From Kiloniellales bacterium (GTDB lineage Bacteria; Pseudomonadota; Alphaproteobacteria; Kiloniellales; JAKSDN01), in the NCBI GenBank assembly GCA_041617155.1, contig JBFJPL010000003.1, positions 19,189 to 83,188 on the forward strand: DNA of 64,000 nt, in the 5' to 3' direction. Shown piece after piece: positions 1 through 64,000 of the stretch. The notes below the pieces were generated by a model. It made no database searches and was not told where the DNA came from. It worked only from the letters and a program-made list of their open reading frames with translations. Positions within the stretch are counted from its first letter, which is position 1. Each line of letters begins with the position of its first letter. The translations under genes and the position numbers were made by a program.

Positions 1-1
1 C

Positions 2-718
2 TATGCCTTCGGGGTCGACATGGGATCGAAGAGCGACGGCCGCTTCCATGCCGACGGCAGCGTTTATTCGACCGGCCTGATCGACGACTACGCCACCGCG
101 ACCCTGAGCTTCCCGGGCAACTTCGGCGGCCAGGCGAGCGGCGAGGCGATCCTCAACTGGTCGCGCAGCGTTCTGGAAAACGTGCTCGCCTCGCACCGCA
201 GCGTGCGGGTCTACAACTGCAGCGACGGCGTTCGCATCGCCGGCGCCTTGCCCAAGGTGGCGCGCGCGATCGAGTTGCCGGCCGATCCGGTCGACGCCGC
301 GGCGCTCAAGCGGAGCATCGCCGGGTCTTTGCGCGTCTTTACCGCCAAGTTGCTGCAAGACATGTGGGACGGCGACGCCCGGCTGGCCGAGGTCGAGGCG
401 GTCTTCGATCGCCTGGAAGCCGACCTACGGGACAACGAGGACGGTGCGGAGCAGGGCATCGGCTGGATCCACGCGCTGTTCGAGACCGTCGGCCGGGCCG
501 GCGAACAGAGCGCGGTCACCAAGGCCTACTTGACCGGCACGACGCTGCTGATCATCGGCTGTGTCCGCTGGTACGACCGGCGGCTCGCCGACGCCAAGGA
601 CCGGACGCGCTATCGCGAAATCGCCGCGCAACTGGTGCGTGAGACCTTCCGCGATATGAGGCGGCAGTTGACCGAGCTGGTCCGGGAAACCGACCAGCGC
701 CTGCGCGCGGTCGGCTAG
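2..718 (+). CDS. C-terminal part of a hypothetical protein whose 5' end lies upstream of the window. Flagellin-locus associated, function unknown; a Maf/DUF115-type flagellin-modification role is only a guess.
   Basis: The frame of ORF 20..718 stays open back to base 2 (YAFGVD-MGSKSDGRF...), so the gene is cut by the window edge. Its stop TAG 716-718 lies in the palindrome CTAG that also supplies the stop of the convergent gene. Confidence 0.55.
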   Translation, partial: YAFGVDMGSKSDGRFHADGSVYSTGLIDDYATATLSFPGNFGGQASGEAILNWSRSVLENVLASHRSVRVYNCSDGVRIAGALPKVARAIELPADPVDAAALKRSIAGSLRVFTAKLLQDMWDGDARLAEVEAVFDRLEADLRDNEDGAEQGIGWIHALFETVGRAGEQSAVTKAYLTGTTLLIIGCVRWYDRRLADAKDRTRYREIAAQLVRETFRDMRRQLTELVRETDQRLRAVG

Positions 719-2706
719 ACGCCGGGTTTACGTGAGGGCCCCCGCGGGGCTCCGGTGGCGCAGTGGTCGCGCCACATGGCCCGGTAGGCCTGTTCCAGAG
801 CCCGCGCGAAACCGGCGACGTCGGCCAGCGGCGAGCGGCTCACCGCCTCGCGCAGGCCGGCCCGCAGCTCGGCCAGACGGCCAAGGTCGGCCGACAGGTC
901 AGCGGCCAGGGCGGCGAGCGCCGCTGCGGATTCGGCGGCCCAGCCGGGATGGCCCGCCGCGGCGACCAGACTTGCCCCCAGTCTCGTGCCGTGCCGGTCG
1001 CCGCTCAGGACCAGCAGCGGTACGCCCATCCACAAGGCCCGGCAGTTGTCCGCCAGCTCGCCCAGCGACCCGTTGGAGAGCGCCAAGTCGACGTGCTGGT
1101 AGAAATCGAACTCGGTCTGGAAGTTGTCGGCCATGTTGACGACATCGACACGGTTGCGCAGACCCAAGTGCGCGAACAGTTCCAACGGCCGGTCGATGCA
1201 GGACTGGTCCTGGTCGAAGCGGTTGCAGATCAATAGCCTGGCCCGGTCGAGCGACCGCAGCAGCCCGGCCCAGTGCGCCACGGTCCGCGGGCCGATCGCG
1301 CCCAGCTCGCCCGAGACGCCAAGCGTCAGGTGCCCGTGCGCCGGCGCGGGCAGGGGGCCGACCGGCGGCAGCAGGCTCGGCGCGCCGTAGGCGAAAGCGG
1401 CGCGTGGCAGGCGCCACACGGCCTCGCCGGTCGCGGGCGGCGGACAGTCGGCGGGCCAGGCCAGCTCGTCGGTGACGAAGTGGTCGATGGCGGCGACGCC
1501 GGTCGGATGCGGCGTGCCGAACCAGCTGAGCGCCACGGGCGCCGGGCGCCGGGCGAAGACCAGCGGTCGGCCGCCCTGTTCGTGGCCCGACAGATCGACC
1601 GCGATGTCGATCTGGTCGCCACGCAGGATTTGCCAGACCGTCTCGTCGTCGACTCCGGTGATGTCGGTCCACTTGTCGGACCGGCGCATCAGTCCCTCGG
1701 AGGTCACGTCGCTGCGGGTGCCGTCGCTGTAGCAGAAGAGCTCGACCGCCGTGCGGTCGTGCGCCTCGAGGATCGGCTTGAGCAGGCGCATCAGGTCATT
1801 GTCGTAGAACCCGCCCGAGAGGTAGGCGACGCGCAGCCGGCGCTCCGGTTCGGCATCTGCGCCTGCCGCCGGCCGCCAGGGCTCGATCCCGCCCGCGTGG
1901 CGCTGCTGCCATTCCCGATGGGCCGCGGTGAGGGCCGCGCTGGGGGTCTCCGGATCGCGCGCCAAATCCGCCAGCCAGAGGGAGTGCAGATCGGCGCGCT
2001 CCGGCGCCAGGTCGACGGCGGTCCGGTGGCAGGCGTCGGCCTCCGCCACCCGGCCGGCGGCGCTCAGGGTTCGAGCCAGGCCACTGACGTCCTCGGCCAG
2101 CGCCACGCCGTCATGGAGCACCGCGTGGAACGCTGCCATCGACCGTTCGAGCTGGCCGTTGCCGTAGCCGGCGCGGGCCATGAGCCGCAGGGTCGGAACA
2201 TCGCCGGGCGTCAGCTCGAGCTGTTTCCCGCTGTCGGCGGCCGCGCCGGCGAAATCGCCGGCTTCGAGCTTGCGCCGCGCCCGGTCGCGATAAACATGGC
2301 GATGGGTCGTCTCCAGGTTCCTGAAGAAGCTGCCGAAGCGCGCCGGCAGCAGACCCGTGATGGTCGGATGGGGCGCCAAGGCGGTCGCCACCTTGGCATG
2401 GAACAGCCCGTCGGCGACCTTGCCCAGGCGCGCGTAGGTCGCGGCCAGCGCCTCGGCGAATTCCTGAACGCCGGGATCGATCTCGTGCGCCTTTTCCAGC
2501 AGCTTGAGCGCCTGAGTCGGTTCATCGAGATCGAGCGTGACCAGGCCGAGCAGAAAGAACGCCTCGGCACATGCCGAATGCTGTTTCAGGGCGCTTTCGC
2601 AGGCCAGGATGGCGTCGTCGTGCAGCTCGGATTCCAGGCAGGCGGCCGCCTGTCGGATGGCCGCCGCAACCGCGCTCTCGTCCCGGTCCATGCCGGTCGG
2701 TTCCAT
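715..2706 (-). CDS. TPR-repeat plus GT41 (SPINDLY/OGT-like) glycosyltransferase; FlmG-like candidate flagellin glycosyltransferase
   Basis: 663 aa counted from ATG 2706 (MEPTGMDRDES...). The N-terminal half has TPR-like helices (AEAFFLLGLVTLDLDEPTQALKLLEKAHEIDP...). The C-terminal half matches the COG3914/OGT pattern (RLRVAYLSGGF...IDIAVDLSGHEQGGRPLVFARRPAPVALSWFGTPHPTGVAAIDHFVTDE). It sits 41 nt downstream of flagellin 1 on the same strand. The upstream 350 codons of track ORF 715..3780 are an out-of-frame shadow over the flagellin. Confidence 0.8.
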   Translation of the reverse strand: MEPTGMDRDESAVAAAIRQAAACLESELHDDAILACESALKQHSACAEAFFLLGLVTLDLDEPTQALKLLEKAHEIDPGVQEFAEALAATYARLGKVADGLFHAKVATALAPHPTITGLLPARFGSFFRNLETTHRHVYRDRARRKLEAGDFAGAAADSGKQLELTPGDVPTLRLMARAGYGNGQLERSMAAFHAVLHDGVALAEDVSGLARTLSAAGRVAEADACHRTAVDLAPERADLHSLWLADLARDPETPSAALTAAHREWQQRHAGGIEPWRPAAGADAEPERRLRVAYLSGGFYDNDLMRLLKPILEAHDRTAVELFCYSDGTRSDVTSEGLMRRSDKWTDITGVDDETVWQILRGDQIDIAVDLSGHEQGGRPLVFARRPAPVALSWFGTPHPTGVAAIDHFVTDELAWPADCPPPATGEAVWRLPRAAFAYGAPSLLPPVGPLPAPAHGHLTLGVSGELGAIGPRTVAHWAGLLRSLDRARLLICNRFDQDQSCIDRPLELFAHLGLRNRVDVVNMADNFQTEFDFYQHVDLALSNGSLGELADNCRALWMGVPLLVLSGDRHGTRLGASLVAAAGHPGWAAESAAALAALAADLSADLGRLAELRAGLREAVSRSPLADVAGFARALEQAYRAMWRDHCATGAPRGPSRKPGV

Positions 2707-2747
2707 GTCGGCGTTATCCGGCTTGCTCGTGGTCGCCCATGCCACGC

Positions 2748-3569
2748 CTACCTGAAGAGCTGCAGCACCGCCTGCTCGCTCTGGCCGGCGAAGGCCAGGG
2801 CGCTGATGCCCAGCTGCTGGCGGGTCTGCAGGGCCACCAGGTTGGCGCCCTCCTCGGTAATGTCGGCCAGGGTCAGCTTGTCGGCGCCGGCTTCGAGCAC
2901 GTTGACGTAGCTTTCGTTGAAGTCGAGCCGGGTCTGCAGCAGCGCGATGTTGGAGCCCAGCGTCTGGGCCTCGCCGCTGAGCGTTTCGATGGCGCTGGTG
3001 ATCTCGGCCAGGGCGGCGGTGATCACGCTGGCCAGGCTGAAGTTGGCCGCCGAGGTCAGGGCGAGCCCCGTGCTGCCCGCCCGGACGTCGATCGAATCGA
3101 TGTTGAGCACGCTCGTGGTATCTGTGCTGAACGACACCTCGAGGGTCTCGCCGGTGCCGTTCACCAGGTTCAGGCCCTGGTAGTTGGCGTCGCCGGTCAG
3201 GTTGTCGATCTGGGTGCGCAGCTCGTTGTACTGGTCGACCAGGCTGGTCAGCTCGTTGCCGGTCGCGGTCTTGGCGGCGATCGCCAGGCCCTTCATCTGC
3301 TGCACGATGGCGTCGACCGACTCGATAGCTTCCAGCGCCGTGGTGACCGAGGAGATCGACTGGTCGATGCCCTCCTTCTTCTCGTCCATGTCGCGCGCCC
3401 GGTCGCTGATCGCCTTCGATTCGAAGAAGATGCGGGCGTCGTCGATCGGGCTGGCAACCCGGAGCCCGGACGACAGCCGGTTCTGGGTGCGCGAGATCAG
3501 ACGCTCGGTGCTCAACAGCGCGAGCAGGTTCTCGCGCACGGCGGCGGAAAGGGAAATCTCGGAGGCCAT
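2748..3569 (-). CDS. fliC: Flagellin (short alphaproteobacterial type), paralog 1
   Basis: 273 aa. Conserved flagellin N-terminus (NRLSSGLRVASPIDDARIFFE) and C-terminus (LVALQTRQQLGISALAFAGQSEQAVLQLFR), with a Ser/Thr-rich centre. GGAG lies about 10 nt upstream of the ATG. Confidence 0.95.
   Translation of the reverse strand: MASEISLSAAVRENLLALLSTERLISRTQNRLSSGLRVASPIDDARIFFESKAISDRARDMDEKKEGIDQSISSVTTALEAIESVDAIVQQMKGLAIAAKTATGNELTSLVDQYNELRTQIDNLTGDANYQGLNLVNGTGETLEVSFSTDTTSVLNIDSIDVRAGSTGLALTSAANFSLASVITAALAEITSAIETLSGEAQTLGSNIALLQTRLDFNESYVNVLEAGADKLTLADITEEGANLVALQTRQQLGISALAFAGQSEQAVLQLFR
2772..2812. repeat. 41-nt stretch identical between the 3' ends of the two flagellin genes (partner copy at 3866-3906)
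   Basis: ctgctcgctctggccggcgaaggccagggcgctgatgccca is present at both positions. The surrounding roughly 130 nt differ at only scattered sites. Confidence 0.9.
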
Positions 3570-3628
3570 CGTCCCGTCTCCATACTGGAAGGGTTGCTAC
3601 GAACGGTCTTGTTCTTCGATGGCCTGGT

Positions 3629-3644
3629 TGCAATCGCTGTACCA
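3629..3644 (-). promoter_or_regulatory. sigma54-type -24/-12 promoter of flagellin 1
   Basis: The minus strand reads TGGTACAGCGATTGCA against consensus TGGCAC-N5-TTGCW, with correct GG-N10-GC spacing. It lies about 60 nt upstream of ATG 3569. Confidence 0.7.
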
Positions 3645-3719
3645 CAAGAAGTATGCAATTAAAACAGATAGTTAAAGATATCTGGTGAATTTCGTGGCGG
3701 TCATGCTTGCCGGTCGGGA

Positions 3720-3754
3720 GGCAGGCATTGCCGGGACCGATGGCAAAAGTTACC
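3720..3754. promoter_or_regulatory. Candidate enhancer (bEBP/FlbD-type) dyads upstream of the flagellin-1 sigma54 promoter
   Basis: GGCAGGCATTGCC (3720-3732) and GGCAAAAGTTACC (3742-3754) both follow the pattern GGCA-N5-T(G/A)CC. They lie 75-110 bp upstream of the promoter. Confidence 0.5.
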
Positions 3755-3778
3755 GGCGCCGCGGGGCGGCGCAGGGGC

Positions 3779-3807
3779 AAAAAAAGGGGGGCGCTTGCGC
3801 GCCCCCC
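3779..3807 (-). terminator. Rho-independent terminator after flagellin 2
   Basis: The minus strand reads GGGGGGCGC-GCAA-GCGCCCCCC followed by TTTTTTT, a perfect 9-bp GC stem. It lies 35 nt after the flagellin-2 stop and separates it from the flagellin-1 enhancer/promoter. Confidence 0.85.
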
Positions 3808-3841
3808 GAAAGGACCGATGGTCGGTGGGTCGTGCTGTCTC

Positions 3842-4663
3842 CTATCGGAACAGCGCCAACACCGACTGCTCGCTCTGGCCGGCGAAGGCCAGGGCGCTGA
3901 TGCCCAACTGCTGGCGAGTCTGCAATGCCACCAGGTTGGCGCCTTCCTCGGTGATGTCGGCCAAGGTCAGCTTGCCGGCGCCTTCCTCGAGAACGTTGAC
4001 GTAGTTCACGGTGAAGTCGAGGCGGGTCTGTAACAAGGCCACGTTCGAACCGATCTCCTGGCCCTCGCCTTCGAGGGTCTCGACCGCGGCATCGAGTTCC
4101 ACGATCGCCGCATCGATGTTCGAGGTGAGGCTGAAGTTCGCCGCCGAGGTGATGTCGAGGCCGGTCGTGTCGGTGGTCAGGTCGACCGAATCGATGGCCA
4201 GCTGGCTCGAGGTCAGGTTGCTGAACTCGACGGTCAGCGTCTCGCCGGTGCCGTTGACCAGGTTGAGGCCCTGGAAGGTGGCGTCGGCCGCCAGGTTGTC
4301 GATCTGGGTCAACAGCTCGTTGTACTGCGAGACCAGCGATGCCAGCTCGGTGCCGGTCGCCGATTTGGCGGCGATCGCCAGACCCTTGGCCTGACGGACG
4401 ACCGAGTCGATCGTCTCGACCGCCTCGAGGGCGGCGCTGACCGAAGAGATCGCCTGATCGATGCCGCTCTTCTTTTCGTCGAGCGCGCTGGCCCGGTCGC
4501 TGAGCGACTTGGCCTCGAAGAAGACACGCGCATCGTCGACCGGGCTCGCGATGCGCAGGCCGGACGACAGACGGTTGTTGGTGCGGTTGATCAGGTCGCT
4601 GGTGTTGCCCAGCGCGAGCACGCTGGCGCGTGCGGCTGCGGAAAGGGTGATTTCACTTGCCAT
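3842..4663 (-). CDS. fliC: Flagellin, paralog 2
   Basis: 273 aa, colinear with paralog 1 without indels. Same N and C termini (NRLSSGLRIASPVDDARVFFE ... ALAFAGQSEQSVLALFR). GGAG lies upstream of the ATG. Confidence 0.95.
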   Translation of the reverse strand: MASEITLSAAARASVLALGNTSDLINRTNNRLSSGLRIASPVDDARVFFEAKSLSDRASALDEKKSGIDQAISSVSAALEAVETIDSVVRQAKGLAIAAKSATGTELASLVSQYNELLTQIDNLAADATFQGLNLVNGTGETLTVEFSNLTSSQLAIDSVDLTTDTTGLDITSAANFSLTSNIDAAIVELDAAVETLEGEGQEIGSNVALLQTRLDFTVNYVNVLEEGAGKLTLADITEEGANLVALQTRQQLGISALAFAGQSEQSVLALFR

Positions 4664-4736
4664 TCTGGATCTCCATTCTGAAGCGTTATGTCATGGACCT
4701 TCTGGTCCCCGGGCCGTTCTGACCCACCCCTTCAGA

Positions 4737-4752
4737 CGCAATGGCCGTGCCA
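4737..4752 (-). promoter_or_regulatory. sigma54-type -24/-12 promoter of flagellin 2
   Basis: The minus strand reads TGGCACGGCCATTGCG, a near-perfect match with correct spacing. It lies about 75 nt upstream of ATG 4663. Confidence 0.8.
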
Positions 4753-4828
4753 CCCGAGGCGCGGCGGACCGCCCCAGGCGGCCCGCTGGCGCCTATACTT
4801 AATGCCGTTTAACCACGTGCTTCGACCC

Positions 4829-4882
4829 GGCAGAACTTACCGGGTTGCGCGGCAATTCTTGCCCAACGGGGCAGTTGTTGCC
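4829..4882. promoter_or_regulatory. Candidate enhancer dyads upstream of the flagellin-2 sigma54 promoter
   Basis: GGCAGAACTTACC (4829-4841), GGCAATTCTTGCC (4851-4863) and GGCAGTTGTTGCC (4870-4882). They lie 77-130 bp upstream of the promoter. Confidence 0.55.
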
Positions 4883-4917
4883 GGGCTGTCGATCGTTGGA
4901 TTTCGAGGGGGCGCCGA

Positions 4918-5751
4918 TCAGGCGAAGAGGTTGAGCACCGAGCCCGGTTCGACTTCCCGGGGCAGGAGCGTGCTCTCGGCCAGCGAGTCGGTGAGCGCCT
5001 GGGCGGCTTCGAAGGCGAAGGATATATTGGTCAGGATCTGCGCGGTGCGGTCGCGCAGCGCCTGGATCTCGTCGATCTGCTTCTTGCGCTCGGCGATCTC
5101 GATGTCGTCGATCTTGAGCTTGGCCTGGTCCAGGCTGCGGTCCACGGTTTTGATCAGGTTGACCGACAGCGTGTTGTTGATTTCGATGATCGCGAGCGAT
5201 CCGTCGAGGTCGCTCCTGACGGCGTCGATCGCATCCTGCGCGGCCTGAACGTCCGCCGCCGAGGCGAAGTCGTTGGTGACGATGGCCTCGATCGCCGCCA
5301 GGCCGTCGGCCTTGGTCGCCGCCAGCCCGTCCGGCGCGCCCAAGCGGCCGGGGGTGGCGCTCAGCAGCTTGTCCAGCGACTGCAGCACCTCGGCCCGCTT
5401 GCTGTCGAACTCGGCCACGGTCGTGGGATCGGCTAGCGCGCGCAGCTCATCGAGCTGATTCTGCAGGTCCTTCACGGTCAGCCGGTTGGTCTTGACCGTG
5501 GCGCTATAGGCTTTGACCTCCTCGAGTTCGCGTTCCAGGCGGCTTGCCTTGACCCGCAGCAAGGCGGTCTTGCCCTGCCCGAAGTCGGACTCCTGGAATT
5601 CCGCGATCTTCGCATCGAGGCGGGCCAGCTCGACGTTCTGGGCGATGTTGAACTGCAGCTCGAAGTTCGGGCGCGCCGCCGCCTGCGCCAGCCGCACCAG
5701 GGAGGTGGCGATGCTGTTGACGATGGTGTTATTGGTCGGAAACGTCAGCAT
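4918..5751 (-). CDS. Hypothetical coiled-coil protein in the flagellin/hook-associated-protein operon (unknown function)
   Basis: 277 aa, Ala/Leu/Asp/Glu-rich heptad-like sequence with no TM or signal peptide. Sits between flgL (78 nt upstream) and the flagellin-2 control region. The C-terminus ...EPGSVLNLFA resembles the flagellin ends ...SVLALFR / AVLQLFR. I recognise no family. Confidence 0.7.
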   Translation of the reverse strand: MLTFPTNNTIVNSIATSLVRLAQAAARPNFELQFNIAQNVELARLDAKIAEFQESDFGQGKTALLRVKASRLERELEEVKAYSATVKTNRLTVKDLQNQLDELRALADPTTVAEFDSKRAEVLQSLDKLLSATPGRLGAPDGLAATKADGLAAIEAIVTNDFASAADVQAAQDAIDAVRSDLDGSLAIIEINNTLSVNLIKTVDRSLDQAKLKIDDIEIAERKKQIDEIQALRDRTAQILTNISFAFEAAQALTDSLAESTLLPREVEPGSVLNLFA

Positions 5752-5829
5752 GGTCGATCCAACAAATTAGAGCCCGGACCAGTTTACACCGATGCCCGTT
5801 AAGTTCGTCCTAATGGACTAGCTAAACGG

Positions 5830-7020
5830 TCATATGAAATCCAGAAGCGTGAGCGACTGAAGCCTGGCGAGCGAGGCGTAGGATGCCTCGAGCACCTGCT
5901 GATTGCTTTGCAGCCGGACGACGACTTCGTTGCGGTCGATGTGCTCGATGTCGTGGATCACGCCCTCGGCGTAGGCCGAGAGGCTTTCGTGTCGTTCGCG
6001 CGCGAACTTCAGGTTGTCGCGCGCCCGGCTCAGTTCGATGCGCAACTGGTCCAGAGTGTCGATACCGCTGCCGTTCAGGGCATCCAGGGCGCCGTTCAGC
6101 ATGTCGCGCGCCTTGGCGACGACCGCCCGTTGGAAGGGGTCGCCGGTGTCGCCGTCCGGCAGGTTGGCGACCGCGTCGAGCGCGCTCAGAACCTGCTGGA
6201 AGGCGGTCAGGTCGGCGCGCACGTCGAAGGTCACGTCCAGGTCGTCGTCGGCCCGTACGGTGGTCGCCTGGGTGTCGCCCTGATAGTAGTCCAACTTCGG
6301 GTTGGCCAGCAGGGCGGCCGCGTCCAGGCGGTCGACGTAGTACTGCCACAGCGCCGGGTCCTCGGCGACGAACTCGCTCAAGGTCGGGTTGTCCAGGTCG
6401 GCCGGCAGCGGCCCGGCCGGCAGCGCGCCGTTCTTGTCGAAAAAAATCTGCTGGTAGAAGGACCCCTGGGCGAAGGGCAGGGTGTTGCCTTGGACCTGGG
6501 TATAGTCGGCCTCGTAGTAGGTGCTGTCGACCGTCACCCCGTCGGCCTCGATCAGCGTCACGCTGGTGTAGCCCGGCGCGGACAGGTCGACCGGCGGCCG
6601 GTCGACCCGCGCGCCGGCGAAGAGAAAGCGCGCGCCGTCGCGCGAGTTGAGCAGGTCCGCGACCATGGCCCGCCGGTCCGCCGCCAGCTGGACCAGGTCG
6701 CTGCCCAAGGCGTCGGGGCCGTTGAGCGCCGTTTCCAGGATGGCGCGGAAATCACGGCTGACCTCCTCGATCGAGGCGACACTGAGATCGAGCAGTTCGA
6801 GGCGCTGCTCCCCGGTCGCGATGTTGCTGGTGAACTGTGTGATCTCCAGGCGCGTGATCTCCAGCGAGACCAGGCGCAACGCGTCCTTGTCGATGCCGGC
6901 GTAGTCCTGGGATTTCTTGTCGCTGGCGAGCTGGATTTGCAGGTCCTGCGCGCGCGACAAAGTGTTGAGCGTGTGGAACAGCGTCAGATTGTTCTGCGCG
7001 AGAGTGCCGACACGGATCAT
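5830..7020 (-). CDS. flgL: Flagellar hook-associated protein 3 (hook-filament junction)
   Basis: 396 aa with flagellin-like termini (MIRVGTLAQNNLTLFHTLNTLSRAQ... ; ...LEASYASLARLQSLTLLDFI). Located directly downstream of flgK. Confidence 0.85.
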   Translation of the reverse strand: MIRVGTLAQNNLTLFHTLNTLSRAQDLQIQLASDKKSQDYAGIDKDALRLVSLEITRLEITQFTSNIATGEQRLELLDLSVASIEEVSRDFRAILETALNGPDALGSDLVQLAADRRAMVADLLNSRDGARFLFAGARVDRPPVDLSAPGYTSVTLIEADGVTVDSTYYEADYTQVQGNTLPFAQGSFYQQIFFDKNGALPAGPLPADLDNPTLSEFVAEDPALWQYYVDRLDAAALLANPKLDYYQGDTQATTVRADDDLDVTFDVRADLTAFQQVLSALDAVANLPDGDTGDPFQRAVVAKARDMLNGALDALNGSGIDTLDQLRIELSRARDNLKFARERHESLSAYAEGVIHDIEHIDRNEVVVRLQSNQQVLEASYASLARLQSLTLLDFI

Positions 7021-7052
7021 GGCCTTGGTTCCTTATTTCCTGCTTTGAGTCA

Positions 7053-9107
7053 TCAGACGATCTCGATCAGCAGGTCGAGCAGTTCGGAGATCGTGGTGGT
7101 CAAGCGCGCCGAGGCGGCATAGGCGTTTTGCAGCACCACGAGCTGGGCCAGTTCCTCGTCCAGGTTGACCTGGCTGATCGCGGCCGACTGGGTCTCCAGC
7201 GCGATGGCGAAGCTCTCGCCGAAGGCGATTTCGTCGCCGAGGACGCTGGCGTTCGCGGCATTGAGCGAAAGAATGTTGGCGGCATAGCCGGCCAGCGTGG
7301 TGACGCTGACCGGCAAGCCGCCGGCCGCGGCGAAGCTTCGGTCCGTGGTGAAAGCATCGGCCATGGCCCGCGCGATCGATCCGTCGCCGGCGGAGATCGC
7401 GATGTCGCCGACGGCGAGGGTGACAGCCGACGACAGCTCGCCGCGCGCGACCAGGTTGGGATCGGCCAGCACCGCCGGGCGTACTTCCAGGAGGCCGGCC
7501 GTGCCGGCCTGGCCCGCGCGCAGATTCAGCTGTCCGCTCAGGGTCCCGGTGTCGGACAGGAAGAAGTTGTCGCCGTCGCCGTCGCGAATCTCCAACCGGA
7601 AGCCGCTGCCCTCGTTCACCACCGTGGCCGCGATGTTGGCGCCGCCGAGCGCGGCGTTGATCGCCGTCGCGATGTCGGTCAGGCTGTCGCCGGCGGCGTA
7701 GGCCACGCTGGTGGTCGCGCCGGCAACGGAAAAGTCGAGCGAGCCGGCGAGGCCCAGTACGGCGGTGGCGCTGGCGCTGCGGTCGCTCTGATAGACGTCG
7801 AAGTCGCTGCCGCTGACGAACAGGTCGTTGAGTCCCAGGAAGTGGGCCAGACCCTGGGTGGTGTTTCCCGTGGCGACCGCGCTATCGCTTTCGTTGACCG
7901 CGATGCCGTTGCCGCCGGCTGCGGTCAGCACCAACTGCCCGTTGGCGTTGATGCTGGCGCTGGCATTGGCCATGGCGTTGATCTGGGCGACCAACTGGCC
8001 GACGTTGGGCGGCGCCAGGGCGGTCAGGTCGATGTCCAGCGCCTCGACCACCAGGCCGGCGGCATCGACCACCGCGACGCGGAAGTTGCCGCCGAAGGCC
8101 GGTGCGTCGGTCGCCGCGACGCTGCGGCTGCCGGTCAGGCTGCCGGGCGCCGGGAAGGCGGTGCCGTCGTTGTGCAGGGCGTTGATGCCGTCCCTCAGGG
8201 CCTCGGCCAAGCGGTCGATCTCGGCCTGCAGGTCGACCAGGGTTTCGTCGCGCAGGGTCAGCAGGCCGTCCAGGCGGCCGGAGCGAATCTCGCCGGTGAT
8301 GTCCAAACCGGCCGTCCCGTAGGTGATGCCGGCCAGGCCGTTCTGCAGGGTGGCGCCGGCGGCGACCTGGGCCGAGGGCGTGAATCCCAGATTGGTCGGC
8401 AGGCTGTCGAGCAGGGTCCGCCCGGAGCTCGTGGTGATGACCACTTCGCCGCTGGTTCGCTCGAAATAGTGGATATCGATCTCGGCGGCGAGCTGGTCGA
8501 TCAGGAGGTCGCGCCTGTCCCGCAGATCGCCGACCGGCCGGCCGATCGCGAGGCCGCTGGCGATCTCCACGTTCACGTCGTCGATGTCGGGCAGCAGGCC
8601 GTTGATCCGGTCGATCGAGGCGGCGATCTCACGGTCGGTCGAGGCCCGCATCCGTTGCAGGTTGTCGGTCATGAAGTTCAGCTGGTCGGCCAGACGGCGG
8701 GCGGTGTCCACGACGCCGTTGCGCGCAACCACGCTTTCCGGCGCGTTCGCCATGGCTTCGATCGCCGATCCGAACTCGGTCAGGCCGTGGCTGACCGAGC
8801 TGTTGTCGGCCAGCGAGCCGAACAGGTTTTGGGTCTGGTCGAGGATGCCGCTCTGAACCTGCTGTCCGGTCAGCTTGGCGATATGGTCGCGGATCTGGCG
8901 CAGCAGCTGTTCGTCGACCGTGCGCTGCACCGCGGCCAGCTCGACGCCGACCGCCTGGCCGGCCACCACCAGGGTCTGTGGCTGGCTGACCTTGCGCGTG
9001 TAGCCCTCGGTGTTGACGTTGGCGATGTTGTTGGAAACGGTCTGCAAGGCGGCCTGCATCGTCTGCAGGCCGGACAGCGCGGTATTGAGCGAACCGATAA
9101 GCGACAT
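7053..9107 (-). CDS. flgK: Flagellar hook-associated protein 1
   Basis: 684 aa. The N-terminus MSLIGSLNTALSGLQTMQAALQTVSNNIANVNTEGYTRK is the axial-protein motif. The C-terminus is ...VVLQNAYAASARLTTTISELLDLLIEIV. Confidence 0.9.
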   Translation of the reverse strand: MSLIGSLNTALSGLQTMQAALQTVSNNIANVNTEGYTRKVSQPQTLVVAGQAVGVELAAVQRTVDEQLLRQIRDHIAKLTGQQVQSGILDQTQNLFGSLADNSSVSHGLTEFGSAIEAMANAPESVVARNGVVDTARRLADQLNFMTDNLQRMRASTDREIAASIDRINGLLPDIDDVNVEIASGLAIGRPVGDLRDRRDLLIDQLAAEIDIHYFERTSGEVVITTSSGRTLLDSLPTNLGFTPSAQVAAGATLQNGLAGITYGTAGLDITGEIRSGRLDGLLTLRDETLVDLQAEIDRLAEALRDGINALHNDGTAFPAPGSLTGSRSVAATDAPAFGGNFRVAVVDAAGLVVEALDIDLTALAPPNVGQLVAQINAMANASASINANGQLVLTAAGGNGIAVNESDSAVATGNTTQGLAHFLGLNDLFVSGSDFDVYQSDRSASATAVLGLAGSLDFSVAGATTSVAYAAGDSLTDIATAINAALGGANIAATVVNEGSGFRLEIRDGDGDNFFLSDTGTLSGQLNLRAGQAGTAGLLEVRPAVLADPNLVARGELSSAVTLAVGDIAISAGDGSIARAMADAFTTDRSFAAAGGLPVSVTTLAGYAANILSLNAANASVLGDEIAFGESFAIALETQSAAISQVNLDEELAQLVVLQNAYAASARLTTTISELLDLLIEIV

Positions 9108-9133
9108 CTCGTGGGATCTCCCGTTGGCCCGCC

Positions 9134-9592
9134 CTAGAGAACCTGGTTGACCGATACCGCTGGCAGCGTGTCCACCGGTCCGCCTTCGCTCAATCCGCCG
9201 TTCGCCTGGTAGCGGTTGCCGCCGCGCTGCTCGTCACGCACCGCGTGGGCGATGGCTCTCACCAGGCGGCCGTTGACCTCGATCCCGGCCCTGAGCGCAA
9301 GCGCATTTGCTTCGGTCGCGGCGGCCAGATCTTGCGCCGCCGCCTTGATCGCGGTCTTTGCCTCGGAGTCGAGGTCCCGCAGCAGTTCCGGACGGTCGGC
9401 CAGCTGGCCGAGCAGGTCCCGGTAGGTCTTCGTCGCGGCCTGCTTATCGGGCAACAGGGATTCGATCTCCCCGGTGCGCATGGTCTCGAGCAGCCGAACT
9501 TCGTCCTGCATCAGCGCCGTCAGGCGGCCGACGGTCCGGGTCAGTTGTTCGGCAATCCGGGGGGCCGTCGTCTCAGTGGTGTTCTCGGTCAC
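9134..9592 (-). CDS. Small helical flagellar protein, FlgN/FlbY-like (putative export chaperone or assembly factor)
   Basis: 152 aa, all-helical composition. Lies between flgJ and flgK with a 4-nt overlap to flgJ, a position equivalent to flbY in the Caulobacter flgI-cheL-flbY operon. The family assignment rests on context and composition only. Confidence 0.5.
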   Translation of the reverse strand: MTENTTETTAPRIAEQLTRTVGRLTALMQDEVRLLETMRTGEIESLLPDKQAATKTYRDLLGQLADRPELLRDLDSEAKTAIKAAAQDLAAATEANALALRAGIEVNGRLVRAIAHAVRDEQRGGNRYQANGGLSEGGPVDTLPAVSVNQVL

Positions 9593-9912
9593 GGCTGGCT
9601 CTCCTGTAGCCTAAGGATTTCACGTTGCACGGCATCGGCGATGCCGACACCGCCGGAGCGGGCGATCGCCTTGCCGTATTCTTGCACCATCATGGAGCGA
9701 TAGACCTCTTCGCCGGGGCCGCCGCCGAACAGCGGGTCGGTCCCCAGCTGCTCGAAGATCGGCGCCAACATTTGCGCGAGAAAAAGCGCTTCGAATTCCT
9801 CGGCGGTCCGGTGCGCTTTCTCGAGATCCGCCGATCGCGAACCGGCCGCTTGCCCGATGGCGTGCGGACCAGGTCCTGCCAGCTCGGCGACGATCTGTTT
9901 CGGCCCCATCAC
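9589..9912 (-). CDS. flgJ: Rod-binding protein (FlgJ N-terminal domain only, CheL-like; no muramidase domain)
   Basis: 107 aa. The motif AEEFEALFLAQMLAPIFE...EVYRSMMVQEYGKAIA matches the Rod_binding domain. It overlaps flgI and the next gene by 4 nt each. Confidence 0.85.
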   Translation of the reverse strand: MMGPKQIVAELAGPGPHAIGQAAGSRSADLEKAHRTAEEFEALFLAQMLAPIFEQLGTDPLFGGGPGEEVYRSMMVQEYGKAIARSGGVGIADAVQREILRLQESQP

Positions 9913-11069
9913 AGCACCTCGATTTCGGCCTGCAGGGCGCCGGCCGCCTTGATCGCCTGCAGGATCGTGATCATGTCGCGCGGTCCGATGCCCAGGGCGT
10001 TCAGGCCGTTGACCAGCTCCTGCAGGCTGACGCCGGCCGGCAGGACCGCCAGGCGCTGGTCGCCGTTCTCGTCGACCTGGACGTTGGTGCGGTCGACGGT
10101 TTCCGTGTTGCCGGTGGCCGACAGCGGATTGGGTTGGCTGACCTGCGGCGTTTCGGTGATGCGGATGGTCAGGTTGCCCTGGGCGATCGCGACCGTGCTG
10201 ATCCGAACGCTTTCGCCCATGACGATGACGCCTGACTGCTCGTCGATCACCACGCGGGCGGTCTGGTCGGCGGCGATACGCAACTGCTCGATCTCGCTCA
10301 GCAGCCCGACCGTGCCGCCGGGGTACTCGGGCGGCACCTGGACGAGTACGGTGGCCGAATCGAGTTGTTGGGCGATCGGCGCTTTGACGGCGCCGTTGAC
10401 CGCGGCGGCGAGGCGGCGCGCGGTGGTGAAATCCGGGTTCCTGAGGCTGACCTTCACGCTCACCATGCGCTGCAGGTCGAATTCGACCTCGCGCTCGATG
10501 ATCGCGCCGTTGGGAATGCGGCCGGTGGTCGGGACCCCCTTGCTGACCTCCTCGGCCGCGCCGCCGGCGCTGAAGCCGGCCACGGTGACGGCACCCTGGG
10601 CGACGGCGTAGATCTCGCCGTCCGCGCCCATCAGCGGGCTGACCACAAGGGTGCCGCCCAGCAGGCTCTTGGCGTCGCCCAGGGTCGAGATCGTTACGTC
10701 GATGCGCTGGCCCTGGCGGGCGAAGGGCGGCAGGTGGGCGGTGACCATGACCGCGGCCACGTTGTCGGTCTCGAGGTCGTCGCTGCGGGCGTTGACGCCG
10801 AGGCGCTCGAGCATGCCGATCAGGCTTTCCCGGGTGAAGACGGCGCTGTCCAGGTCGTCGCCGGTGCCGTTCAGGCCGACCACCAGCCCATAGCCGATCA
10901 GCTGGTTGTCGCGCACGCCCTCGAATTCGGCGATATCCTTGATGCGCGCCTGGGCCTGGGCGAGCTCCGGCCGCAGGGCCGCGGCCAGGAACAGCGCGGC
11001 GAACAGCGCGGTCCAGCGAAACCGGCTGCGGGTCGCGGCAGCTCTTGGTTCTGGCGTGCTTCCGGCCAT
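9909..11069 (-). CDS. flgI: Flagellar P-ring protein
   Basis: ARIKDIAEFEGVRDNQLIGYGLVVGLNGTGD... and C-terminal ...ITILQAIKAAGALQAEIEVL. A signal peptide follows ATG 11069, with GGAG 12 nt upstream. The track's TTG start at 11129 abuts the predicted sigma54 promoter (11130-11145) and lies upstream of its predicted transcription start, so it is disfavoured. Confidence 0.9.
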   Translation of the reverse strand: MAGSTPEPRAAATRSRFRWTALFAALFLAAALRPELAQAQARIKDIAEFEGVRDNQLIGYGLVVGLNGTGDDLDSAVFTRESLIGMLERLGVNARSDDLETDNVAAVMVTAHLPPFARQGQRIDVTISTLGDAKSLLGGTLVVSPLMGADGEIYAVAQGAVTVAGFSAGGAAEEVSKGVPTTGRIPNGAIIEREVEFDLQRMVSVKVSLRNPDFTTARRLAAAVNGAVKAPIAQQLDSATVLVQVPPEYPGGTVGLLSEIEQLRIAADQTARVVIDEQSGVIVMGESVRISTVAIAQGNLTIRITETPQVSQPNPLSATGNTETVDRTNVQVDENGDQRLAVLPAGVSLQELVNGLNALGIGPRDMITILQAIKAAGALQAEIEVL

Positions 11070-11129
11070 GGCTTGCCTGTTCTCCCGACGATTTCCGGAC
11101 CCGAAAGCGGGCGGGCCGCCCAACGGCAA

Positions 11130-11145
11130 TGCGAAAGGCGTGCCA
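11130..11145 (-). promoter_or_regulatory. sigma54-type -24/-12 promoter of the flgI-flgJ-flgN-like-flgK-flgL operon
   Basis: The minus strand reads TGGCACGCCTTTCGCA, with correct spacing and one mismatch in the -12 element. It lies about 60 nt upstream of ATG 11069. Confidence 0.7.
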
Positions 11146-11242
11146 CTCTCAGGGCTGTGGAAAAGCTCAGGAAATCAGGTATATAGGTTTCCCAAGACAA
11201 TGCGTAGGCGGCCAGCCGCCAAGCACCCGGCAAGGATGAACC

Positions 11243-11255
11243 GGCAACAATTACC
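11243..11255. promoter_or_regulatory. Candidate enhancer dyad upstream of the flgI sigma54 promoter
   Basis: GGCAACAATTACC lies about 100 bp upstream of 11130-11145. A related GGTACAGTTTGCC lies at 11672-11684. Confidence 0.4.
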
Positions 11256-11317
11256 CGCGGACGGCTGCTGATGGACCTTGGAATTTCAGCGCGAGAAGAT
11301 CGGCGCGTCGGGCAGGC

Positions 11318-11668
11318 TCAGACGACCCGGTCCAAGACCAGGCCTGAATCGTCGACTTCGCCATTGGCCGCGGCGACGATGCTGTCGATGTGCTTGACCA
11401 GTTCTTCCGGCGGGAAGCGCTGAACCACTTCACCGGATTCGGGGTCGACGATCTCGACGAAAACCCGGCTGAGCTCCTGGTCGTAGGTCAAGCGCGATCG
11501 CGAAGACTGCGCGGCCTGAAACGACCGGGCAGATCGCTCGGCGTTCTGGTTGGGCTCCACGCGCTCCTTGCGCACCACGGGCTCCGCGGGGCGGTTGGCG
11601 GCTGGGGCCGGTAGCCTCTGGCGAGGCGGTTCGGCGGACAGCGCTATATTTGTGATCGCGACCAACAT
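11318..11668 (-). CDS. flaG: FlaG-family flagellar protein
   Basis: 116 aa. The C-terminal motif LTYDQELSRVFVEIVDPESGEVVQRFPPEELV matches the FlaG signature (xYDxE...V.vvD..TGEvIRQiPpEe). Confidence 0.75.
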   Translation of the reverse strand: MLVAITNIALSAEPPRQRLPAPAANRPAEPVVRKERVEPNQNAERSARSFQAAQSSRSRLTYDQELSRVFVEIVDPESGEVVQRFPPEELVKHIDSIVAAANGEVDDSGLVLDRVV

Positions 11669-11807
11669 CAGGGTACAGTTTGCCTATTATCACTAATATA
11701 TAGCACATAGCATCATGATGCAAATGTATTAATAAAAACTTTACTGCACACTACTATTCCGATGCCTGGTTTCATCTGGGAAAGCCACACGAATCTGCGT
11801 TTTATGA

Positions 11808-11822
11808 TTAACGGATTGTTAA
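11808..11822. promoter_or_regulatory. CtrA-type box (TTAA-N7-TTAA) upstream of fliX
   Basis: TTAACGGATTGTTAA is a perfect match. It lies 61 nt upstream of the fliX ATG within a roughly 210-bp AT-rich divergent region. Confidence 0.6.
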
Positions 11823-11882
11823 CCCCGGCGCTCCCAGTCTGGTCGATGGATGCGAGCCATGAGCAGGTAGTGAGCAGCTAGA

Positions 11883-12296
11883 ATGAAGATCGATCCTCTT
11901 GCCAAACAGCGCCTGTCACCGACCCGGCGCAGCGAGCGCGCCAAGCAGCCGGAGGCGGGCGGTTTTGCCGAGGAACTGAGCGGCGAGGCCCCGGCCGGCG
12001 GCTCGGTCGGCGGCGCCACGGCGCCCAGTCCGGTCGACGGCCTGCTTGCCCTGCAGGAGGTGTCGGACGGCTTGGCGCGCCATGCCAAGGCGCGGCAGCG
12101 CGGCGAGGCCCTGCTCGAAGAGCTCGATAGACTGCGCCTGGATCTCCTGACCGGGACACTATCCAAGGCCCGGCTGGAGCATCTGGCGGCTTTGACGGCG
12201 GCGCAGCGGGAGCGGATCGATGATCCACACTTGGCGCAGATCATCGAGGAGATCGAGCTGCGGGCGGCGGTCGAACTGGCCAAACTCGACCACTAG
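11883..12296 (+). CDS. fliX: Class II flagellar assembly regulator FliX
   Basis: 137 aa. GLLALQEV...RQRGEALLEELDRLRLDLLTG...DPHLAQIIEEIELRAAVELAKL fits the FliX family pattern. It is divergent from the flgI-containing strand as in Caulobacter, with a perfect TTAA-N7-TTAA box 61 nt upstream. Confidence 0.7.
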   Translation: MKIDPLAKQRLSPTRRSERAKQPEAGGFAEELSGEAPAGGSVGGATAPSPVDGLLALQEVSDGLARHAKARQRGEALLEELDRLRLDLLTGTLSKARLEHLAALTAAQRERIDDPHLAQIIEEIELRAAVELAKLDH

Positions 12297-12372
12297 GGCG
12301 CGGAAACAACAACCGAACATTTTTTACCTGATATCAACGTCATGAAGTGACCATGACGATGCATTCTTGTGC

Positions 12373-12400
12373 TTGAAGGGTCGCGGGAAATTCATATACT
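12373..12400 (+). promoter_or_regulatory. Candidate sigma70-type promoter of dksA with a flanking inverted repeat
   Basis: TTGAAG-N16-TATACT. The -10 element is bracketed by the inverted repeat GTCGCGG...CCGCGAC (12380-12407). Confidence 0.35.
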
Positions 12401-12436
12401 CCGCGACAATCTGGAGGACTCAGGCAGGGGTGAGGC

Positions 12437-12859
12437 ATGGCGAATGGGACTAGGTTAGCGATCGGTTACCGTCCGTCCGACGATGAGCCGTTCATGAATT
12501 CCCGTATGAGGGATTATTTTCGGCAGAAACTGCTCGCCTGGAAGCAGGAACTGCTCGAGGAGTCGACCGAAACGCTCCAGCATCTCCAGGAAGGCGGTCT
12601 GGCCGAGCCGGATATCGCCGACCGGGCCTCGCTGGAGACCGACCGCTCGCTCGAACTGCGCACCCGAGACCGGGAGCGCAAGCTGATTGCCAAGATCGAG
12701 GACGCCCTGCGCCGGATCGACGAGGGCTCCTATGGCTATTGCGAGGAAACCGCCGAGCCGATCAGCCTGAGACGGCTCGAGGCGCGGCCCATCGCGACCC
12801 TCTCGATCGAGGCCCAGGAGCGTCACGAGCGCATGGAGCGCACCCACCGCGACGATTGA
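12437..12859 (+). CDS. dksA: RNA polymerase-binding transcription factor DksA (Cys-poor variant)
   Basis: 140 aa. It carries the coiled-coil tip motif PDIADRASLETDRSLELRTRDRERKLIAKIEDAL (DxxDxA) and YGYCEETAEPISLRRLEARPIATLSIEAQE. Only 1 of the 4 canonical zinc-finger Cys is present. Confidence 0.9.
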   Translation: MANGTRLAIGYRPSDDEPFMNSRMRDYFRQKLLAWKQELLEESTETLQHLQEGGLAEPDIADRASLETDRSLELRTRDRERKLIAKIEDALRRIDEGSYGYCEETAEPISLRRLEARPIATLSIEAQERHERMERTHRDD

Positions 12860-12918
12860 ACCCGCCCAAGGGGGAAAATCAAACCGCCGGAGCCCGTGGC
12901 CGCGATTCGGACAGGCTG

Positions 12919-13689
12919 CTAGAACGGCCAGAGAATATCGAAGATCTGCTGCCCGTAGCGCGGCTGCTGGAGATCGCTGATCTGGCCGCGTCCGCCGTAG
13001 GCGATGCGCGCCTCGGCGATCTGGTCGAACTGGATCGTGTTGGTCGAGGCGATGTCCTCGGGCCTGATGATGCCGGCCACCTGCAGCTCGCGCATTTCGA
13101 AGTTGACCCGCACCTCCTGGCGCCCGGCGACCACCAGATTGCCGTTGGGCAGCACCTGGATGACCAGGGCGGCGACGCTCAGATCGATGGCTTCGTCGCG
13201 CTGGATGCTGCCGACCCCTTGGGTGCTGCCGGAGCTGTCCAGGTCGATCAGGCTGGTCGGATCGATCGCGGTCGGCAGGATCTGGCTGAGACTAGCCTCG
13301 TAGCCGAGGATCGAGCTGGCCGAGGAGTCCTCCGCCGCGGTCCGGCTGCGGTTGGTCGTGTTGGAGATCGCGGCGCTGTCCTGGATCGAGATGTTGATGG
13401 TTACGATGTCGCCCACCGTGGCTGCGCGCTGGTCCTGCAGGAAATGTTGCGAGCCCGGCCGCCACAGCGAATTGGCCTGGTGCGTGACCAAGGCCGGTGC
13501 CGGCTGCGGTACCTGCACCGGCTGCCGGCCGATGATCCGCTGCGGGTTCTCGATGCCGCTCATCGGCGGCGGCCGGCCGATTTCGGCGATCCGCTGCAGC
13601 GCGTTGCAGGCGCTCAGGGACGCGGCGATCAGCAGGGTTCCGGCCAGGCGGAGCGGGCGGGCGAGGGAGGTGCGATGCTGCGGGGCCAA
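12919..13689 (-). CDS. flgH: Flagellar L-ring lipoprotein
   Basis: 256 aa with a lipobox (LLIAASLSAC). SLWRPGSQHFLQDQRAATVGDIVTINISI... is typical of FlgH. Confidence 0.9.
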   Translation of the reverse strand: MAPQHRTSLARPLRLAGTLLIAASLSACNALQRIAEIGRPPPMSGIENPQRIIGRQPVQVPQPAPALVTHQANSLWRPGSQHFLQDQRAATVGDIVTINISIQDSAAISNTTNRSRTAAEDSSASSILGYEASLSQILPTAIDPTSLIDLDSSGSTQGVGSIQRDEAIDLSVAALVIQVLPNGNLVVAGRQEVRVNFEMRELQVAGIIRPEDIASTNTIQFDQIAEARIAYGGRGQISDLQQPRYGQQIFDILWPF

Positions 13690-13700
13690 GGGAGCCTCCT

Positions 13701-14651
13701 TCAGTTGACGGTCGCGATGGTGGCGGGCAGCACCCGGACGGTACCGGCCCGCACCACCACGCCATTGATCACGGCATTTGACTTGGTGTTCATGACCCGG
13801 ATGACCTGACCGCTGGCACCGTCTTCCAGGGCACGGCCCTGGGCGGTCAGGACCATGCGGTCGGTTTCCAGCCGCAGGATCACCAGGCTCTTGCGGGGCA
13901 CCAGCACGGGTTCCCGCAGGTTGCCGGTGCGGATCGCTTCGCCGGCCCGGATCGGTCGGCGCGGGCTCTTGCCGATCAGACGCTGTGCGTCGAGCACCAC
14001 GTTGCCTGCCAGACGATCGCTGCGTTGGCGCAGCCAGTCGACATCCGCGTGGCTGATGATCTCACCCGGCAAGGCGCGCCGGCGCAGCACCGGAACCTCG
14101 GTCATCTGGACCGCACGACCGGTGACCGTGCCGCGGGCCAGGGGCGCCGCGCCGGCTGGTGCCTGGAGATGGGCCATGAAGCGGCCGCTGGCCGGGTCGT
14201 GGGCGAGGCTGGTCAGGGCCAGGGTCGGCTCGGCGTCGACCGGCAACTCCAGGTGCAGCGTCGGGTTGTCCAGAACCAGCGAGACGTCACCGCTGACGCC
14301 GCGCTCGGCCAAGGCCGCCTGCAGCGCGGCTTTGATGTGCGCGGCGCCGATGACATGGCTGGCGCGGGTCACCACGACACTGTCGAGCGCCGAGGCGGGT
14401 CGCCAGTCGATACCGTAGCCGCTGGCCACGGCGGCGAGCCAGCGGGCGTCCAGCTCTACTCGGCGGCCCGGGGCGGGCGCGCGCGCGACCGCGGTGTCGG
14501 CAGCATCCGTCAGCCCCTCGAACAGGTCGCCCAGGCGCAGGATCGCGCCGTCGATGACGACCGACTTCTTGAGCAGGACCGGCGTCTGGCCGGCCTGGGC
14601 GGGCAGGGCGAGCAGGAGGCCGAAAATCAGGGCCAGGCAGCGGGTTCTCAT
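13701..14651 (-). CDS. flgA: Flagellar P-ring assembly chaperone FlgA
   Basis: 316 aa with a signal peptide. The C-terminal SAF-like region is GEAIRTGNLREPVLVPRKSLVILRLETDRMVLTAQGRALEDGASGQVIRVMNTKSNAVINGVV. Located between flgG and flgH. Confidence 0.8.
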   Translation of the reverse strand: MRTRCLALIFGLLLALPAQAGQTPVLLKKSVVIDGAILRLGDLFEGLTDAADTAVARAPAPGRRVELDARWLAAVASGYGIDWRPASALDSVVVTRASHVIGAAHIKAALQAALAERGVSGDVSLVLDNPTLHLELPVDAEPTLALTSLAHDPASGRFMAHLQAPAGAAPLARGTVTGRAVQMTEVPVLRRRALPGEIISHADVDWLRQRSDRLAGNVVLDAQRLIGKSPRRPIRAGEAIRTGNLREPVLVPRKSLVILRLETDRMVLTAQGRALEDGASGQVIRVMNTKSNAVINGVVVRAGTVRVLPATIATVN

Positions 14652-14678
14652 GGAGTCACCTCGGTTCTATGGCGCCGC

Positions 14679-15464
14679 CTAGCGCAGCTGGGTCACGCTC
14701 GACATCATCTCGTCAGACGCCTGGATCACCTTGGAGTTCATCTCGTAGGCCCGCTGGGCGGTGATCAGGTTGGTGATCTCCGACACCACGTTGACGTTCG
14801 AGGCCTCCAGCGCGCCCTGCTCCATCGAGCCGAAGCCGGTCGAGGCCGGCGTACCGACGGTTGGCGTGCCGGATGCCGGAGTCTCCAGCAGCAGGTTGTC
14901 GCCGATCGGCTCCAGGCCCGCCTGATTGAGGAAGGTGGCCAGTTCGAGCTGGCCGACCTGCTGCGGCGCGACCTGGCCGGCGATGGTCACGAAGACCTGG
15001 CCGCTGGCGTTGATCGTCACCGTGCTGGCGTTGTTCGGAATGGTGATGCCGGGCTGCACGACAAGACCGTCGGGGGTGACCAGGTCGCCGTCCGCCGAGA
15101 GCTGGAATGCGCCGGCGCGGGTGTAGCCGGTCTCTCCGCTCGGCAGCTCGACCTGGAAATAGCCGCGGCCGCTGATCGCCAGGTCGAAGGGGTTGTCGGT
15201 GATGTTCATGCTGCCCTGTTCGGCGATCCGGTAGACCGCGGCCGGCTGCACGCCGAGCCCGAGCTGCACGCCGGCGGGCACGATGGTGCCGGCTTCCGAC
15301 GAGGTCGAGCCGACCCGCAGCTGGTTCTGGTACAGCAGATCCTGAAACTCCGCGCGGCGGCGCTTGAAGCCGGTCGTGTTCATGTTGGCGATGTTGTTCG
15401 AGATGACCTCGACGTTGAGCTGCTGAGCCAGCATGCCGGTCGCGGCGATATCGAGCGATTTCAT
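14679..15464 (-). CDS. flgG: Flagellar distal rod protein
   Basis: 261 aa. MKSLDIAATGMLAQQLNVEVISNNIANMNTTGFKRRRAEFQDLLYQ... and C-terminal ...LITAQRAYEMNSKVIQASDEMMSSVTQLR. Confidence 0.93.
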   Translation of the reverse strand: MKSLDIAATGMLAQQLNVEVISNNIANMNTTGFKRRRAEFQDLLYQNQLRVGSTSSEAGTIVPAGVQLGLGVQPAAVYRIAEQGSMNITDNPFDLAISGRGYFQVELPSGETGYTRAGAFQLSADGDLVTPDGLVVQPGITIPNNASTVTINASGQVFVTIAGQVAPQQVGQLELATFLNQAGLEPIGDNLLLETPASGTPTVGTPASTGFGSMEQGALEASNVNVVSEITNLITAQRAYEMNSKVIQASDEMMSSVTQLR

Positions 15465-15483
15465 GGTACTGCTCCCCGGGTCT

Positions 15484-16209
15484 CTAGCTTCTTGCGGTTG
15501 CCAGGGCGTCGATCGCCCGGCGTTGGCGTTCGTGTTCGTTGTTGGCCAGCTTGGCGGCCGCCTCGTAGCTGCGCACCGTGGCGACCAGCCTGGTCATCTC
15601 GACCACGCCGGCAACGTTGGAGCTCTCCAGCTTGCCTTGCTGGACGTCCGGCTGTTCGACCGGCAGGGCGGCCTGACCGGCGGCGTCATAGAGGCTGTTG
15701 GCCTGCCGCTTCAGTGCCTGCTGGTTATCGAAGCGGACCACCTGGACCCGGCCCAGCTCGCCCTGATCGGTCGAGATCGTGCCGTCACGCGCGACCGCGA
15801 CGGAAAGCGCGTCGACCGGGATGGTAATCGGCGCTCCGCCGTCGTCCAGCAGGGCAAAGCCCTGTGCGCTGACGATCCGGCCGTCGGGGTCGGGGGTGAA
15901 GCCGCCGGCGCGGGTATAGCGTGTGCCTTCCGGCGTCTCGATCGCGAAGTATCCCTCGCCGCGTATTGCCAAGTCGAAGGGGCTGCCGGTTTCGGTCATC
16001 GGCCCGGCCTTCAGGTCGCGGATCGTGGCGATGTCGCGAACGAAGCTGATCTTCTCGCGCGGCTCCGTGCGGGCGAGGTGCTCGACAAAGAGCATGCTCT
16101 CGCCCTTGAATCCGGGCGTGGTCAGGTTGGCCAGGTTGTTGGCCACCATGTCCATCTGGCGCCTGAGCACCATCTGACGCGAGAGTGCGATGTAGCCGGG
16201 ATTTTCCAC
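15484..16209 (-). CDS. flgF: Flagellar proximal rod protein
   Basis: (V)ENPGYIALSRQMVLRRQMDMVANNLANLTTPGFK... is the normal FlgF N-terminus and begins at GTG 16209. The track start 16290 lies upstream of the predicted sigma54 promoter (16268-16283). Confidence 0.85.
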   Translation of the reverse strand: MENPGYIALSRQMVLRRQMDMVANNLANLTTPGFKGESMLFVEHLARTEPREKISFVRDIATIRDLKAGPMTETGSPFDLAIRGEGYFAIETPEGTRYTRAGGFTPDPDGRIVSAQGFALLDDGGAPITIPVDALSVAVARDGTISTDQGELGRVQVVRFDNQQALKRQANSLYDAAGQAALPVEQPDVQQGKLESSNVAGVVEMTRLVATVRSYEAAAKLANNEHERQRRAIDALATARS

Positions 16210-16267
16210 CTGAGCGTCCGCTTCGCTGTGATCTTTCGCGCTGCCACCGGGCAGCACGGCACGGACT

Positions 16268-16283
16268 TGCAGTTTGCATGCCA
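16268..16283 (-). promoter_or_regulatory. sigma54-type -24/-12 promoter of the flgF-flgG-flgA-flgH operon
   Basis: The minus strand reads TGGCATGCAAACTGCA, with GG and GC correctly spaced and two flanking mismatches. It lies about 60 nt upstream of GTG 16209. Confidence 0.65.
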
Positions 16284-16300
16284 GCGGCAAGGGCTCGCAG

Positions 16301-16313
16301 AATCAAAGACTTA
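16301..16313. promoter_or_regulatory. Candidate IHF site between the enhancer dyads and the flgF sigma54 promoter
   Basis: AATCAAAGACTTA matches WATCAANNNNTTR exactly. It sits in an AT-rich spacer between 16283 and 16357. Confidence 0.45.
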
Positions 16314-16356
16314 TCAGTTAGAATATATTAACTAGCGAACTCATATCATCGATTCC

Positions 16357-16383
16357 GGCAGGGCTTGCCCGGCAGTTGTTGCC
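16357..16383. promoter_or_regulatory. Candidate tandem enhancer dyads upstream of the flgF sigma54 promoter
   Basis: GGCAGGGCTTGCC (16357-16369) is immediately followed by GGCAGTTGTTGCC (16371-16383). The 14-mer GGCAGTTGTTGCCG is identical to 4870-4883. Confidence 0.55.
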
Positions 16384-16428
16384 GCAGGCCGCTTCGAGGC
16401 CGCTGCCGGACGCAGTCTCAACCAGATG

Positions 16429-16436
16429 TTAACCAC
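16429..16436. promoter_or_regulatory. CtrA-type half site (TTAACCAC) upstream of fliL
   Basis: It matches the TTAACCAT 8-mer in 7 of 8 positions and lies 57 nt upstream of the fliL ATG. The same 9-mer TTAACCACG occurs at 4809-4817. Confidence 0.4.
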
Positions 16437-16492
16437 GGCAGCGTAGCTTAGAGCCGGTCTAAACCCTTGGGTAACCGTAAAAAGGACTAGGT

Positions 16493-17035
16493 ATGTCGGA
16501 TCAAGCGGCGACCGAAGACATTGGCGGCGGCATGGACGCCGAGTCGAAGCCCGACGCGGGCGGGACGAACGGCAAGTCGATTGTGCTTTTCGTCGTGCTG
16601 CCGATCCTTTTGCTGTTCGGCGCGGTGCTCGGCGCCTACTTCATGGGCATGCTCGACCCGCTCCTGGGCGTACCGCCCAAACAGCCGAAGGCCGAGCAGG
16701 CCGCGGCACCCATGCCCGAGGTGAACCAGTCGGCGGTGTTCTACGATCTGCCGGAAATGCTGGTGAACCTCAACGCCGGCGGACGCAAGGCCTCCTACCT
16801 GAAGATTTCGGTCAGCCTGGAGCTGCAAAGCGAGGCCGCCATGGAGCAGGTCAAGCAGGTGCTGCCGCGCGTCATCGACAACTTCCAGGTCTATCTGCGC
16901 GAGCTGCGGATCGAGGATCTGCGCGGCTCGGCCGGCCTGCAGCGCCTGCGCGAAGAGCTGCTGCTGCGCGTCAACGCCGCGGTCCGGCCGGTCGTGGTCA
17001 AGGACGTGCTGTTCAAGGAAATGCTCGTCCAATAG
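16493..17035 (+). CDS. fliL: Flagellar basal-body-associated protein FliL
   Basis: 180 aa with a single TM. AVFYDLPEMLVNLNAGGRKASYLKISVSLEL...VLFKEMLVQ is typical of FliL. Confidence 0.9.
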   Translation: MSDQAATEDIGGGMDAESKPDAGGTNGKSIVLFVVLPILLLFGAVLGAYFMGMLDPLLGVPPKQPKAEQAAAPMPEVNQSAVFYDLPEMLVNLNAGGRKASYLKISVSLELQSEAAMEQVKQVLPRVIDNFQVYLRELRIEDLRGSAGLQRLREELLLRVNAAVRPVVVKDVLFKEMLVQ

Positions 17036-17078
17036 GGATCGAAGCAACACGGGCTGAACGGCGGAGCGGGCAAAGCAA

Positions 17079-18080
17079 ATGGCTGAACCAGAGGCGGCGA
17101 CGGACAAAGACGCCGGTGGCTCGACCAAGATCCTCAACCAGGCCGAGATCGACAGCCTGCTCGGCGGCCACGACGGCCTGGACGCGCGTTCGGGTATCGC
17201 GGCGATCGTCGATTCGGCGCTCGTCTCCTACGAGCGCCTGCCCATGCTCGAGGTCGTATTCGACCGCCTCGTGCGCATGATGTCGACCTCGCTGCGCAAC
17301 TTCACGTCCGACAACGTCGAGGTCCACCTGGAGTCGATCTCCTCCTCGCGCTTCGGCGACTACCTCGATTCGATTCCTCTGCCCGCCATGCTGACGGTGT
17401 TCAAGGCGGAGGAATGGGACAACTTCGGCCTCATGGCGGTCGACTCCTCGCTGATCTATTCGATTGTCGACGTTCTGTTGGGCGGCCGGCGCGGCTCCGC
17501 CGCCGTACGCATGGAAGGCCGGCCCTACACCACGATCGAGCGCAACCTGGTCGAGCGCATGGTGCACGTCGTCCTGGCCGACCTATCGGCCGCTTTCGAC
17601 CCCTTGTCGCCGGTCACCTTCCGTTTCGAGCGGCTGGAATCCAACCCGCGCTTTGCCACCATTGCTCGGCCGGCCAACGCCACCGTCGTCGCCCAGCTGC
17701 GGGTCGAGATGGAGGATCGTGGCGGCCGCTTCGAGCTGATGCTGCCCTACGCCACCCTGGAGCCGGTCCGCGAGCTCTTGCTGCAGATGTTCATCGGCGA
17801 GAAGTTCGGCCATGACTCCATTTGGGAAAGCCATCTGACCACCGAGCTGTGGCAGACCGAGCTGCCGATCCAGGCGGTGCTCGACGAAGTCGAGGTGCAC
17901 TTGGGCGAAGTCATCGGCTGGACCGAAGGCAGCCGCCTCGAACTCAACTGCGGCCCGAATTCGAAGGTCGAGCTGCGGTGCGGCGACATCGCCATGTTCG
18001 AGGGCCAAATGGGACGAAAGGGATCGAACATCGCAGTGCGGGTCGCCGGCAAGCTGACCGGCAACGGGGAGTCCACCTGA
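17079..18080 (+). CDS. fliM: Flagellar motor switch protein FliM
   Basis: 333 aa. It has the N-terminal CheY-P-binding-type motif ILNQAEIDSLLG and central FliM core similarity (LEVVFDRLVRMMSTSLRNF...). Confidence 0.9.
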   Translation: MAEPEAATDKDAGGSTKILNQAEIDSLLGGHDGLDARSGIAAIVDSALVSYERLPMLEVVFDRLVRMMSTSLRNFTSDNVEVHLESISSSRFGDYLDSIPLPAMLTVFKAEEWDNFGLMAVDSSLIYSIVDVLLGGRRGSAAVRMEGRPYTTIERNLVERMVHVVLADLSAAFDPLSPVTFRFERLESNPRFATIARPANATVVAQLRVEMEDRGGRFELMLPYATLEPVRELLLQMFIGEKFGHDSIWESHLTTELWQTELPIQAVLDEVEVHLGEVIGWTEGSRLELNCGPNSKVELRCGDIAMFEGQMGRKGSNIAVRVAGKLTGNGEST

Positions 18081-18592
18081 TGGATCTGTTGCCGTTCGAA
18101 CACTGGAGCCTATTGGCCGACGCGGTTCTCGCGGTCCTCCTGGTCGCGACCATCGCCTATGCCGCGATACTCGAGCGCAAGCTCTCGGGCCTGCGCGCCG
18201 CGAAGCAGGAAATGGCGGAGCTGGTCGGCCGCTTCACCGAGGCGACCAAGCGCGCGGAGAACGGCTTGGCCGAGATCAGGCAGACCGCGGAGGAAACCGG
18301 CCGAACCCTGCAGCAGGCCCTGGAGAAGGGCAACAGCTTGGCCGACGACCTGGTTTTTCTGGTTGAACGCGGCGATGCCGTTGCCGGCCGGCTCGAGCGG
18401 GGCGCCGCAAAGGGCCGTGGCCGAGCGACCGCCGAGCCACCGCCGGCCGGCCCACGGTCGGTCGCCAAAGGCCCCGGGGGAACCGCTGCAAAGGCGCCCG
18501 CTCCGGCGGCCGCCGAGGACGACGCCACATCGAGCCGCAAGCGCACGCCGGAGCAGTCCGCTCTGATGGCGGCCCTGCGGGCCATGCGCTAG
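18080..18592 (+). CDS. Hypothetical membrane-anchored coiled-coil protein with an Ala/Pro-rich tail (flagellar cluster, unknown function)
   Basis: 170 aa from ATG 18080, which overlaps the fliM stop (TGATG). It has an N-terminal TM (WSLLADAVLAVLLVATIAYAAIL), then a helical segment and a low-complexity tail. The 86 codons upstream of it in track ORF 17822..18592 overlap fliM out of frame. Confidence 0.7.
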   Translation: MDLLPFEHWSLLADAVLAVLLVATIAYAAILERKLSGLRAAKQEMAELVGRFTEATKRAENGLAEIRQTAEETGRTLQQALEKGNSLADDLVFLVERGDAVAGRLERGAAKGRGRATAEPPPAGPRSVAKGPGGTAAKAPAPAAAEDDATSSRKRTPEQSALMAALRAMR

Positions 18593-18610
18593 GAGCCCGA
18601 GGAAGCGGAC

Positions 18611-19252
18611 ATGAAGCTACGCCTTCTGCCTTTGCTGATCTTTGCGGCCGGCACCGGAGTCCTGTTCCACCTGGGCGATTTGTGGCGGGGCTTCGGCCCC
18701 TTGGCCCAGGTCGCGGCGGCGGAGGGCGAAGCGAAGCCCGCCAAGGCGGCGAAAGCCGGCGCTCGCTACGAGCCAGCCGGGCCGAAAACGGCCGGCGAGA
18801 TGTCGCCTCGGACCGCCACCTTGGCCAGCGACCCCTTCAATCTGACCGATGAAGAGATCGACCTGCTGCAGAAACTGGCCGAGCGCCGGTCAGAACTCGA
18901 GAGCCGTGCGGCGGAGTTGGAACAGCGCCGTACTCTCTTGGAAGCGGCCGAGCGCCGCATCGACGAGAAGATCGGCGAGCTGGAGGCGATCCGGAAAAAC
19001 ATCGAGGGCCTGCTGGTGCGCCACGACGAGCAGGAAGAGGCGCAACTCAACAGCCTGGTCAAGATCTACGAGAGCATGAAACCCAAGGATGCCGCGCGGA
19101 TTTTCGAAGAGCTCGACATGGTGGTGCTGCTCGATGTGATCGAGCGCATGAAGGAACGCAAGACCGCGCCGATCCTGGCCAAGATGAACCCGCGGCGCGC
19201 CAAGGCGATCACCTTGGAGCTGGCTCAGCGCCGCGGCCTGCCGGGCTCCTAG
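18611..19252 (+). CDS. MotE/FlbB-like protein (MgtE-N-like helical domain; putative periplasmic stator chaperone)
   Basis: 213 aa with a signal/TM segment, a coiled coil (EIDLLQKLAERRSELESRAAELEQRRTLLEAAERRIDEKIGELEAIRKNIE), then LVKIYESMKPKDAARIFEELDMVVLLDVIERMKERKTAPILAKMNPRRAKAIT. This pattern matches COG3334/MotE-type proteins. Confidence 0.55.
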   Translation: MKLRLLPLLIFAAGTGVLFHLGDLWRGFGPLAQVAAAEGEAKPAKAAKAGARYEPAGPKTAGEMSPRTATLASDPFNLTDEEIDLLQKLAERRSELESRAAELEQRRTLLEAAERRIDEKIGELEAIRKNIEGLLVRHDEQEEAQLNSLVKIYESMKPKDAARIFEELDMVVLLDVIERMKERKTAPILAKMNPRRAKAITLELAQRRGLPGS

Positions 19253-19257
19253 TCCGG

Positions 19258-19947
19258 ATGGAGCGCGCCGGGCAAACCTCACCGGCCGAGCGTGGCGACC
19301 CGAACATCGTCGCCTTGCTCGGGCTCAAACTGCTGCTTTTGGGGTTTTTCATTCTGTTGAACGCGCTGTCCCACTATGAGGAGGACCGGACTCGACGGGT
19401 TCTGCAAAGCGTCGACCAGGCCTTCAACGGCCGCATCGAAGCCTTGAAAAGCGAGGCTGAACATTCCGCTGCCCTGGGGCCGCTGAACGGAACCGAGGCG
19501 ATGATCGACTCGGTGGGGGCGCTCTTTACTTCGCTGATACCGGCGGTTGAGCGAGAGCTATCGGCCGCCGGCACGCGCCTGCGCCTGGAGCTGCCGGTCG
19601 CTGCCCTGTTCCGACAGGACAGCGTCGCCCTGCAGTCGGGTCGCGGCGTGCTGATGAAACGCTTCGCCGAAGCCTTGACCCAAAACGGCCGCGGCCGACT
19701 CAACTATGAGGTCGAGCTCTTGCACGGCATAAGGCGCGAGGCGATCTCGGACCTGACCGAAGCCGGCGCCGACTCGCTGGAAGTTCGGCGCATCGCCGCC
19801 CTGGTCCTTGCCCTGACCAAACGCGGCGTGCCCGCGGACAAGCTGTCCGTCGGCGTCATCCCCGGCCGGCCCGGCAAGGTCCAGATGGTGGTGCAAACCT
19901 ACCAGCGGGCGGGCCCGGCATTCGACTACGGGGAGCTGGCGCGATGA
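19258..19947 (+). CDS. Degenerate MotB/OmpA-like paralog (single TM, no conserved plug-region Asp)
   Basis: 229 aa. The TM segment IVALLGLKLLLLGFFILLNALS aligns with the MotB-like AWMLTFTDLVALMLTFFVMLFAMS of the next gene but has K where that has D. The C-terminal LRLELPVAALFRQDSVALQSGRGVL...SLEVRRIAALVLALTKRGVPADKLSV parallels the OmpA-like VLIALPGDLLFAPGSTELATTGRQAL...ELSLARALRVAQVLRDSGY. The GHxD motif is replaced by LLHG. Confidence 0.6.
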   Translation: MERAGQTSPAERGDPNIVALLGLKLLLLGFFILLNALSHYEEDRTRRVLQSVDQAFNGRIEALKSEAEHSAALGPLNGTEAMIDSVGALFTSLIPAVERELSAAGTRLRLELPVAALFRQDSVALQSGRGVLMKRFAEALTQNGRGRLNYEVELLHGIRREAISDLTEAGADSLEVRRIAALVLALTKRGVPADKLSVGVIPGRPGKVQMVVQTYQRAGPAFDYGELAR

Positions 19948-20735
19948 CGGAGCCAGGGAGTGTCGAAGCGGACGGCGCCGAACCGGGGGCCGCCAATCGC
20001 GCTTGGTGGCTCGCGCTATCGAACCATGCAGCGGCCGCGCAGCGTGAAGCGCCTTTGGCGCGCGGCTCTGCCTGGATGCTCACCTTTACCGACCTGGTCG
20101 CCCTGATGCTGACCTTCTTCGTCATGCTCTTCGCCATGTCCAAGGTGGAAAAGCGCGAATGGGAGAACCTGACCGACGCTCTGGCGCCGAAGCTGAACGT
20201 CGTGAGCAAGCTGTCCATCGCCCTGCCGACAGAGTCGCGCGATGTCGACGCGGTCGAGACCTTGCCGTCGGTCGATTTGAACTATCTGGCGGCCTTGTTG
20301 AAACAGGACATGGCCGATGATCCCCTGCTCGGCCTGGGCATCCTGCGCCGCTTGGAGCGGCGTGTCCTGATCGCGCTGCCGGGCGATCTGCTCTTTGCGC
20401 CCGGATCGACCGAGCTCGCCACGACCGGGCGGCAAGCCTTGACCGGCTTCGTCGGCCTGCTGCGCCACGTGAACAACCGGATCGAAGTCATGGGCCACGC
20501 CGATCCGCGCCAACCGATTGCCGGCTTTGCCTCCAATTGGGAACTCTCCCTGGCGCGGGCCCTGCGGGTCGCCCAGGTGTTGCGCGATTCCGGGTACCGG
20601 GGCCAGGTGGTCGCACGCGGCTTCGGCCATTCACGCTTCGAGTCGCTTTCGCCGCGGCTCCGGCCGGCGCAGCGCTTGACCTTGGGACGCCGGGTCGAAC
20701 TGGTGATACACGACGACGCCGGAGAAGCACGCTGA
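19944..20735 (+). CDS. motB: MotB-like flagellar stator protein (OmpA-family C-terminal domain)
   Basis: 263 aa. It has the MotB N-terminal signature (WMLTFTDLVALMLTFFVMLFAMS) and an OmpA-like domain (LFAPGSTELATTGRQALTGFVGLLRHVNNRIEVMGHADPRQ...NWELSLARALRVAQVL). ATGA start/stop overlaps occur on both sides. Confidence 0.8.
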   Translation: MTEPGSVEADGAEPGAANRAWWLALSNHAAAAQREAPLARGSAWMLTFTDLVALMLTFFVMLFAMSKVEKREWENLTDALAPKLNVVSKLSIALPTESRDVDAVETLPSVDLNYLAALLKQDMADDPLLGLGILRRLERRVLIALPGDLLFAPGSTELATTGRQALTGFVGLLRHVNNRIEVMGHADPRQPIAGFASNWELSLARALRVAQVLRDSGYRGQVVARGFGHSRFESLSPRLRPAQRLTLGRRVELVIHDDAGEAR

Positions 20736-23700
20736 TGGCTCGGCGGCAGGCAAAGATCGCCGCGCTTCTCGGCGGGTTTCTGGTCGCGGCGCTGCCGGTC
20801 CCGGCGGCCGTGGCCGAACCGCCGGACCAAACGGCGCCCGCGCTCAACCTGCGCAGCGGCGAACACGAAGGTTTCAGCCGCCTGGTGTTCGATTGGGATG
20901 CGCCGGTGACCTACAGCATCGAGGAGACGCCGAGCGGTGCCACGGTGTCTTTCGACCGGCCGGCCCGACTCGACCTGAAGAGCTACCGAAAAGATCCCTC
21001 GCCGGGCATTCTGGACCTCACCTTGGGCCCAGGCGACGACGGCCTCACGGTTGCCCTGCGGTTGCCCGAGGGCGCCAACCTGCGCCATTTTCTCAGCGGC
21101 CCCAAGGTGGTCATCGACGTGCTCGCCCCGGGCGCCGGCGCGGCCGAAGCGCAGGCCGATCAGGAAAGCGCCGCCGCCGGGGCGGCGCCCGAATCGCTCG
21201 GCAATTCCATCCTGAGCGATGCCGTGGAAGCCGCCGTGGCCCTGACCGGTGACACGCGGGCGAACCGCGCCGGCACCCGCCCGACCCGGCTCGGCGTTGC
21301 ACCCAAGGCCGCCGAACCGAAAGCGCCGCCGCGCCGCGCCGCGCCGCGTCCGGCGACCTCAAGCAAGGCATCGAGACGAAAACTGGTCGTCACCTACGAG
21401 CGGCCGCCCCTGCCGGCGGCAATGCCGGTGCCCGGTATGACGGCGCCGCGCTACCGCCCTCTGGCGATCCGCCTGAAGGGCATCGCCGGCGTAGCCGCCG
21501 CCGCCTTTCGCCGTGGCCAGCACCTATGGCTGGTGTTCGATTTGCCGGCCCGGGTCAACATCGCCAGGCAGATTCAGCGGATCGCGCCAGAACTGGCGCC
21601 GGTGTTGCAGCTCGAGCGACCAGACATCGTGGCCCTGCGCTTGACTGTGCCGCTGGGTGTGGCGCCGAAGCTGCGGCGCGACGGCACCGACTGGCTGGTC
21701 GACCTGCGGCCGCGCCTGATCCGGCCGGAAAAGCCGGCGACCCTCGACCTTCGCGCCGGCCATGACGGCCCTCGGCTTGTCTTTCCGGTTACCGGCGCGG
21801 GCCGGCTGATCCAGCTGGACGACCCGGATATGGGCGACCGGGTTCACGTGCTGCCGGTTTCGCTTGCCGATTTCGGCCTGGCAACGGCCCGCGATTTCCC
21901 ACAGTTCCAGGCGCTCGCCACCTATCAAGGACTGGCCATCGTGCCGCGGTCCGACAGGCTGTGGATCACGCTCGACAAGGACGCCTTGAAGATCACCTCG
22001 TCGGCCGGCCTTCTGGTCACCGCGGGATTGGACACCGACGCCGAGCCGAACGAGGAGGAGACGGTCGCGGGCAAGCGACGGCTGTTCGACCTGGCGGCCT
22101 GGCGCGAGGTCGACGGCGACGACTTCGAAACCAATCGAAAACTGCTGCAGCGCGCGATTATCGCGCCGGGCGACGCCCGGAGTCTCGATCTCGCGCGGCT
22201 CCGGCTGGCACGATTCTTTTTCGCCCATGGCTTGGCCACCGAGACCTTGTCGGTGATCAGGCTGATGGCGCGTGAGCGCGGGCGTTTCGCCGCCGATCCG
22301 GAGATGATCCTGCTCGAGGGCGCCGCTGCTTTCCTGGCGCAGGACTTTCACGCCGCAGCGGCCAGCCTTTCCCACCCGGCCCTGGAGGGCGAGGCCGAGG
22401 CCGTGATCTGGCGCGCCGCCATGTCGGCGGCGGCCCAGGACTGGCCCTATGCCGCGGAGCTGTTCGAGCAAGGCAAGGCGACGATCCAGGACTACCCGCG
22501 CGCGGTGCGCGTCCGGCTGCATCTCTTGGCGGCCGAGGCGCGCCTGGCGATCGGCGACACCGGCGGCGCCAGCTTCTACCTGAAACAGGCGCTTGAGGCT
22601 CAATCGACCGATTTCGAGCGGGCCCAGATCGATTTCCTCGAAGGCCGGCGCCTGCTGGCAGACCAGCGTCCGGAGCGCGCGCTGCCCCTGTGGCGGCGTG
22701 TCGCCGCCTCGACGCACCGGCCGTCCCAGGCAAGGGCGCGCCTGGCCCTGGTCAACCAAGGCCTGAAAGCGGGCACGCTCGAACCGGCCTCCGCGATCGC
22801 CGAACTGGAGCGTCTGCGCTTTGTCTGGCGGGGCGACGAGTTCGAGGCGGCGCTGCTTGAACGCCTGGGCCGGCTCTACGCCGACGCGGGCGACTACCGG
22901 GATGCCCTGGTCGCCCTGCGTCAGGCGGCTTCCCACTTCCCCGGTTCGGTCCGCGCCGAAGCGGCGGCGCGCCATATGCGCAAGCTCTTCGCCTCGCTTT
23001 ACCTGGGCGACAAGCGCGCGAGCCTGTCGCCGCTGGCGGCCTTGGCGCTATACCGCGAGTTCGAGGAACTGACGCCTGCCGCGCAGGACGGCAACCGCCT
23101 GATCGACAACCTGGTCGACCGGCTGGTCGAGATCGATCTTCTGGGCCAGGCGGCGGAACTGCTGGAAGACCAGATCGCCCGCCGCCTGGCCGGCGAAAAG
23201 CGGGCGCGGGCCGGCGCGCGTCTGGCGCTGGTCCGGCTGCTCGACCGCCAGCCTGGGCACGCGCTCGAGGCGCTGAACTCGAGCGCCGCCAAGAAACTGC
23301 CCAGCGCCGTCGAGCGCCGGCGCCGCCACCTCAGGGCGCGCGCGCTTGCCGGGCTGCACCGCGGGCGCGACGGGCTGGCCGTGCTGGCCGGCGACGAGAG
23401 CGAGGATGCACGCAAGCTGCGCGCGGAGATCCTGTGGCAGCTGCGCGACTGGCCGGCGGCGGCCGTCGCGCTGGCCCGGCTGATCCCGAGAGATCCGCCC
23501 AAGGAGCGAGCGCTCGATGCCGTCGAAACCCAGACCGTGATCGACCTGGCGACCGCCTATACCCTGGCAGGCGACCGCCGGGCGCTCGACGATCTGGCGC
23601 GGCGCTTCGGCAAGGCCATGGCCGAGAGCGGCAAGGCCGACAGCTTTACCCTGCTGACCAGCGACTTCGGCAAGGCCAACTTGGCCGCGGTGGCCGACGA

Positions 23701-23785
23701 GCTGGCCGGGGTCGAACGGATCCAAGCCTTCATCGCGAGCTATCGCGCGCGGGTCCGCAAGGACGGCCTCAGCAACCTGAACTAG
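20735..23785 (+). CDS. Large secreted AMIN-like plus TPR-repeat protein (flagellar cluster, unknown function)
   Basis: 1016 aa from ATG 20735, which overlaps the motB stop (TGATG). It has a signal peptide (AALLGGFLVAALPVPAAVA), an AMIN-like segment (LNLRSGEHEGFSRLVFDWDAPVTYSIEETPSGATVSFDRPARLDL...VVIDV), an Ala/Pro-rich linker, and a long C-terminal helical-repeat region rich in A/L/R. The track ORF start 20537 is an out-of-frame overlap with motB. Confidence 0.75.
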   Translation: MARRQAKIAALLGGFLVAALPVPAAVAEPPDQTAPALNLRSGEHEGFSRLVFDWDAPVTYSIEETPSGATVSFDRPARLDLKSYRKDPSPGILDLTLGPGDDGLTVALRLPEGANLRHFLSGPKVVIDVLAPGAGAAEAQADQESAAAGAAPESLGNSILSDAVEAAVALTGDTRANRAGTRPTRLGVAPKAAEPKAPPRRAAPRPATSSKASRRKLVVTYERPPLPAAMPVPGMTAPRYRPLAIRLKGIAGVAAAAFRRGQHLWLVFDLPARVNIARQIQRIAPELAPVLQLERPDIVALRLTVPLGVAPKLRRDGTDWLVDLRPRLIRPEKPATLDLRAGHDGPRLVFPVTGAGRLIQLDDPDMGDRVHVLPVSLADFGLATARDFPQFQALATYQGLAIVPRSDRLWITLDKDALKITSSAGLLVTAGLDTDAEPNEEETVAGKRRLFDLAAWREVDGDDFETNRKLLQRAIIAPGDARSLDLARLRLARFFFAHGLATETLSVIRLMARERGRFAADPEMILLEGAAAFLAQDFHAAAASLSHPALEGEAEAVIWRAAMSAAAQDWPYAAELFEQGKATIQDYPRAVRVRLHLLAAEARLAIGDTGGASFYLKQALEAQSTDFERAQIDFLEGRRLLADQRPERALPLWRRVAASTHRPSQARARLALVNQGLKAGTLEPASAIAELERLRFVWRGDEFEAALLERLGRLYADAGDYRDALVALRQAASHFPGSVRAEAAARHMRKLFASLYLGDKRASLSPLAALALYREFEELTPAAQDGNRLIDNLVDRLVEIDLLGQAAELLEDQIARRLAGEKRARAGARLALVRLLDRQPGHALEALNSSAAKKLPSAVERRRRHLRARALAGLHRGRDGLAVLAGDESEDARKLRAEILWQLRDWPAAAVALARLIPRDPPKERALDAVETQTVIDLATAYTLAGDRRALDDLARRFGKAMAESGKADSFTLLTSDFGKANLAAVADELAGVERIQAFIASYRARVRKDGLSNLN

Positions 23786-23801
23786 GAGCTTTCGCGGCCC
23801 G

Positions 23802-24542
23802 CTAGGTGCCGTAGCTTTGCACCAGGGAGCCGGCGACCAGGTACCAGCCGTCGACCAGCACGAAGAAGATCAGCTTGAAGGGCAGGGAGATCATGATCGG
23901 CGGCAGCATCATCATGCCCATGGACATGAGGATCGAGGCCACCACCATGTCGATCACCAGGAACGGCAGGAACAAAAGGAAACCGATCTCGAAGGCGCGC
24001 TTCAGCTCGCTGATCATGAAGGCCGGGATGAGCGCACGCATCGGCGTCTCCTCCGGCGCCGATATCGCGTCGATCTCGGCCATGTCCATGAACAGCTTGA
24101 GGTCCTGCTCGCGCACGTGGGCCAGCATGAAACTGCGCACCGGACCGGTCGCGAGGTCGAGCGCCTGCATCTCGGTCACGTCCTCGGCCACCAGGGGTGC
24201 GATGGCCTCATCATAGATCAGTTCCAGAGTCGGCATCATGACGAAGGCCGTGAGGAACAGCGCAAGGCTGATCAACACCGAATTGGGCGGCGTTTGCTGG
24301 ATGCCGAGCGCGCTGCGCAGAAACGACAGGACAACGACGATCCGGGTGAACGAGGTCATCATCACCAGGATCGACGGCGCCAGGCTGAGGATGGTGATAA
24401 GTGCGACCAGCTGGATGATCCGGCCGGTTGCCGAGCCGCCTTCGGTGCCGAGGTCCAGATTGAGGCTTTGCGCCGCCGCCGGCTCGGCGCCCGCCAGGAG
24501 CGCGGCGATCAGCCCGCCGAGCAGCCAGAGGAGAGGTCTCAT
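23802..24542 (-). CDS. fliP: Flagellar export apparatus protein FliP
   Basis: 246 aa. LAPSILVMMTSFTRIVVVLSFLRSALGIQQTPPNSVLISLALFLTAFVM is the FliP signature. Confidence 0.95.
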   Translation of the reverse strand: MRPLLWLLGGLIAALLAGAEPAAAQSLNLDLGTEGGSATGRIIQLVALITILSLAPSILVMMTSFTRIVVVLSFLRSALGIQQTPPNSVLISLALFLTAFVMMPTLELIYDEAIAPLVAEDVTEMQALDLATGPVRSFMLAHVREQDLKLFMDMAEIDAISAPEETPMRALIPAFMISELKRAFEIGFLLFLPFLVIDMVVASILMSMGMMMLPPIMISLPFKLIFFVLVDGWYLVAGSLVQSYGT

Positions 24543-24856
24543 CGGGCTTCGCTCCCCGCCGGCAGCGGCTTCTCGTCGCTCAGGGCTTGCCGCCCGGCGG
24601 TCATGCGCTCCAGGTGCAGGTCAGCGCCGCCGCCCAGCAGCACCAAGTGTTCGGTGTCGTCGCGGCGCAGCAACACCAGGCGGCGGCGCGCGTCGAGCGG
24701 CATCACCTCGACCACCGAAAGGCGCCGCGCCTTGCCGGTGTTGGGCGTCAGCCGGCCGGCCAGCCCGAAGCGCCGCGCCGCCCAGGCCAGGCAGCCGATC
24801 AGGCCGAGCACGAAGATCAGGGCCAGCAGGAACTTGAAGTAGACGGCGAAGTCCAT
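24539..24856 (-). CDS. fliO: Flagellar export protein FliO
   Basis: 105 aa with a single N-terminal TM, then RRLSVVEVMPLDARRRLVLLRRDDTEHLVLLGG, which is typical of FliO. It overlaps fliP by 4 nt. Confidence 0.8.
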   Translation of the reverse strand: MDFAVYFKFLLALIFVLGLIGCLAWAARRFGLAGRLTPNTGKARRLSVVEVMPLDARRRLVLLRRDDTEHLVLLGGGADLHLERMTAGRQALSDEKPLPAGSEAR

Positions 24857-24865
24857 CGCGCGCCG

Positions 24866-25141
24866 TCAGGGCTGATTCTCTGGCTGCCCGCCGGCCTGGT
24901 TCAGCAGTTCGAGGACGGCGGCGGCCAGGCGGTCGAGCGCGTCGCGCAGATCCCACAGCTTGGGCGCCAGTGCCACGGCCTGCTCCCGCGGCTGGTTTTC
25001 GAGGTTCGTGCAGATATCTCGGACCCGCTGGCCGAAGCCGGACAGCTCCACCAGGCGGCCGGCGCTGATCTCGGCGTGGGCCGCGGCAACCGCCTGGCCG
25101 AGCCGGTCGATCTCCGCCGCGATCGCGGTGGTGGGGGTCAC
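24866..25141 (-). CDS. Hypothetical small helical protein (flagellar export operon)
   Basis: 91 aa. The GTG start overlaps the stop of the upstream FlhB-C-like gene (GTGA). It sits 9 nt upstream of fliO. I recognise no family. Confidence 0.55.
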   Translation of the reverse strand: MTPTTAIAAEIDRLGQAVAAAHAEISAGRLVELSGFGQRVRDICTNLENQPREQAVALAPKLWDLRDALDRLAAAVLELLNQAGGQPENQP

Positions 25142-25479
25142 GGCGCGGCCTCGCCGGCGGCGGCCTGAGAGGCGCGATAGACGTAGGTCAGGATCTCGGC
25201 CACGGCGGCCAAGGCGGGCAGCGGCACTTCGCTGTCGATCTCCACCGCCGCCAGAATCTCCGCCAGATCGGCGTCGGTCCGCACCTTGACGCCCCGGTCG
25301 AAGGCGATCGCGAGTATCTGCTCGGCCAGGCGGCCTTGCCCCTTGGCGACGACGCGCGGCCCCTGGGCGGCGCCGGGGTCCTGCTGCAGGGCGATGGCCA
25401 GCGGACGGGGCCCGCCGGAATCTGGTGTCGAAGAGATCGGCTTGTCGGCCACGGCTGGCACCCGGTCCTCGGCTGTCAT
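25138..25479 (-). CDS. Stand-alone FlhB C-terminal-domain-like protein (EscU/YscU/FlhB-CC family, COG2257-like)
   Basis: 113 aa. PLAIALQQDPGAAQGPRVVAKGQGRLAEQILAIAFDRGVKVRTDADLAEILAAVEIDSEVPLPALAAVAEILTYVYRA aligns with the post-NPTH part of the bona fide FlhB in this window (HFAVALAYELGSAGAPKVTAKGADTLALRMRELAEEYAVPVVENPPLARALYGSVELDQEIPPEHYKAVAEIIGYVMRL). Confidence 0.8.
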   Translation of the reverse strand: MTAEDRVPAVADKPISSTPDSGGPRPLAIALQQDPGAAQGPRVVAKGQGRLAEQILAIAFDRGVKVRTDADLAEILAAVEIDSEVPLPALAAVAEILTYVYRASQAAAGEAAP

Positions 25480-25541
25480 GGGTCCGGTCCCGACAAAAAG
25501 ACTATCGCCGACACCGAGGCGATAATCATTATCTGTTAACC

Positions 25542-25556
25542 TTAAAGAATTATTTA
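25542..25556. promoter_or_regulatory. CtrA-like box (TTAA-N7-TTTA) upstream of the FlhB-C-like/fliOP operon
   Basis: TTAAAGAATTATTTA followed by CGG, preceded by TTAACC at 25536-25541. It lies 63-77 nt upstream of ATG 25479. Confidence 0.4.
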
Positions 25557-25609
25557 CGGCGAGCGCGCGAGGCTGCCCAGTCGGGTCGGGAGAGGTGCGG
25601 GACCGTGGC

Positions 25610-25846
25610 TCAGTCGGTCGGTTTCTTGCCCTTCTCCTGCTCGGTCACCTGACCTGCCTGCTGGGTCGCGGCGGCCGCCCGGTTTTCGGCCTGTATGCGC
25701 TCGTGGATCTCGCGACGCAGCACGGTGGCGGTCGGCGGAAAGGTAAAGCCCAGTTTGATCGACTTGCCCCGAATGTCGATGACGGTGACTTCGATGTCGT
25801 CGTTTATGATGACTGACTCGCCGATCTTGCGTGTCAGATAGAGCAT
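25610..25846 (-). CDS. csrA: Carbon storage regulator / translational repressor CsrA homolog with a C-terminal extension
   Basis: 78 aa from ATG 25846. MLYLTRKIGESVIINDDIEVTVIDIRGKSIKLGFTFPPTATVLRREIHERI matches the CsrA fold sequence (MLILTRKxGESIxIGDDIxVTVLxIxGxQVRLGIxAP). The 22 upstream codons of the track ORF are not CsrA-like. Confidence 0.85.
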   Translation of the reverse strand: MLYLTRKIGESVIINDDIEVTVIDIRGKSIKLGFTFPPTATVLRREIHERIQAENRAAAATQQAGQVTEQEKGKKPTD

Positions 25847-25912
25847 GAGCTGCTTGCGCCTTTTCCAATTCGGCGGCGCCCCACGGCGCAACCCCCAGCA
25901 TTTATCATGCAA

Positions 25913-25927
25913 TTAAATCACTTTTTA
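25913..25927. promoter_or_regulatory. CtrA-like box (TTAA-N7-TTTA) in the csrA / flgB divergent region
   Basis: TTAAATCACTTTTTA followed by CGG, the same TTAA-N7-TTTACGG arrangement as at 25542. It lies about 95 nt upstream of the flgB ATG. Confidence 0.4.
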
Positions 25928-26019
25928 CGGATCATTAATAGGCCGCGCGTGATAGTGCGCTGGGTCGGTCTGTCGGCACCGACCGATCGAAGCTCGAAAG
26001 ATCGGCCCCGGGAGACCCC

Positions 26020-26430
26020 ATGGACGGCAAGCTGAACATCTTCGAAGCGATCGCCCGGCGCATGGTCTGGCTCGGCCAGCGGCAACAGGTCCTGGCCCAG
26101 AACATCGCCAATTCGGACACGCCCGACTACGTTCCGCAGGACCTCAAGCACGGTCCATTCCAGCGCGTGCTGGCGAAGAGCGTCGCGCTCGTGCGCCCGG
26201 CCGCGACCCACGCCAAACACATGGCGGGCCCGGCCGGCCTGGCCGCCCGCCCGGCCGAGAGCGCGGATCAGCGCGAGCGTTTCGAGACCGCGCCATCGGG
26301 CAACGCGGTGGTGCTCGACGAGCAGCTGATCAAGGTCGCCGAGACCCAGATGGACTATCAGACCATGACCAACCTGTACCGCAAGCACGCCCAGATGATC
26401 CGCGCGGCGCTCGGCCGCGGCGGCAACTAG
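26020..26430 (+). CDS. flgB: Flagellar proximal rod protein FlgB
   Basis: 136 aa. It carries RQQVLAQNIANSDTPDYVPQDL and C-terminal LDEQLIKVAETQMDYQTMTNLYRKHAQMIRAAL. Confidence 0.9.
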   Translation: MDGKLNIFEAIARRMVWLGQRQQVLAQNIANSDTPDYVPQDLKHGPFQRVLAKSVALVRPAATHAKHMAGPAGLAARPAESADQRERFETAPSGNAVVLDEQLIKVAETQMDYQTMTNLYRKHAQMIRAALGRGGN

Positions 26431-26457
26431 ACGGTCTAGCTAGGAGGAGGACAAGCT

Positions 26458-26868
26458 GTGTCGGATTTGGTCAAGGCGCTGAACATCTCGGCGGCCGGGC
26501 TCGAGGCCCAGGGCACGCGGCTTCGGGTGATCGCGGAAAACGTCGCCAACGCCGACTCGGCGGCGCAAAGCCCGGGTGCCGAGCCCTACCGCCGCAAGGT
26601 CGTCACCTTCAGCAACGCGCTCGACCGCGAGCTCGGGGTCGCGCGGGTCGAGGTCAAGGGCATCACCCTGGACCGCAGCGATTTCGGACGCCGTTTCGAG
26701 CCCGGCCACCCGGCGGCCGACCCGCAGGGCTACATCCGCACGCCGAACGTCAACAGCCTGCTCGAGGTGGCCGATATGCGCGAGGCGCAGCGCAGCTACG
26801 AGGCCAACCTCAAGGCGATCCAGTCGGCCCGCACCATGTTGCAACAGACCATCGACATTCTGCGCTGA
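26458..26868 (+). CDS. flgC: Flagellar proximal rod protein FlgC
   Basis: 136 aa with a GTG start preceded by AGGAGGAGG. It carries LRVIAENVANADS...PYRRKVVTF...PGHPAADPQGYIRTPNVNSLLEVADMREAQRSYEANL. Confidence 0.93.
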   Translation: MSDLVKALNISAAGLEAQGTRLRVIAENVANADSAAQSPGAEPYRRKVVTFSNALDRELGVARVEVKGITLDRSDFGRRFEPGHPAADPQGYIRTPNVNSLLEVADMREAQRSYEANLKAIQSARTMLQQTIDILR

Positions 26869-26956
26869 CCCGCGCCCGGACCGCCACAAGGGCGGCCGGT
26901 TTCACGCCAGAACGGCACACCCCGAGAGCGTACCGCACCCGCAAGGAGCATAGCTC

Positions 26957-27268
26957 ATGACCGTCAATCTCGCCGATGCCGTATCCGCCTATCAGCGCCT
27001 GGTCCGAAGCGAGGCGGAGACCGGATTGGAGGCGCGCGACGGCGCGCGCGACGGCGATTTCGCCGGCGCCCTGCGCGCGGCCACCGAGACCGCCGTCGAG
27101 TCGCTGCGCACGGGCGAGACGGAATCGCTGAAGGCGGCCGCCGGAAAGGCCGACATCAACGAGGTGGTGCTGGCCGTCAGCCAGGCGGAGATCACACTGC
27201 AGACCGTGGTCGCGGTGCGCGATCGGGTGATCCAGGCCTATCAGGAGATCCTGCGCATGCCGATCTAG
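26957..27268 (+). CDS. fliE: Flagellar hook-basal body complex protein FliE
   Basis: 103 aa. DINEVVLAVSQAEITLQTVVAVRDRVIQAYQEILRMPI is the FliE C-terminus. Confidence 0.9.
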   Translation: MTVNLADAVSAYQRLVRSEAETGLEARDGARDGDFAGALRAATETAVESLRTGETESLKAAAGKADINEVVLAVSQAEITLQTVVAVRDRVIQAYQEILRMPI

Positions 27269-27330
27269 GCCAGGAGGCGGCCCGCCGGCACCAGCGCAGT
27301 TCCCCAATTCACTGCAGAAGCTCAAGTACC

Positions 27331-27597
27331 ATGAACCCTACCGACGTCCTCGAGGTCTCGCGCCAGGCGGTCATCGTGATGCTGAAGATCGGCTCGCCGA
27401 TCCTTGGTCTGGCACTGGCGGTCGGCCTCGTCGTGTCGCTGTTCCAGGCGCTGACCCAGATCCAGGAGATGACCTTGTCCTTCGTGCCGAAGATCATGGT
27501 GATCTTCGTCTCGCTGCTGGTGCTGCTGCCGTTCATGATGTCCACGCTGGTGACCTTCGGTCATAGCCTGATGGACCGGATCGTCGCCCTCGGTTAG
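27331..27597 (+). CDS. fliQ: Flagellar export apparatus protein FliQ
   Basis: 88 aa with two TM segments. It carries LGLALAVGLVVSLFQALTQIQEMTLSFVPKI. Confidence 0.93.
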   Translation: MNPTDVLEVSRQAVIVMLKIGSPILGLALAVGLVVSLFQALTQIQEMTLSFVPKIMVIFVSLLVLLPFMMSTLVTFGHSLMDRIVALG

Positions 27598-27609
27598 GAC
27601 AGGGCAAGC

Positions 27610-28368
27610 ATGCTCGACGCCCTGCTGCCGAAGGAGCTCTTCGCGGTCCTGCTCGTTTTCGTTCGAATCGGCGCCGCCATGATGCTGCTGCCCGGCGTCG
27701 GCGAGCCCTATGTCTCGCCGCGGGTCCGCTTGCTTCTTGCGCTGATGATCGCGCTGCTGCTGACCCCGGTGTTGTCCGGCACGCTGCCGGCCCTGCCCGA
27801 TAGCCTGGCGCTGCTTGCCCTGCTGGTCTTGGGCGAGGTCGTGATCGGGCTCTTCATCGGCACGATCACCCGTTTCTTCATGGCGGCGCTGACCACCGCG
27901 GGCATGATGATCGCCTACTCCACGGCGCTCGCCAACGCGCTGACCAACGATCCAAGCGCGGCCCAGCAGGGTTCGATCTCCGGGTCATTTCTGACGCTGG
28001 TCGCCTTGCTGACCATCTTTGCACTCAACCTCCATCACCTGATGCTCCAGGCGCTGGTCGAGAGCTACCACCTGTTCGTGCCCGGCCAGGCGCTGCCGCT
28101 CGGCGATTTCTCCGACATGGTGGCGCGCGTGATGGCCCGGACCTTCCTGCTGTCGTTTCAGCTCGCGGCGCCGTTCGTTGCGGTGGCGATGATCTTCTTC
28201 CTGGGCATCGGCCTGCTGGCGCGGCTCATGCCCCAGGTGCAGATCTTCTTTGTCGCCATGCCGGTACAGATCGCCCTGGGCCTGGTCGTCCTGTCGCTGG
28301 CCGTGCCCTTCATCATCCGATGGTTTGCCGGCGGTCTGGAACAGACCGTGCTGAGCTTGGGCGGGTAG
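27610..28368 (+). CDS. fliR: Flagellar export apparatus protein FliR
   Basis: 252 aa, polytopic. FVRIGAAMMLLPGVGEPYVSPRVRL... is typical of FliR, and the gene lies between fliQ and flhB. Confidence 0.9.
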   Translation: MLDALLPKELFAVLLVFVRIGAAMMLLPGVGEPYVSPRVRLLLALMIALLLTPVLSGTLPALPDSLALLALLVLGEVVIGLFIGTITRFFMAALTTAGMMIAYSTALANALTNDPSAAQQGSISGSFLTLVALLTIFALNLHHLMLQALVESYHLFVPGQALPLGDFSDMVARVMARTFLLSFQLAAPFVAVAMIFFLGIGLLARLMPQVQIFFVAMPVQIALGLVVLSLAVPFIIRWFAGGLEQTVLSLGG

Positions 28369-28378
28369 ACCTTAAGCC

Positions 28379-29485
28379 ATGGCAGACGAACGTCCCGACG
28401 AGTCGCAAAAGACCGAGGAGCCGACCCAAAAGCGCCTGCTGGAGGCGCAGCAGAAGGGCCAGGTGGCCAAGTCCCAGGAGGTCGGCCACTGGTTCATGAT
28501 CCTGGCCTTCGCGATCATGGTCGGATTCCTGGCGCCCGGTGTCGCCCGGGACATCGCCGATGCGCTTTACGGCTTGGTCGCGCGGCCCCATGCGATCCGG
28601 GTCGACGGCGCCGGCATCCAGGACCTGCTCGGCGAACTGACGGCCAACCTGGGCCTGGCGCTCGCCGTCCTGGTCCTGCTGGCCATGGTCGCCGCTCTGG
28701 CATCGGGCATGCTGCAGACCGGGTTCATCCTGACCACCGAACCGATCAAGCCCAAACTGGAACGGATCTCGCCGGCCAGCGGATTGAATCGGATGTTCTC
28801 CGCGCGCGCCCTGGTCGAGTTCCTGAAAGGCGTTGCAAAGCTTTCGATCGTCGGCTGCGTCATCGCCTTGTTGCTGTGGCCGGAGCGGCGCCTGATCGCC
28901 GACCTGGTGACCATGGACCTGGTCCAGTTCCTGGCGGTGATCCAATCTCTGGCTTTCCGGGTCCTGCTTGCCGTGTTGGCCGTCATGACGGTGATTGCCG
29001 GACTGGATTTCCTGTTCCAGAAGCAGCAGCACGCCAAACAGATGCGCATGTCGAAGCAGGAAGTGAAGGACGAGTTCAAGCAGACCGAAGGCGATCCCAT
29101 GGTCAAGGCTCGGCTGCGGCAGATTCGCATGGAGCGCGCCCGGCAACGTATGATGGCCGCCGTGCCGGAGGCCGATGTGGTGATCGCCAATCCGACCCAC
29201 TTCGCGGTCGCGCTTGCTTACGAACTCGGCTCCGCCGGGGCGCCGAAGGTGACGGCCAAAGGCGCCGATACGCTTGCCCTGCGCATGCGCGAGCTGGCCG
29301 AGGAGTACGCTGTGCCGGTGGTCGAAAACCCGCCCCTGGCGCGCGCGCTCTACGGCTCGGTCGAGCTCGATCAGGAGATCCCGCCCGAACATTATAAGGC
29401 GGTCGCCGAAATCATCGGGTATGTCATGCGCCTAAAGGGTAAGCTACCCCAGCAGCGGGCCGGCTTGCAGCGGGGCCGTGAGTGA
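28379..29485 (+). CDS. flhB: Flagellar export switch protein FlhB
   Basis: 368 aa. It starts ESQKTEEPTQKRLLEAQQKGQVAKSQEV, has 4 TM segments, and carries the autocleavage motif VVIANPTHFAVAL. Confidence 0.95.
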   Translation: MADERPDESQKTEEPTQKRLLEAQQKGQVAKSQEVGHWFMILAFAIMVGFLAPGVARDIADALYGLVARPHAIRVDGAGIQDLLGELTANLGLALAVLVLLAMVAALASGMLQTGFILTTEPIKPKLERISPASGLNRMFSARALVEFLKGVAKLSIVGCVIALLLWPERRLIADLVTMDLVQFLAVIQSLAFRVLLAVLAVMTVIAGLDFLFQKQQHAKQMRMSKQEVKDEFKQTEGDPMVKARLRQIRMERARQRMMAAVPEADVVIANPTHFAVALAYELGSAGAPKVTAKGADTLALRMRELAEEYAVPVVENPPLARALYGSVELDQEIPPEHYKAVAEIIGYVMRLKGKLPQQRAGLQRGRE

Positions 29486-29566
29486 TGGATAAAGGGGTTC
29501 GCAAATCAGTACCTATCATCCTCCTGTGAGGGTGGGGACTGTTACGCTTGGGAGTGTTTTGACACG

Positions 29567-32050
<2,484 letters not shown>

Positions 32051-32087
32051 GCGATAGGCGGCCAGTCCCCTGAGCTTTCGGCCGAAA

Positions 32088-32538
32088 TCAGCCGAGGCCT
32101 TCGTACTCCACCGTCGTCATCGTGCCCGCTTGCATGTGGTCGGGGTTGTGGCAGTGGAACACCCAGTTGCCCGGATTGTCGGCGTCGAAGGCGAGGGTCG
32201 TGCTGCTTGCCCGGTGGCACCTGGAGCGTGTCGCGCAGGGCGCCGGAAAAACGCTGGCGATTCAGCGCCACCACCTGGAAGCTGTGGCCGTGCAGGTGCA
32301 TGGGTTGGGCCATCGAGGTGCGGTTGACCAGTTCGATCTCGACCCGCTCGCCAGGCGCGACACGCAACGGCTTGTGGCTGCCGTAAACGTCGCCGTTGAG
32401 GCTCCAGCGATAGTCCGCGCCGCCACCGGTCAAGGCCACTTCATAGCGCCGATTGGCCGCCTTGGCGGACAGCGGCGCGGCCGCCCGTAACCGACTCTCG
32501 AGCGCGTTGCCGTCCGCGGGTACGGCGGCCTCCGCCAC
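32088..32538 (-). pseudogene. Remnant of a multicopper oxidase (CopA/laccase-type C-terminal cupredoxin domain), 5'-truncated and frameshifted
   Basis: One frame gives ...YRWSLNGDVYGSHKPLRVAPGERVEIELVNRTSMAQPMHLHGHSFQVVALNRQRFSGALRDTLQVPPG. The conserved continuation SSTTLAFDADNPGNWVFHCHNPDHMQAGTMTTVEYEGLG* is in the +1 frame and stops at 32088-32090. The shift lies near 32207-32208 (extra A in GGCAAGC). Only about 200 codons of open frame exist before a stop near 32690, whereas full MCOs exceed 450 aa. Confidence 0.65.
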
Positions 32539-32682
32539 CGACGCCAGACGCCGGACCTGGGCGGTCTTGGTCGCCAGGACGATGCCGGCGCGCCGGCGGT
32601 CGCCTTCGCGCCGCGCGAAGACCGGGGTAGGCGCCCGGCCGGCGAGCCCCGGGTTGCGGCCGGAAAAGCGGCCGTCTTTTCT

Positions 32683-32735
32683 GTTCTCTTTTCATTCCGC
32701 TTTTTCGCTTGTTTTCATGAGAACAAAACGAGTAC
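32683..32735. promoter_or_regulatory. Two candidate alphaproteobacterial LexA (SOS) boxes upstream of recA
   Basis: GTTCTCTTTTCATTC (32683-32697) and GAACAAAACGAGTAC (32721-32735). Each has one mismatch to the direct-repeat GTTC-N7-GTTC / GAAC-N7-GAAC motif. They lie 50-100 nt upstream of the recA ATG. Confidence 0.4.
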
Positions 32736-32785
32736 ACTCGCATCCATTGCAGTCGCCCCGCACGTGAGATAAGAAAGGACCGGTC

Positions 32786-33877
32786 ATGTCGCAAAACGCC
32801 TTGCGTCTCGTCGAGAGGGAATCAGTGGATAAAACGAAGGCCTTGGAAGCCGCTTTGGGCCAGATCGAAAGGGCTTTCGGCAAGGGTTCGATCATGCGTC
32901 TCGGCGACGAGAAGGCGGTCGAGACCGAGGTTGTGCCGACTGGGTCGCTGGGCCTGGATATCGCGCTCGGCATCGGTGGCCTGCCGCGCGGGCGGGTGGT
33001 CGAGGTCTATGGGCCGGAAAGCTCCGGCAAGACGACGCTGGCGCTCCATGTGATCGCCGAGGCGCAGAAGCTCGGTGGCACCTGCGCCTTCGTCGATGCC
33101 GAGCACGCGCTCGATCCGGTTTACGCCGGCAAGCTGGGGGTCGATGTCGGCGAGCTCTTGATCTCGCAGCCCGATGCCGGCGAACAGGCTCTGGAGATTG
33201 CCGATACCCTGGTGCGATCCGGCGCGATCGACGTTCTGGTGATCGATTCCGTGGCCGCCCTGGTGCCGCGTGCCGAGCTGGAGGGGGAGATGGGCGACCA
33301 GCTCCCGGGGCTCCAGGCCCGGCTGATGAGCCAGGCCCTGCGCAAGCTGACCAGTTCGATCTCGAAGTCCAACACCATGGTGCTGTTCATCAACCAGATA
33401 CGCTACAAGATCGGCGTGATGTTCGGCAGCCCGGAGACCACGACCGGCGGCAACGCCTTGAAGTTCTACGCCTCGGTCCGGCTCGACATTCGGCGCATCG
33501 GGGCGATCAAGGACCGCGACGTCGTGGTCGGCAACCAGACCCGGGTCAAGGTGGTCAAGAACAAGATGGCGCCACCCTTCCGAGTGGTCGAGTTCGACAT
33601 CATGTACGGCGAAGGCGTGTCCAAGACCGGCGAGCTGATCGATCTCGGCGTTCAGGCCGGGATCGTCGAGAAGTCCGGTTCCTGGTTCTCCTTCAACGGC
33701 CAGAGGGTCGGACAGGGGCGCGAGAACGCCAAGAATTTCTTCAAGGAAAACCCGGAAATCGCCGCGAGCGTGGAACAGAAGATTCGCGAGAACGCCGGCT
33801 TGGTGGCGGCGGTCATGCTCGAAGGGCCGGAGCCCGGCGAATCGGACGCGGATCCGGAGACCGGCGCGGCCGGCTGA
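32786..33877 (+). CDS. recA: Recombinase RecA
   Basis: 363 aa. It carries [23 protein letters not shown]...[20 protein letters not shown]... Confidence 0.98.
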
Positions 33878-33948
33878 ATCGCCGGTCTCCCTCGGACCAT
33901 AGCTTGGTCGGCGGACGACCGGCTGATCATCGGATTTCAAGTGCGCTT

Positions 33949-33971
33949 GGCGAGGCCCCGGAGGCCTCGCC
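33949..33971 (+). terminator. Hairpin downstream of recA (possible terminator; weak U tract)
   Basis: GGCGAGGCC-CCGGA-GGCCTCGCC is a perfect 9-bp stem followed by TTCC. It lies 72 nt after the recA stop. Confidence 0.45.
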
Positions 33972-34135
33972 TTCCGCCGTCTTGGTGGCGGTTTTAGGGC
34001 GACCCGCGATCTGGACAGGCCGGGGCCGGCACGCTACATACTCCTGGCCGGTGGGCCAGCCATTCGGGGCCAAGAATGGAGCGATTCCAGCTTGGTCCGG
34101 GCGCGGCCCTAGCCGCCGCCGGAGTGGACAACGAC

Positions 34136-36808
34136 ATGACAACCGCCAACGAGATACGCAGCGCGTTTCTGCACTACTTCGCGCGCCACGGACATGAGAT
34201 CGTGGCCTCGTCGCCGCTGGTGCCGCACAATGACCCGACCCTCCTGTTCACCAACGCCGGCATGGTGCAGTTCAAGAACGTCTTCACCGGGGCCGAGACG
34301 CGGCCCTATCAGCGGGCGGTCACATCGCAGAAATGCGTGCGCGCGGGCGGCAAGCACAACGACCTGGAGAACGTCGGCTACACGGCGCGGCATCACACCT
34401 TCTTCGAGATGCTCGGCAATTTCTCCTTTGGCGACTACTTCAAGGACCTGGCGATCGAGCTGGCCTGGAATCTGGTGACCAAAGAGTACGGCCTCGATCC
34501 CAAGCGCCTGCTGGTCACGGTCTATGCCGAGGACGAGGAGGCGGCCAAGCTGTGGCACAAGATCGCCGGCCTGCCGGAAAAGCGGATCATCCGCATCGCG
34601 ACCTCCGACAACTTCTGGGCCATGGGCGAGACCGGGCCCTGCGGGCCCTGTTCCGAGATCTTCTACGACCATGGACCGGAGATCGCCGGCGGCCCGCCGG
34701 GCAGCTCGGACCAGGACGGCGACCGCTTCGTCGAGATCTGGAATCTGGTGTTCATGCAGTTCGAGCAGCGCGCGCCCGGCGAGCGGGTCGAGCTGCCCAA
34801 GCCCTCGATCGACACCGGCATGGGCCTGGAGCGGATCGCCGCGGTCCTGCAGGGCAAGCACGACAACTACGACACCGATCTGATGCGCGCGCTGATCGAG
34901 GCCTCGGCCGAGGCTTCCGGCCAGGCGCCCGACGGGCCGCACGCGGTCTCCCACCGGGTGATCGCCGACCATCTGCGGGCGACCGCCTTCCTGATCGCGG
35001 ACGGTGTCCAACCGTCCAACGAGGGGCGCGGCTACGTGCTGCGCCGGATTATGCGCCGGGCCATGCGCCACGTGCACAAGCTGGGCGTCAAGGACACCAT
35101 GATCTGGCGCCTGGTGCCGGTTCTGGTGGCGCAGATGGGCCAACACTTCGGTGAGCTGCAGCGCGCCGAGGCACACGTTACCGCGACGCTCAGGCAGGAG
35201 GAGAGCAACTTCAACCGCACGCTCGACCGCGGCCTCAAGCTGCTCGGCGAGGAGACCGCGAAGCTGGGCAAGGGCAAGGCGCTGCCCGGCGAGGTCGCCT
35301 TCAAGCTCTATGACACCTTCGGCTTCCCGCTCGACCTGACCCAGGACATCCTGCGCGGGCAGGGCGGCAGCGTCGACACCGCCGGCTTCGATGCCGCCAT
35401 GAAGCGTCAGAAGGAGCAGGCCAAGAAGGCCTGGGCCGGATCCGGCGACGCCGCCACCGAGTCCCAGTGGTTCGACCTGCGCGACCGCCTTGGCGCGACC
35501 GAGTTCCTGGGCTACGCCACCGAGGTGGCCGAGGGCCAGGTCCTGGCGCTATTGAAGGACGGCAAGGAGGTCAAGAAGGCCAAGGCGGGCGCCGCGGTCC
35601 AGGTGCTGGTCAACCAGACGCCCTTCTACGGCGAATCGGGTGGCCAGATCGGCGACACCGGAGTGTTCTTCAGCGCCGGCGGCGCGGAGCTCAGGATCGA
35701 CGATACCCAGAAGAAGCTGGGCGATCTGCACGTCCACATGGGCGAGGTCACGGGCGGCGAAATCGCCGTCGGCGACGTGGTCGAGATGCGCATCGACGGC
35801 CGGCGCCGGGCCGGCCTGCGCGCCCACCACTCGGCGACCCACCTGCTGCACGAAGCCCTGCGCCAGCGCCTGGGCGATCACGTGACCCAGAAGGGCTCGC
35901 TGGTCGCGCCCGACCGCCTGCGTTTCGACATCTCCCACCCCAAACCATTGACCGCCGAGGACATCCGCGCGGTCGAGGAGATGGTCAACGAGCGGATCCG
36001 CGAGAACGCGGCGGTCACCACCCGATTCATGACGCCGGACGAGGCGGTCGAGGCCGGCGCTCTGGCCCTGTTCGGCGAGAAGTATGGCGAGGAGGTGCGT
36101 GTCGTCTCCATGGGCGGCCCCGACTCGAAAAAGGGCGCCGACCAGGAATTCTCGACCGAGCTGTGCGGCGGCACCCACGTCAAGCGCACCGGCGATATCG
36201 GATTGCTGAAGATCGTCGGTGAGAGCGCGCTGGCCGCCGGCGTGCGGCGCATCGAGGCGGTCGCCGGGGCGGCGGCTCTCGCCACGTTCGCGCAGATCGA
36301 GGCGCAGCTCGGCCAGGCCGCGGCGCGCCTGAAGGTGGCGCCGCAGGACCTGGCCGGCCGGATCGACGACCTGTTGGGGGAGCGCAAGCGCCTGGAGCGT
36401 GAGTTGAGCGATCTGCGCAAGAAGCTGGCGACCGGCGCCGGCGGCAACGGCGCGGCGGCGCCCGCCGAGGCGCGCGAGGTGGGCGGCGTCAAATTTGCCG
36501 CCCGCGTTCTGGCAGACGTGCCGGCGAAAGATCTGAAACCCCTGGCCGACGAGATGAAGAGTCGGATCGGCTCGGGCGTCGTGGCGCTGGTCTCGGTCAA
36601 CGACAGCCGGGCCTCGCTCGTGGTTGGTGTGACCCCCGACCTGACCGGCCGGGTCTCGGCGATCGATCTGGTGCGGGTCGGCTCCCAGGCGGTCGGTGGC
36701 AAGGGCGGCGGCGGGCGGCCCGATATGGCCCAGGCCGGCGGACCGGACGGCGCGGCCGCACAAGCGGCGCTCAACGCGATTGAGGGAGCGCTCGCTGGAG
36801 CTGCCTGA
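34136..36808 (+). CDS. alaS: Alanine--tRNA ligase
   Basis: 890 aa from ATG 34136 ([47 protein letters not shown]). The 20 upstream codons of the track ORF are not conserved-looking. Confidence 0.97.
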
Positions 36809-36981
36809 CCGTGCAGGCGAAAGCCTTGATTCGACCCCGGGTGATGGGAATGATGTCGCACATACTGGAATTGACAGCTTCCCGGCGGCGTGGCTAGCTA
36901 GGCCATCAGACAATTACCGACCCCGGTGCCCGATACCGGGGTCTCAGCAAAGAACAAGCAATCTCAGCTAGGGAGGCTTCA

Positions 36982-38571
36982 GTGAAGAGCAATGTTTTCA
37001 CGGCTTCGGTCGTCGCGGCCGCAACACTGGCTTTTGCGGCGACGGCCCAGGCCAAGACCTTGGTTTACTGCTCGGAGGGCAGCCCCGAGGGTTTCAATCC
37101 GTCGCTCTATACCGCGGGCACGACATTCGACGCCTCGTCCCGCCCGATCTTCAACCGCTTGGTCGAGTTCGAGCGCGGTACCACCAAGATCGTCCCGGCG
37201 CTGGCCGAGTCCTGGACCGTCTCGAGTGACGGCCTGCAGTACACCTTCAAGCTGCGCAAGGGCGTCAAGTTCCATACGACCAAGGAGTTCACGCCGAGCC
37301 GCGACTTCAACGCGGACGACGTCATTTACAGCTTCGAGCGCCAGCTCAAGGCCGACCACCCCTACCACAAGGTCTCGGGCGGCTCCTACGAGTACTTCAA
37401 CGGCATGGGCATGCCGGACCTCTTGAAGTCGATCGACAAGCTCGACGACCACACGGTCCGTTTCGTGCTGACCAAGCCGGAGGCGCCCTTCATCGCCAAT
37501 CTGGGCATGGACTTCGCCTCGATCCAGTCGGCCGAGTACGCCGACAAGATGGCCAAGGCCGGCACACCCGAGCAGGTCGACCTGAAACCGGTCGGCACCG
37601 GCCCATTCCAGCTGGTCGCCTACCAGAAGGACGCGGTCATCCGCTACCAGGCGCACCCGGACTACTGGGCCGGCAGGGCCAAGATCGGTGGTCTGATCTA
37701 CGCCATCACGCCGGATCCCTCGGTGCGCTACCAGAAGCTCAAGGCCGGCGAATGTCATGTCATGCCCTATCCGAATCCGGCAGATATCGAAGCCATGCGC
37801 AAGGACCCGGACGTCAAGCTGTTGGAGCAGGAAGGGCTCAACGTCGGCTACCTGGCCTTCAACACCGAGAAGAAGCCGTTCACCGACAAGCGCGTGCGCC
37901 AGGCCCTCAACATGGCGATCGACAAGGGCGCGATCATCGACGTCGTGTTCCAGGGCGCCGGCAAGGCGGCCAAGAACCCGATCCCGCCGACCATCTGGTC
38001 CTACAACGACGCGACCCGAGACTATCCCTACGACCCGAACAAGGCGAAAGCCCTGCTCGCCGAGGCCGGAGTCAAGAACCTCAAGACCAACATCTGGGCC
38101 ATGCCCGTGCAGCGGCCCTACAATCCCAACGCCAAGCGCATGGCGGAGCTGATCCAGGCCGACTGGGCCAAGGTTGGCGTCGAGGCCGAAATCGTCACCT
38201 TCGAGTGGGGTGAGTACCTCAAGCGCTCGAAGCAGGGCGAGCACGAGACCGTGCTGCTCGGCTGGACCGGCGACAACGGCGATCCGGACAACTTCCTCTA
38301 CGTGCTGCTGAGCTGCGATGCCGCTTCGGGCGCCAATCGGGCGCGCTGGTGCTACAAGCCGTTCGACGATTTGCTGCGCAAGGCCAAGCAGATTTCCGAC
38401 GTGGCCGAGCGCACCAAGCTTTACGAGCAGGCCCAGCTGATCTTCAAGGAGGAGGCGCCCTGGGTGACGATCGCCCACTCGGTGGTCTTCATGCCGGTGC
38501 GCAACGAGGTCGTCGACTACAAGATCGATCCCTTCGGCGGCCACGTCTTCTACGGTGTGGACCTCAAGTAA
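36982..38571 (+). CDS. dppA: Dipeptide ABC transporter substrate-binding protein
   Basis: 529 aa with a signal peptide. KTLVYCSEGSPEGFNPSLYTAGTTFDASSRPIFNRLVEFERGTTKIVPALAESW closely follows E. coli DppA. Confidence 0.9.
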   Translation: MKSNVFTASVVAAATLAFAATAQAKTLVYCSEGSPEGFNPSLYTAGTTFDASSRPIFNRLVEFERGTTKIVPALAESWTVSSDGLQYTFKLRKGVKFHTTKEFTPSRDFNADDVIYSFERQLKADHPYHKVSGGSYEYFNGMGMPDLLKSIDKLDDHTVRFVLTKPEAPFIANLGMDFASIQSAEYADKMAKAGTPEQVDLKPVGTGPFQLVAYQKDAVIRYQAHPDYWAGRAKIGGLIYAITPDPSVRYQKLKAGECHVMPYPNPADIEAMRKDPDVKLLEQEGLNVGYLAFNTEKKPFTDKRVRQALNMAIDKGAIIDVVFQGAGKAAKNPIPPTIWSYNDATRDYPYDPNKAKALLAEAGVKNLKTNIWAMPVQRPYNPNAKRMAELIQADWAKVGVEAEIVTFEWGEYLKRSKQGEHETVLLGWTGDNGDPDNFLYVLLSCDAASGANRARWCYKPFDDLLRKAKQISDVAERTKLYEQAQLIFKEEAPWVTIAHSVVFMPVRNEVVDYKIDPFGGHVFYGVDLK

Positions 38572-38653
38572 AGGCCATGCTGCCGGAATGAACTGACGAC
38601 GCGGGAGAGGCCCGCCTTGCCTCTCCCGCGCCCGGTTCCCGAGGGGTCCGGAG

Positions 38654-39664
38654 ATGCTGCGCTTCATCCTGTCCCGCGTCGGCCTGCTGATTCCGACCTT
38701 TATCGGGGTCACGCTGATCGCGTTTTCCTTCATCCGCCTGGTGCCCGGCGACCCGATCGAGCTCCTGGTCGGCGAGCGCGGAATCGATCCGGAGCGTCAT
38801 GCCCAACTGTTGCACGAAATGGGCTTCGACCGGCCGTGGTACGTCCAGTATGGCGATTTTCTCGGCAGCGTGCTGCAGGGCGACCTGGGCCGTTCGATCG
38901 TCACCAAGAAGCCGGTCTTCACCGAGTTCCTCGAGCTCTTTCCGGCGACCATCGAGCTGTCGATCTTCGCCCTGGCCTTCGCCATCCTGATCGGCTTGCC
39001 GATCGGCATCCTGGCCGGGGTGAAGCGCGGCACGGCCTTCGACCACACCTCCATGACCCTGTCGCTGACCGGCTATTCCATGCCGATCTTCTGGTGGGCC
39101 TTGCTGCTGATCATCCTGTTTTCCGGCATCTTGAAATGGACACCGGTCTCCGGGCGCATCGACGTGCTCTACTTCGTCCAGCCGGTCACCGGATTCATGC
39201 TGATCGACACGCTGTTGTCGGACGAGGAGGGGGCCTTCGCCTCGGCGCTCAGTCATCTGATTCTGCCGTCGATCGCGCTCGGCACCATCCCCATGGCGGT
39301 GATCGCCCGGCAAACCCGGTCGGCCATGCTCGAGGTGCTGGGCGAGGACTACGTGCGCACCGCGCGGGCCAAGGGGCTGCCGCCGATGCGGGTGATCGGC
39401 CTGCACGCCTTGCGCAACGCCCTCATCCCGGTGGTGACGGTGATCGGCCTGCAGACCGGCACGCTCTTGGCCGGCGCCATCCTGACCGAGACGATCTTCG
39501 CCTGGCCGGGGATCGGCAAGTGGCTGTTCGATTCGATCAGCCGGCGCGACTATCCTTCCGTGCAGGGCGGCCTGCTGCTGATCGCCGTGCTGGTCATGAT
39601 GGTCAACCTTCTGGTCGACCTGCTCTATGGTTTGATCAATCCCCGAATCCGGCACGCGAGGTAA
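38654..39664 (+). CDS. dppB: Dipeptide ABC transporter permease
   Basis: 336 aa. MLRFILSRVGLLIPTFIGVTLIAFSFIRLVPGDPIELL is typical of DppB/OppB. Confidence 0.88.
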   Translation: MLRFILSRVGLLIPTFIGVTLIAFSFIRLVPGDPIELLVGERGIDPERHAQLLHEMGFDRPWYVQYGDFLGSVLQGDLGRSIVTKKPVFTEFLELFPATIELSIFALAFAILIGLPIGILAGVKRGTAFDHTSMTLSLTGYSMPIFWWALLLIILFSGILKWTPVSGRIDVLYFVQPVTGFMLIDTLLSDEEGAFASALSHLILPSIALGTIPMAVIARQTRSAMLEVLGEDYVRTARAKGLPPMRVIGLHALRNALIPVVTVIGLQTGTLLAGAILTETIFAWPGIGKWLFDSISRRDYPSVQGGLLLIAVLVMMVNLLVDLLYGLINPRIRHAR

Positions 39665-39668
39665 CGGC

Positions 39669-40571
39669 GTGACCACGACCGCCGAGACAGCCCGAATCGC
39701 GGAGGCGCCGCTCTCGCCGCTGGGCGAGTTCTGGCATTATTTCAGCGAGAACAACGGCGCCGTGGCGGGGCTGTCGGTGGTTGTCATGCTGATCCTTGTG
39801 GCCGTCTTCGCCGACGTCATCGCGCCCTATTCGCCCTACGAGCAGTACCGCGATGCCCTGCTGCAGCCGCCGTTCTGGCAAGCGGGCGGCGGCTTCGACC
39901 ACATTCTGGGCACCGACGCGACCGGACGCGACATCTTCTCGCGCATCATCCACGGCTCGCGGCTCTCGCTGCTGATCGGCTGCATCGCCGTCACCCTGTC
40001 GTTCTCCGTGGGCGTCTCACTGGGCCTGGTGGCCGCTTTCTTCCGGACCGTGGCGGACACGCTCATCATGCGCCTGATGGACGTCATCCTGGCGGTGCCG
40101 AGCCTGCTGCTGGCCCTGGTCATCGTTGCCATCTTGGGTCCCGGCCTGGTCAACGCCATGATCGCCGTGGCGGTCGTCTATGTTCCGGCCTTCGTGCGCC
40201 TGACCCGCGCCTCGGCGATGAACGAGCTGGCCAAGGACTACGTGACCGCCAGCCGGGTCAACGGCGCCGGGCTGTTCCGGCTGATGCTGGTCACCGTGCT
40301 GCCCAACTGCATGCCGCCGCTGATCGTCCAGGCCACGCTCAGCTTCTCGACCGCCGTTCTGGACGCCGCGGCACTCGGTTTCCTCGGCATGGGCGCCCAG
40401 CCGCCGACGCCGGAGTGGGGCGCCATGCTGGCCGATGCCCGCGAGTTCATCCTGCGCGCCTGGTGGGTCGTGACCTTCCCGGGCCTGGCCATCCTGATCA
40501 CCGTGCTGGCCATCAACCTGATGGGCGACGGCCTGCGCGACGCGCTCGACCCGAAACTGAAACGGAGCTAG
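39669..40571 (+). CDS. dppC: Dipeptide ABC transporter permease
   Basis: 300 aa. HILGTDATGRDIFSRIIHGSRLSLLIG is the DppC/OppC pattern. Confidence 0.88.
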   Translation: MTTTAETARIAEAPLSPLGEFWHYFSENNGAVAGLSVVVMLILVAVFADVIAPYSPYEQYRDALLQPPFWQAGGGFDHILGTDATGRDIFSRIIHGSRLSLLIGCIAVTLSFSVGVSLGLVAAFFRTVADTLIMRLMDVILAVPSLLLALVIVAILGPGLVNAMIAVAVVYVPAFVRLTRASAMNELAKDYVTASRVNGAGLFRLMLVTVLPNCMPPLIVQATLSFSTAVLDAAALGFLGMGAQPPTPEWGAMLADAREFILRAWWVVTFPGLAILITVLAINLMGDGLRDALDPKLKRS

Positions 40572-40577
40572 AGGGCC

Positions 40578-41569
<992 letters not shown>

Positions 41570-41573
<4 letters not shown>

Positions 41574-42553
41574 GCGCCGCGAAAGGCGAACAGGTGCTCG
41601 AGGCGGTCGATCTGGCGCGCCACTACAACGTCAAGCTCGGCCTGTTCGGCGGTCGCGCCACGGTCAAGGCGCTGGCCAACGCGAGCTTCAAGCTGGCGGC
41701 CGGCGAGACGCTTGCCGTGGTCGGCGAATCGGGCTGCGGCAAGTCGACCCTGGCCCGGCTGGTCACCTTGATCGAGCCGCCGACCTCCGGCCATTTGCTG
41801 ATCGACGGCGTCGACGTGGCCAAGGCCGGCGACGAGGAGCGCCGCAGGCTGCGCCGGGCCGTCCAGATCGTCTTCCAGGACCCTTACGGCTCGCTCAACC
41901 CGCGCAAGAAGGTCGGCACCATCATCGAGGAACCGGTGCTGATCAATACCAAGCAGAGCGCTGCCGAACGGCGCGAGCGGGCCGAGGCGATGATGGCCAA
42001 GGTCGGCCTGCGGCCCGAGCACTACAGCCGCTATCCGCACATGTTCTCGGGCGGTCAGCGCCAGCGCATCGCGGTGGCGCGCGCGCTCATGCTGCAGCCG
42101 CGGATCCTGGTCGCCGACGAGCCGGTCTCGGCGCTCGACGTCTCGATCCAGGCCCAGGTGCTCAATCTGCTGATGGATCTGCAGGAGGAGTTCGCGCTGG
42201 CCTATCTCTTCATCTCTCACGACCTCGGCGTAGTCCGGCACATCGCCGACGATGTCATGGTGATGTACCTGGGCCGGCCGGTCGAACACGGCCCGCGCGA
42301 GGCCATCTTCGCCAAGCCGGCGCACCCTTACACGCGGGCGCTTCTGGCCTCCACGCCGGCGGTCGATCCCAAGCACCGCGGCGCGCGCATCGAGCTCAAG
42401 GGCGAACTGCCCTCGCCGCTCGATCCGCCGTCCGGCTGTGCCTTTCACAAGCGCTGCCCCTACGCGACCGAGATCTGCGGCCAAGAGCGCCCGAAGCTGC
42501 GGCCCTTCGAAGGCCGCGACGTCGCCTGCCACCACGCCGAAACGCTCGGGTAG
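41570..42553 (+). CDS. dppF: Dipeptide ABC transporter ATP-binding protein
   Basis: 327 aa from GTG 41570, which overlaps the dppD stop (GTGA). It has Walker [10 protein letters not shown] and signature FSGGQRQR. The remainder of track ORF 40415..42553 is an out-of-frame shadow over dppD. Confidence 0.88.
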
Positions 42554-42597
42554 ACGCCAGTCACTCCCGGCGAGCGAGGGTATCCTGTTTGCTCAGG

Positions 42598-43155
42598 CTA
42601 TTCCTTGATGTCGGCTTGGATGCGCATGCGGACGATCTTGTCCGGGTCGTCGACCGCACCGCTCTGGCGGCCCGGCGGGGCTTTCTTGATCCGGTCGACC
42701 GCATCCATGCCGTCGATCACCTTGCCCCAGACCGTATACTTTTTGTTCAGGAACTGGGCGTCGTCGAACACGATGAAGAACTGGCTGTCGGCGCTGTTGG
42801 GGCTCTGCGCGCGGGCCATGCCGACGACGCCGCGCACGAAGGGCTCGGCGGTGAACTCGGCGGGGATTTTCTGCCCCGAGCCGCCGCGTCCGGTGCCCGT
42901 GGGGTCACCGGTCTGGGCCATGAAGCCCTCCATCACGCGGTGGAACACCACGCCGTCGTAGAAGCCCTGGCGGGTCAGCTCCCGGATCCGCTCGACATGC
43001 TTCGGCGCCAGGTCCGGCAGCATCTCGATGGTCACGGTGCCGTCGGCCAGCTCCATGATCAGGACGTTTTCGGGATCGGTCTCCGACCGCGATTCGGTGG
43101 CTGCTGAGGTCATGGCGAGGCCCAATGCTATGAGGAAGGTCGAGAAGAGTTTCAT
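42598..43155 (-). CDS. ppiA: Periplasmic cyclophilin-type peptidyl-prolyl cis-trans isomerase
   Basis: 185 aa with a signal peptide. It carries FYDGVVFHRVMEGFMAQTGDPTGTGRGGSG...NSADSQFFIVF...KYTVWGKVIDGMD. Confidence 0.9.
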   Translation of the reverse strand: MKLFSTFLIALGLAMTSAATESRSETDPENVLIMELADGTVTIEMLPDLAPKHVERIRELTRQGFYDGVVFHRVMEGFMAQTGDPTGTGRGGSGQKIPAEFTAEPFVRGVVGMARAQSPNSADSQFFIVFDDAQFLNKKYTVWGKVIDGMDAVDRIKKAPPGRQSGAVDDPDKIVRMRIQADIKE

Positions 43156-43184
43156 GGCGGATATCCAGGCTCACGGCGATGGGG

Positions 43185-44399
43185 TCAACCCATGGCCTTT
43201 TGGAGGTTTTCGTCCAACTTATCCATGAACTGGCCGGTCGTCAGCCACTTCTGGTCGGGTGAGATCAACAGGGCGAGGTCCTTGGTCATGTCGCCGGACT
43301 CGACCGTGTCGACGCAGACCCGCTCGAGCAGCTTGGCGAAGTCGACCACCTCCGGCGTGCCGTCGAACTCGCCCCGGTAGGCGAGGCCGCGGGTCCAGGC
43401 GAAGATCGAGGCGATCGGGTTGGTCGAGGTGTCCCGGCCCTGCTGGTGCAGGCGATAGTGCCGGGTCACCGTGCCGTGGGCCGCTTCGGCCTCGATCGTC
43501 TTGCCGTCGGGCGTCATCAGCACCGAGGTCATCAGCCCGAGCGAGCCGAAGCCCTGGGCCACCGTGTCGGACTGGACGTCGCCGTCGTAGTTCTTACAGG
43601 CCCAGACGAAGCCGCCCGACCATTTCATCGCGGCGGCCACCATGTCGTCGATCAGCCGGTGCTCGTAGGTGATCTTCTTGGCCGCGAACTTGTCCTGGAA
43701 TTCTTGGTCGAAGATCTCCTGGAAGAGGTCCTTGAAGCGGCCGTCGTAAGCCTTGAGGATGGTGTTCTTGGTCGAGAGGTAGAGCGGCCAGCCGAGCCCC
43801 AGCGCGTAGTTCATGCAGGCCCGCGCGAAGCCGCGGATCGATTCGTCGAGGTTGTACATGCCCATGGCGACGCCGGGCTCGGGAAAATCGAAGACCTCGC
43901 GGCTGATCGGCTCGCCGCCGTCCGCCGGCGTGAAGGTCAAGGTCAGCTTGCCCGGGCCCGGCACCAGGAAATCGGTCGCCCGGTACTGGTCGCCGAAGGC
44001 GTGGCGCCCGATCACGATGGGCTCGGTCCAGCCGGGCACGAGCCGCGGCACGTTCTGCATGATGATCGGCTGGCGGAACACCGTGCCGCCCAGGATGTTG
44101 CGGATCGTGCCGTTGGGCGAGCGCCACATCTTCTTCAAACCGAACTCCTCGACCCGGGCTTCGTCCGGGGTGATGGTCGCGCACTTGACGCCGACGCCGT
44201 ACCGCTGGATGGCGTTGGCCGAGTCGATGGTGATCTGGTCGTCGCTCCGGTCCCGGCTCTGGATCGATAGGTCGAAGTACTTCAGGTCGACGTCGAGATA
44301 GGGCTGGATCAGCTTCTCCTTGATCATCGCCCAGATGATCCGCGTCATCTCGTCGCCGTCCAGCTCGACGATCGGATTCTTGACCTTGATCTTGGCCAT
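43185..44399 (-). CDS. icd: NADP-dependent isocitrate dehydrogenase (about 404-aa dimeric IDH1-like type)
   Basis: [23 protein letters not shown]... GGAGG lies 5 nt upstream of ATG 44399, and the track start is 5 codons further upstream. Confidence 0.93.
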
Positions 44400-44600
44400 C
44401 GATGCCTCCGCCACTCAGACCCGGGGTGCCGCGCTTACCGGCGCGCCTTTGCGCGGCAAGATAACAGCCTTTGCCGGCAGCGCAAGTCAGGCGCGCGGTG
44501 CGGAAAGGACCTTCGATAGAAGAGCCGTGCGGCCGGAAGCGCTAAGCCACTTTACCGGTCCGCGCGGCGATTGGAACAGTCCGGATCCAGGCGACCCACT

Positions 44601-45590
44601 TTACGAAAGCTGGCCCATTTTTTCGAGCAGCCGCTTATGGACATCGAGTTCCGACATTATGAAGTCTTTCAGCATCGCCCGCTTGAGCCAATGTCGGGCG
44701 AGCGACTTCTTCTTCGCATAGCTCCGCCATTCGTCGGTCTTCTCGACTTTCGTGAACAGTTTTTCGTAGAACACCAGGGCCTTCCGCGGCACGTTGAGCG
44801 GCGCCATGACGCCGCGCTGCATGTGGTAGACCAGGTCGTGTCCGAGTTCCCTGAAGGTCGGCACGTCGGGGAACATTTCCAGCCGGACCGGCGTGAAGGC
44901 GGCGATTGGCCGGGACTTGCCTTCCTGATAGAAATCCATCTGTTCGGAGGGGTTGTTGACCGTCGAGTCGATGTCCTTGGCGATCAGCGCCTTCGCCACC
45001 GCGCCGCCGCCCTTGTAGGGCTTGTAGGCGTGTTTGATGCCATAGGCCTTCTCGAGCATCGCCGTGACCAGGGAGTCCTCCTGGCCGCTACCGGTGCCGC
45101 CCATGGTCCAGCCGCCGAGCCCGGCCGTTTTGACCGCTTCCACGTAGTCCTTGATGTTCCTGATATCCGACTCCGCGTTGACCCAAAGCAGGAAGCTGTC
45201 GATCGCCAGGGTCACGACAGGCGTGAACTCGCGAATGTCGAGACTGAGCGCCGGCGTGCGCAGCGGCGTCGTATAGAGGCTGTTCAGGGTGGCCATGATC
45301 ACGTTGGAGTTGCCGGCGTGCTGCTTGAGGTACAGCATGGCTTCCGCGCCGGATTGGCCGCCCTTGTTGATCGGCAGGAAGGCTTGATCGCTGAACTTGT
45401 ACTTCTCGATGATCTTGATGATGTAGCGTGCCAAGCGGTCCGCACCACCGCCTTCTCCGGCCATGATCACGAACTCGATCGGCCGATTGGGGCTCCAGTT
45501 GGCTGCTGCCTCGCCGGGGCCCAGCAGGGTGCTGGTTCCAAGGCCCGTGATAAGCCCCAGGCTAAACTCTCTCCGGTCAATTTTTCTCAT
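44601..45590 (-). CDS. Tripartite tricarboxylate transporter substrate-binding protein (TctC/Bug family), orphan
   Basis: About 329 aa from ATG 45590, with GGAG upstream and a Tat-like MRKIDRREFSLGL. FVIMAGEGGGADRLARYII...INKGGQSGAEAM...YKPYKGGGAVAKAL fits the Bug/TctC pattern. No tctA or tctB is adjacent. Confidence 0.75.
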   Translation of the reverse strand: MRKIDRREFSLGLITGLGTSTLLGPGEAAANWSPNRPIEFVIMAGEGGGADRLARYIIKIIEKYKFSDQAFLPINKGGQSGAEAMLYLKQHAGNSNVIMATLNSLYTTPLRTPALSLDIREFTPVVTLAIDSFLLWVNAESDIRNIKDYVEAVKTAGLGGWTMGGTGSGQEDSLVTAMLEKAYGIKHAYKPYKGGGAVAKALIAKDIDSTVNNPSEQMDFYQEGKSRPIAAFTPVRLEMFPDVPTFRELGHDLVYHMQRGVMAPLNVPRKALVFYEKLFTKVEKTDEWRSYAKKKSLARHWLKRAMLKDFIMSELDVHKRLLEKMGQLS

Positions 45591-45767
45591 CGCTCCGCCC
45601 GCCATGTTCGAAGTCAGGGTGTAAAACTCCAAGGCTTCTTGATTTGCAGTAGTTCTAGGCGTTAATTTATTAATGATCGGTTATTTATTTAACAATAATA
45701 ATTTGATGCTTTCAAGGTTTATTTATTTATTTCAAATATATTGGCTAATTATTAAAGGTAACATACT

Positions 45768-46352
45768 CTAAACTCGCGGACTGACTCCTTGGATATTCGG
45801 TTCGGGTGCGGCGTCCAGTGCGCCGAAGATTTCGTCGATCCGATTGACCACCTGGAACAGGTGGAGCTGGTCGCCGCGCACGTAGCCCGCTTCGGCCTGG
45901 TGCCGGATCAAGTCCAGCAAGGAGTCCCAGTAGCCGGCGATATTGACCAGGACTACCGGCTTGTCGTGCAGGCCAAGCTGCTTCCAGGTGATGATCTCGA
46001 AGGTCTCGTCCAGTGTGCCCAAGCCGCCGGGCAGGACGCAAAAGGCATCGGACACCTCGCACATGCGCTGCTTTCGGCTGTGCATGGAGTCGACCACCTG
46101 AAGGTCGCCGATGCCCGTGTGCCCGACCTCGCGGGCCTGCAGGTGTTCGGGTATGATTCCGGTAACTTGGCCGCCAGCTGCCAAGGCGGCGTCGGCCAGC
46201 ACGCCCATCAGGCCGACACGACCGCCGCCGAATACGATACGGACCTGGCGCTCGGCGGCCAGTCTGCCCAGTTCGGCGGCCGCTTCGACGTGGCTGCCGT
46301 CGACCTGATCGGAGGCGCCGCAATAGACGCAGAGCGAACTTACATTTGCCAT
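45768..46352 (-). CDS. LOG-family protein (TIGR00730; cytokinin riboside 5'-monophosphate phosphoribohydrolase-like)
   Basis: 194 aa from ATG 46352. It carries LCVYCGAS...IVFGGGRVGLMGVLADAAL...PGGLGTLDETFEIITWKQLGLHDKPVVLVN. Confidence 0.88.
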   Translation of the reverse strand: MANVSSLCVYCGASDQVDGSHVEAAAELGRLAAERQVRIVFGGGRVGLMGVLADAALAAGGQVTGIIPEHLQAREVGHTGIGDLQVVDSMHSRKQRMCEVSDAFCVLPGGLGTLDETFEIITWKQLGLHDKPVVLVNIAGYWDSLLDLIRHQAEAGYVRGDQLHLFQVVNRIDEIFGALDAAPEPNIQGVSPRV

Positions 46353-46540
46353 GGCTCCAAGTCTCCCTACTTGTAAAGCTGCATCATCGCGTAGACTTTG
46401 AACAATGCCCGATAAGGCTCCTACCGCAAGTTGCCTTTCAGGAAAAGTACCGGGCGGCGGTTCGGAAAAGGACGCGATCATTGCGCGACCTCGGTGGCCG
46501 TACTAGGGTGAGGCCGCGCGCGACGATTGGAGTCGGTTCA

Positions 46541-47596
46541 TTGAAGCGCCTAGTGGTTATTGCCGGAGCCGTGGTGGGTATTATCCTTGCCCTGCTCCTC
46601 TTCTTGTACCTCCAGACCGGCGAGGAGACCGAGACGCCGCTCACGGCGGAGACGCCGCGCCCGACCGTCCCGGTCGAGCGGCCGAGTGGTGCGCCGGACC
46701 AGCCCGAGGTGGCGACGGTCCCGCCGACTTTCGATATCGTGCGGGTCGAGCGGACCGGCGAAGCGGTGATTGCCGGCCGCGCGACACCTGGCGCCGAGGT
46801 GACGGTGCTTGATGGCGAGAAGGTGCTGGGCAAGGTCAGGGCGAACGAGAGCGGCGAGTGGGTATTCCTGCCAGACGAACCCCTGGCGCCCGGCAGCCAT
46901 GAATTGGGGCTGAGTGTGGCGACCGCCGGCGGCGAAGCTCAGTCGCCGGCCGCGGATGCCGAACCGAGCGGCGCTCCGGCGACCGGGGCGCTCGAATCCG
47001 AACAGGTGGTGGTGGTGGTCGTCCCGGAGGCGGCCGGCAGCGACCAGGCGGCGGCCCAGCCCGAGCGGGCCATCGCCGTGTTGACGCCGCGCGGCGGCGA
47101 GGGTGTTTCGAAGATCCTGCGGCAGCCGGGCGACGGCGGCTTGGCCGATCAGGACCTGGTCCTCAATGCCGTCGACTACGACGGTACCGGCTCCGTTATC
47201 ATCAGCGGACAGGCGACCCCCGGCGCACTGATTATCGTCTATCTCGACAACCGTGTGATCGGGCGCGTGGTGGCCGACGGCCAGGGCGCCTGGCAACTCA
47301 AGCCGGAGGCGCCGGTCGAACCGGGCCTGCATAGCCTGCGGGTCGACCGGGTCGACGCCCAGGGCAAGGTCATCGCCCGCGTGGAAACACCCTTCTCCCG
47401 TTCGACCGTGCTCGCCGGCCTGGAAGACGAAGGTTTCGCCGTGGTTCAGCCGGGCAACAGCCTGTGGCGGATCGCGCGCCGCACCTATGGCGACGGCATG
47501 CGTTATACGGTGATCTACCAGGCGAACAAAAGCCAGATCCGCGACCCGGACCTGATCTATCCGGGGCAGATATTCGTCGTGCCGCCGACCGACTGA
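46541..47596 (+). CDS. LysM peptidoglycan-binding protein with Ig-like repeats
   Basis: The C-terminal LysM is VVQPGNSLWRIARRTYGDGMRYTVIYQANKSQIRDPDLIYPGQIFVVP. It has an N-terminal TM (LVVIAGAVVGIILALLLFLYL). The start is uncertain: TTG 46541 has GGAG 8 nt upstream, and GTG 46508 is an alternative. The track start 46346 overlaps the LOG gene. Confidence 0.75.
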   Translation: MKRLVVIAGAVVGIILALLLFLYLQTGEETETPLTAETPRPTVPVERPSGAPDQPEVATVPPTFDIVRVERTGEAVIAGRATPGAEVTVLDGEKVLGKVRANESGEWVFLPDEPLAPGSHELGLSVATAGGEAQSPAADAEPSGAPATGALESEQVVVVVVPEAAGSDQAAAQPERAIAVLTPRGGEGVSKILRQPGDGGLADQDLVLNAVDYDGTGSVIISGQATPGALIIVYLDNRVIGRVVADGQGAWQLKPEAPVEPGLHSLRVDRVDAQGKVIARVETPFSRSTVLAGLEDEGFAVVQPGNSLWRIARRTYGDGMRYTVIYQANKSQIRDPDLIYPGQIFVVPPTD

Positions 47597-47731
47597 CGGC
47601 CACCGCCGGCCCCGGTTAACCATTGGTAAAGCATAACACGGGCAGCTTGGATCGCCGGAAGGCGAGGCTTGCCTTGACTTTCACCCGGGTTATGCTGCGC
47701 GCCACAGTCGATCAGGTTAGGAGACCAGCGG

Positions 47732-48406
47732 GTGCTCGTTCCCATACATCGGGCCGGTTGGCCATTCGTCGCCGTCTTTTGTCTCGTCACCCTTGTGGCC
47801 GGCTATTTCTTCCAACCGCTGTTTTGGATCGGCCTCGTCCTGACGGCCTGGTGCGCCTATTTCTTCCGCGACCCGCCGCGCATGACGCCGGTGCGCGAGG
47901 GCCTGGTGGTCAGCCCGGCGGACGGCCGGGTCACCTGGGTCGCCAGGGCCAAGCCGCCGGCGGAACTCGGCCTGGGCGAGGACGAGCTGACCCGCATCAG
48001 CATCTTCCTCAACGTGTTCGACGTGCACATCAACCGGATTCCGATCGGCGGCAGGATCGCGCGCCTGGAATATCATGCCGGCAAGTTCCTCAATGCCGAG
48101 CTCGACAAGGCGTCGGAGGACAACGAACGACAGTCGGTGTTGATCGAGTTGGCGGACGGGCGCCAAATCGGTGTGGTACAAATAGCCGGGCTGGTGGCGC
48201 GGCGCATCGTGTGCGATCTGAAGCTGGACCAGCAAGTAACGACCGGCGCGCGGTTCGGGTTGATCCGCTTCGGCAGCCGGACCGACCTCTTCCTGCCGGA
48301 CGGCGTGGCGCCTCTGGTCGCCGTCGGACAACGGGCGGTCGGCGGCGAGACCGTGCTGGCGGATCTCAGCTCCAGCGAAGGCCCGCGTGAGGCGAAGGAA
48401 AGGTAG
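47732..48406 (+). CDS. psd: Phosphatidylserine decarboxylase (short type)
   Basis: 224 aa, GTG start with AGGAGA upstream. It carries [19 protein letters not shown]...[10 protein letters not shown]...[16 protein letters not shown]. Confidence 0.9.
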
Positions 48407-48410
48407 ACCC

Positions 48411-49211
48411 ATGGAGATGCATCCGCAGCATCGGCTGAGAGGTCATTCGCTCAACCGGCTGATCCCCAACATTCTGACCCTGCTCGCGCTCTGTGCCGGC
48501 ATAACCGCCATGCGCTACGGCCTGCAGGGGGCCTGGGAGCGCGCCGTGATCGCGATCCTGGTGGCGGCGATTCTGGACGGACTCGACGGCCGGATCGCGC
48601 GCGCGCTGGGCGCCTCGAGCCGCTTTGGCGCCGAGCTGGACTCGCTGTCGGACTTCGTGGCCTTTGGGGTCGCGCCGGCCTTTGTCATCTATCTTTGGAG
48701 CCTGCAGACCGCCGGCGGTTTCGGCTGGGCGCTGACGCTGCTGTTCGCGGTATGCTGCGGGCTGCGCTTGGCGCGCTTCAACACGGCGCTGGAATCCGAG
48801 GTCCCGAAGCCGGCCTGGACCAAGAATTTCTTTGTCGGGGTGCCGGCGCCGCTCGGCGGCCTGCTGGCCTTGATGCCGCTGATTGTGGGCCTTGAAACCG
48901 AGCACAGTGCCTTCGCCAGCCCGCTGCTCACCGGTGTGACCATGGTGCTGGTCTCCGCACTGATGGTCAGCCGGGTGCCGACCCTGGCGCTCAAGCAGGC
49001 CAAGGTGCCGGCGCGCTATGTGGTGTTCGTCCTGCTCGGGGTCGGGGCCTTCGCCGCGTTTCTGATCAGCACGCCCTGGATCACGCTCGGCATTACCGGT
49101 CTGGTCTACCTGGCCAGCATTCCCTACGCGATCACTGTCTACCGCCGCATGGAACGGAGCGAGCCGGTCGCCGCGGCGAAGGTCGAGGTGTCGGAAGACG
49201 AGGAGGCATAG
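48411..49211 (+). CDS. pssA: CDP-diacylglycerol--serine O-phosphatidyltransferase
   Basis: 266 aa from ATG 48411. The CDP-alcohol phosphatidyltransferase motif is DGLDGRIARALGASSRFGAELDSLSDFV. It lies immediately downstream of psd. Confidence 0.9.
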   Translation: MEMHPQHRLRGHSLNRLIPNILTLLALCAGITAMRYGLQGAWERAVIAILVAAILDGLDGRIARALGASSRFGAELDSLSDFVAFGVAPAFVIYLWSLQTAGGFGWALTLLFAVCCGLRLARFNTALESEVPKPAWTKNFFVGVPAPLGGLLALMPLIVGLETEHSAFASPLLTGVTMVLVSALMVSRVPTLALKQAKVPARYVVFVLLGVGAFAAFLISTPWITLGITGLVYLASIPYAITVYRRMERSEPVAAAKVEVSEDEEA

Positions 49212-49228
49212 CGCCCTCGCGCCGGTTA

Positions 49229-52200
49229 CTATTCCGCCGCCTTCGGCACCTGCTCGAGGTCGACCGCGGCGGGCGGCCCCGCGGCCGGCCGCGGCCGCCG
49301 CTTCTTGCGCCACCAATCAGCCAGGTTGGCGCGCAGCATGAGTGCCGACGGCGTCACCACCAGTGTCAGCACGGTCGCGAAGGTCAGGCCGAACACGATC
49401 GCGGTCGACAGCTGGCGCCACCACTGGGTCGAGGGCGCGCCCAGCTGCACGGTCCGGGTCAGGAAGTCGATGTTCATGGCCAGCACCATGGGCATCAGCC
49501 CGAGGATCGTCGTCACCGTGGTCAACAGCACCGGGCGCAGGCGCTGGGCGCCGGTGCGCAGAATCGCCTCGCGCACGTTCGGCGTGGTTTGCTTCAGGCG
49601 GTCGAAGGTATCGATCAGCACGATGTTGTTGTTGACCACGATGCCGGCCAGCGCGATGACGCCGATGCCCGACATGACGATACCGAAGGGCTGGCCGGTG
49701 ACCAGCAGTCCGATCATGACGCCGATGGTCGACATAATGACCGCCGAGAGGATCAGGAAGGCGCTGTAGAAGCTGTTGAACTGGGTCACCAGAATGATCG
49801 CCATGAGGAACAGGGCGACGATGAAGGCCTTGATCAGGAAAGCCTGCGCCTCCTGCTGTTCCTCGTCCTCGCCTTTGAAAGTGACGGTGACCCGAGGATC
49901 GAGCGCGGCGGTGGCCAGCCAGCGACGGATCTCGCCGACCTTGTCGTCGACCAGGAGACCGGGTGCGACATCGGCCTTCACGGTCATGACGCGGCTGCCG
50001 TCGATGCGGTTCAGCAGCCCGACCTTGGGCCGCGCCTTGCGCTCGACGAAGTTCGCGATCGGGATCAGCCCGGCGCCGGTCTGGACCCGTATCTCGTCCA
50101 GGTGGTCGATGCTGCGGTTCGCCTCGGGCAGGCGCACCACGATGTCGATCTCCTCGTCGCTATCGTCCGGCCGGTACTCGCCCAGCTTCATGCCGTTGGT
50201 GATCATGCGCACGTAGCTGCCGATCAGCGACACGTCGGCGCCGAACTTGGCCGCCTGGGAACGGTCGACGCTGAGCTCCCACTCGATGCCGGGGATCGGC
50301 CGGCTGTCCTCCAGGTCGACGAAACCGCCGATCCGCTTCATGGCCTCGACCACCTGTGCCACGGTCGGTTCGATCGCCGCCGGGTCGGCGGAGGCGATCT
50401 GGACCTGGACCGGCTTGCCGACCGGCGGGCCGGCTTCCTCCTTGCGCGGCTCGACGGCGATGCCGGCCAGATCGGCGGTGCGGGCGCGCACCTCGGCCAG
50501 GATCTCGTTGGCCGGCCGGCGCAGGTGCCAGTCCGTGAACTCGATTTGTATGGTGCCGATCAGGTCCTGCGGCTCGTTGTCGCGTTGGGTGCCCGACGAG
50601 GCGACGCTGCGCGCGTAGATCGCGTGGAATTCGGCCTTTTCGCGCTGCATCTGGAGGATCCGGTCCTCGACCTGACGCAGCAGGTGGTCGCGCTCGTCGA
50701 TCGACAGGTTGCCGCGCCCGTGAACCTGAAGGGCGGCGTTGTCGGGCTCCACGTCGGGGAAGAACTCGACCCCCCGGCCGAAGGTGGCATAGGCGAACTG
50801 TACGCCGACCAGCACCACCAGGGCCGCCAGCAGCACCTTGGCCGGGTGTTTCAAGGCCGCCTGGAGCAGTCTTATGTAGCGTCCGGTAAAGCCCGGCACC
50901 CTGGTGAGGTCGCCGGACTCCCCGGCGGCCAGCACCTTGGCGGTCTCGCCTTTGGCGGCACCGCCCGCCCGGCCGAAGATCGAGCCCAATGTCGGCACGA
51001 AGACCAGCGCCATCAGCAGCGAGGCCGACAGCGTCGCGACCAGGGTAATCGGCAGGTATTTCATGAATTCGCCGACCGTGCCGGGCCAGAAGATCAGCGG
51101 CAGGAAGGCGGCCAGGGTGGTCGCGGTCGCCGCGGCGATCGGCCATGCCATGCGCTTGGCCGCCAGGGTGTAGGACTCCTTCTTGTCCAGGCCCTCGCTC
51201 ATCTTCCGGTCGGCGTATTCGGTCACCACGATGGCGCCGTCGACCAGCATGCCGACCGCGAGGATCAGGCTGAACAGCACCACGATGTTGACTGTGAAGC
51301 CGACCACCGCCAGCACCAGAATGCCGGTCAGAAAAGAGCCCGGGATGGCAATGCCGACCATGCTGGCTGAACGCAGGCCGAGCGCGGCGACCACCACGAT
51401 CATCACCAGCAGGATCGCGCTCAGCACGTTGTTCTGCAAGTCGCTCAACATGTTGCGGATGTCGGAAGACTTGTCCTGGCTGTAGGTCACGATCACATCG
51501 GCCGGCCAATTGCGGCGCTCGGCCTCGACCGCGGTGCGGACCTGCTCGATGGTCGCGATGATGTTCTCGCCGGTGCGCTTGGAAACCTCGAGCGCGATCG
51601 CCGGGCTGCCGTTGATGCGGGCGAAACCTTGGGAATCCTTGAAGGTGCGGCGCAGCACGCCGATGTCGCGAAAGCGCACGGCGGCGTCGCCGAAAACCTT
51701 CACCGGCATGTCGAGAATGTCGTCGGCGGTCTCGAACAGGCCCGGCACCTTGATGGCGAAACGGCCCTGGCCGGTGTCCAGCGAACCGGCCGCGACCAGC
51801 CGGTTGGAGCGGTTGACCGTATCTATGATGTCGCGGGCGTTCAAGTTGTAGCTTTCCAGGATCAAAGGATCGACCACCAGTTCGACCAGCTCCTCGCGGT
51901 CGCCGCCGATCTCGGCCTTGAGCACGCTGGAGATGCCTTCGATCCGGTCCTGCAGGTCGCGGGCCAGGCGCAGAAGCGTGCGCTCCGGCACGTCGCCCGA
52001 TAGGGTCACCACCAGCACCGGGAAGAGGCTCAGGTTGATCTCGTGGACCGTCGGCTCGTCGCTGTCCTCCGGCAGTTCCGGCTTGGCCAGGTCGACCTTC
52101 TCGCGAACATCGGCCATGGCGATGTCGACGTCGAACCCGGCGTCGAACTCGAGCACCACGTTGGCGCCGCCGAGGAAGGCGGTCGAGCGCATCTCCTTGG

Positions 52201-52432
52201 CGCCCTCGATGTCGCGCAGCTGTTTTTCCAGCGGCTTGATCAAGAGACGCTCGGCGTCTTCCGGCGAAATGCCCTCGTGGTTGGCGTTGACGTAGAGTAT
52301 CGGAATGTTGATGTCCGGTTCGGCCTCCTTGGGCACGGCGACATAGGCATAGGTGCCGGCGATCAGCACCAGCACCAGCGTGGCCAGGACCGTACGCGAA
52401 TGGCCGATGGCGGCTTCGATCAGGCTGTTCAA
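49229..52432 (-). CDS. RND efflux transporter permease (AcrB/HAE family)
   Basis: 1067 aa with the 12-TM RND pattern (MNSLIEAAIGHSRTVLATLVLVLIAG...; two large loops). It overlaps the MFP gene by 4 nt. Confidence 0.92.
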   Translation of the reverse strand: MNSLIEAAIGHSRTVLATLVLVLIAGTYAYVAVPKEAEPDINIPILYVNANHEGISPEDAERLLIKPLEKQLRDIEGAKEMRSTAFLGGANVVLEFDAGFDVDIAMADVREKVDLAKPELPEDSDEPTVHEINLSLFPVLVVTLSGDVPERTLLRLARDLQDRIEGISSVLKAEIGGDREELVELVVDPLILESYNLNARDIIDTVNRSNRLVAAGSLDTGQGRFAIKVPGLFETADDILDMPVKVFGDAAVRFRDIGVLRRTFKDSQGFARINGSPAIALEVSKRTGENIIATIEQVRTAVEAERRNWPADVIVTYSQDKSSDIRNMLSDLQNNVLSAILLVMIVVVAALGLRSASMVGIAIPGSFLTGILVLAVVGFTVNIVVLFSLILAVGMLVDGAIVVTEYADRKMSEGLDKKESYTLAAKRMAWPIAAATATTLAAFLPLIFWPGTVGEFMKYLPITLVATLSASLLMALVFVPTLGSIFGRAGGAAKGETAKVLAAGESGDLTRVPGFTGRYIRLLQAALKHPAKVLLAALVVLVGVQFAYATFGRGVEFFPDVEPDNAALQVHGRGNLSIDERDHLLRQVEDRILQMQREKAEFHAIYARSVASSGTQRDNEPQDLIGTIQIEFTDWHLRRPANEILAEVRARTADLAGIAVEPRKEEAGPPVGKPVQVQIASADPAAIEPTVAQVVEAMKRIGGFVDLEDSRPIPGIEWELSVDRSQAAKFGADVSLIGSYVRMITNGMKLGEYRPDDSDEEIDIVVRLPEANRSIDHLDEIRVQTGAGLIPIANFVERKARPKVGLLNRIDGSRVMTVKADVAPGLLVDDKVGEIRRWLATAALDPRVTVTFKGEDEEQQEAQAFLIKAFIVALFLMAIILVTQFNSFYSAFLILSAVIMSTIGVMIGLLVTGQPFGIVMSGIGVIALAGIVVNNNIVLIDTFDRLKQTTPNVREAILRTGAQRLRPVLLTTVTTILGLMPMVLAMNIDFLTRTVQLGAPSTQWWRQLSTAIVFGLTFATVLTLVVTPSALMLRANLADWWRKKRRPRPAAGPPAAVDLEQVPKAAE

Positions 52433-53535
52433 GACTCACCGCCCGCGACCGCCGGCCTTTCCAGGCTGCCTTCCTCGACCGGCCGCACCGTCTGGCCGAC
52501 CGTGACGAACTCCTGGCCCACGGTGATGAAGGTGACCCGCTCCGGCGGCCCGCCGATCCACATGCCCTTGGCGCCGCTCTCGAGGATCTTGACCGGGAGG
52601 AAGCCGACCGTGTTGTCCGCCTCCAGGGTCTTGACACCGATTTCGCCGCTGTCGGTCAATGTCAGGATGGCCGGTGATACCAGGTGCGCGAGCGCGCTTT
52701 CCAGGGGAATGCGCAGCTCAGCCGTGACGCCGTCGGGAATCGCGCCCTTCGGGTTGGCGACTTCCAGCTCGACCCGGAAGGTGCGGGTCGCCGGGTCGGC
52801 CATGGCGCCGATGAAGCGCAGCCTGCCGCGCACCTCGACACCGGTGATCAGGCGCGCCCGGGCATCGGCGCCGATCGTCAAGCGGCCGACGTCGCGCTCG
52901 CTCACCTGGGCGACCACCAGGATCGGATCGAGATCGATCACCCGGGCGATCGGATTGCCGGTTTCGACGAAATCGCCGATCTCGATCATGCGTTCGTCGA
53001 CCAGGCCGTCGAACGGCGCCCGGATGCTGAGGTTTTCCAGCTCCACTTCGGCGCGGCTGACCGCGGCTTCCGCGGCATTCAGGGCGGCCTTGGCGGCGGC
53101 CAGCTGGGTTTCGGCGCGGAAGCCTTTTTTCGACAGGCGCCTGGCGGCGTCGTACTCGATGCGCCGCTGCTCGAGCAGCGAGCGCGCCTCCTTGAGCTGT
53201 GCCGGTCGGTCTTCCGGGGCCAGGCCGGCGATGACCTGGTTGCCCTCGACCCGGTCACCGCGTGCGATCGGCAGCGTTACCACCCGGCCATAAGTCTCGG
53301 CCTTGACCTGAACGGTGCGCACCGCTTCGGTCCGGCCGCGCAGAATGATCTTCGCCTGGCGCATCTCGGCCACTTGGCTGCGCACCCGTACCAGCGGCAC
53401 CTTACTGGCGCCGGCCAGATCGGCCGGCGGTTTGCGCGCTTCCGGCTCGTTGCCGCCCTCGGCGATCAGGCCCGAAGCGATCCACCCGGCGGCGGCTACC
53501 GCCAGCACGGCGGCTATGACATACGAGCGGTTCAT
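52429..53535 (-). CDS. RND efflux periplasmic adaptor (membrane fusion protein)
   Basis: 368 aa with an N-terminal anchor, a coiled-coil hairpin (LKEARSLLEQRRIEYDAARRL...AAKAALNAAEAAVSRAEVELENLSIRAPFDG) and a beta-barrel region. Confidence 0.9.
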   Translation of the reverse strand: MNRSYVIAAVLAVAAAGWIASGLIAEGGNEPEARKPPADLAGASKVPLVRVRSQVAEMRQAKIILRGRTEAVRTVQVKAETYGRVVTLPIARGDRVEGNQVIAGLAPEDRPAQLKEARSLLEQRRIEYDAARRLSKKGFRAETQLAAAKAALNAAEAAVSRAEVELENLSIRAPFDGLVDERMIEIGDFVETGNPIARVIDLDPILVVAQVSERDVGRLTIGADARARLITGVEVRGRLRFIGAMADPATRTFRVELEVANPKGAIPDGVTAELRIPLESALAHLVSPAILTLTDSGEIGVKTLEADNTVGFLPVKILESGAKGMWIGGPPERVTFITVGQEFVTVGQTVRPVEEGSLERPAVAGGES

Positions 53536-53612
53536 TGCGGCGGTCGGCTCCTCGTGGACCTCTGTTCAATTGTACGCGCTATCGGGCGGTTCGGTTCCCG
53601 CGACCGGCGGGT

Positions 53613-54170
53613 TTATTCGGCCACCAGGGCCGGTGGCGGGTCGGCCAGGGGATGGGCGGCGTCGGCCGCCACCAGGTCGCGGTTCTGCCGCAGATAGTCG
53701 GCGGCGGCGCGATAGAGCGCCAGGCCGAAGCCGTGGACCAGTTGCTGACCGGCCGAGCGGTCGTCCGGGGCGCAGGCCTCCATGCGGGCGATCTGCGCCT
53801 CGTAGTAGGCGATCCGCTGGTCGATCACGGCCGCCACGTGGCTTGCCGGCAGCATGTGGCTCAGGAACAGCACGAACAGAAAATCCGAGCGGAACTTGTC
53901 GGGCGGCGGCGGTTCCATCAGGGCGGCGGTCAAGGCCTGCCAACCGGACTCGGTGATCGCGTAGACCTTTTTGTCCGGCCGCTTTTGCTGGGCCATCTCG
54001 GTGCCGTGGACCAGCCCTTCCTCGGTCAGCTTGGTGAGCGCCGGATAGATCGACCCGAAGCCGGTGTCCTGGAACTGGCCGAGCGGCGGCTCTTCCAGGG
54101 CTTTCTTAATCTCGTAGCCACTGGCGTCGCCTCGGCTCAGCACCGCCAGGCAAAGTGATTTGGCATCCAT
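53613..54170 (-). CDS. PadR-family transcriptional regulator
   Basis: 185 aa. LAVLSRGDASGYEIKKALEE...GSIYPALTKLTEEGLV...KKVYAITESG is the PadR wHTH. It lies upstream of the MFP-RND genes on the same strand. Confidence 0.88.
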   Translation of the reverse strand: MDAKSLCLAVLSRGDASGYEIKKALEEPPLGQFQDTGFGSIYPALTKLTEEGLVHGTEMAQQKRPDKKVYAITESGWQALTAALMEPPPPDKFRSDFLFVLFLSHMLPASHVAAVIDQRIAYYEAQIARMEACAPDDRSAGQQLVHGFGLALYRAAADYLRQNRDLVAADAAHPLADPPPALVAE

Positions 54171-54372
54171 GGTGCGCCTCTTCCCCCGATAATGGCCTTA
54201 TATATCGGAACGAAATAACACGGTCCAATATATTTTTTTTCGGTATATCAATATGCGCGTAAAAATCCTGGAGACCTCGCGGCAATACCCTAAAAATTAC
54301 ATAAAAATCATACATTTGCCGATCTAGCTTCTACATAGTAGTATTAAAAGACGATATATTTCGGGGACCGCC

Positions 54373-54771
54373 ATGAATTTGCTGTCCAACGCGACCCTCT
54401 CCAGCCTGGCGGCGCAAAGCCATAGCCTGGCTGTTTCGGCGAGCAATATCGCGAACGTGCGCAGCCTGGGTCTGCCGCTAGACGGTAGTCAGCCGAGCGG
54501 GGGAGAGTACGTGCCCCAGCGTGCGGTGCAGACCTCCGGGCCGGACGGTATCGTACGCAGCCAGGCGGTACCGATCGAACCACCCTCGGTTCCAGCTTTC
54601 GACCCGAATGACCCCCGGGCCGACGCGAACGGATTGGTGCCGATCGCCAACGTGTCGCTGGAACAGGAATTCGTCGTCCAGATCCAGGCCAAGCTCGCCT
54701 ACAAGGCCAATCTGGCGGCCTTGCAGACCCAAAACGAGATCCTGGGCGAGTTGCTCGACGTGGTGTCCTGA
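54373..54771 (+). CDS. Orphan FlgC-like flagellar rod-family protein
   Basis: 132 aa, colinear with FlgC of this window: SNIANVRS (vs ENVANADS), YVPQRAVQT (vs YRRKVVTF), FDPNDPRADANGLVPIANVSLEQEFVVQIQAKLAYKANL (vs [39 protein letters not shown]). It lies 22 kb away from the flagellar island. Confidence 0.7.
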   Translation: MNLLSNATLSSLAAQSHSLAVSASNIANVRSLGLPLDGSQPSGGEYVPQRAVQTSGPDGIVRSQAVPIEPPSVPAFDPNDPRADANGLVPIANVSLEQEFVVQIQAKLAYKANLAALQTQNEILGELLDVVS

Positions 54772-54854
54772 GCGCAGCCTGGACGCGGGCCTGCGTTGGC
54801 CGGCTCTTAGTTTAACCTTGTCCCCGCGTCACCGGCGCGCTACATATGTCCCTG

Positions 54855-54971
54855 ATGAGCACGACGCGCAAAGAGATGATCCAGCATCAAAGTGCCCTGC
54901 CGGACGCTGGGGTTGTTCGTGCGCCGCTGCTCCCCCTCCTTCCCGAGATCCTCCTTCTTAGCTGCCCCTGA
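54855..54971 (+). promoter_or_regulatory. Candidate Leu-rich leader peptide ORF upstream of leuA
   Basis: A 38-codon ORF encodes MSTTRKEMIQHQSALPDAGVVRAPLLPLLPEILLLSCP*, with an in-frame alternative ATG at 54846. Seven Leu occur in the last 14 codons, including three CTT. It ends 90 nt before the leuA ATG. No convincing SD is present. Confidence 0.35.
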
Positions 54972-55060
54972 GCGCTACAGCCGCGTTGTGGCGGCAAGCG
55001 AGCAGGGGGACATGACCGGCCCAACGCTAAGTAACTGAGGGAACGAGGAAATTTTCAGTC

Positions 55061-56617
55061 ATGAGTAGTACCAAGAAGGGCGCCGAGCGCGTCATCGTCT
55101 TCGACACCACCCTGCGCGACGGCGAACAGTCGCCGGGTTGCTCGATGAACCTGGAGGAGAAGGTCCAGGTCGCCGACATGCTCGAGCGCATGGGCGTGGA
55201 TGTCATCGAAGCCGGCTTCCCGATCGCCTCGCGCGGCGACTTCGAGGCGGTCAGCAAGATCGCCAGCCGGGTCAAGGACAGCGCCGTGGCCGGATTGGCC
55301 AGGGCCAGCGCAAAGGACATCGACCGGGCCGGAGAGGCGCTCAAGCATGCCGAGCGGCCGCGCATCCACACTTTCATCTCCACCAGCCCGCTGCATATGA
55401 AGCACAAGCTGCAGATGGAGCCCGAGGCGGTGCACCAGGCGGTGATCGACAGCGTCACCCGGGCCCGCAACCTGTGCGACGACGTGGAGTGGTCGCCCGA
55501 GGACGGCACCCGCACCGAGCACGACTTCCTCTGCCGTTGCGTCGAGTCGGCGATCAAGGCGGGCGCGCGCACGGTCAACATCCCGGACACCGTGGGCTAC
55601 ACCGTGCCCGAGGAGTTCCACGACCTGATCGCCATGCTGAAGAACCGGGTGCCCAACATCGACCAGGCGGTGATCTCGGTCCACTGCCACAACGATCTGG
55701 GCTTGGCGGTCGCCAACTCCCTGGCCGCGATCCAGGCCGGCGCCCGGCAGGTCGAATGCACGATCAACGGCATCGGCGAACGGGCCGGCAACGCCTCGAT
55801 GGAGGAGATCGTCATGGCGCTGCGCACGCGCCGCGACTTCATGCCTTTCGAGACCGGCGTCGACACCACGATGATCACCAAGGCCTCGCGCCTGCTTTCG
55901 GCGGTCACCGGCTTTTCGGTCCAGCCGAACAAGGCCATCGTCGGCGCCAACGCCTTCGCCCACGAGGCCGGCATCCATCAGGACGGCATGCTGAAGAACG
56001 CCGAGACCTACGAGATCATGACGCCGGAGTCGGTCGGCCTGACCCGCTCGACCCTGGTCATGGGCAAGCATTCGGGGCGCCACGCCTTCAAGACCAAGCT
56101 CGAGGAGCTGGGCTTCAAGCTGAGCGACAACGAGCTGAACGACGCCTTCGAGCGCTTCAAGGACTTGGCGGACAACAAGAAAGACGTGTTCGACGAAGAC
56201 CTGATCGCCCTGGTCGACGATGCCGTGGTGCGCCACAACGACCGCATCAAGTTCGTTTCCCTGCAGGTGGTATGCGGCTCGAAGGGGCCGCAGACGGCCG
56301 AGCTAGAGCTCGAGTTCGACGGCAAGGTCAAGTGCGAGAAGGCCAACGGCAACGGTCCGGTCGACGCGCTGTTCGCGGCGATCAGCAAGATCTGTCCGCA
56401 CGAGGGCAAACTGCAGCTCTATCAGGTCCATGCCGTGACCGGCGGGACCGACGCCCAGGCCGAAGTGACGGTACGACTTGAAGAGAACGGCAAAACCGTC
56501 AACGGCCAGGGCGCCGACTATGATACCCTGGTGGCGTCCGCCCGGGCCTATGTGAATGCTTTGAACAAACTACTGGTGAAACGAGAAAAGACCGCGCCGG
56601 CGGCGCTTTCGGCCTGA
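55061..56617 (+). CDS. leuA: 2-isopropylmalate synthase
   Basis: 518 aa. It carries VIVFDTTLRDGEQSPGCSMNLEEKVQVADMLERMGVDVIEAGFPIAS...HCHNDLGLAVANSLAA. Confidence 0.96.
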   Translation: MSSTKKGAERVIVFDTTLRDGEQSPGCSMNLEEKVQVADMLERMGVDVIEAGFPIASRGDFEAVSKIASRVKDSAVAGLARASAKDIDRAGEALKHAERPRIHTFISTSPLHMKHKLQMEPEAVHQAVIDSVTRARNLCDDVEWSPEDGTRTEHDFLCRCVESAIKAGARTVNIPDTVGYTVPEEFHDLIAMLKNRVPNIDQAVISVHCHNDLGLAVANSLAAIQAGARQVECTINGIGERAGNASMEEIVMALRTRRDFMPFETGVDTTMITKASRLLSAVTGFSVQPNKAIVGANAFAHEAGIHQDGMLKNAETYEIMTPESVGLTRSTLVMGKHSGRHAFKTKLEELGFKLSDNELNDAFERFKDLADNKKDVFDEDLIALVDDAVVRHNDRIKFVSLQVVCGSKGPQTAELELEFDGKVKCEKANGNGPVDALFAAISKICPHEGKLQLYQVHAVTGGTDAQAEVTVRLEENGKTVNGQGADYDTLVASARAYVNALNKLLVKREKTAPAALSA

Positions 56618-56728
56618 TCCCTGACAAGGGTTTCAGGCTGATGGCCCAACCATTTCCTTGAAATCGCCACGGCGGGGCGCTATTCCGATGCGATACCCGC
56701 CGTGGCGGGGTTTACTCCTAACCCTTGA

Positions 56729-57781
<1,053 letters not shown>

Positions 57782-57942
57782 TGGTCTGATTCAGATCACT
57801 AGGGTCTCGGCGCTGCCCGCAACCGGTTTCCCAAATTCTCAACGCTTTATTAAGATAAAGCTGTATACCTTAAAGTGTAGCGACAGTAGCATAGACCGAA
57901 TCGCAAACGTGATGGTGGCTGATACCCAGGAACGGAGGGGGC

Positions 57943-58824
57943 GTGTATAGACGCGCGGGTTCAGTTGTTCGCTTGGCCACGCCCGTCAAGGCGTGGGCGC
58001 AAAGGTTTGCCCTCCTTCTGCTGATCGGCGTCGCCATTGCCCTGATGTTGCTGGACAAGGCCGACAGCGTGGTGATCGAACGGGCCCGCACCGTTGTGAC
58101 CGACGCCGTCTCGCCCCTGCTCGAAGCGGCCGCCCGGCCCGTCACGACCTTCAACGAGATGACCGAGCGTGCCGCCCAGCTGGTTTCCGTGGCCGCCGAG
58201 AACGCCACCCTGCGCGAGCAGAACGAACGCCTGCAGCACTGGCAGACCGTCGCGCGCCGCCTGGAAGCGGAGAACACCGCGCTCAGGAACATGCTCAGCC
58301 TGGCGCCGGACCCGGCGCTTCGGTTCGTCACCGCGCGGGTGATCGGCGATCAGGGCGGCGCCTTCGTCCGCTCGATGCTGGTCAATGTCGGCCGCCGCCA
58401 AGGCGTCGCGCGTGGCCAGGCGGCGCTGACCGGCCAAGGCCTGGCCGGTCGGGTCGCGGAGGTCGGCGCGCATACGGCGCGGGTGCTCCTGTTGACCGAC
58501 ATGAACAGCCGGATACCGATCCTCGTGGGCGAGACGCGCGACCGCGCGATGCTGGCCGGCGACAACACGGGCCAACCACGGCTGCTCTACCTGGAGCCGC
58601 GGGTCGAGCTGAAGGTCGGCGACCGCGTGGTGACCTCGGGCCACGGGGGCGTGTTTCCGCCGGGCCTGCCGGTTGGCCAGGTGGTCTCGGCCGGCAAGGA
58701 AGGCGTCCGGGTGCAGCCCTTTGTCGACTGGGGGCACATGGAATATCTTCGGCTGGTGGACTATGAACTGCCCGGCATCCTGCGCTCCCTCGAGGATAGC
58801 AAGACGCCGGGGAATGGTCGGTGA
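57943..58824 (+). CDS. mreC: Rod shape-determining protein MreC
   Basis: 293 aa, GTG start after GGAGGGGG. It has a coiled coil (LREQNERLQHWQTVARRLEAENTALR) and C-terminal GDRVVTSGHGGVFPPGLPVGQV. Confidence 0.9.
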   Translation: MYRRAGSVVRLATPVKAWAQRFALLLLIGVAIALMLLDKADSVVIERARTVVTDAVSPLLEAAARPVTTFNEMTERAAQLVSVAAENATLREQNERLQHWQTVARRLEAENTALRNMLSLAPDPALRFVTARVIGDQGGAFVRSMLVNVGRRQGVARGQAALTGQGLAGRVAEVGAHTARVLLLTDMNSRIPILVGETRDRAMLAGDNTGQPRLLYLEPRVELKVGDRVVTSGHGGVFPPGLPVGQVVSAGKEGVRVQPFVDWGHMEYLRLVDYELPGILRSLEDSKTPGNGR

Positions 58825-59330
58825 AGCAAGGCCTCTGGCACCGTTTGGATATCATCGCACGCAGCCTGTCGCCCCTGGCGATCACGCTGCTGTTGATCAT
58901 GTTGGGCATGATCCCGCTGCAGATCCCCAATATCGCCCCGGTGATTCCGGCCCTGGCCTTGATCGCGGTCTACTACTGGGCGGTTCACCGGCCGGAACTC
59001 ATGACGGTCTGGGCGATCTTTCTGATCGGACTGTTTCATGATCTGCTGTCGGGCGGCCATATCGGGGTCGGCATCCTGGCGCTGCTGCTGGTGCATATCA
59101 TCGTCGACACCCAGCGGCGGATCTTCGCCCGCTCGTCGTTTCAGGCGCTGTGGGTGCTGTTCGCGCCGGTCGCGGCCGCCGCCATGTATCTGATGTGGCT
59201 TCTGAACTGCCTAATGCAGGGTGAGTTTCTGGAGGTCGGGCCGGTGTTGTTTCAGTATCTGACCACCGTCGCGGCCTATCCCTGTCTGGCCTGGCTTTTC
59301 GCCCAGGCCCAGAAAGTCTTGTTAAGATAG
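58821..59330 (+). CDS. mreD: Rod shape-determining protein MreD
   Basis: 169 aa, polytopic. It overlaps mreC by 4 nt and occupies the position between mreC and mrdA. Confidence 0.8.
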   Translation: MKQGLWHRLDIIARSLSPLAITLLLIMLGMIPLQIPNIAPVIPALALIAVYYWAVHRPELMTVWAIFLIGLFHDLLSGGHIGVGILALLLVHIIVDTQRRIFARSSFQALWVLFAPVAAAAMYLMWLLNCLMQGEFLEVGPVLFQYLTTVAAYPCLAWLFAQAQKVLLR

Positions 59331-59373
59331 GTTCCTAGGCCGGCAAAGCGGTCGAGTGAGGATCAGGCGCAGC

Positions 59374-61269
59374 ATGGTGCGGCGTAACGAAGAACAGGCC
59401 CGCTACAAGTCCTTCTCCCGGCGCGCCTTGCTGTTGGGCGGCGGTCAGGCCGCGCTGCTCGCCACCCTGGCCGGGCGCATGTACTACCTGCAGATCCTGG
59501 AGTCCGACCGCTATGCGACGCTGGCCGAGGACAACCGCATCAACCTGCGCCTGCTGCCGCCGCCGCGCGGGCGCATCGTCGACCGTTTCGGCCGGCCGCT
59601 GGCGGACAACGTGCAGAACTACCGCGTGGTGCTGGTGCGCGAGCAGGCGCCGGATGTCCGCGCGACGCTGGACGACCTGGGCCGGTTGATCGCGCTGTCG
59701 GACTACGACCGCGAGCGGGTGCTGCGGGAGACCTCCAAGAAGCGGGCCTTCGTCCCGGTCACCGTGCGCGGCCACCTGAGCTGGCCCGAGGTCAGCCGGA
59801 TCGAGGTCAACGCGCCGGAGCTGCCCGGCGTCGGCATCGAGGTCGGCGAGAGCCGGCGCTATCCCTACGGCGACCCCATGACCCAGGTGCTGGGTTACGT
59901 CGCGCCGGTGTCGGAAGCGGAGCAGACCGGCGAGCCCCTGCTGCAGCTGGCGGACTTCCGGATCGGCAAGAACGGCGTCGAGCGGCAGCACGACCTGGCG
60001 TTGCGCGGTTCGCCTGGGACCACGCACTTCGAGGTCAACGCCGCCGGCCGGATCATCCGCGAGGTGCCGCCGCGCGAGGAGGCCAAACCGGGCCGCGAGC
60101 TGGTGCTGAGTCTGGACGCGGAACTGCAGAGCTTCGTGCACCAGCAGCTGATCCAGCACAAGAGCGCCACCGCCGTGGTTATGAACGTCGAGGACGGCGA
60201 GGTCCTGGCCCTCGACTCCGCGCCCAGCTACGACGCCAGCGCCTTCGACCTCGGACTGTCGTCGGAGCAGTGGAGCCAGTTGGTCAACAATCCGTTGTCG
60301 CCCTTGACCAACAAGGCGATCAGTGGGCTCTACGCGCCGGGTTCGACCTTCAAGATGATGGTTGCGCTGGCCGCCCTGGAATCGGGAATCAGGCCCTCGG
60401 AGACGGCCTTTTGCCGCGGTTACCTGGAGCTCGGCAACGCCCGCTTCCACTGCTGGAAAAAGCACGGGCACGGCCTCATGGACATGCACCGAGGCATCAA
60501 GCATTCCTGCGACATCTATTTCTACGAGCTGGCAAAGCGGGTCGGCATAGACGCGATTTCCGACATGGCCTTCCGCTTCGGGCTCGGCAAGCTGGTCGGG
60601 CTCGACCTGCCGGGCGAGCGCCCCGGCGTGGTGCCGACCCGCGACTGGAAGCTCGCCAACATCGGCGAAGTCTGGCAGCGCGGGGAAACCCTGGTGACCG
60701 CGATCGGTCAGGGCTTCGTCCTGGCGACGCCGCTGCAGCTGGCGGTCATGACCGCGCGCCTCGCCAGCGGCACGGCGGTCACGCCGCGCCTGACCCGCGG
60801 CTTCCGAGATGTCGAGGGCGAGGGGCCGGTGATCGGCGTCGAGACGCCCGGGTTCGCGCCGCTCGAGGTCTCCAAGGCCCACCTCAAGATCGTCCGTGAC
60901 GGCATGGACGCGGTGGTCAACGAGGAGCGCGGCACCGCCTATTGGCGGCGCATCGCCCAGGAGGGCTGGGAGATGGCCGGCAAGACCGGGACATCCCAGG
61001 TGCGCCGGATCACCAAGGCCGAGCGGGAGGCCGGCGTCAAGAAGAACGAGGAGCTGCCCTGGCGGTTCCGGGACCATGCCCTGTTCGTCGCCTTCGCGCC
61101 GGTCCACAAGCCGCGCTACAGCTGCGCCGTACTGGTCGAACACGGCGGCGGCGGGTCCAAAGCGGCGGCGCCGATCGCGCGCGACATCCTGATCGAAACC
61201 CAGCGCCGCGATCCGTCCGGCGCCCAAGGTCTGCCGATGCTCGCCAGCAGCGCGGTGGGCGAGGGTTAG
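59374..61269 (+). CDS. mrdA: Penicillin-binding protein 2 (elongasome transpeptidase)
   Basis: It carries RLLPPPRGRIVDRFGRPLADN..., the active-site motif APGSTFKM, and KTGTSQV. The start is either ATG 59374 or GTG 59356. Confidence 0.92.
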   Translation: MVRRNEEQARYKSFSRRALLLGGGQAALLATLAGRMYYLQILESDRYATLAEDNRINLRLLPPPRGRIVDRFGRPLADNVQNYRVVLVREQAPDVRATLDDLGRLIALSDYDRERVLRETSKKRAFVPVTVRGHLSWPEVSRIEVNAPELPGVGIEVGESRRYPYGDPMTQVLGYVAPVSEAEQTGEPLLQLADFRIGKNGVERQHDLALRGSPGTTHFEVNAAGRIIREVPPREEAKPGRELVLSLDAELQSFVHQQLIQHKSATAVVMNVEDGEVLALDSAPSYDASAFDLGLSSEQWSQLVNNPLSPLTNKAISGLYAPGSTFKMMVALAALESGIRPSETAFCRGYLELGNARFHCWKKHGHGLMDMHRGIKHSCDIYFYELAKRVGIDAISDMAFRFGLGKLVGLDLPGERPGVVPTRDWKLANIGEVWQRGETLVTAIGQGFVLATPLQLAVMTARLASGTAVTPRLTRGFRDVEGEGPVIGVETPGFAPLEVSKAHLKIVRDGMDAVVNEERGTAYWRRIAQEGWEMAGKTGTSQVRRITKAEREAGVKKNEELPWRFRDHALFVAFAPVHKPRYSCAVLVEHGGGGSKAAAPIARDILIETQRRDPSGAQGLPMLASSAVGEG

Positions 61270-61279
61270 GCACTAGATC

Positions 61280-62437
61280 ATGGCCTATTCGGACCTCTCC
61301 TGGCCGCGCAATCCGCGCCTCAACCTGGCCCAAAAGGTCAGCCAGATCAACTGGGGCATGGTGTTCCTGGTCGTGCTGCTGGGCGCGATCGGCTGTTCCA
61401 TGCTCTACTCGGCGGCCGACGGCAGCATGGATCCCTGGGCCTCGCGCCAGTTGACCCGCTTCGCGCTCGGTTTCGTCTTGATGTTCGCGGTCGCGCTGGT
61501 CGATATCCGCTTCTGGTTCCGCAACGCCTACTTCATCTACTTGGGCGGACTGGTGCTGCTGGCGGCGGTCGAGGTGATCGGCAGCACCGGCATGGGCGCG
61601 CAGCGCTGGATCAATCTCGGCGTCGCCCAGGTGCAGCCCTCGGAGATCATGAAGGTGACCGTGGTGCTGGCGCTCGCGCGCTACTTCCACGGCGTGGCCA
61701 GCGAGGAGATCAGCCGTCCGTTCCTGCTGATCCTGCCGATCGGCCTGATCCTGGTGCCGACCGCCCTGGTGCTCAAGCAGCCGGATCTGGGCACCGGCAT
61801 GATGCTGCTGATGATGGGCGCGGCGGTCTTCTTCGTGGCCGGCGTGCGCATCTGGAAGTTCATCGTGGTGCTGGTCGCCGGCCTGGCGGCGATCCCGATC
61901 GGCTGGCAGTTCCTGCACGAGTACCAGCGCCGGCGGGTGCTCACCTTCCTCGACCCGGAGTCCGATCCGCTCGGCTCCGGCTACCACATCCTGCAGTCGA
62001 AGATCGCGCTCGGCTCCGGCGGCTTCCTCGGCAAGGGCTTCCTGCAGGGCACCCAGACCCACCTGGAGTTCCTGCCCGAAAAACACACCGACTTCATCTT
62101 CACCATGCTGGCCGAAGAGTTCGGCATGCTGGGCGGACTGGCCCTGTTGACCGTGTACACCAGTATTTTCGTCTACGGCGCCGCCATCGCCTACCGTTCG
62201 CGCAACCATTTCGGCCGGATCCTGGCCATGGGGCTGATGGTCAACCTGTTCCTCTACGTCTTCATCAACATCGCCATGGTGATGGGCCTGCTGCCGGTGG
62301 TCGGCGTGCCGCTGCCGCTGATCTCCTACGGCGGCACGGCGATGCTGACGGTGATGCTCTCGCTCGGCCTGATCATCTCGGTCTCGGTCCACCGCGACGT
62401 ACGCATCCCGCGCACCGGCCTGAACAACAACCTTTAG
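61280..62437 (+). CDS. mrdB: Peptidoglycan glycosyltransferase RodA (SEDS family)
   Basis: 385 aa. It carries QPSEIMKV...LLILPIGLILVPTALVLKQPDLGT...TDFIFTMLAEEFG...PLPLISYGGT. Confidence 0.93.
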   Translation: MAYSDLSWPRNPRLNLAQKVSQINWGMVFLVVLLGAIGCSMLYSAADGSMDPWASRQLTRFALGFVLMFAVALVDIRFWFRNAYFIYLGGLVLLAAVEVIGSTGMGAQRWINLGVAQVQPSEIMKVTVVLALARYFHGVASEEISRPFLLILPIGLILVPTALVLKQPDLGTGMMLLMMGAAVFFVAGVRIWKFIVVLVAGLAAIPIGWQFLHEYQRRRVLTFLDPESDPLGSGYHILQSKIALGSGGFLGKGFLQGTQTHLEFLPEKHTDFIFTMLAEEFGMLGGLALLTVYTSIFVYGAAIAYRSRNHFGRILAMGLMVNLFLYVFINIAMVMGLLPVVGVPLPLISYGGTAMLTVMLSLGLIISVSVHRDVRIPRTGLNNNL

Positions 62438-62504
62438 CCGGCGGCGCCTTGCGGCCAATTCGCTCGACAAAGCGGGCCGGAGTTGCTATCTAGCCGGCCC
62501 GGTG

Positions 62505-62580
<76 letters not shown>

Positions 62581-62822
62581 TTCTTTTCAAAGACTTAGCC
62601 TAACGCCGCCGCTGCCAAGCGACGCGGGCCTCGAACCGACGTGTCTGCGGGCCACGACCTTCGGGCGCGCCGAAGGGCAGTCGCTGAAACGCCGATTGAG
62701 CGCGGGGCGGCTCCGATTGCCGGAATCCCGCGGCCGGACCACTTGATCCGGATCAATGATCCGACCGGGTTTCCCGTGGACTATCCGCAGCACGACCCGC
62801 AATTTGACCGCAGGTACCCGCG

Positions 62823-64000
62823 ATGGCCGATCTGCTCATGAGCTACGTCCACGGCACCAGCCCGACGCCGCTGCTGGGCTCGACAGTGGGCGCGCTGTTC
62901 GACCGCACGGTGGCTCGTTGGCCGGACAATCCGGCGCTCGTTGTCCGGCATCAGAACGTGCGCTGGACTTATCGAGAGCTGAAACGGGAAGTCGACGCCC
63001 TGGCGGCCGGCCTGATCGCGATCGGACTCGAGCCCGGCGATCGGCTCGGAATCTGGTCCCAGAACAATGCCGAATGGGTCGTTACCCAGTTCGCCTCGGC
63101 AAAGGCGGGCGTCATCCTGGTCAACATCAATCCAGGTTACCGGGTGCAGGAGGTTGAATACGCGCTCAACAAAACCGGCTGCAAGGCCCTCATCGCCGCG
63201 CCGGCCTTCAAGTCCAGCAACTATATCGAGATGCTCGGCCAGTTGGCCCCGGAACTCGAAACCGCCAGGCCAGGCGAACTCGAGAGCGCACGCCTGCCAC
63301 AGCTCAGAGTCGCCATATGTCTGGGCGGCGAGCCGAGCGCCGGCATGCTGAATTTTGCCGATCTGCCGGGGATGGCCGGCGCGTCGGAGCGGCTACGCCT
63401 CGAGGACCTGAGCACCACGCTGCAGTTCGACGACCCCATCAACATTCAGTTCACCAGCGGGACGACCGGCGCGCCCAAGGCCGCGACCCTGACCCATCAC
63501 AACATCGTCAACAATGCCTTTTTCGTCGGCCGGACCATGGAGCTCGGCGAGCGCGACCGGCTCTGCATTCCGGTTCCCATGTACCACTGCTTCGGCATGG
63601 TCCTCGGCACGCTTACTTGCGTCGCGCACGGCGCGAGCATGGTCTTCCCCTCGGAAGGATTCGATCCGCTGGAGGTGCTGAAGTCGGTCGAGGCCGAGCG
63701 CTGTACGGGGCTGCATGGCGTCCCCACGATGTTTATCGCCGAGCTCGATCATCCGGCGTTCGACGAGTTCGACCTTGCCTCCCTGCGCACCGGGATCATC
63801 GCCGGCGCGCCTTGTCCCATCGAGCTGATGAAGCGGCTGATCGGCGAGATGCACCTGCCGCAGATCACGATCGCCTACGGCATGACCGAGACCGGGCCCG
63901 TCAGCTTCGAGACCTCGGTCCACGATCCGATCGAGCGGCGCGTGACCACGGTCGGCCGGGTGCTGCCCCATACCGAGGTAAAGATCGTCGACGAAAAGGG
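62823..64000 (+). CDS. AMP-binding acyl-CoA synthetase/ligase (3' end beyond the window)
   Basis: Absent from the ORF track because no stop occurs in the window. My translation from ATG 62823 gives [41 protein letters not shown]...[26 protein letters not shown]...[11 protein letters not shown]..., which contains the AMP-binding core motifs. Confidence 0.88.

Follow-up and report, generated by a model that had tools for sequence, protein, structure and literature searches.

A stand-alone gene outside the flagellar island of a Kiloniellales bacterium encodes a member of a distinct and widespread clade of FlgC-like proteins

The window, which is the whole 64-kb stretch of DNA analysed, carries a flagellar island and, about 22 kb outside it, a single gene for a FlgC-like protein. 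This gene is divergent from a padR-MFP-RND operon, with leuA and mreBCD-pbp2-rodA located downstream. The principal genes are the following.

Positions 14679-15464, minus strand: flgG.
Positions 15484-16290, minus strand: flgF.
Positions 26020-26430: canonical flgB.
Positions 26458-26868, plus strand: canonical flgC, within the flgB-flgC-fliE-fliQ-fliR-flhB operon (142.1 bits on TIGR01395).
Positions 26957-27268: canonical fliE.
Positions 49229-52432, minus strand: RND pump gene downstream of padR, named from the Pfam annotation of the syntenic genes in loci L001 and L004.
Positions 52429-53535, minus strand: MFP gene downstream of padR, named from the same annotation in L001 and L004.
Positions 53613-54170, minus strand: padR (185 aa; PF03551, 58 bits), the first gene of the padR-MFP-RND operon.
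Positions 54373-54771, plus strand: stand-alone FlgC-like gene (132 aa), characterised by profile searches, an AF2 model and dN/dS.

The flagellar rod is usually described with five protein species, namely FliE, FlgB, FlgC, FlgF and FlgG. In the window this canonical set is complete, and the FlgC-like gene is therefore an extra, sixth rod-family gene. Within the island, fliE is followed by fliQ, fliR and flhB and then by the cell-cycle kinase gene cckA, and the other flagellar genes of the window are flgA, flgH, flgI, a flgJ-like gene, flgK, flgL, fliX, fliL, fliM, fliO, fliP and two flagellin genes. From the end of cckA (position 32050) to the FlgC-like gene, the DNA is occupied by recA, alaS, a peptide ABC transporter, a PPIase (cyclophilin), icd, tctC, a LOG-like gene, psd and pssA. 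Housekeeping genes thus fill the roughly 22 kb between the island and the FlgC-like gene, which is not a fragment of a second flagellar cluster. A preliminary description of this DNA had recognised an orphan FlgC paralog, alone and divergent from padR-MFP-RND, and had named membership of a second complete flagellar cluster, split only by assembly, as one of two findings that would overturn it; the orphan position stands, and no second flagellar cluster is present within the contiguous 64-kb window. Canonical FlgC, which is exported by the flagellar type III system and takes its place between FlgB and FlgF in the proximal rod, is encoded in a flagellar operon, typically flgB-flgC-fliE, whereas the neighbours of the FlgC-like gene are padR and leuA. 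An Rfam search of positions 53900-55200 gave no structured RNA at E ≤ 1, and no relatives of the protein were found on plasmids (tblastn, E ≤ 1e-6) or on viral contigs.

The open reading frame at 54373-54771 is a real, functional gene under purifying selection. Its GC content by codon position (0.66, 0.44 and 0.80, the last being GC3) resembles that of the surrounding genes, and pairwise dN/dS against six relatives ranges from 0.11 to 0.65, mostly 0.1-0.4, with padR giving similar values. Among the relatives compared, the reading frame is intact, and changes in length are in frame and restricted to a variable loop after the first helix.

Homology of the encoded protein to FlgC extends over its full length, as is expected of a class of about 135 aa. 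The NCBIfam model TIGR01395 (FlgC) matches it at E=2.2e-15, residues 9-130 falling on model positions 8-135 of 137, and Pfam Flg_bbr_C (PF06429) matches residues 91-129 at 25.6 bits, above the gathering score of 23. For PF00460 (Flg_bb_rod) no match to the window protein is listed at E ≤ 1, and many members of its clade carry precomputed PF00460 matches. A profile built from 147 relatives aligns with Salmonella FlgC (7bin_V) at E=2.8e-29, profile positions 3-127 covering FlgC residues 5-129, and hhalign of the family profile against a canonical alphaproteobacterial FlgC profile gives 99.7% probability over 128 columns. In the profile-profile alignment, the SASNIAN motif of the FlgC-like protein falls on the canonical ENIAN motif. 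Profile searches thus bear out the colinearity with FlgC claimed in the preliminary description, through Pfam, TIGR01395, the family profile and hhalign, as do AF2 and Foldseek. The score on TIGR01395 is 57.1 bits, below the curated equivalog cutoff of 102.1 bits. With this cutoff missed and a flagellar operon absent around the gene, the protein is therefore filed as a FlgC-like paralog and not as FlgC.

The AF2 model, computed with the family alignment as input, reaches a pLDDT of 95.4 and a pTM of 0.84. It comprises a helix at residues 2-27, four strands and a helix at residues 96-131. The N-terminal helix carries the SASNIANVRS motif and is followed by the variable loop (about residues 28-48), a β-hairpin core (49-92) contains PxxPxAD..G.V..(P/A)NV, and the C-terminal helix bears AYKANL. 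In Foldseek, each of the ten best PDB matches of the model is a FlgC chain from a solved rod of Salmonella or Vibrio (TM 0.76-0.82, E 1e-9 to 2e-7), and FlgB, FlgF, FlgG and FlgE score far below them. The model thus predicts with high confidence a FlgC fold, in which the terminal helices would form a coiled coil alongside a small β domain. No new domain is present in the protein, and inspection by eye of its N-terminus (MNLLSNATLSSLAAQSHS...) reveals no Sec signal, since a positively charged n-region and an extended hydrophobic segment are both missing.

Canonical FlgC was represented by the Salmonella chains in PDB 7CG0, 7BIN and 8WLH, the Vibrio chain in 8Z5S and NCBIfam TIGR01395. Compared with these, the FlgC-like protein has nearly the same length (132 against 134-137 aa), is colinear throughout and is predicted to share the fold at the TM values given above; it also retains the (A/S)xNIAN N-terminal helix, the P..P.AD..G.V..PNV hairpin region and the Y..AN C-terminal helix. 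It differs in its low identity (28-34%), its score of 57 bits against the 102-bit cutoff, its position outside any flgBC-fliE operon and its placement in a separate clade. The protein is without residues that never vary among the alphaproteobacterial FlgCs sampled (PYRRK..) and has Y.P..V.Q and QAK.AYKAN in their place. The canonical FlgC of the window (26458-26868) belongs to the same genome and likewise has the FlgC model as its best match, yet the two proteins are only 28% identical.

Close relatives of the FlgC-like protein are few, amounting to 17 clusters among 5.8 billion, 15 of them at no less than 62% identity. An exhaustive search of 1.84 billion cluster representatives yields 649 proteins at E ≤ 1e-3, of which 171 have E ≤ 1e-10; almost all are 120-145 aa long and match end to end. 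One hit, a 2736-aa protein with 26 matched stretches (P0021), is a tandem-repeat artefact. Named carriers include Rhodospirillales MAGs, Azospirillum soli (WP_209881002.1), Rhodoplanes, Tardiphaga, many Bradyrhizobium species, Hyphomonadaceae and one Pseudobdellovibrionaceae MAG; at the level of groups, proteins of roughly 130 aa occur in Rhodospirillales, Bradyrhizobiaceae, Rhodoplanes, Azospirillum, Hyphomonadaceae and Pseudobdellovibrionaceae.

These proteins share a profile of their own. TIGR01395 is the best family for all 147 sampled members, the top E-value being 2.5e-26; none reaches 1e-27, and none therefore passes the FlgC equivalog cutoff. All 146 members compared score higher against the FlgC-like protein than against the canonical FlgC of the window, whereas this holds for none of the 120 canonical FlgCs listed. 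On an HMM of the clade, the window protein scores 160.7 bits, against 105 for Salmonella FlgC and 73-98 for the canonical FlgCs of Alphaproteobacteria. In a neighbour-joining tree rooted on FlgB, the orphan clade, with the window protein inside, is monophyletic (69% bootstrap) and lies outside a canonical clade in which the FlgC of Salmonella groups with those of Alphaproteobacteria (77%). Canonical sampling in this tree is thin and bootstrap values are moderate, and the tree is therefore treated as moderate evidence; it suggests that the orphan clade may be either an old paralog or a fast-evolving offshoot. The phylogeny that the preliminary description had called for thus places the protein in a distinct clade. 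Among the relatives listed for canonical FlgC, all 120 are at least 66% identical to it, compared with the 15 clusters at 62% or above for the FlgC-like protein; as judged from these identities, the latter diverges faster.

The features of this clade, which is widespread, monophyletic, stand-alone and already named FlgC in databases, had been overlooked by the earlier reader. What is new is the recognition of a distinct, widespread clade of solitary FlgC-like genes, the sequences themselves being already in databases under FlgC-type names. An incomplete literature search found no paper on solitary FlgC paralogs, and every mention of flgC2 in it concerned a second flagellar system. The flgC2 genes that belong to the lateral or fla2 flagella of Bradyrhizobium diazoefficiens, Rhodobacter sphaeroides and Vibrio are similar in being an additional FlgC-type gene beside an existing one (PMC6406911; PMC6201568; PMC6180460). 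They differ in that they sit in complete second flagellar clusters, as does the Bradyrhizobium lateral flgC within its complete 35-kb lateral cluster (PMC6406911), whereas the stand-alone clade genes are solitary.

Across the clade, the FlgC-like gene is solitary, outside flagellar operons and without a conserved neighbour in all 11 lineages examined. The surroundings of the gene are as follows.

Window group: padR and leuA.
L005: transposases and a gene for a ferredoxin-domain (PF00111 Fer2) protein.
L006: called neighbours that include no rod-type ORF.
Azospirillum: a patatin gene.
Rhodoplanes: HdeA and DUF502 genes.
Bradyrhizobium: the FlgC-like gene lies between 2-hydroxyacid dehydrogenase and ornithine cyclodeaminase genes.
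Hyphomonadaceae: Ada or a Na/H exchanger, and Band_7.
L035: a peptidase M48 gene.
L037 and L038: ilvBHC.
L039: an acetyltransferase and cobS.

Six close relatives (63-90% protein identity) keep the full arrangement of padR-MFP-RND, the divergent FlgC-like gene and then leuA and/or mreB. Adjacency to padR is confined to close relatives (identity of at least 62%), and more distant members adjoin unrelated genes, so that the association is lineage-specific; the juxtaposition looks coincidental, a lineage-specific accident of gene order. Only in L039 does a flagellar cluster (MgtE_N, DUF6468, fliM) lie in the vicinity, about 6.5 kb off with four unrelated genes between. In L035, L037 and L038, the FlgC-like gene is paired with a divergent gene for a conserved signal-peptide protein of unknown family, which is absent from the window and the other loci. 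This protein might be a conserved periplasmic partner working with the FlgC-like protein in some lineages.

The spacer between padR and the FlgC-like gene was compared in an alignment of seven spacers, that of the window and those of six relatives. Two conserved blocks emerge, block 1 being proximal to padR and block 2 nearer the FlgC-like gene. The features of the spacer are the following.

Positions 54171-54372: divergent 202-nt spacer, with a GC content of 40.1% against 66.2% for the window and a T8 run at 54233-54240.
Positions 54199-54250: conserved block 1 of the seven-spacer alignment, consensus TATATATCGnnnCGAnATAnnTCGATCCAATATATTnTTTTTCGATATA.
Positions 54199-54228, minus strand: putative padR promoter, read from sequence and alignment, with -35 TTGGAC (54228 to 54223), N18 and -10 TATATA (54204 to 54199).
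Positions 54201-54217: 17-bp palindrome TATATCG-GAA-CGAAATA, a candidate PadR operator over the putative padR -10 hexamer and promoter spacer.
Positions 54241-54247: CGGTATA (consensus CGATATA), inverted-repeat partner of TATATCG at 54201-54207, at the distal edge of block 1.
Positions 54293-54321, plus strand: conserved block 2 of the seven-spacer alignment, an A/T-rich tract with AATCATACATTTGCCG (AAAATTnnATAAAAATCAAACATTTGCC).
Positions 54339-54344, plus strand: putative -10 hexamer TAGTAT, 17 nt after TTGCCG.
Positions 54363-54367: GGGGA, resembling a Shine-Dalgarno sequence, before the FlgC-like gene.

Block 2 sits at a fixed distance of -64 to -70 from the ATG of the FlgC-like gene. One reading is a UP-like element together with the -35 hexamer TTGCCG (54316-54321); the other is an IHF-type site, WATCAANNNNTTR, which has one mismatch in the window and is exact in four of the seven relatives. 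The arrangement TTGCNN-N17/18-TAnnnT is found in six of the seven spacers by automated search, and in L004 by eye, and ends 25-31 nt before the ATG. In the window, the two hexamers match the consensus at 8 of 12 positions, below the scan threshold, and the consensus scan called neither a sigma-70 promoter nor a terminator for the FlgC-like gene. The sole exact match to the IHF consensus in the window is at 16301, in the divergent spacer of flgF and fliL. No copy of the block-2 core occurs elsewhere in the window, island promoter regions included, at up to three mismatches.

Promoters of other types were also considered for the FlgC-like gene. A sigma-54 promoter in block 2 was excluded by eye; the -24 position reads AA and not GG, and the TTGC of block 2 therefore cannot be a -12 element. 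A sigma-28-like GCCGAT was rejected, as it is not conserved in relatives. By eye, neither a CtrA box (TTAA-N7-TTAA) upstream of the gene nor an EcfG-type GGAAC-N16-CGTT in the Bradyrhizobium upstream regions was found. As far as motifs can indicate, the putative promoter looks housekeeping-like rather than flagellar.

For the role of the protein, the preliminary description had offered a spare or alternative rod subunit, a regulator of rod assembly and a domesticated axial-family protein. Sequence analysis cannot separate these three, and the structural option is ahead as the best supported. We lean, with little more than even confidence, towards an accessory or alternative proximal-rod subunit of FlgC type that would be exported by the flagellar type III system. 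Both terminal helices, which would form the D0 coiled coil of axial proteins, are kept together with the central hairpin motifs P..P.AD..G.V..PNV; their retention, combined with the absence by eye of a Sec signal, would make flagellar type III export the most likely route. In the proposed sequence of events, the gene would be transcribed alone from its conserved block (the A/T-rich tract or IHF-like core, then TTGCCG-N17-TAGTAT), the protein would pass through the type III apparatus encoded in the island (FlhB, FliPQR), and its final place would be in the proximal rod, where it would serve as an accessory or alternative subunit of FlgC type. Several observations point away from a rod subunit, namely that the gene is never in a flagellar operon, that its promoter does not look flagellar, that the protein diverges faster than canonical FlgC and that it misses the TIGR01395 cutoff.

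An alternative is a rod-derived protein with a non-structural or non-flagellar role, expressed apart from the flagellar hierarchy. It might tune rod assembly as a competitor or as a checkpoint coupled to export, or it might be an axial-fold protein domesticated for another envelope structure. Such a role would fit the constant location outside flagellar operons, the gene's own conserved promoter block, which does not recur at island promoters, and the faster divergence in a separate clade; in three lineages, moreover, the partner is the conserved signal-peptide protein and not a set of flagellar genes. We nevertheless hold it to be rather unlikely, since the protein keeps the full architecture of FlgC and the motifs of axial assembly, at very high model confidence, neither a new domain nor, by eye, a Sec signal is present, and one lineage (L039) shows loose linkage to a fliM cluster. 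To our knowledge, every named carrier taxon belongs to a group known as flagellated, which also counts against it.

A broader proposal, doubtful at present and put forward only tentatively, is that the clade represents a sixth class of flagellar axial protein that had gone unrecognised, or else a protein derived from the rod and recruited to a new role, in either case with its own promoter of non-flagellar type and a function that canonical FlgC does not have. The protein might, for instance, form an additional rod layer or adaptor, be a rod isoform specific to certain conditions, or act as an assembly checkpoint.

A conserved extra FlgC-type protein is thus kept outside flagellar operons in many Alphaproteobacteria, among them the tractable Bradyrhizobium diazoefficiens and Azospirillum. 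Should it prove to be part of the motor, the rods of these bacteria have a richer composition than the Salmonella model describes; should it not, an axial protein has been turned to another purpose.

As to the spacer, the preliminary description had noted an AT-rich region of 202 bp with a T8 run, which is confirmed, and three ATATC/GATAT-centred elements. All three elements are present and correctly located, but their number is not above chance and only part of the pattern is conserved. The spacer contains three GATAT/ATATC pentamers, compared with a mean of 1.5 in dinucleotide shuffles, 19% of which reach three. In the seven-spacer alignment, conservation does not extend to the CCGATA arm (54186-54191) or to the element at 54351-54364, not even in the relative at 90% identity. 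The 17-bp palindrome of block 1, in contrast to these, is conserved in all seven spacers when one-base variants of either arm are counted, and it has no second copy in the 64-kb window (0.03 matches expected by chance). Its partner, CGGTATA or CGATATA, is recognisable in six of the seven spacers, L034 having diverged there. A third copy of TATATCG, at 63222, lies in coding-like sequence and is unrelated.

Both hexamers of the putative padR promoter lie inside block 1, at a position on the minus strand that would suit transcription of padR, and a strict consensus scan did not detect them. Autoregulated efflux regulators of the PadR family exist, LmrR-LmrCD being an example. By analogy, the padR-proximal palindromes are probably an operator, at this stage a candidate site, for autoregulation of padR-MFP-RND. 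The likeness to LmrR-LmrCD consists in padR being the first gene of the efflux operon and in the conserved palindrome over the putative promoter. Operators of the ATGT-N8-ACAT type are known for characterised PadR proteins, whereas the candidate palindrome here is TATATCG-N3-CGAnATA; the comparison concerns the padR operon and not the FlgC-like gene.

The divergent layout had also implied a link of the FlgC-like gene to PadR and efflux, in which PadR bound to the shared spacer would co-regulate both units and the FlgC-like protein would be made under efflux-inducing conditions. The layout and the spacer palindromes are indeed conserved in close relatives down to 63% protein identity, and a copy of TATATCG on the minus strand (54352-54358) lies beside the ribosome-binding site of the FlgC-like gene. 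The link is not supported, however, and we regard such coupling as very unlikely. Adjacency to padR is absent from all more distant members, the element near the start of the FlgC-like gene is not conserved even at 90% identity, and the repeats, as counted above, do not exceed chance. The conserved palindromes, moreover, are at 54199-54250, over the putative padR promoter and about 70-115 bp upstream of the -35 hexamer of the FlgC-like gene, and not over the promoter block of that gene (54293-54344). This part of the locus matters less, being a plausible autoregulatory operator, still a candidate, beside an unrelated gene.

A gene in decay, whether left over from a second flagellar system that was lost or a recent duplicate on its way to loss, would also be solitary, would diverge faster than the canonical copy and would fall below the FlgC equivalog cutoff, but this reading is largely refuted and the least probable of all, given purifying selection (dN/dS mostly 0.1-0.4), an intact frame with in-frame length changes in the variable loop only, maintenance as a single-copy solitary gene in many orders, a monophyletic clade outside both alpha- and gammaproteobacterial canonical FlgC, and a conserved promoter block.

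In databases, members of the clade are named either FlgC or 'flagellar basal body rod C-terminal domain-containing protein'. Pipelines that label these genes FlgC can mislead counts of flagellar systems and ortholog-based phylogenies.

Among the FlgC-like proteins, variability is high in the loop following the N-terminal helix, which corresponds to residues ~32-44 of the protein in the window. Two Rhodospirillales relatives (L004:8001-8363 and L031:4001-4363) carry a 12-aa deletion in this loop, the Bradyrhizobium protein (L009:10001-10447) displays an enlarged version rich in Ser, Gly and Thr, and an alphaproteobacterial MAG (L006:1424-1927) exhibits enlargement through a Pro-rich insert of ~36 aa.

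In three lineages, among which is a Pseudobdellovibrionaceae MAG, a gene encoding a 152-196 aa protein lies divergent from the solitary FlgC-like gene, with a spacer of 50-200 nt between them:

L035:6204-6794 (-), partner gene
L037:6474-6950 (-), partner gene
L038:6491-6949 (-), partner gene

The three protein copies share 26-38% identity, and by eye the N-terminus contains a signal-peptide-like segment. A Pfam search of the three copies returned no match, and the gene was not found in the window or at the other FlgC-like loci. The encoded protein may act as a periplasmic partner.

Loose flagellar linkage of the FlgC-like gene is seen only in GCA_053527515.1 (L039) among the loci examined. Here, cheY-cheZ and a MgtE_N/DUF6468/fliM cluster lie ~5-6.5 kb from the solitary gene, separated from it by acetyltransferase, cobS, dnaJ and porin genes:

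L039:968-1378, solitary FlgC-like gene
L039:6300-9378, cheY-cheZ and the fliM cluster

In one close relative (L029:1326-2924), leuA is missing and mreB directly follows the FlgC-like gene; the downstream neighbour therefore varies even inside the padR-linked group, in which this gene is divergent from a padR-MFP-RND operon.

Within the 64-kb window, the IHF consensus WATCAANNNNTTR has a single exact match, at 16301-16313, located in the divergent spacer between flgF and fliL. Because fliX is present in the window, this match would fit FlbD/sigma-54-type flagellar promoters. The flagellar island also harbours a separate FlhB C-terminal-domain protein besides the full-length flhB, and two ORFs for which no NCBIfam or Pfam match above the gathering score was found:

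11883-12296, fliX
25138-25479 (-), stand-alone 113-aa protein with the FlhB C-terminal domain (TIGR00789, PF01312)
25610-25912 (-), csrA, just upstream of flgB
20738-23785 (+), ORF of ~1000 aa without a match, between a motB-like gene and fliP
4918-5751 (-), ORF of 277 aa without a match, beside flgL and both flagellin genes
2748-3569 and 3842-4663, flagellin genes

The most AT-rich spot of the window spans ~130 nt at 45640-45770, where GC drops to ~18% in 100-nt windows, and is flanked by two genes:

44601-45632 (-), TctC-family receptor gene
45768-46481 (-), LOG/lysine-decarboxylase-like gene

Follow-up and report, generated by a model that had tools for sequence, protein, structure and literature searches.

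Leader-peptide attenuation in its textbook form requires a terminator. In the enterobacterial leu leader (leuL; RF00512, Leu_leader) rare consecutive Leu codons sense charged tRNA-Leu and control the leucine biosynthesis genes. In translational attenuation of the ermC/cat type a stalled leader ribosome remodels the mRNA and frees a downstream Shine-Dalgarno (SD) sequence, and in the terminator-less tnaC leader of E. coli, the peptide of which ends Arg-Pro-UGA, the signal is ribosome occupancy of the 3′ end of the leader. An element lying upstream of leuA in Actinobacteria, the LEU element, was described by Seliverstov, Putzer, Gelfand and Lyubetsky (2005; PMC1262725), who favoured protein binding. 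For the alphaproteobacterium Sinorhizobium meliloti, the trpL leader peptide is translated from a leaderless transcript (PMC6614838, PMC10117765).

The region described here lies upstream of leuA in a stretch of 64,000 nucleotides that was analysed as a whole and is referred to below as the window. Conceptually it comes closest to the LEU element of Actinobacteria and to the leu leader of enterobacteria. By its description (PMC1262725), the LEU element likewise precedes leuA, carries a Leu-codon run in a leader ORF and lacks a terminator; in both cases a base stem predicted between the Leu-codon run and the SD of leuA encloses a conserved structure, although here the stem is weak in some lineages. 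In the LEU element that structure is a pseudoknot or an alternative hairpin (PMC1262725), whereas here it is one hairpin that holds the leader stop codon, and the phylum is a different one. With leuL the window leader shares a short ORF and a run of Leu codons, but leuL has antiterminator and terminator hairpins with a U-tract and controls leuABCD, whereas here there is no terminator, no Rfam match and only leuA. The ermC/cat leaders stall in response to a drug together with the nascent peptide, and their SD is released indirectly (1:2 and 3:4 pairing changing to 2:3); in the element proposed here the stall would instead result from a shortage of charged tRNA, with the ribosome directly over the anti-SD. 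The tnaC leader responds to free tryptophan through its nascent peptide and blocks a rut site adjoining its stop codon, whereas here the sensor would be Leu codons and the stop codon lies within a hairpin. The likeness to trpL is that of alphaproteobacterial leader-peptide control of an amino acid biosynthesis gene, with a start that would be near-leaderless here; trpL, however, is a classical terminator attenuator that releases a small RNA, and the leuA element has no terminator.

The leuA leader and its ribosome-binding region in the window

The features of the locus are collected in Table 1. The leuA assignment is based on Pfam matches of the product (HMGL-like, 6e-95; HCS_D2; LeuA_dimer, 1e-41), which is up to 84% identical to LeuA of Tistlia and Kiloniellaceae in genome records and 87% identical to that of a metagenome contig. 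As TAA occurs at 55028, an in-frame leuA start upstream of ATG 55061 is impossible. This start, and the position of GGGAACGAGG in front of it (55039-55048), were given exactly in the preliminary description of this DNA.

Table 1. Features of the leuA upstream region (positions in the window)
Feature	Position	Strand	Basis
Putative promoter of the leader transcript: -35 CTTGTC 54817-54822, 17-nt spacer, -10 CTACAT 54840-54845	54817..54845	+	Motif kept in relatives
Leader ORF, 38 codons + TGA	54855..54971	+	ORF call; homologous ORFs in relatives
Regulatory codon region CTG CTC ccc CTC CTT ccc gag atc CTC CTT CTT	54927..54959	+	Codon usage
Anti-SD segment CCUCCUUCCC (codons L31-L32-P33)	54935..54944	+	Pairs 9/10 with GGGAACGAGG 55039-55048
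Conserved core: last three Leu codons, A, two codons, CCC-TGA, hairpin	54951..55011	+	Covariance model R1
Auxiliary helix, 5′ half CUUAGC	54957..54962	+	MFE structures; extends base stem under hairpin
Stop-codon hairpin	54963..55010	+	-31.4 kcal/mol for enclosing core 54951-55012; family covariation
Auxiliary helix, 3′ half GCUAAG	55026..55031	+	MFE structures
leuA ribosome-binding region GGGAACGAGGAA	55039..55050	+	Sequence; SD core GAGGA 55045-55049, 11 nt before ATG
leuA, 2-isopropylmalate synthase, 518 aa	55061..56617	+	Pfam domains

The leader ORF was found where it had been reported, with both of its proposed starts. Initiation at the alternative in-frame ATG (54846) would give a peptide of 41 amino acids, MSLMSTTRKEMIQHQSALPDAGVVRAPLLPLLPEILLLSCP* (ORF span 54846-54971), and a third in-frame ATG occurs at 54876. 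An ORF of 41 codons is unremarkable in length at 66% GC. ATG 54846 is probably upstream of the transcript start, which the promoter-like sequence in Table 1 would place near 54852, about 3 nt before AUG 54855, making the leader near-leaderless; the absence of a convincing SD in front of the leader, seen earlier as a weakness, is real in the window. A similar sequence lies upstream of the leader in locus L081 (CTTGTC-N17-CTACAT(AT)) and in L001 (CTTGTT-N17-TATATC). A scan of the window region for E. coli-type promoters did not flag CTTGTC-N17-CTACAT, and a generic promoter search over 54 loci gave inconsistent results, the promoter-like motif being common to only the 2-3 closest relatives.

The 3′ part of the leader is rich in Leu codons, as had been noted: they make up 7 of the final 14 codons, and three of them are CTT (54939, 54954 and 54957). 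Six of the 7 Leu codons in the regulatory codon region are of the rarer CTY type. The earlier expectation that CTT is rare in this genome held when usage was computed over the 44 high-GC3 ORFs of the window, in which CTT accounts for 4.0% of Leu codons, compared with 63% for CTG and 22% for CTC. The probability of finding at least 3 CTT among the 8 Leu codons of the leader is 0.003.

The proposed complementarity between CCUCCUUCCC and GGGAACGAGG (9 of 10 positions) was recovered, but the former had been placed at 54944-54953. UCCCCCU and AGGGGGA, described as a second complementary pair, lie at 54931-54937 and 55004-55010 rather than at 54939-54945 and 55013-55019; three of the four motif coordinates in the preliminary description were off by 8-9 nt. 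As AGGGGGA forms the 3′ arm of the stop-codon hairpin described below, its pairing with UCCCCCU can at most be an alternative once that hairpin has opened.

The CCUCCUUCCC:GGGAACGAGG duplex has a calculated energy of -12.4 kcal/mol. Folding of the region for alternative structures had been suggested, and in the predicted fold of 54852-55090 the helix 54935-54944:55039-55048 is present in the MFE structure with a pair probability of 0.64-0.68. Within the ribosome-binding region GGGAA and GAGG are paired at this probability (0.64-0.68), while the final two A of the SD core are free. In the ensemble predicted for the window this anti-SD helix is the dominant one, and a ribosome footprint positioned over L36-L38 opens it. 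When one of these codons occupies the A site, the footprint hides most or all of 54935-54944 in silico, and the unpaired probability of the SD core rises from 0.37 in the free RNA to 0.62 (L36), 0.56 (L37) and 0.93 (L38). A ribosome with its A site on the leader stop codon gave a similar value in silico (0.91); thus, repression would depend on fast release and refolding. In a short-context fold the effect of a ribosome on the Leu codons was smaller, the unpaired probability of the window SD changing from 0.52 to 0.60.

Judged within the window, the pairing is only moderately unusual. The extended duplex between 54925-54962 and 55025-55060 (-21.1 kcal/mol) ranks in the best 2.4% of windows of equal length in the 64 kb, and in the best 5% and 2% of leader and RBS shuffles, respectively; the MFE of the whole intergenic region compared with shuffles was uninformative (z = -0.5). 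Consequently, the case for more than a chance match rests on comparative data.

Conservation of the leader end and stop-codon hairpin among Alphaproteobacteria

The covariance model R1, which represents the conserved core, matches the window of 64 kb at one place only (45.1 bits, E 3e-7). Among 81 genome sources (the window and 80 loci) the core was found directly upstream of leuA in 58, once per locus and on the + strand, and a further 48 of 80 metagenome loci, all of them outside the seed, carried it in the same position. Altogether the element is present in 106 of 161 leuA sources (the window and 160 loci), at a constant place and strand. Carriers include Bradyrhizobium, Afipia, Methylocystis, Pseudolabrys, Microvirga, Geminicoccaceae and Tistlia/Kiloniellaceae. 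An annotated leader ORF is present in Bradyrhizobium sp. BTAi1 and B. oligotrophicum S58, but the ORF of the element carries no annotation beyond 'hypothetical protein'. A leader ORF ending in ..LLL-x-[RC]-P-stop was identified in 54 of the 81 genome sources. The consensus of the element is ...CUY-CUY-CUU-ANN-NGC-CCC-UGA, and its spacing is invariant across the family. Over 101 loci the stop codon at this constant place is TGA in 93, TAG in 4 and TAA in 2; the leader ends Pro-UGA in 97, and CUU-A is likewise kept in 97. The codon bias seen in the window is a property of the family: 57% of the Leu codons from -4 to -7 are CTT, compared with a share of 4.2% in the neighbouring leuA genes, CTT occupies position -4 in 99 of 101 loci, and Leu codons -5, -6 and -7 vary in the third position only.

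The element encloses a hairpin formed by CCCCUGAG and CUCAGGGG, the 5′ arm of which contains the leader stop codon (TGA, 54969-54971). CCCCUG (54965-54970) and CAGGGG (55003-55008) form its outer stem; in the inner stems CGCU lies opposite AGCG, and GCCGC opposite GCGGC. Changes of the stop codon are matched in the 3′ arm (TGA:TCA, TAG:CTA, TAA:TTA, and CCTCTGA:TCAGAGG). In the non-seed alignment 95.8% of cells are paired, compared with at most 64% in slid controls, and the covariation score of the hairpin was reached by none of 500 shuffles. The four C:G pairs at the base are invariant in 51 of 51 sequences of the CM-derived alignment, whereas the inner stem and loop vary in sequence and length. 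Counted along the sequence, the stem begins at about +12 from the first P-site nucleotide when the A site holds the last CUU. This hairpin, the central conserved feature of the family, had been overlooked in the preliminary description. A possible role of its 3′ half as an anti-sequestor pairing with the SD was ruled out because both strands are purine-rich.

The pairing between leader and ribosome-binding region is conserved in a looser sense. Alignment of the upstream regions of leuA in relatives, proposed earlier as a check, showed that the leader and its hairpin are kept with compensatory changes, but that the exact helix of the window is lost in the closest relatives (L081 and L082), in which the RBS-proximal region pairs elsewhere in the leader ORF. 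The auxiliary pairing UUAGC:GCUAA is possible in L081 too. Other lineages have helices of their own, of 10 bp (L061, L103) or 9 bp (L117, L039), or with sequences such as CCUGCUG:CAGCAGG (L033) and UACUCCU:AGGAGUA (L116), and a compensatory pair is seen between L004, with GUCCUUCG:CGAAGGAC, and L006, with AUCCUUCG:CGAAGGAU. Little complementarity between the Leu run and the SD was apparent in Bradyrhizobium (L054, L119), Afipia (L038, L041) and three further loci (L036, L045, L059). A CU-rich run of Leu codons is expected to pair somewhat with any SD.

Leader tails match their own ribosome-binding regions better than permuted ones. The longest perfect complement averaged 5.68 in genomes, compared with 5.06 ± 0.14 for permuted RBSs, and 5.97 compared with 5.18 ± 0.16 in metagenomes (p < 5e-5 in each set); duplex energies behaved in the same way (-12.8 vs -11.85 in genomes, p = 0.009; -12.76 vs -11.08 in metagenomes, p = 5e-5). 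These permutations across loci were used because the control set drawn from the same loci, for which the RBSs of other long ORFs had been taken, included spurious GC-rich ORFs as well as some that overlap the leader; against that noisy set the leader:RBS energy gave p = 0.97. In folds of 53 loci the SD pairs mainly with the Leu run or the upstream leader, which account for 0.42 of a total pairing of 0.56. Synonymous recoding of CUU/CUC to CUG in silico raised SD accessibility in 34 loci and lowered it in 4 (p = 1.5e-7). A ribosome placed on the Leu codons increased the predicted family mean of the SD unpaired probability from 0.45 to 0.53, with a gain of more than 0.1 in 18-19 of 54 loci and a loss in 1-2.

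The leader is a member of a conserved, probably regulatory element that matches no Rfam or NCBIfam family. Scanning 54300-55400 with Rfam 15 at E<=10 gave no match, Leu_leader included; in 15 related loci only tRNAs reached the gathering score, and NCBIfam and Pfam scans of five leader peptides were also without a match. As the element is missing from Rfam and NCBIfam, a curated model would improve annotation. Our literature searches found no description of an alphaproteobacterial leuA leader, although an earlier prediction may exist; the one point for which Corbino et al. (2005) cite Vitreschak et al. (2004) is an ilvB leader in alpha-proteobacteria.

A model for control of leuA by its leader

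With moderate confidence we take 54817-55060 to be the control region of leuA, in which a leucine-sensing leader peptide would act by translational attenuation and the CUU/CUC codons would double as anti-Shine-Dalgarno sequence. Of the explanations considered we rank this one first. The transcript leader would encode the 38-residue peptide, with rare CUU/CUC Leu codons near its 3′ end. In the free RNA CCUCCUUCCC and CUUAGC would pair with GGGAACGAGG and GCUAAG, and the base stem resulting from this leader:RBS pairing would enclose the hairpin that holds the leader stop codon. When Leu-tRNA is ample, ribosomes would pass through, terminate inside the hairpin and leave, so that the base stem re-forms and initiation at leuA is low. 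When the charged tRNA-Leu that reads CUY is scarce, we infer that a ribosome translating the leader stalls on the Leu codons and masks the anti-SD, which would leave the leuA SD free and allow leuA to be translated. The hairpin may serve as a clamp that joins both strands and as a barrier abutting the stalled ribosome. Control would thus be exerted mainly on translation initiation rather than on transcription termination.

Unmasking of the leuA RBS by stalling had been proposed in the preliminary description. Conservation of the leader, the lack of terminators, the match to its own RBS and the predicted opening of the helix under a ribosome footprint argue for it; the masking, however, is predicted to be partial and is weak in some lineages, which leaves room for a Rho-dependent component. 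If the model is correct, many Alphaproteobacteria would control the first committed step of leucine synthesis without a terminator, at the RBS, and the like architecture predicted for Actinobacteria suggests either convergence or a very old design.

Three features are left unexplained by translational attenuation as set out above: the near-invariant CCCC/GGGG base of the hairpin, the invariant CUU-A and an excess of linkers with a length that is a multiple of three. A rather unlikely extension of the model is a riboregulator spanning several orders, in which the same codons would encode a sensor peptide, act as a slow-decoding sensor (rare CUU or CGA) and form the anti-Shine-Dalgarno, while the hairpin, which lies at the mRNA entrance when the last CUU is in the A site, would obstruct or time the ribosome mechanically, or promote recoding at CUU-A. 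The bias of leuA towards the frame of the leader hints that ribosomes sometimes pass the stop codon. The strict geometry (CUU-A, two codons, Pro-stop in a hairpin) would make the element a compact natural system in which to study how slow termination, rare codons and a downstream helix together fix the threshold of regulation.

Alternative explanations

The alternative that survives best, although we consider it unlikely, is Rho-dependent attenuation as in tna. Rho would load on the C-rich, G-poor 3′ half of the leader whenever ribosomes leave it free; a ribosome that is stalled at the Leu codons, or terminates slowly at CCC-UGA, would hide the site and so let transcription reach leuA. A C-terminal Pro slows termination, and the Pro-UGA end of almost all leaders recalls that of TnaC; an intrinsic terminator is absent, and C exceeds G over 54880-55000 (GC skew -0.25). 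Rho has also been proposed for the terminator-less leaders of cys operons (Seliverstov et al., 2005; PMC1262725). However, the C-rich stretch is only about 40-70 nt long and lies inside the translated ORF. It is followed, right after the stop codon, by a very stable hairpin and then by sequence in which G exceeds C (skew +0.08 to +0.27), which is poor for loading, and the leaders of relatives are not C-rich outside the Leu run. Rho loading also leaves the lineage-specific complementarity between leader and RBS unexplained. In a variant, polarity on untranslated leuA could operate alongside masking of the RBS.

Less probable again is that the stop-codon hairpin is a site for a protein or other factor controlling leuA, with the Leu codons being secondary. 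At the base of the hairpin the sequence itself is conserved and not merely the pairing, and CUU-A and the spacing are invariant; in addition, leader-codon mutations in Streptomyces leuA are reported, in the account cited in PMC1262725, to be at odds with classical attenuation. Yet the conserved nucleotides are also constrained by coding (CCC and the stop) and by the stem, which is possibly explanation enough, the inner stem and loop, the expected contact site of a specific ligand, differ in sequence and length, and no candidate factor was found.

Because of the bias in linker length, recoding is retained, at a low probability that we set below that of factor binding. A +1 shift at CUU-A, or readthrough of UGA, would lead to translation of the linker and translational coupling to leuA. 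The +1 frameshift sites of Ty1 (CUU-AGG) and prfB (CUU-UGA) both begin with CUU; CUU-A is kept in 97 of 101 loci, and a stable hairpin abuts the site. Of the 101 loci, 51 have a linker divisible by 3 in length (p = 0.0009). An ATGA overlap with the start of leuA closes the +1 frame in 22 loci and the +2 frame in 6, and the +1 frame of the window stays open as far as 55038, directly before the SD. Open linkers, however, occur at frequencies near chance (46 in frame 0, with 36.4 ± 4.6 expected; 41 in frame +1, with 37.4 ± 4.7 expected), close relatives differ by 1-nt indels in the linker, and leuA of the window is out of frame with the leader.

Attenuation of transcription in the classical way, through an intrinsic terminator like that of the enterobacterial leu leader, is very improbable and largely refuted by the sequence. 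The earlier statement that there is no hairpin followed by a U-tract was borne out by a scan of 54300-55300; such a hairpin with a T-tract was present in 5 linkers of 54 and absent from the other 49 relatives, and only three linkers (L036, L046 and L048) combine a terminator-like hairpin with a U-rich tract. The Rfam Leu_leader model, as noted above, was not matched at E<=10. The sole conserved hairpin would also have the wrong regulatory logic: it melts as the ribosome reaches the stop codon and can form when a ribosome is stalled upstream, so that termination at this site would shut leuA down under starvation. A terminator role for the stop-codon hairpin was rejected on this ground and for want of a U-tract.

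That a chance ORF and chance complementarity coincide without function in a GC-rich intergenic region, as the unremarkable ORF length and the weak window-only statistics would allow, is the least probable explanation of all and is refuted by the occurrence of the ORF end, stop codon and hairpin found by R1 in 106 of 161 leuA sources, by their covariation and by the extreme codon bias.

A conserved leucine-rich leader upstream of leuA

The spacer preceding leuA (see table) was found to contain, as the preliminary description had proposed, an ATG ORF with a second in-frame ATG, the peptide of which ends PLLPLLPEILLLSCP at the stop codon. Seven of the last 14 codons encode Leu and three of these are CTT, as had also been reported, and the supposition that CTT is rare was borne out, since CTT, CTC and CTG account for 4.0%, 22% and 63% of the Leu codons in 44 high-GC3 ORFs of the window. 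Against this usage the leader, with three CTT and three CTC among its eight Leu codons, is unusual (P = 0.003 and 0.005).

Features of the leuA locus in the window
Feature	Position	Strand	Remarks
RND-like ORF, membrane-fusion-like ORF, PadR-family regulator	49229-54170	-	Upstream neighbours
132-aa ORF	54373-54771	+	Flg_bbr_C (flagellar basal-body rod C-terminal domain) alone, E 9e-6
Spacer, 132-aa ORF to leuA	54772-55060		289 nt
Inverted repeat	54781-54830		GGACGCGGG with CCCCGCGUC
Promoter-like CTTGTC-N17-CTACAT	54817-54845
Leader ORF	54846-54971	+	In-frame ATG at 54855
UCCCCCU	54931-54937
CCUCCUUCCC	54935-54944
R1 match	54951-55011	+	Sole match in 64 kb
CUU-A	54957-54960
CUUAGC	54957-54962
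AGGGGGA	55004-55010
GCUAAG	55026-55031
GGGAACGAGG	55039-55048
leuA	55061-56617	+	518 aa; HMGL-like, HCS_D2 and LeuA_dimer domains
mreB, then 293-aa ORF	56744-58824	+	3' of leuA; mreB by Pfam

Conservation was examined in two sets of 80 leuA loci each, one drawn from genomes (highest identities 82-84%, Tistlia and Kiloniellaceae) and the other from metagenomes (highest 87%), and relatives proved to share the peptide end and to carry compensatory stem changes. The best upstream ORF ends (G)LLLL-x-[R/C/S]-P-stop in 54 of the 81 genome sources (the window plus 80 loci), in lineages including Bradyrhizobium, Afipia, Methylocystis, Rhodoblastus, Microvirga, Chelatococcus, Alsobacter, Phreatobacter, Pseudolabrys, Geminicoccaceae, Parvibaculaceae and Rhodobiaceae. 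In the Pseudolabrys group leader length differs by whole codons, with the MSTR... start and ...LLLLIRP end kept in frame. A covariance model of the conserved core and stop-codon hairpin (R1), built from 53 sequences, matched 58 of the 81 genome sources (5 outside the seed), once per locus, on the + strand and directly upstream of leuA, as well as 48 of the 80 metagenome loci, all outside the seed; Pelagibacterales loci had no R1 element. NCBIfam and Pfam models did not match the leader peptides, and an Rfam search of the leader region gave no family match even at E<=10. The Bradyrhizobium ORF is already annotated in several genomes (P0001-P0012, e.g. BBta_6045 and WP_315756323.1), solely as 'hypothetical protein' and with differing predicted starts (33-56 aa). 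The leuA leader is a real, widely conserved and uncurated element.

The window leader lacks an SD, as had been remarked, and one is present in many relatives. The promoter-like motif upstream of it also occurs in the closest relative (L081), with CTTGTT-N17-TATATC in L001. It would place the transcript start near 54852, which would rule out ATG 54846 and make AUG 54855 nearly leaderless, resembling in this the S. meliloti trpL, which is reported to be leaderless (PMC10117765). The long inverted repeat between the upstream ORF and the leader lacks a U-tract and overlaps the putative -35 box; it may serve the upstream gene as terminator or insulator, or act as an operator.

Codon signature and stop-codon hairpin

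Codons were counted in the 101 loci carrying the leader. The stop codon was TGA in 93 (TAG 4, TAA 2), codon -1 was CCC in 97, the first base of codon -3 was almost always A, and codon -4 was CTT in 99. The counts at this and the other Leu positions (-5: CTC 51, CTT 26, CGA 15, CTG 7; -6: CTT 61, CTG 23, CTC 13) indicate that variation is limited to third positions, as expected of a stretch that is read as codons, the sole replacement at -5 being the rare Arg codon CGA. CTT makes up 57% of Leu codons at -4 to -7 versus 4.2% in the adjacent leuA genes. The 15 loci with CGA as the middle codon (CUU-CGA-CUU, peptide L-R-L) were L004, L006, L008-L010, L034, L035, L040, L069, L083, L086, L087, L091, L136 and L156; in two of them, L004 and L006, its CG forms pairs with the CGAAGGA flank of the leuA RBS.

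The sequence CUU-A is nearly invariant (97/101), is separated from CCC-stop by exactly two codons, and has its A outside the hairpin. The known +1 frameshift sites of Ty1 (CUU-AGG) and prfB (CUU-UGA) also start with CUU, a likeness that may serve as a lead only. The linker from leader stop to leuA ATG (54972-55060 in the window) has a length divisible by 3 in 51 of 101 loci (chi-square p=0.0009) and in 32 of 57 cluster representatives, and thus leuA tends to share the reading frame of the leader. Single-nucleotide indels separate the linkers of close relatives, and openness of the linker frames was not clearly above chance.

The nucleotide consensus (CUY-CUY-CUU-ANN-NGC-CCC-UGA-G, a variable inner hairpin, then C-UCA-GGGG-A) puts the leader stop codon within the 5' arm of a strong hairpin that the preliminary description had missed. 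Core sequences folded at -19.6 to -36.6 kcal/mol (window -31.4). RNAalifold gave an 8-bp outer stem with four invariant or nearly invariant C:G pairs; the other four vary, three of them changing on both sides and U:A alternating with U:G. Stop-codon changes are accompanied by complementary ones in the 3' arm (TGA:TCA, TAG:CTA, TAA:TTA, CCTCTGA:TCAGAGG). In an alignment combining the window with 47 metagenome hits and 3 genome hits outside the seed, 95.8% of cells were paired (slid controls <=64%), and no shuffle reached the observed covariation score.

A second GC-rich linker hairpin (GAGCGCCC...GGCGC) was seen in L038, L041, L054, L062 and the L043 group (Afipia, Bradyrhizobium, Pseudolabrys). 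These loci also have long alternative pairings of the inner conserved hairpin with sequence just upstream of the SD (e.g. UCUGGGCGUAUGCGCC with GGCGCAUAUGACCAGA in L038), which suggests a switch more elaborate than that of the window.

Predicted pairing of the leader with the leuA ribosome-binding region

All four complementary motifs described previously exist; GGGAACGAGG lies where it had been placed, and the other three had been misplaced by 8-9 nt. The duplex between leader and RBS (-21.1 kcal/mol) ranks in the best 2.4% of equal-length windows across the 64 kb and 5% of leader shuffles, and the whole-spacer fold is no better than shuffles (z = -0.5); window-only statistics are thus only moderate. 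Folding of 54852-55090 recovered the proposed helix of CCUCCUUCCC with GGGAACGAGG (pair probabilities 0.64-0.68) and predicted that CUUAGC pairs with GCUAAG beneath the hairpin. The predicted unpaired probability of the SD core (GAGGAA) was 0.37 in free RNA, 0.62, 0.56 and 0.93 with the ribosome A site on leader Leu codons L36, L37 and L38, and 0.91 with it on the stop codon. The second proposed pairing, UCCCCCU with AGGGGGA, was predicted in this last state and formed no resting-state helix: AGGGGGA is the 3' arm of the conserved hairpin and would be freed with the ribosome at the stop codon, so that pairing and hairpin are alternatives.

Many loci show complementarity between the Leu run and the leuA SD, flanks included on both sides, with helices that vary by lineage: GCUCCUUCUC:GAGAAGGAGC in L061, CAUCCUUCUC:GAGAAGGAUG in L103, UCCUUCUUA:UAAGAAGGA in L117, UCCUUCUCG:CGAGAAGGA in L039, CCUGCUG:CAGCAGG in Methylocystis and UACUCCU:AGGAGUA in the AT-rich L116, with a compensatory pair in L004 (GUCCUUCG:CGAAGGAC) versus L006 (AUCCUUCG:CGAAGGAU). 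Because any CU-rich run pairs with any SD, specificity was tested by permuting RBSs among cluster representatives, a first control with RBSs of other ORFs having been uninformative. The longest perfect complement was greater for the own RBS than for permuted ones both in genomes (5.68 versus 5.06+-0.14, p<5e-5) and in metagenomes (5.97 versus 5.18+-0.16, p<5e-5), and duplex energies agreed (-12.8 versus -11.85+-0.38, p=0.009; -12.76 versus -11.08+-0.42, p=5e-5).

In partition-function folds of 53 loci, SD pairing totalled 0.56, of which the Leu run contributed 0.33 and the upstream leader 0.09. When CUU/CUC codons were changed synonymously to CUG in silico, the SD was predicted to become more accessible in 34 loci and less so in 4 (p=1.5e-7). 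The family-wide effect of a stalled ribosome was modest (mean predicted SD unpaired 0.45 to 0.53), with gains above 0.1 in 18-19 of the 54 loci with a modelled stall. Leu-run:SD pairing is weak in several lineages, including Bradyrhizobium and Afipia, where the second hairpin and further long-range alternatives occur instead; the RBS-proximal region of the closest relatives (L081, L082) pairs elsewhere in the leader ORF.

Candidate mechanisms and known leaders

The leader is most likely, judging from sequence, a leucine sensor, and the mechanism we rank as most likely, with somewhat better than even confidence, is translational attenuation in which Leu codons act as an anti-SD. A ribosome stalled on the Leu run would cover these codons and so free the leuA SD. 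The stalling-dependent unmasking first suggested is retained, with a modest predicted effect across the family. This account does not explain why CUU-A and the CCCC/GGGG base of the hairpin are invariant, why the spacing is fixed or why multiple-of-3 linkers are in excess. A Rho-dependent, tna-like mechanism, alone or as polarity after RBS masking, is possible, and the C-rich 3' half of the leader (GC skew -0.25) and the Pro-UGA end of its peptide are consistent with it.

The earlier statement that a terminator is absent held, no terminator-like site being found in the window; a hairpin with a T-rich tract occurs in only 5 of 54 linkers. Three of these look terminator-like, with a U-rich tract following the conserved hairpin (L036, L048) or a second hairpin (L046), and a few lineages may have gained transcription termination. 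The conserved hairpin itself makes no sensible terminator: when the last CUU occupies the A site, pairing begins at about +12 from the first P-site nucleotide, so the hairpin would be folded during a stall on the Leu run and melted once the ribosome reaches the stop, and would terminate during starvation, the wrong sign for a biosynthetic gene. Membership of the enterobacterial Leu_leader family is ruled out, as terminator and model match are both absent.

The closest published description that we found is the actinobacterial LEU element upstream of leuA (PMC1262725), which lacks a terminator and combines a Leu-run leader ORF with a base stem, formed by that run and the SD, around a conserved structure. 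Compared by description only, the logic is common to both, but the alphaproteobacterial element encloses a single stop-codon hairpin. The searchable literature yielded no description of an alphaproteobacterial leuA leader; Vitreschak 2004 and Lopatovskaya 2010 may mention one, and Corbino et al. 2005 cite Vitreschak 2004 solely for an ilvB leader in alpha-proteobacteria.

The window leuA is a single gene outside any leuABCD operon. The 132-aa ORF is flanked by leuA and, on its other side, by the PadR-type regulator (identified by Pfam) and efflux genes, so that none of the ORFs listed next to it is flagellar. Named by eye from sequence, the 1067-aa minus-strand ORF resembles an AcrB-type RND pump and the 368-aa one a membrane-fusion protein; the 293-aa ORF after mreB is probably mreC.
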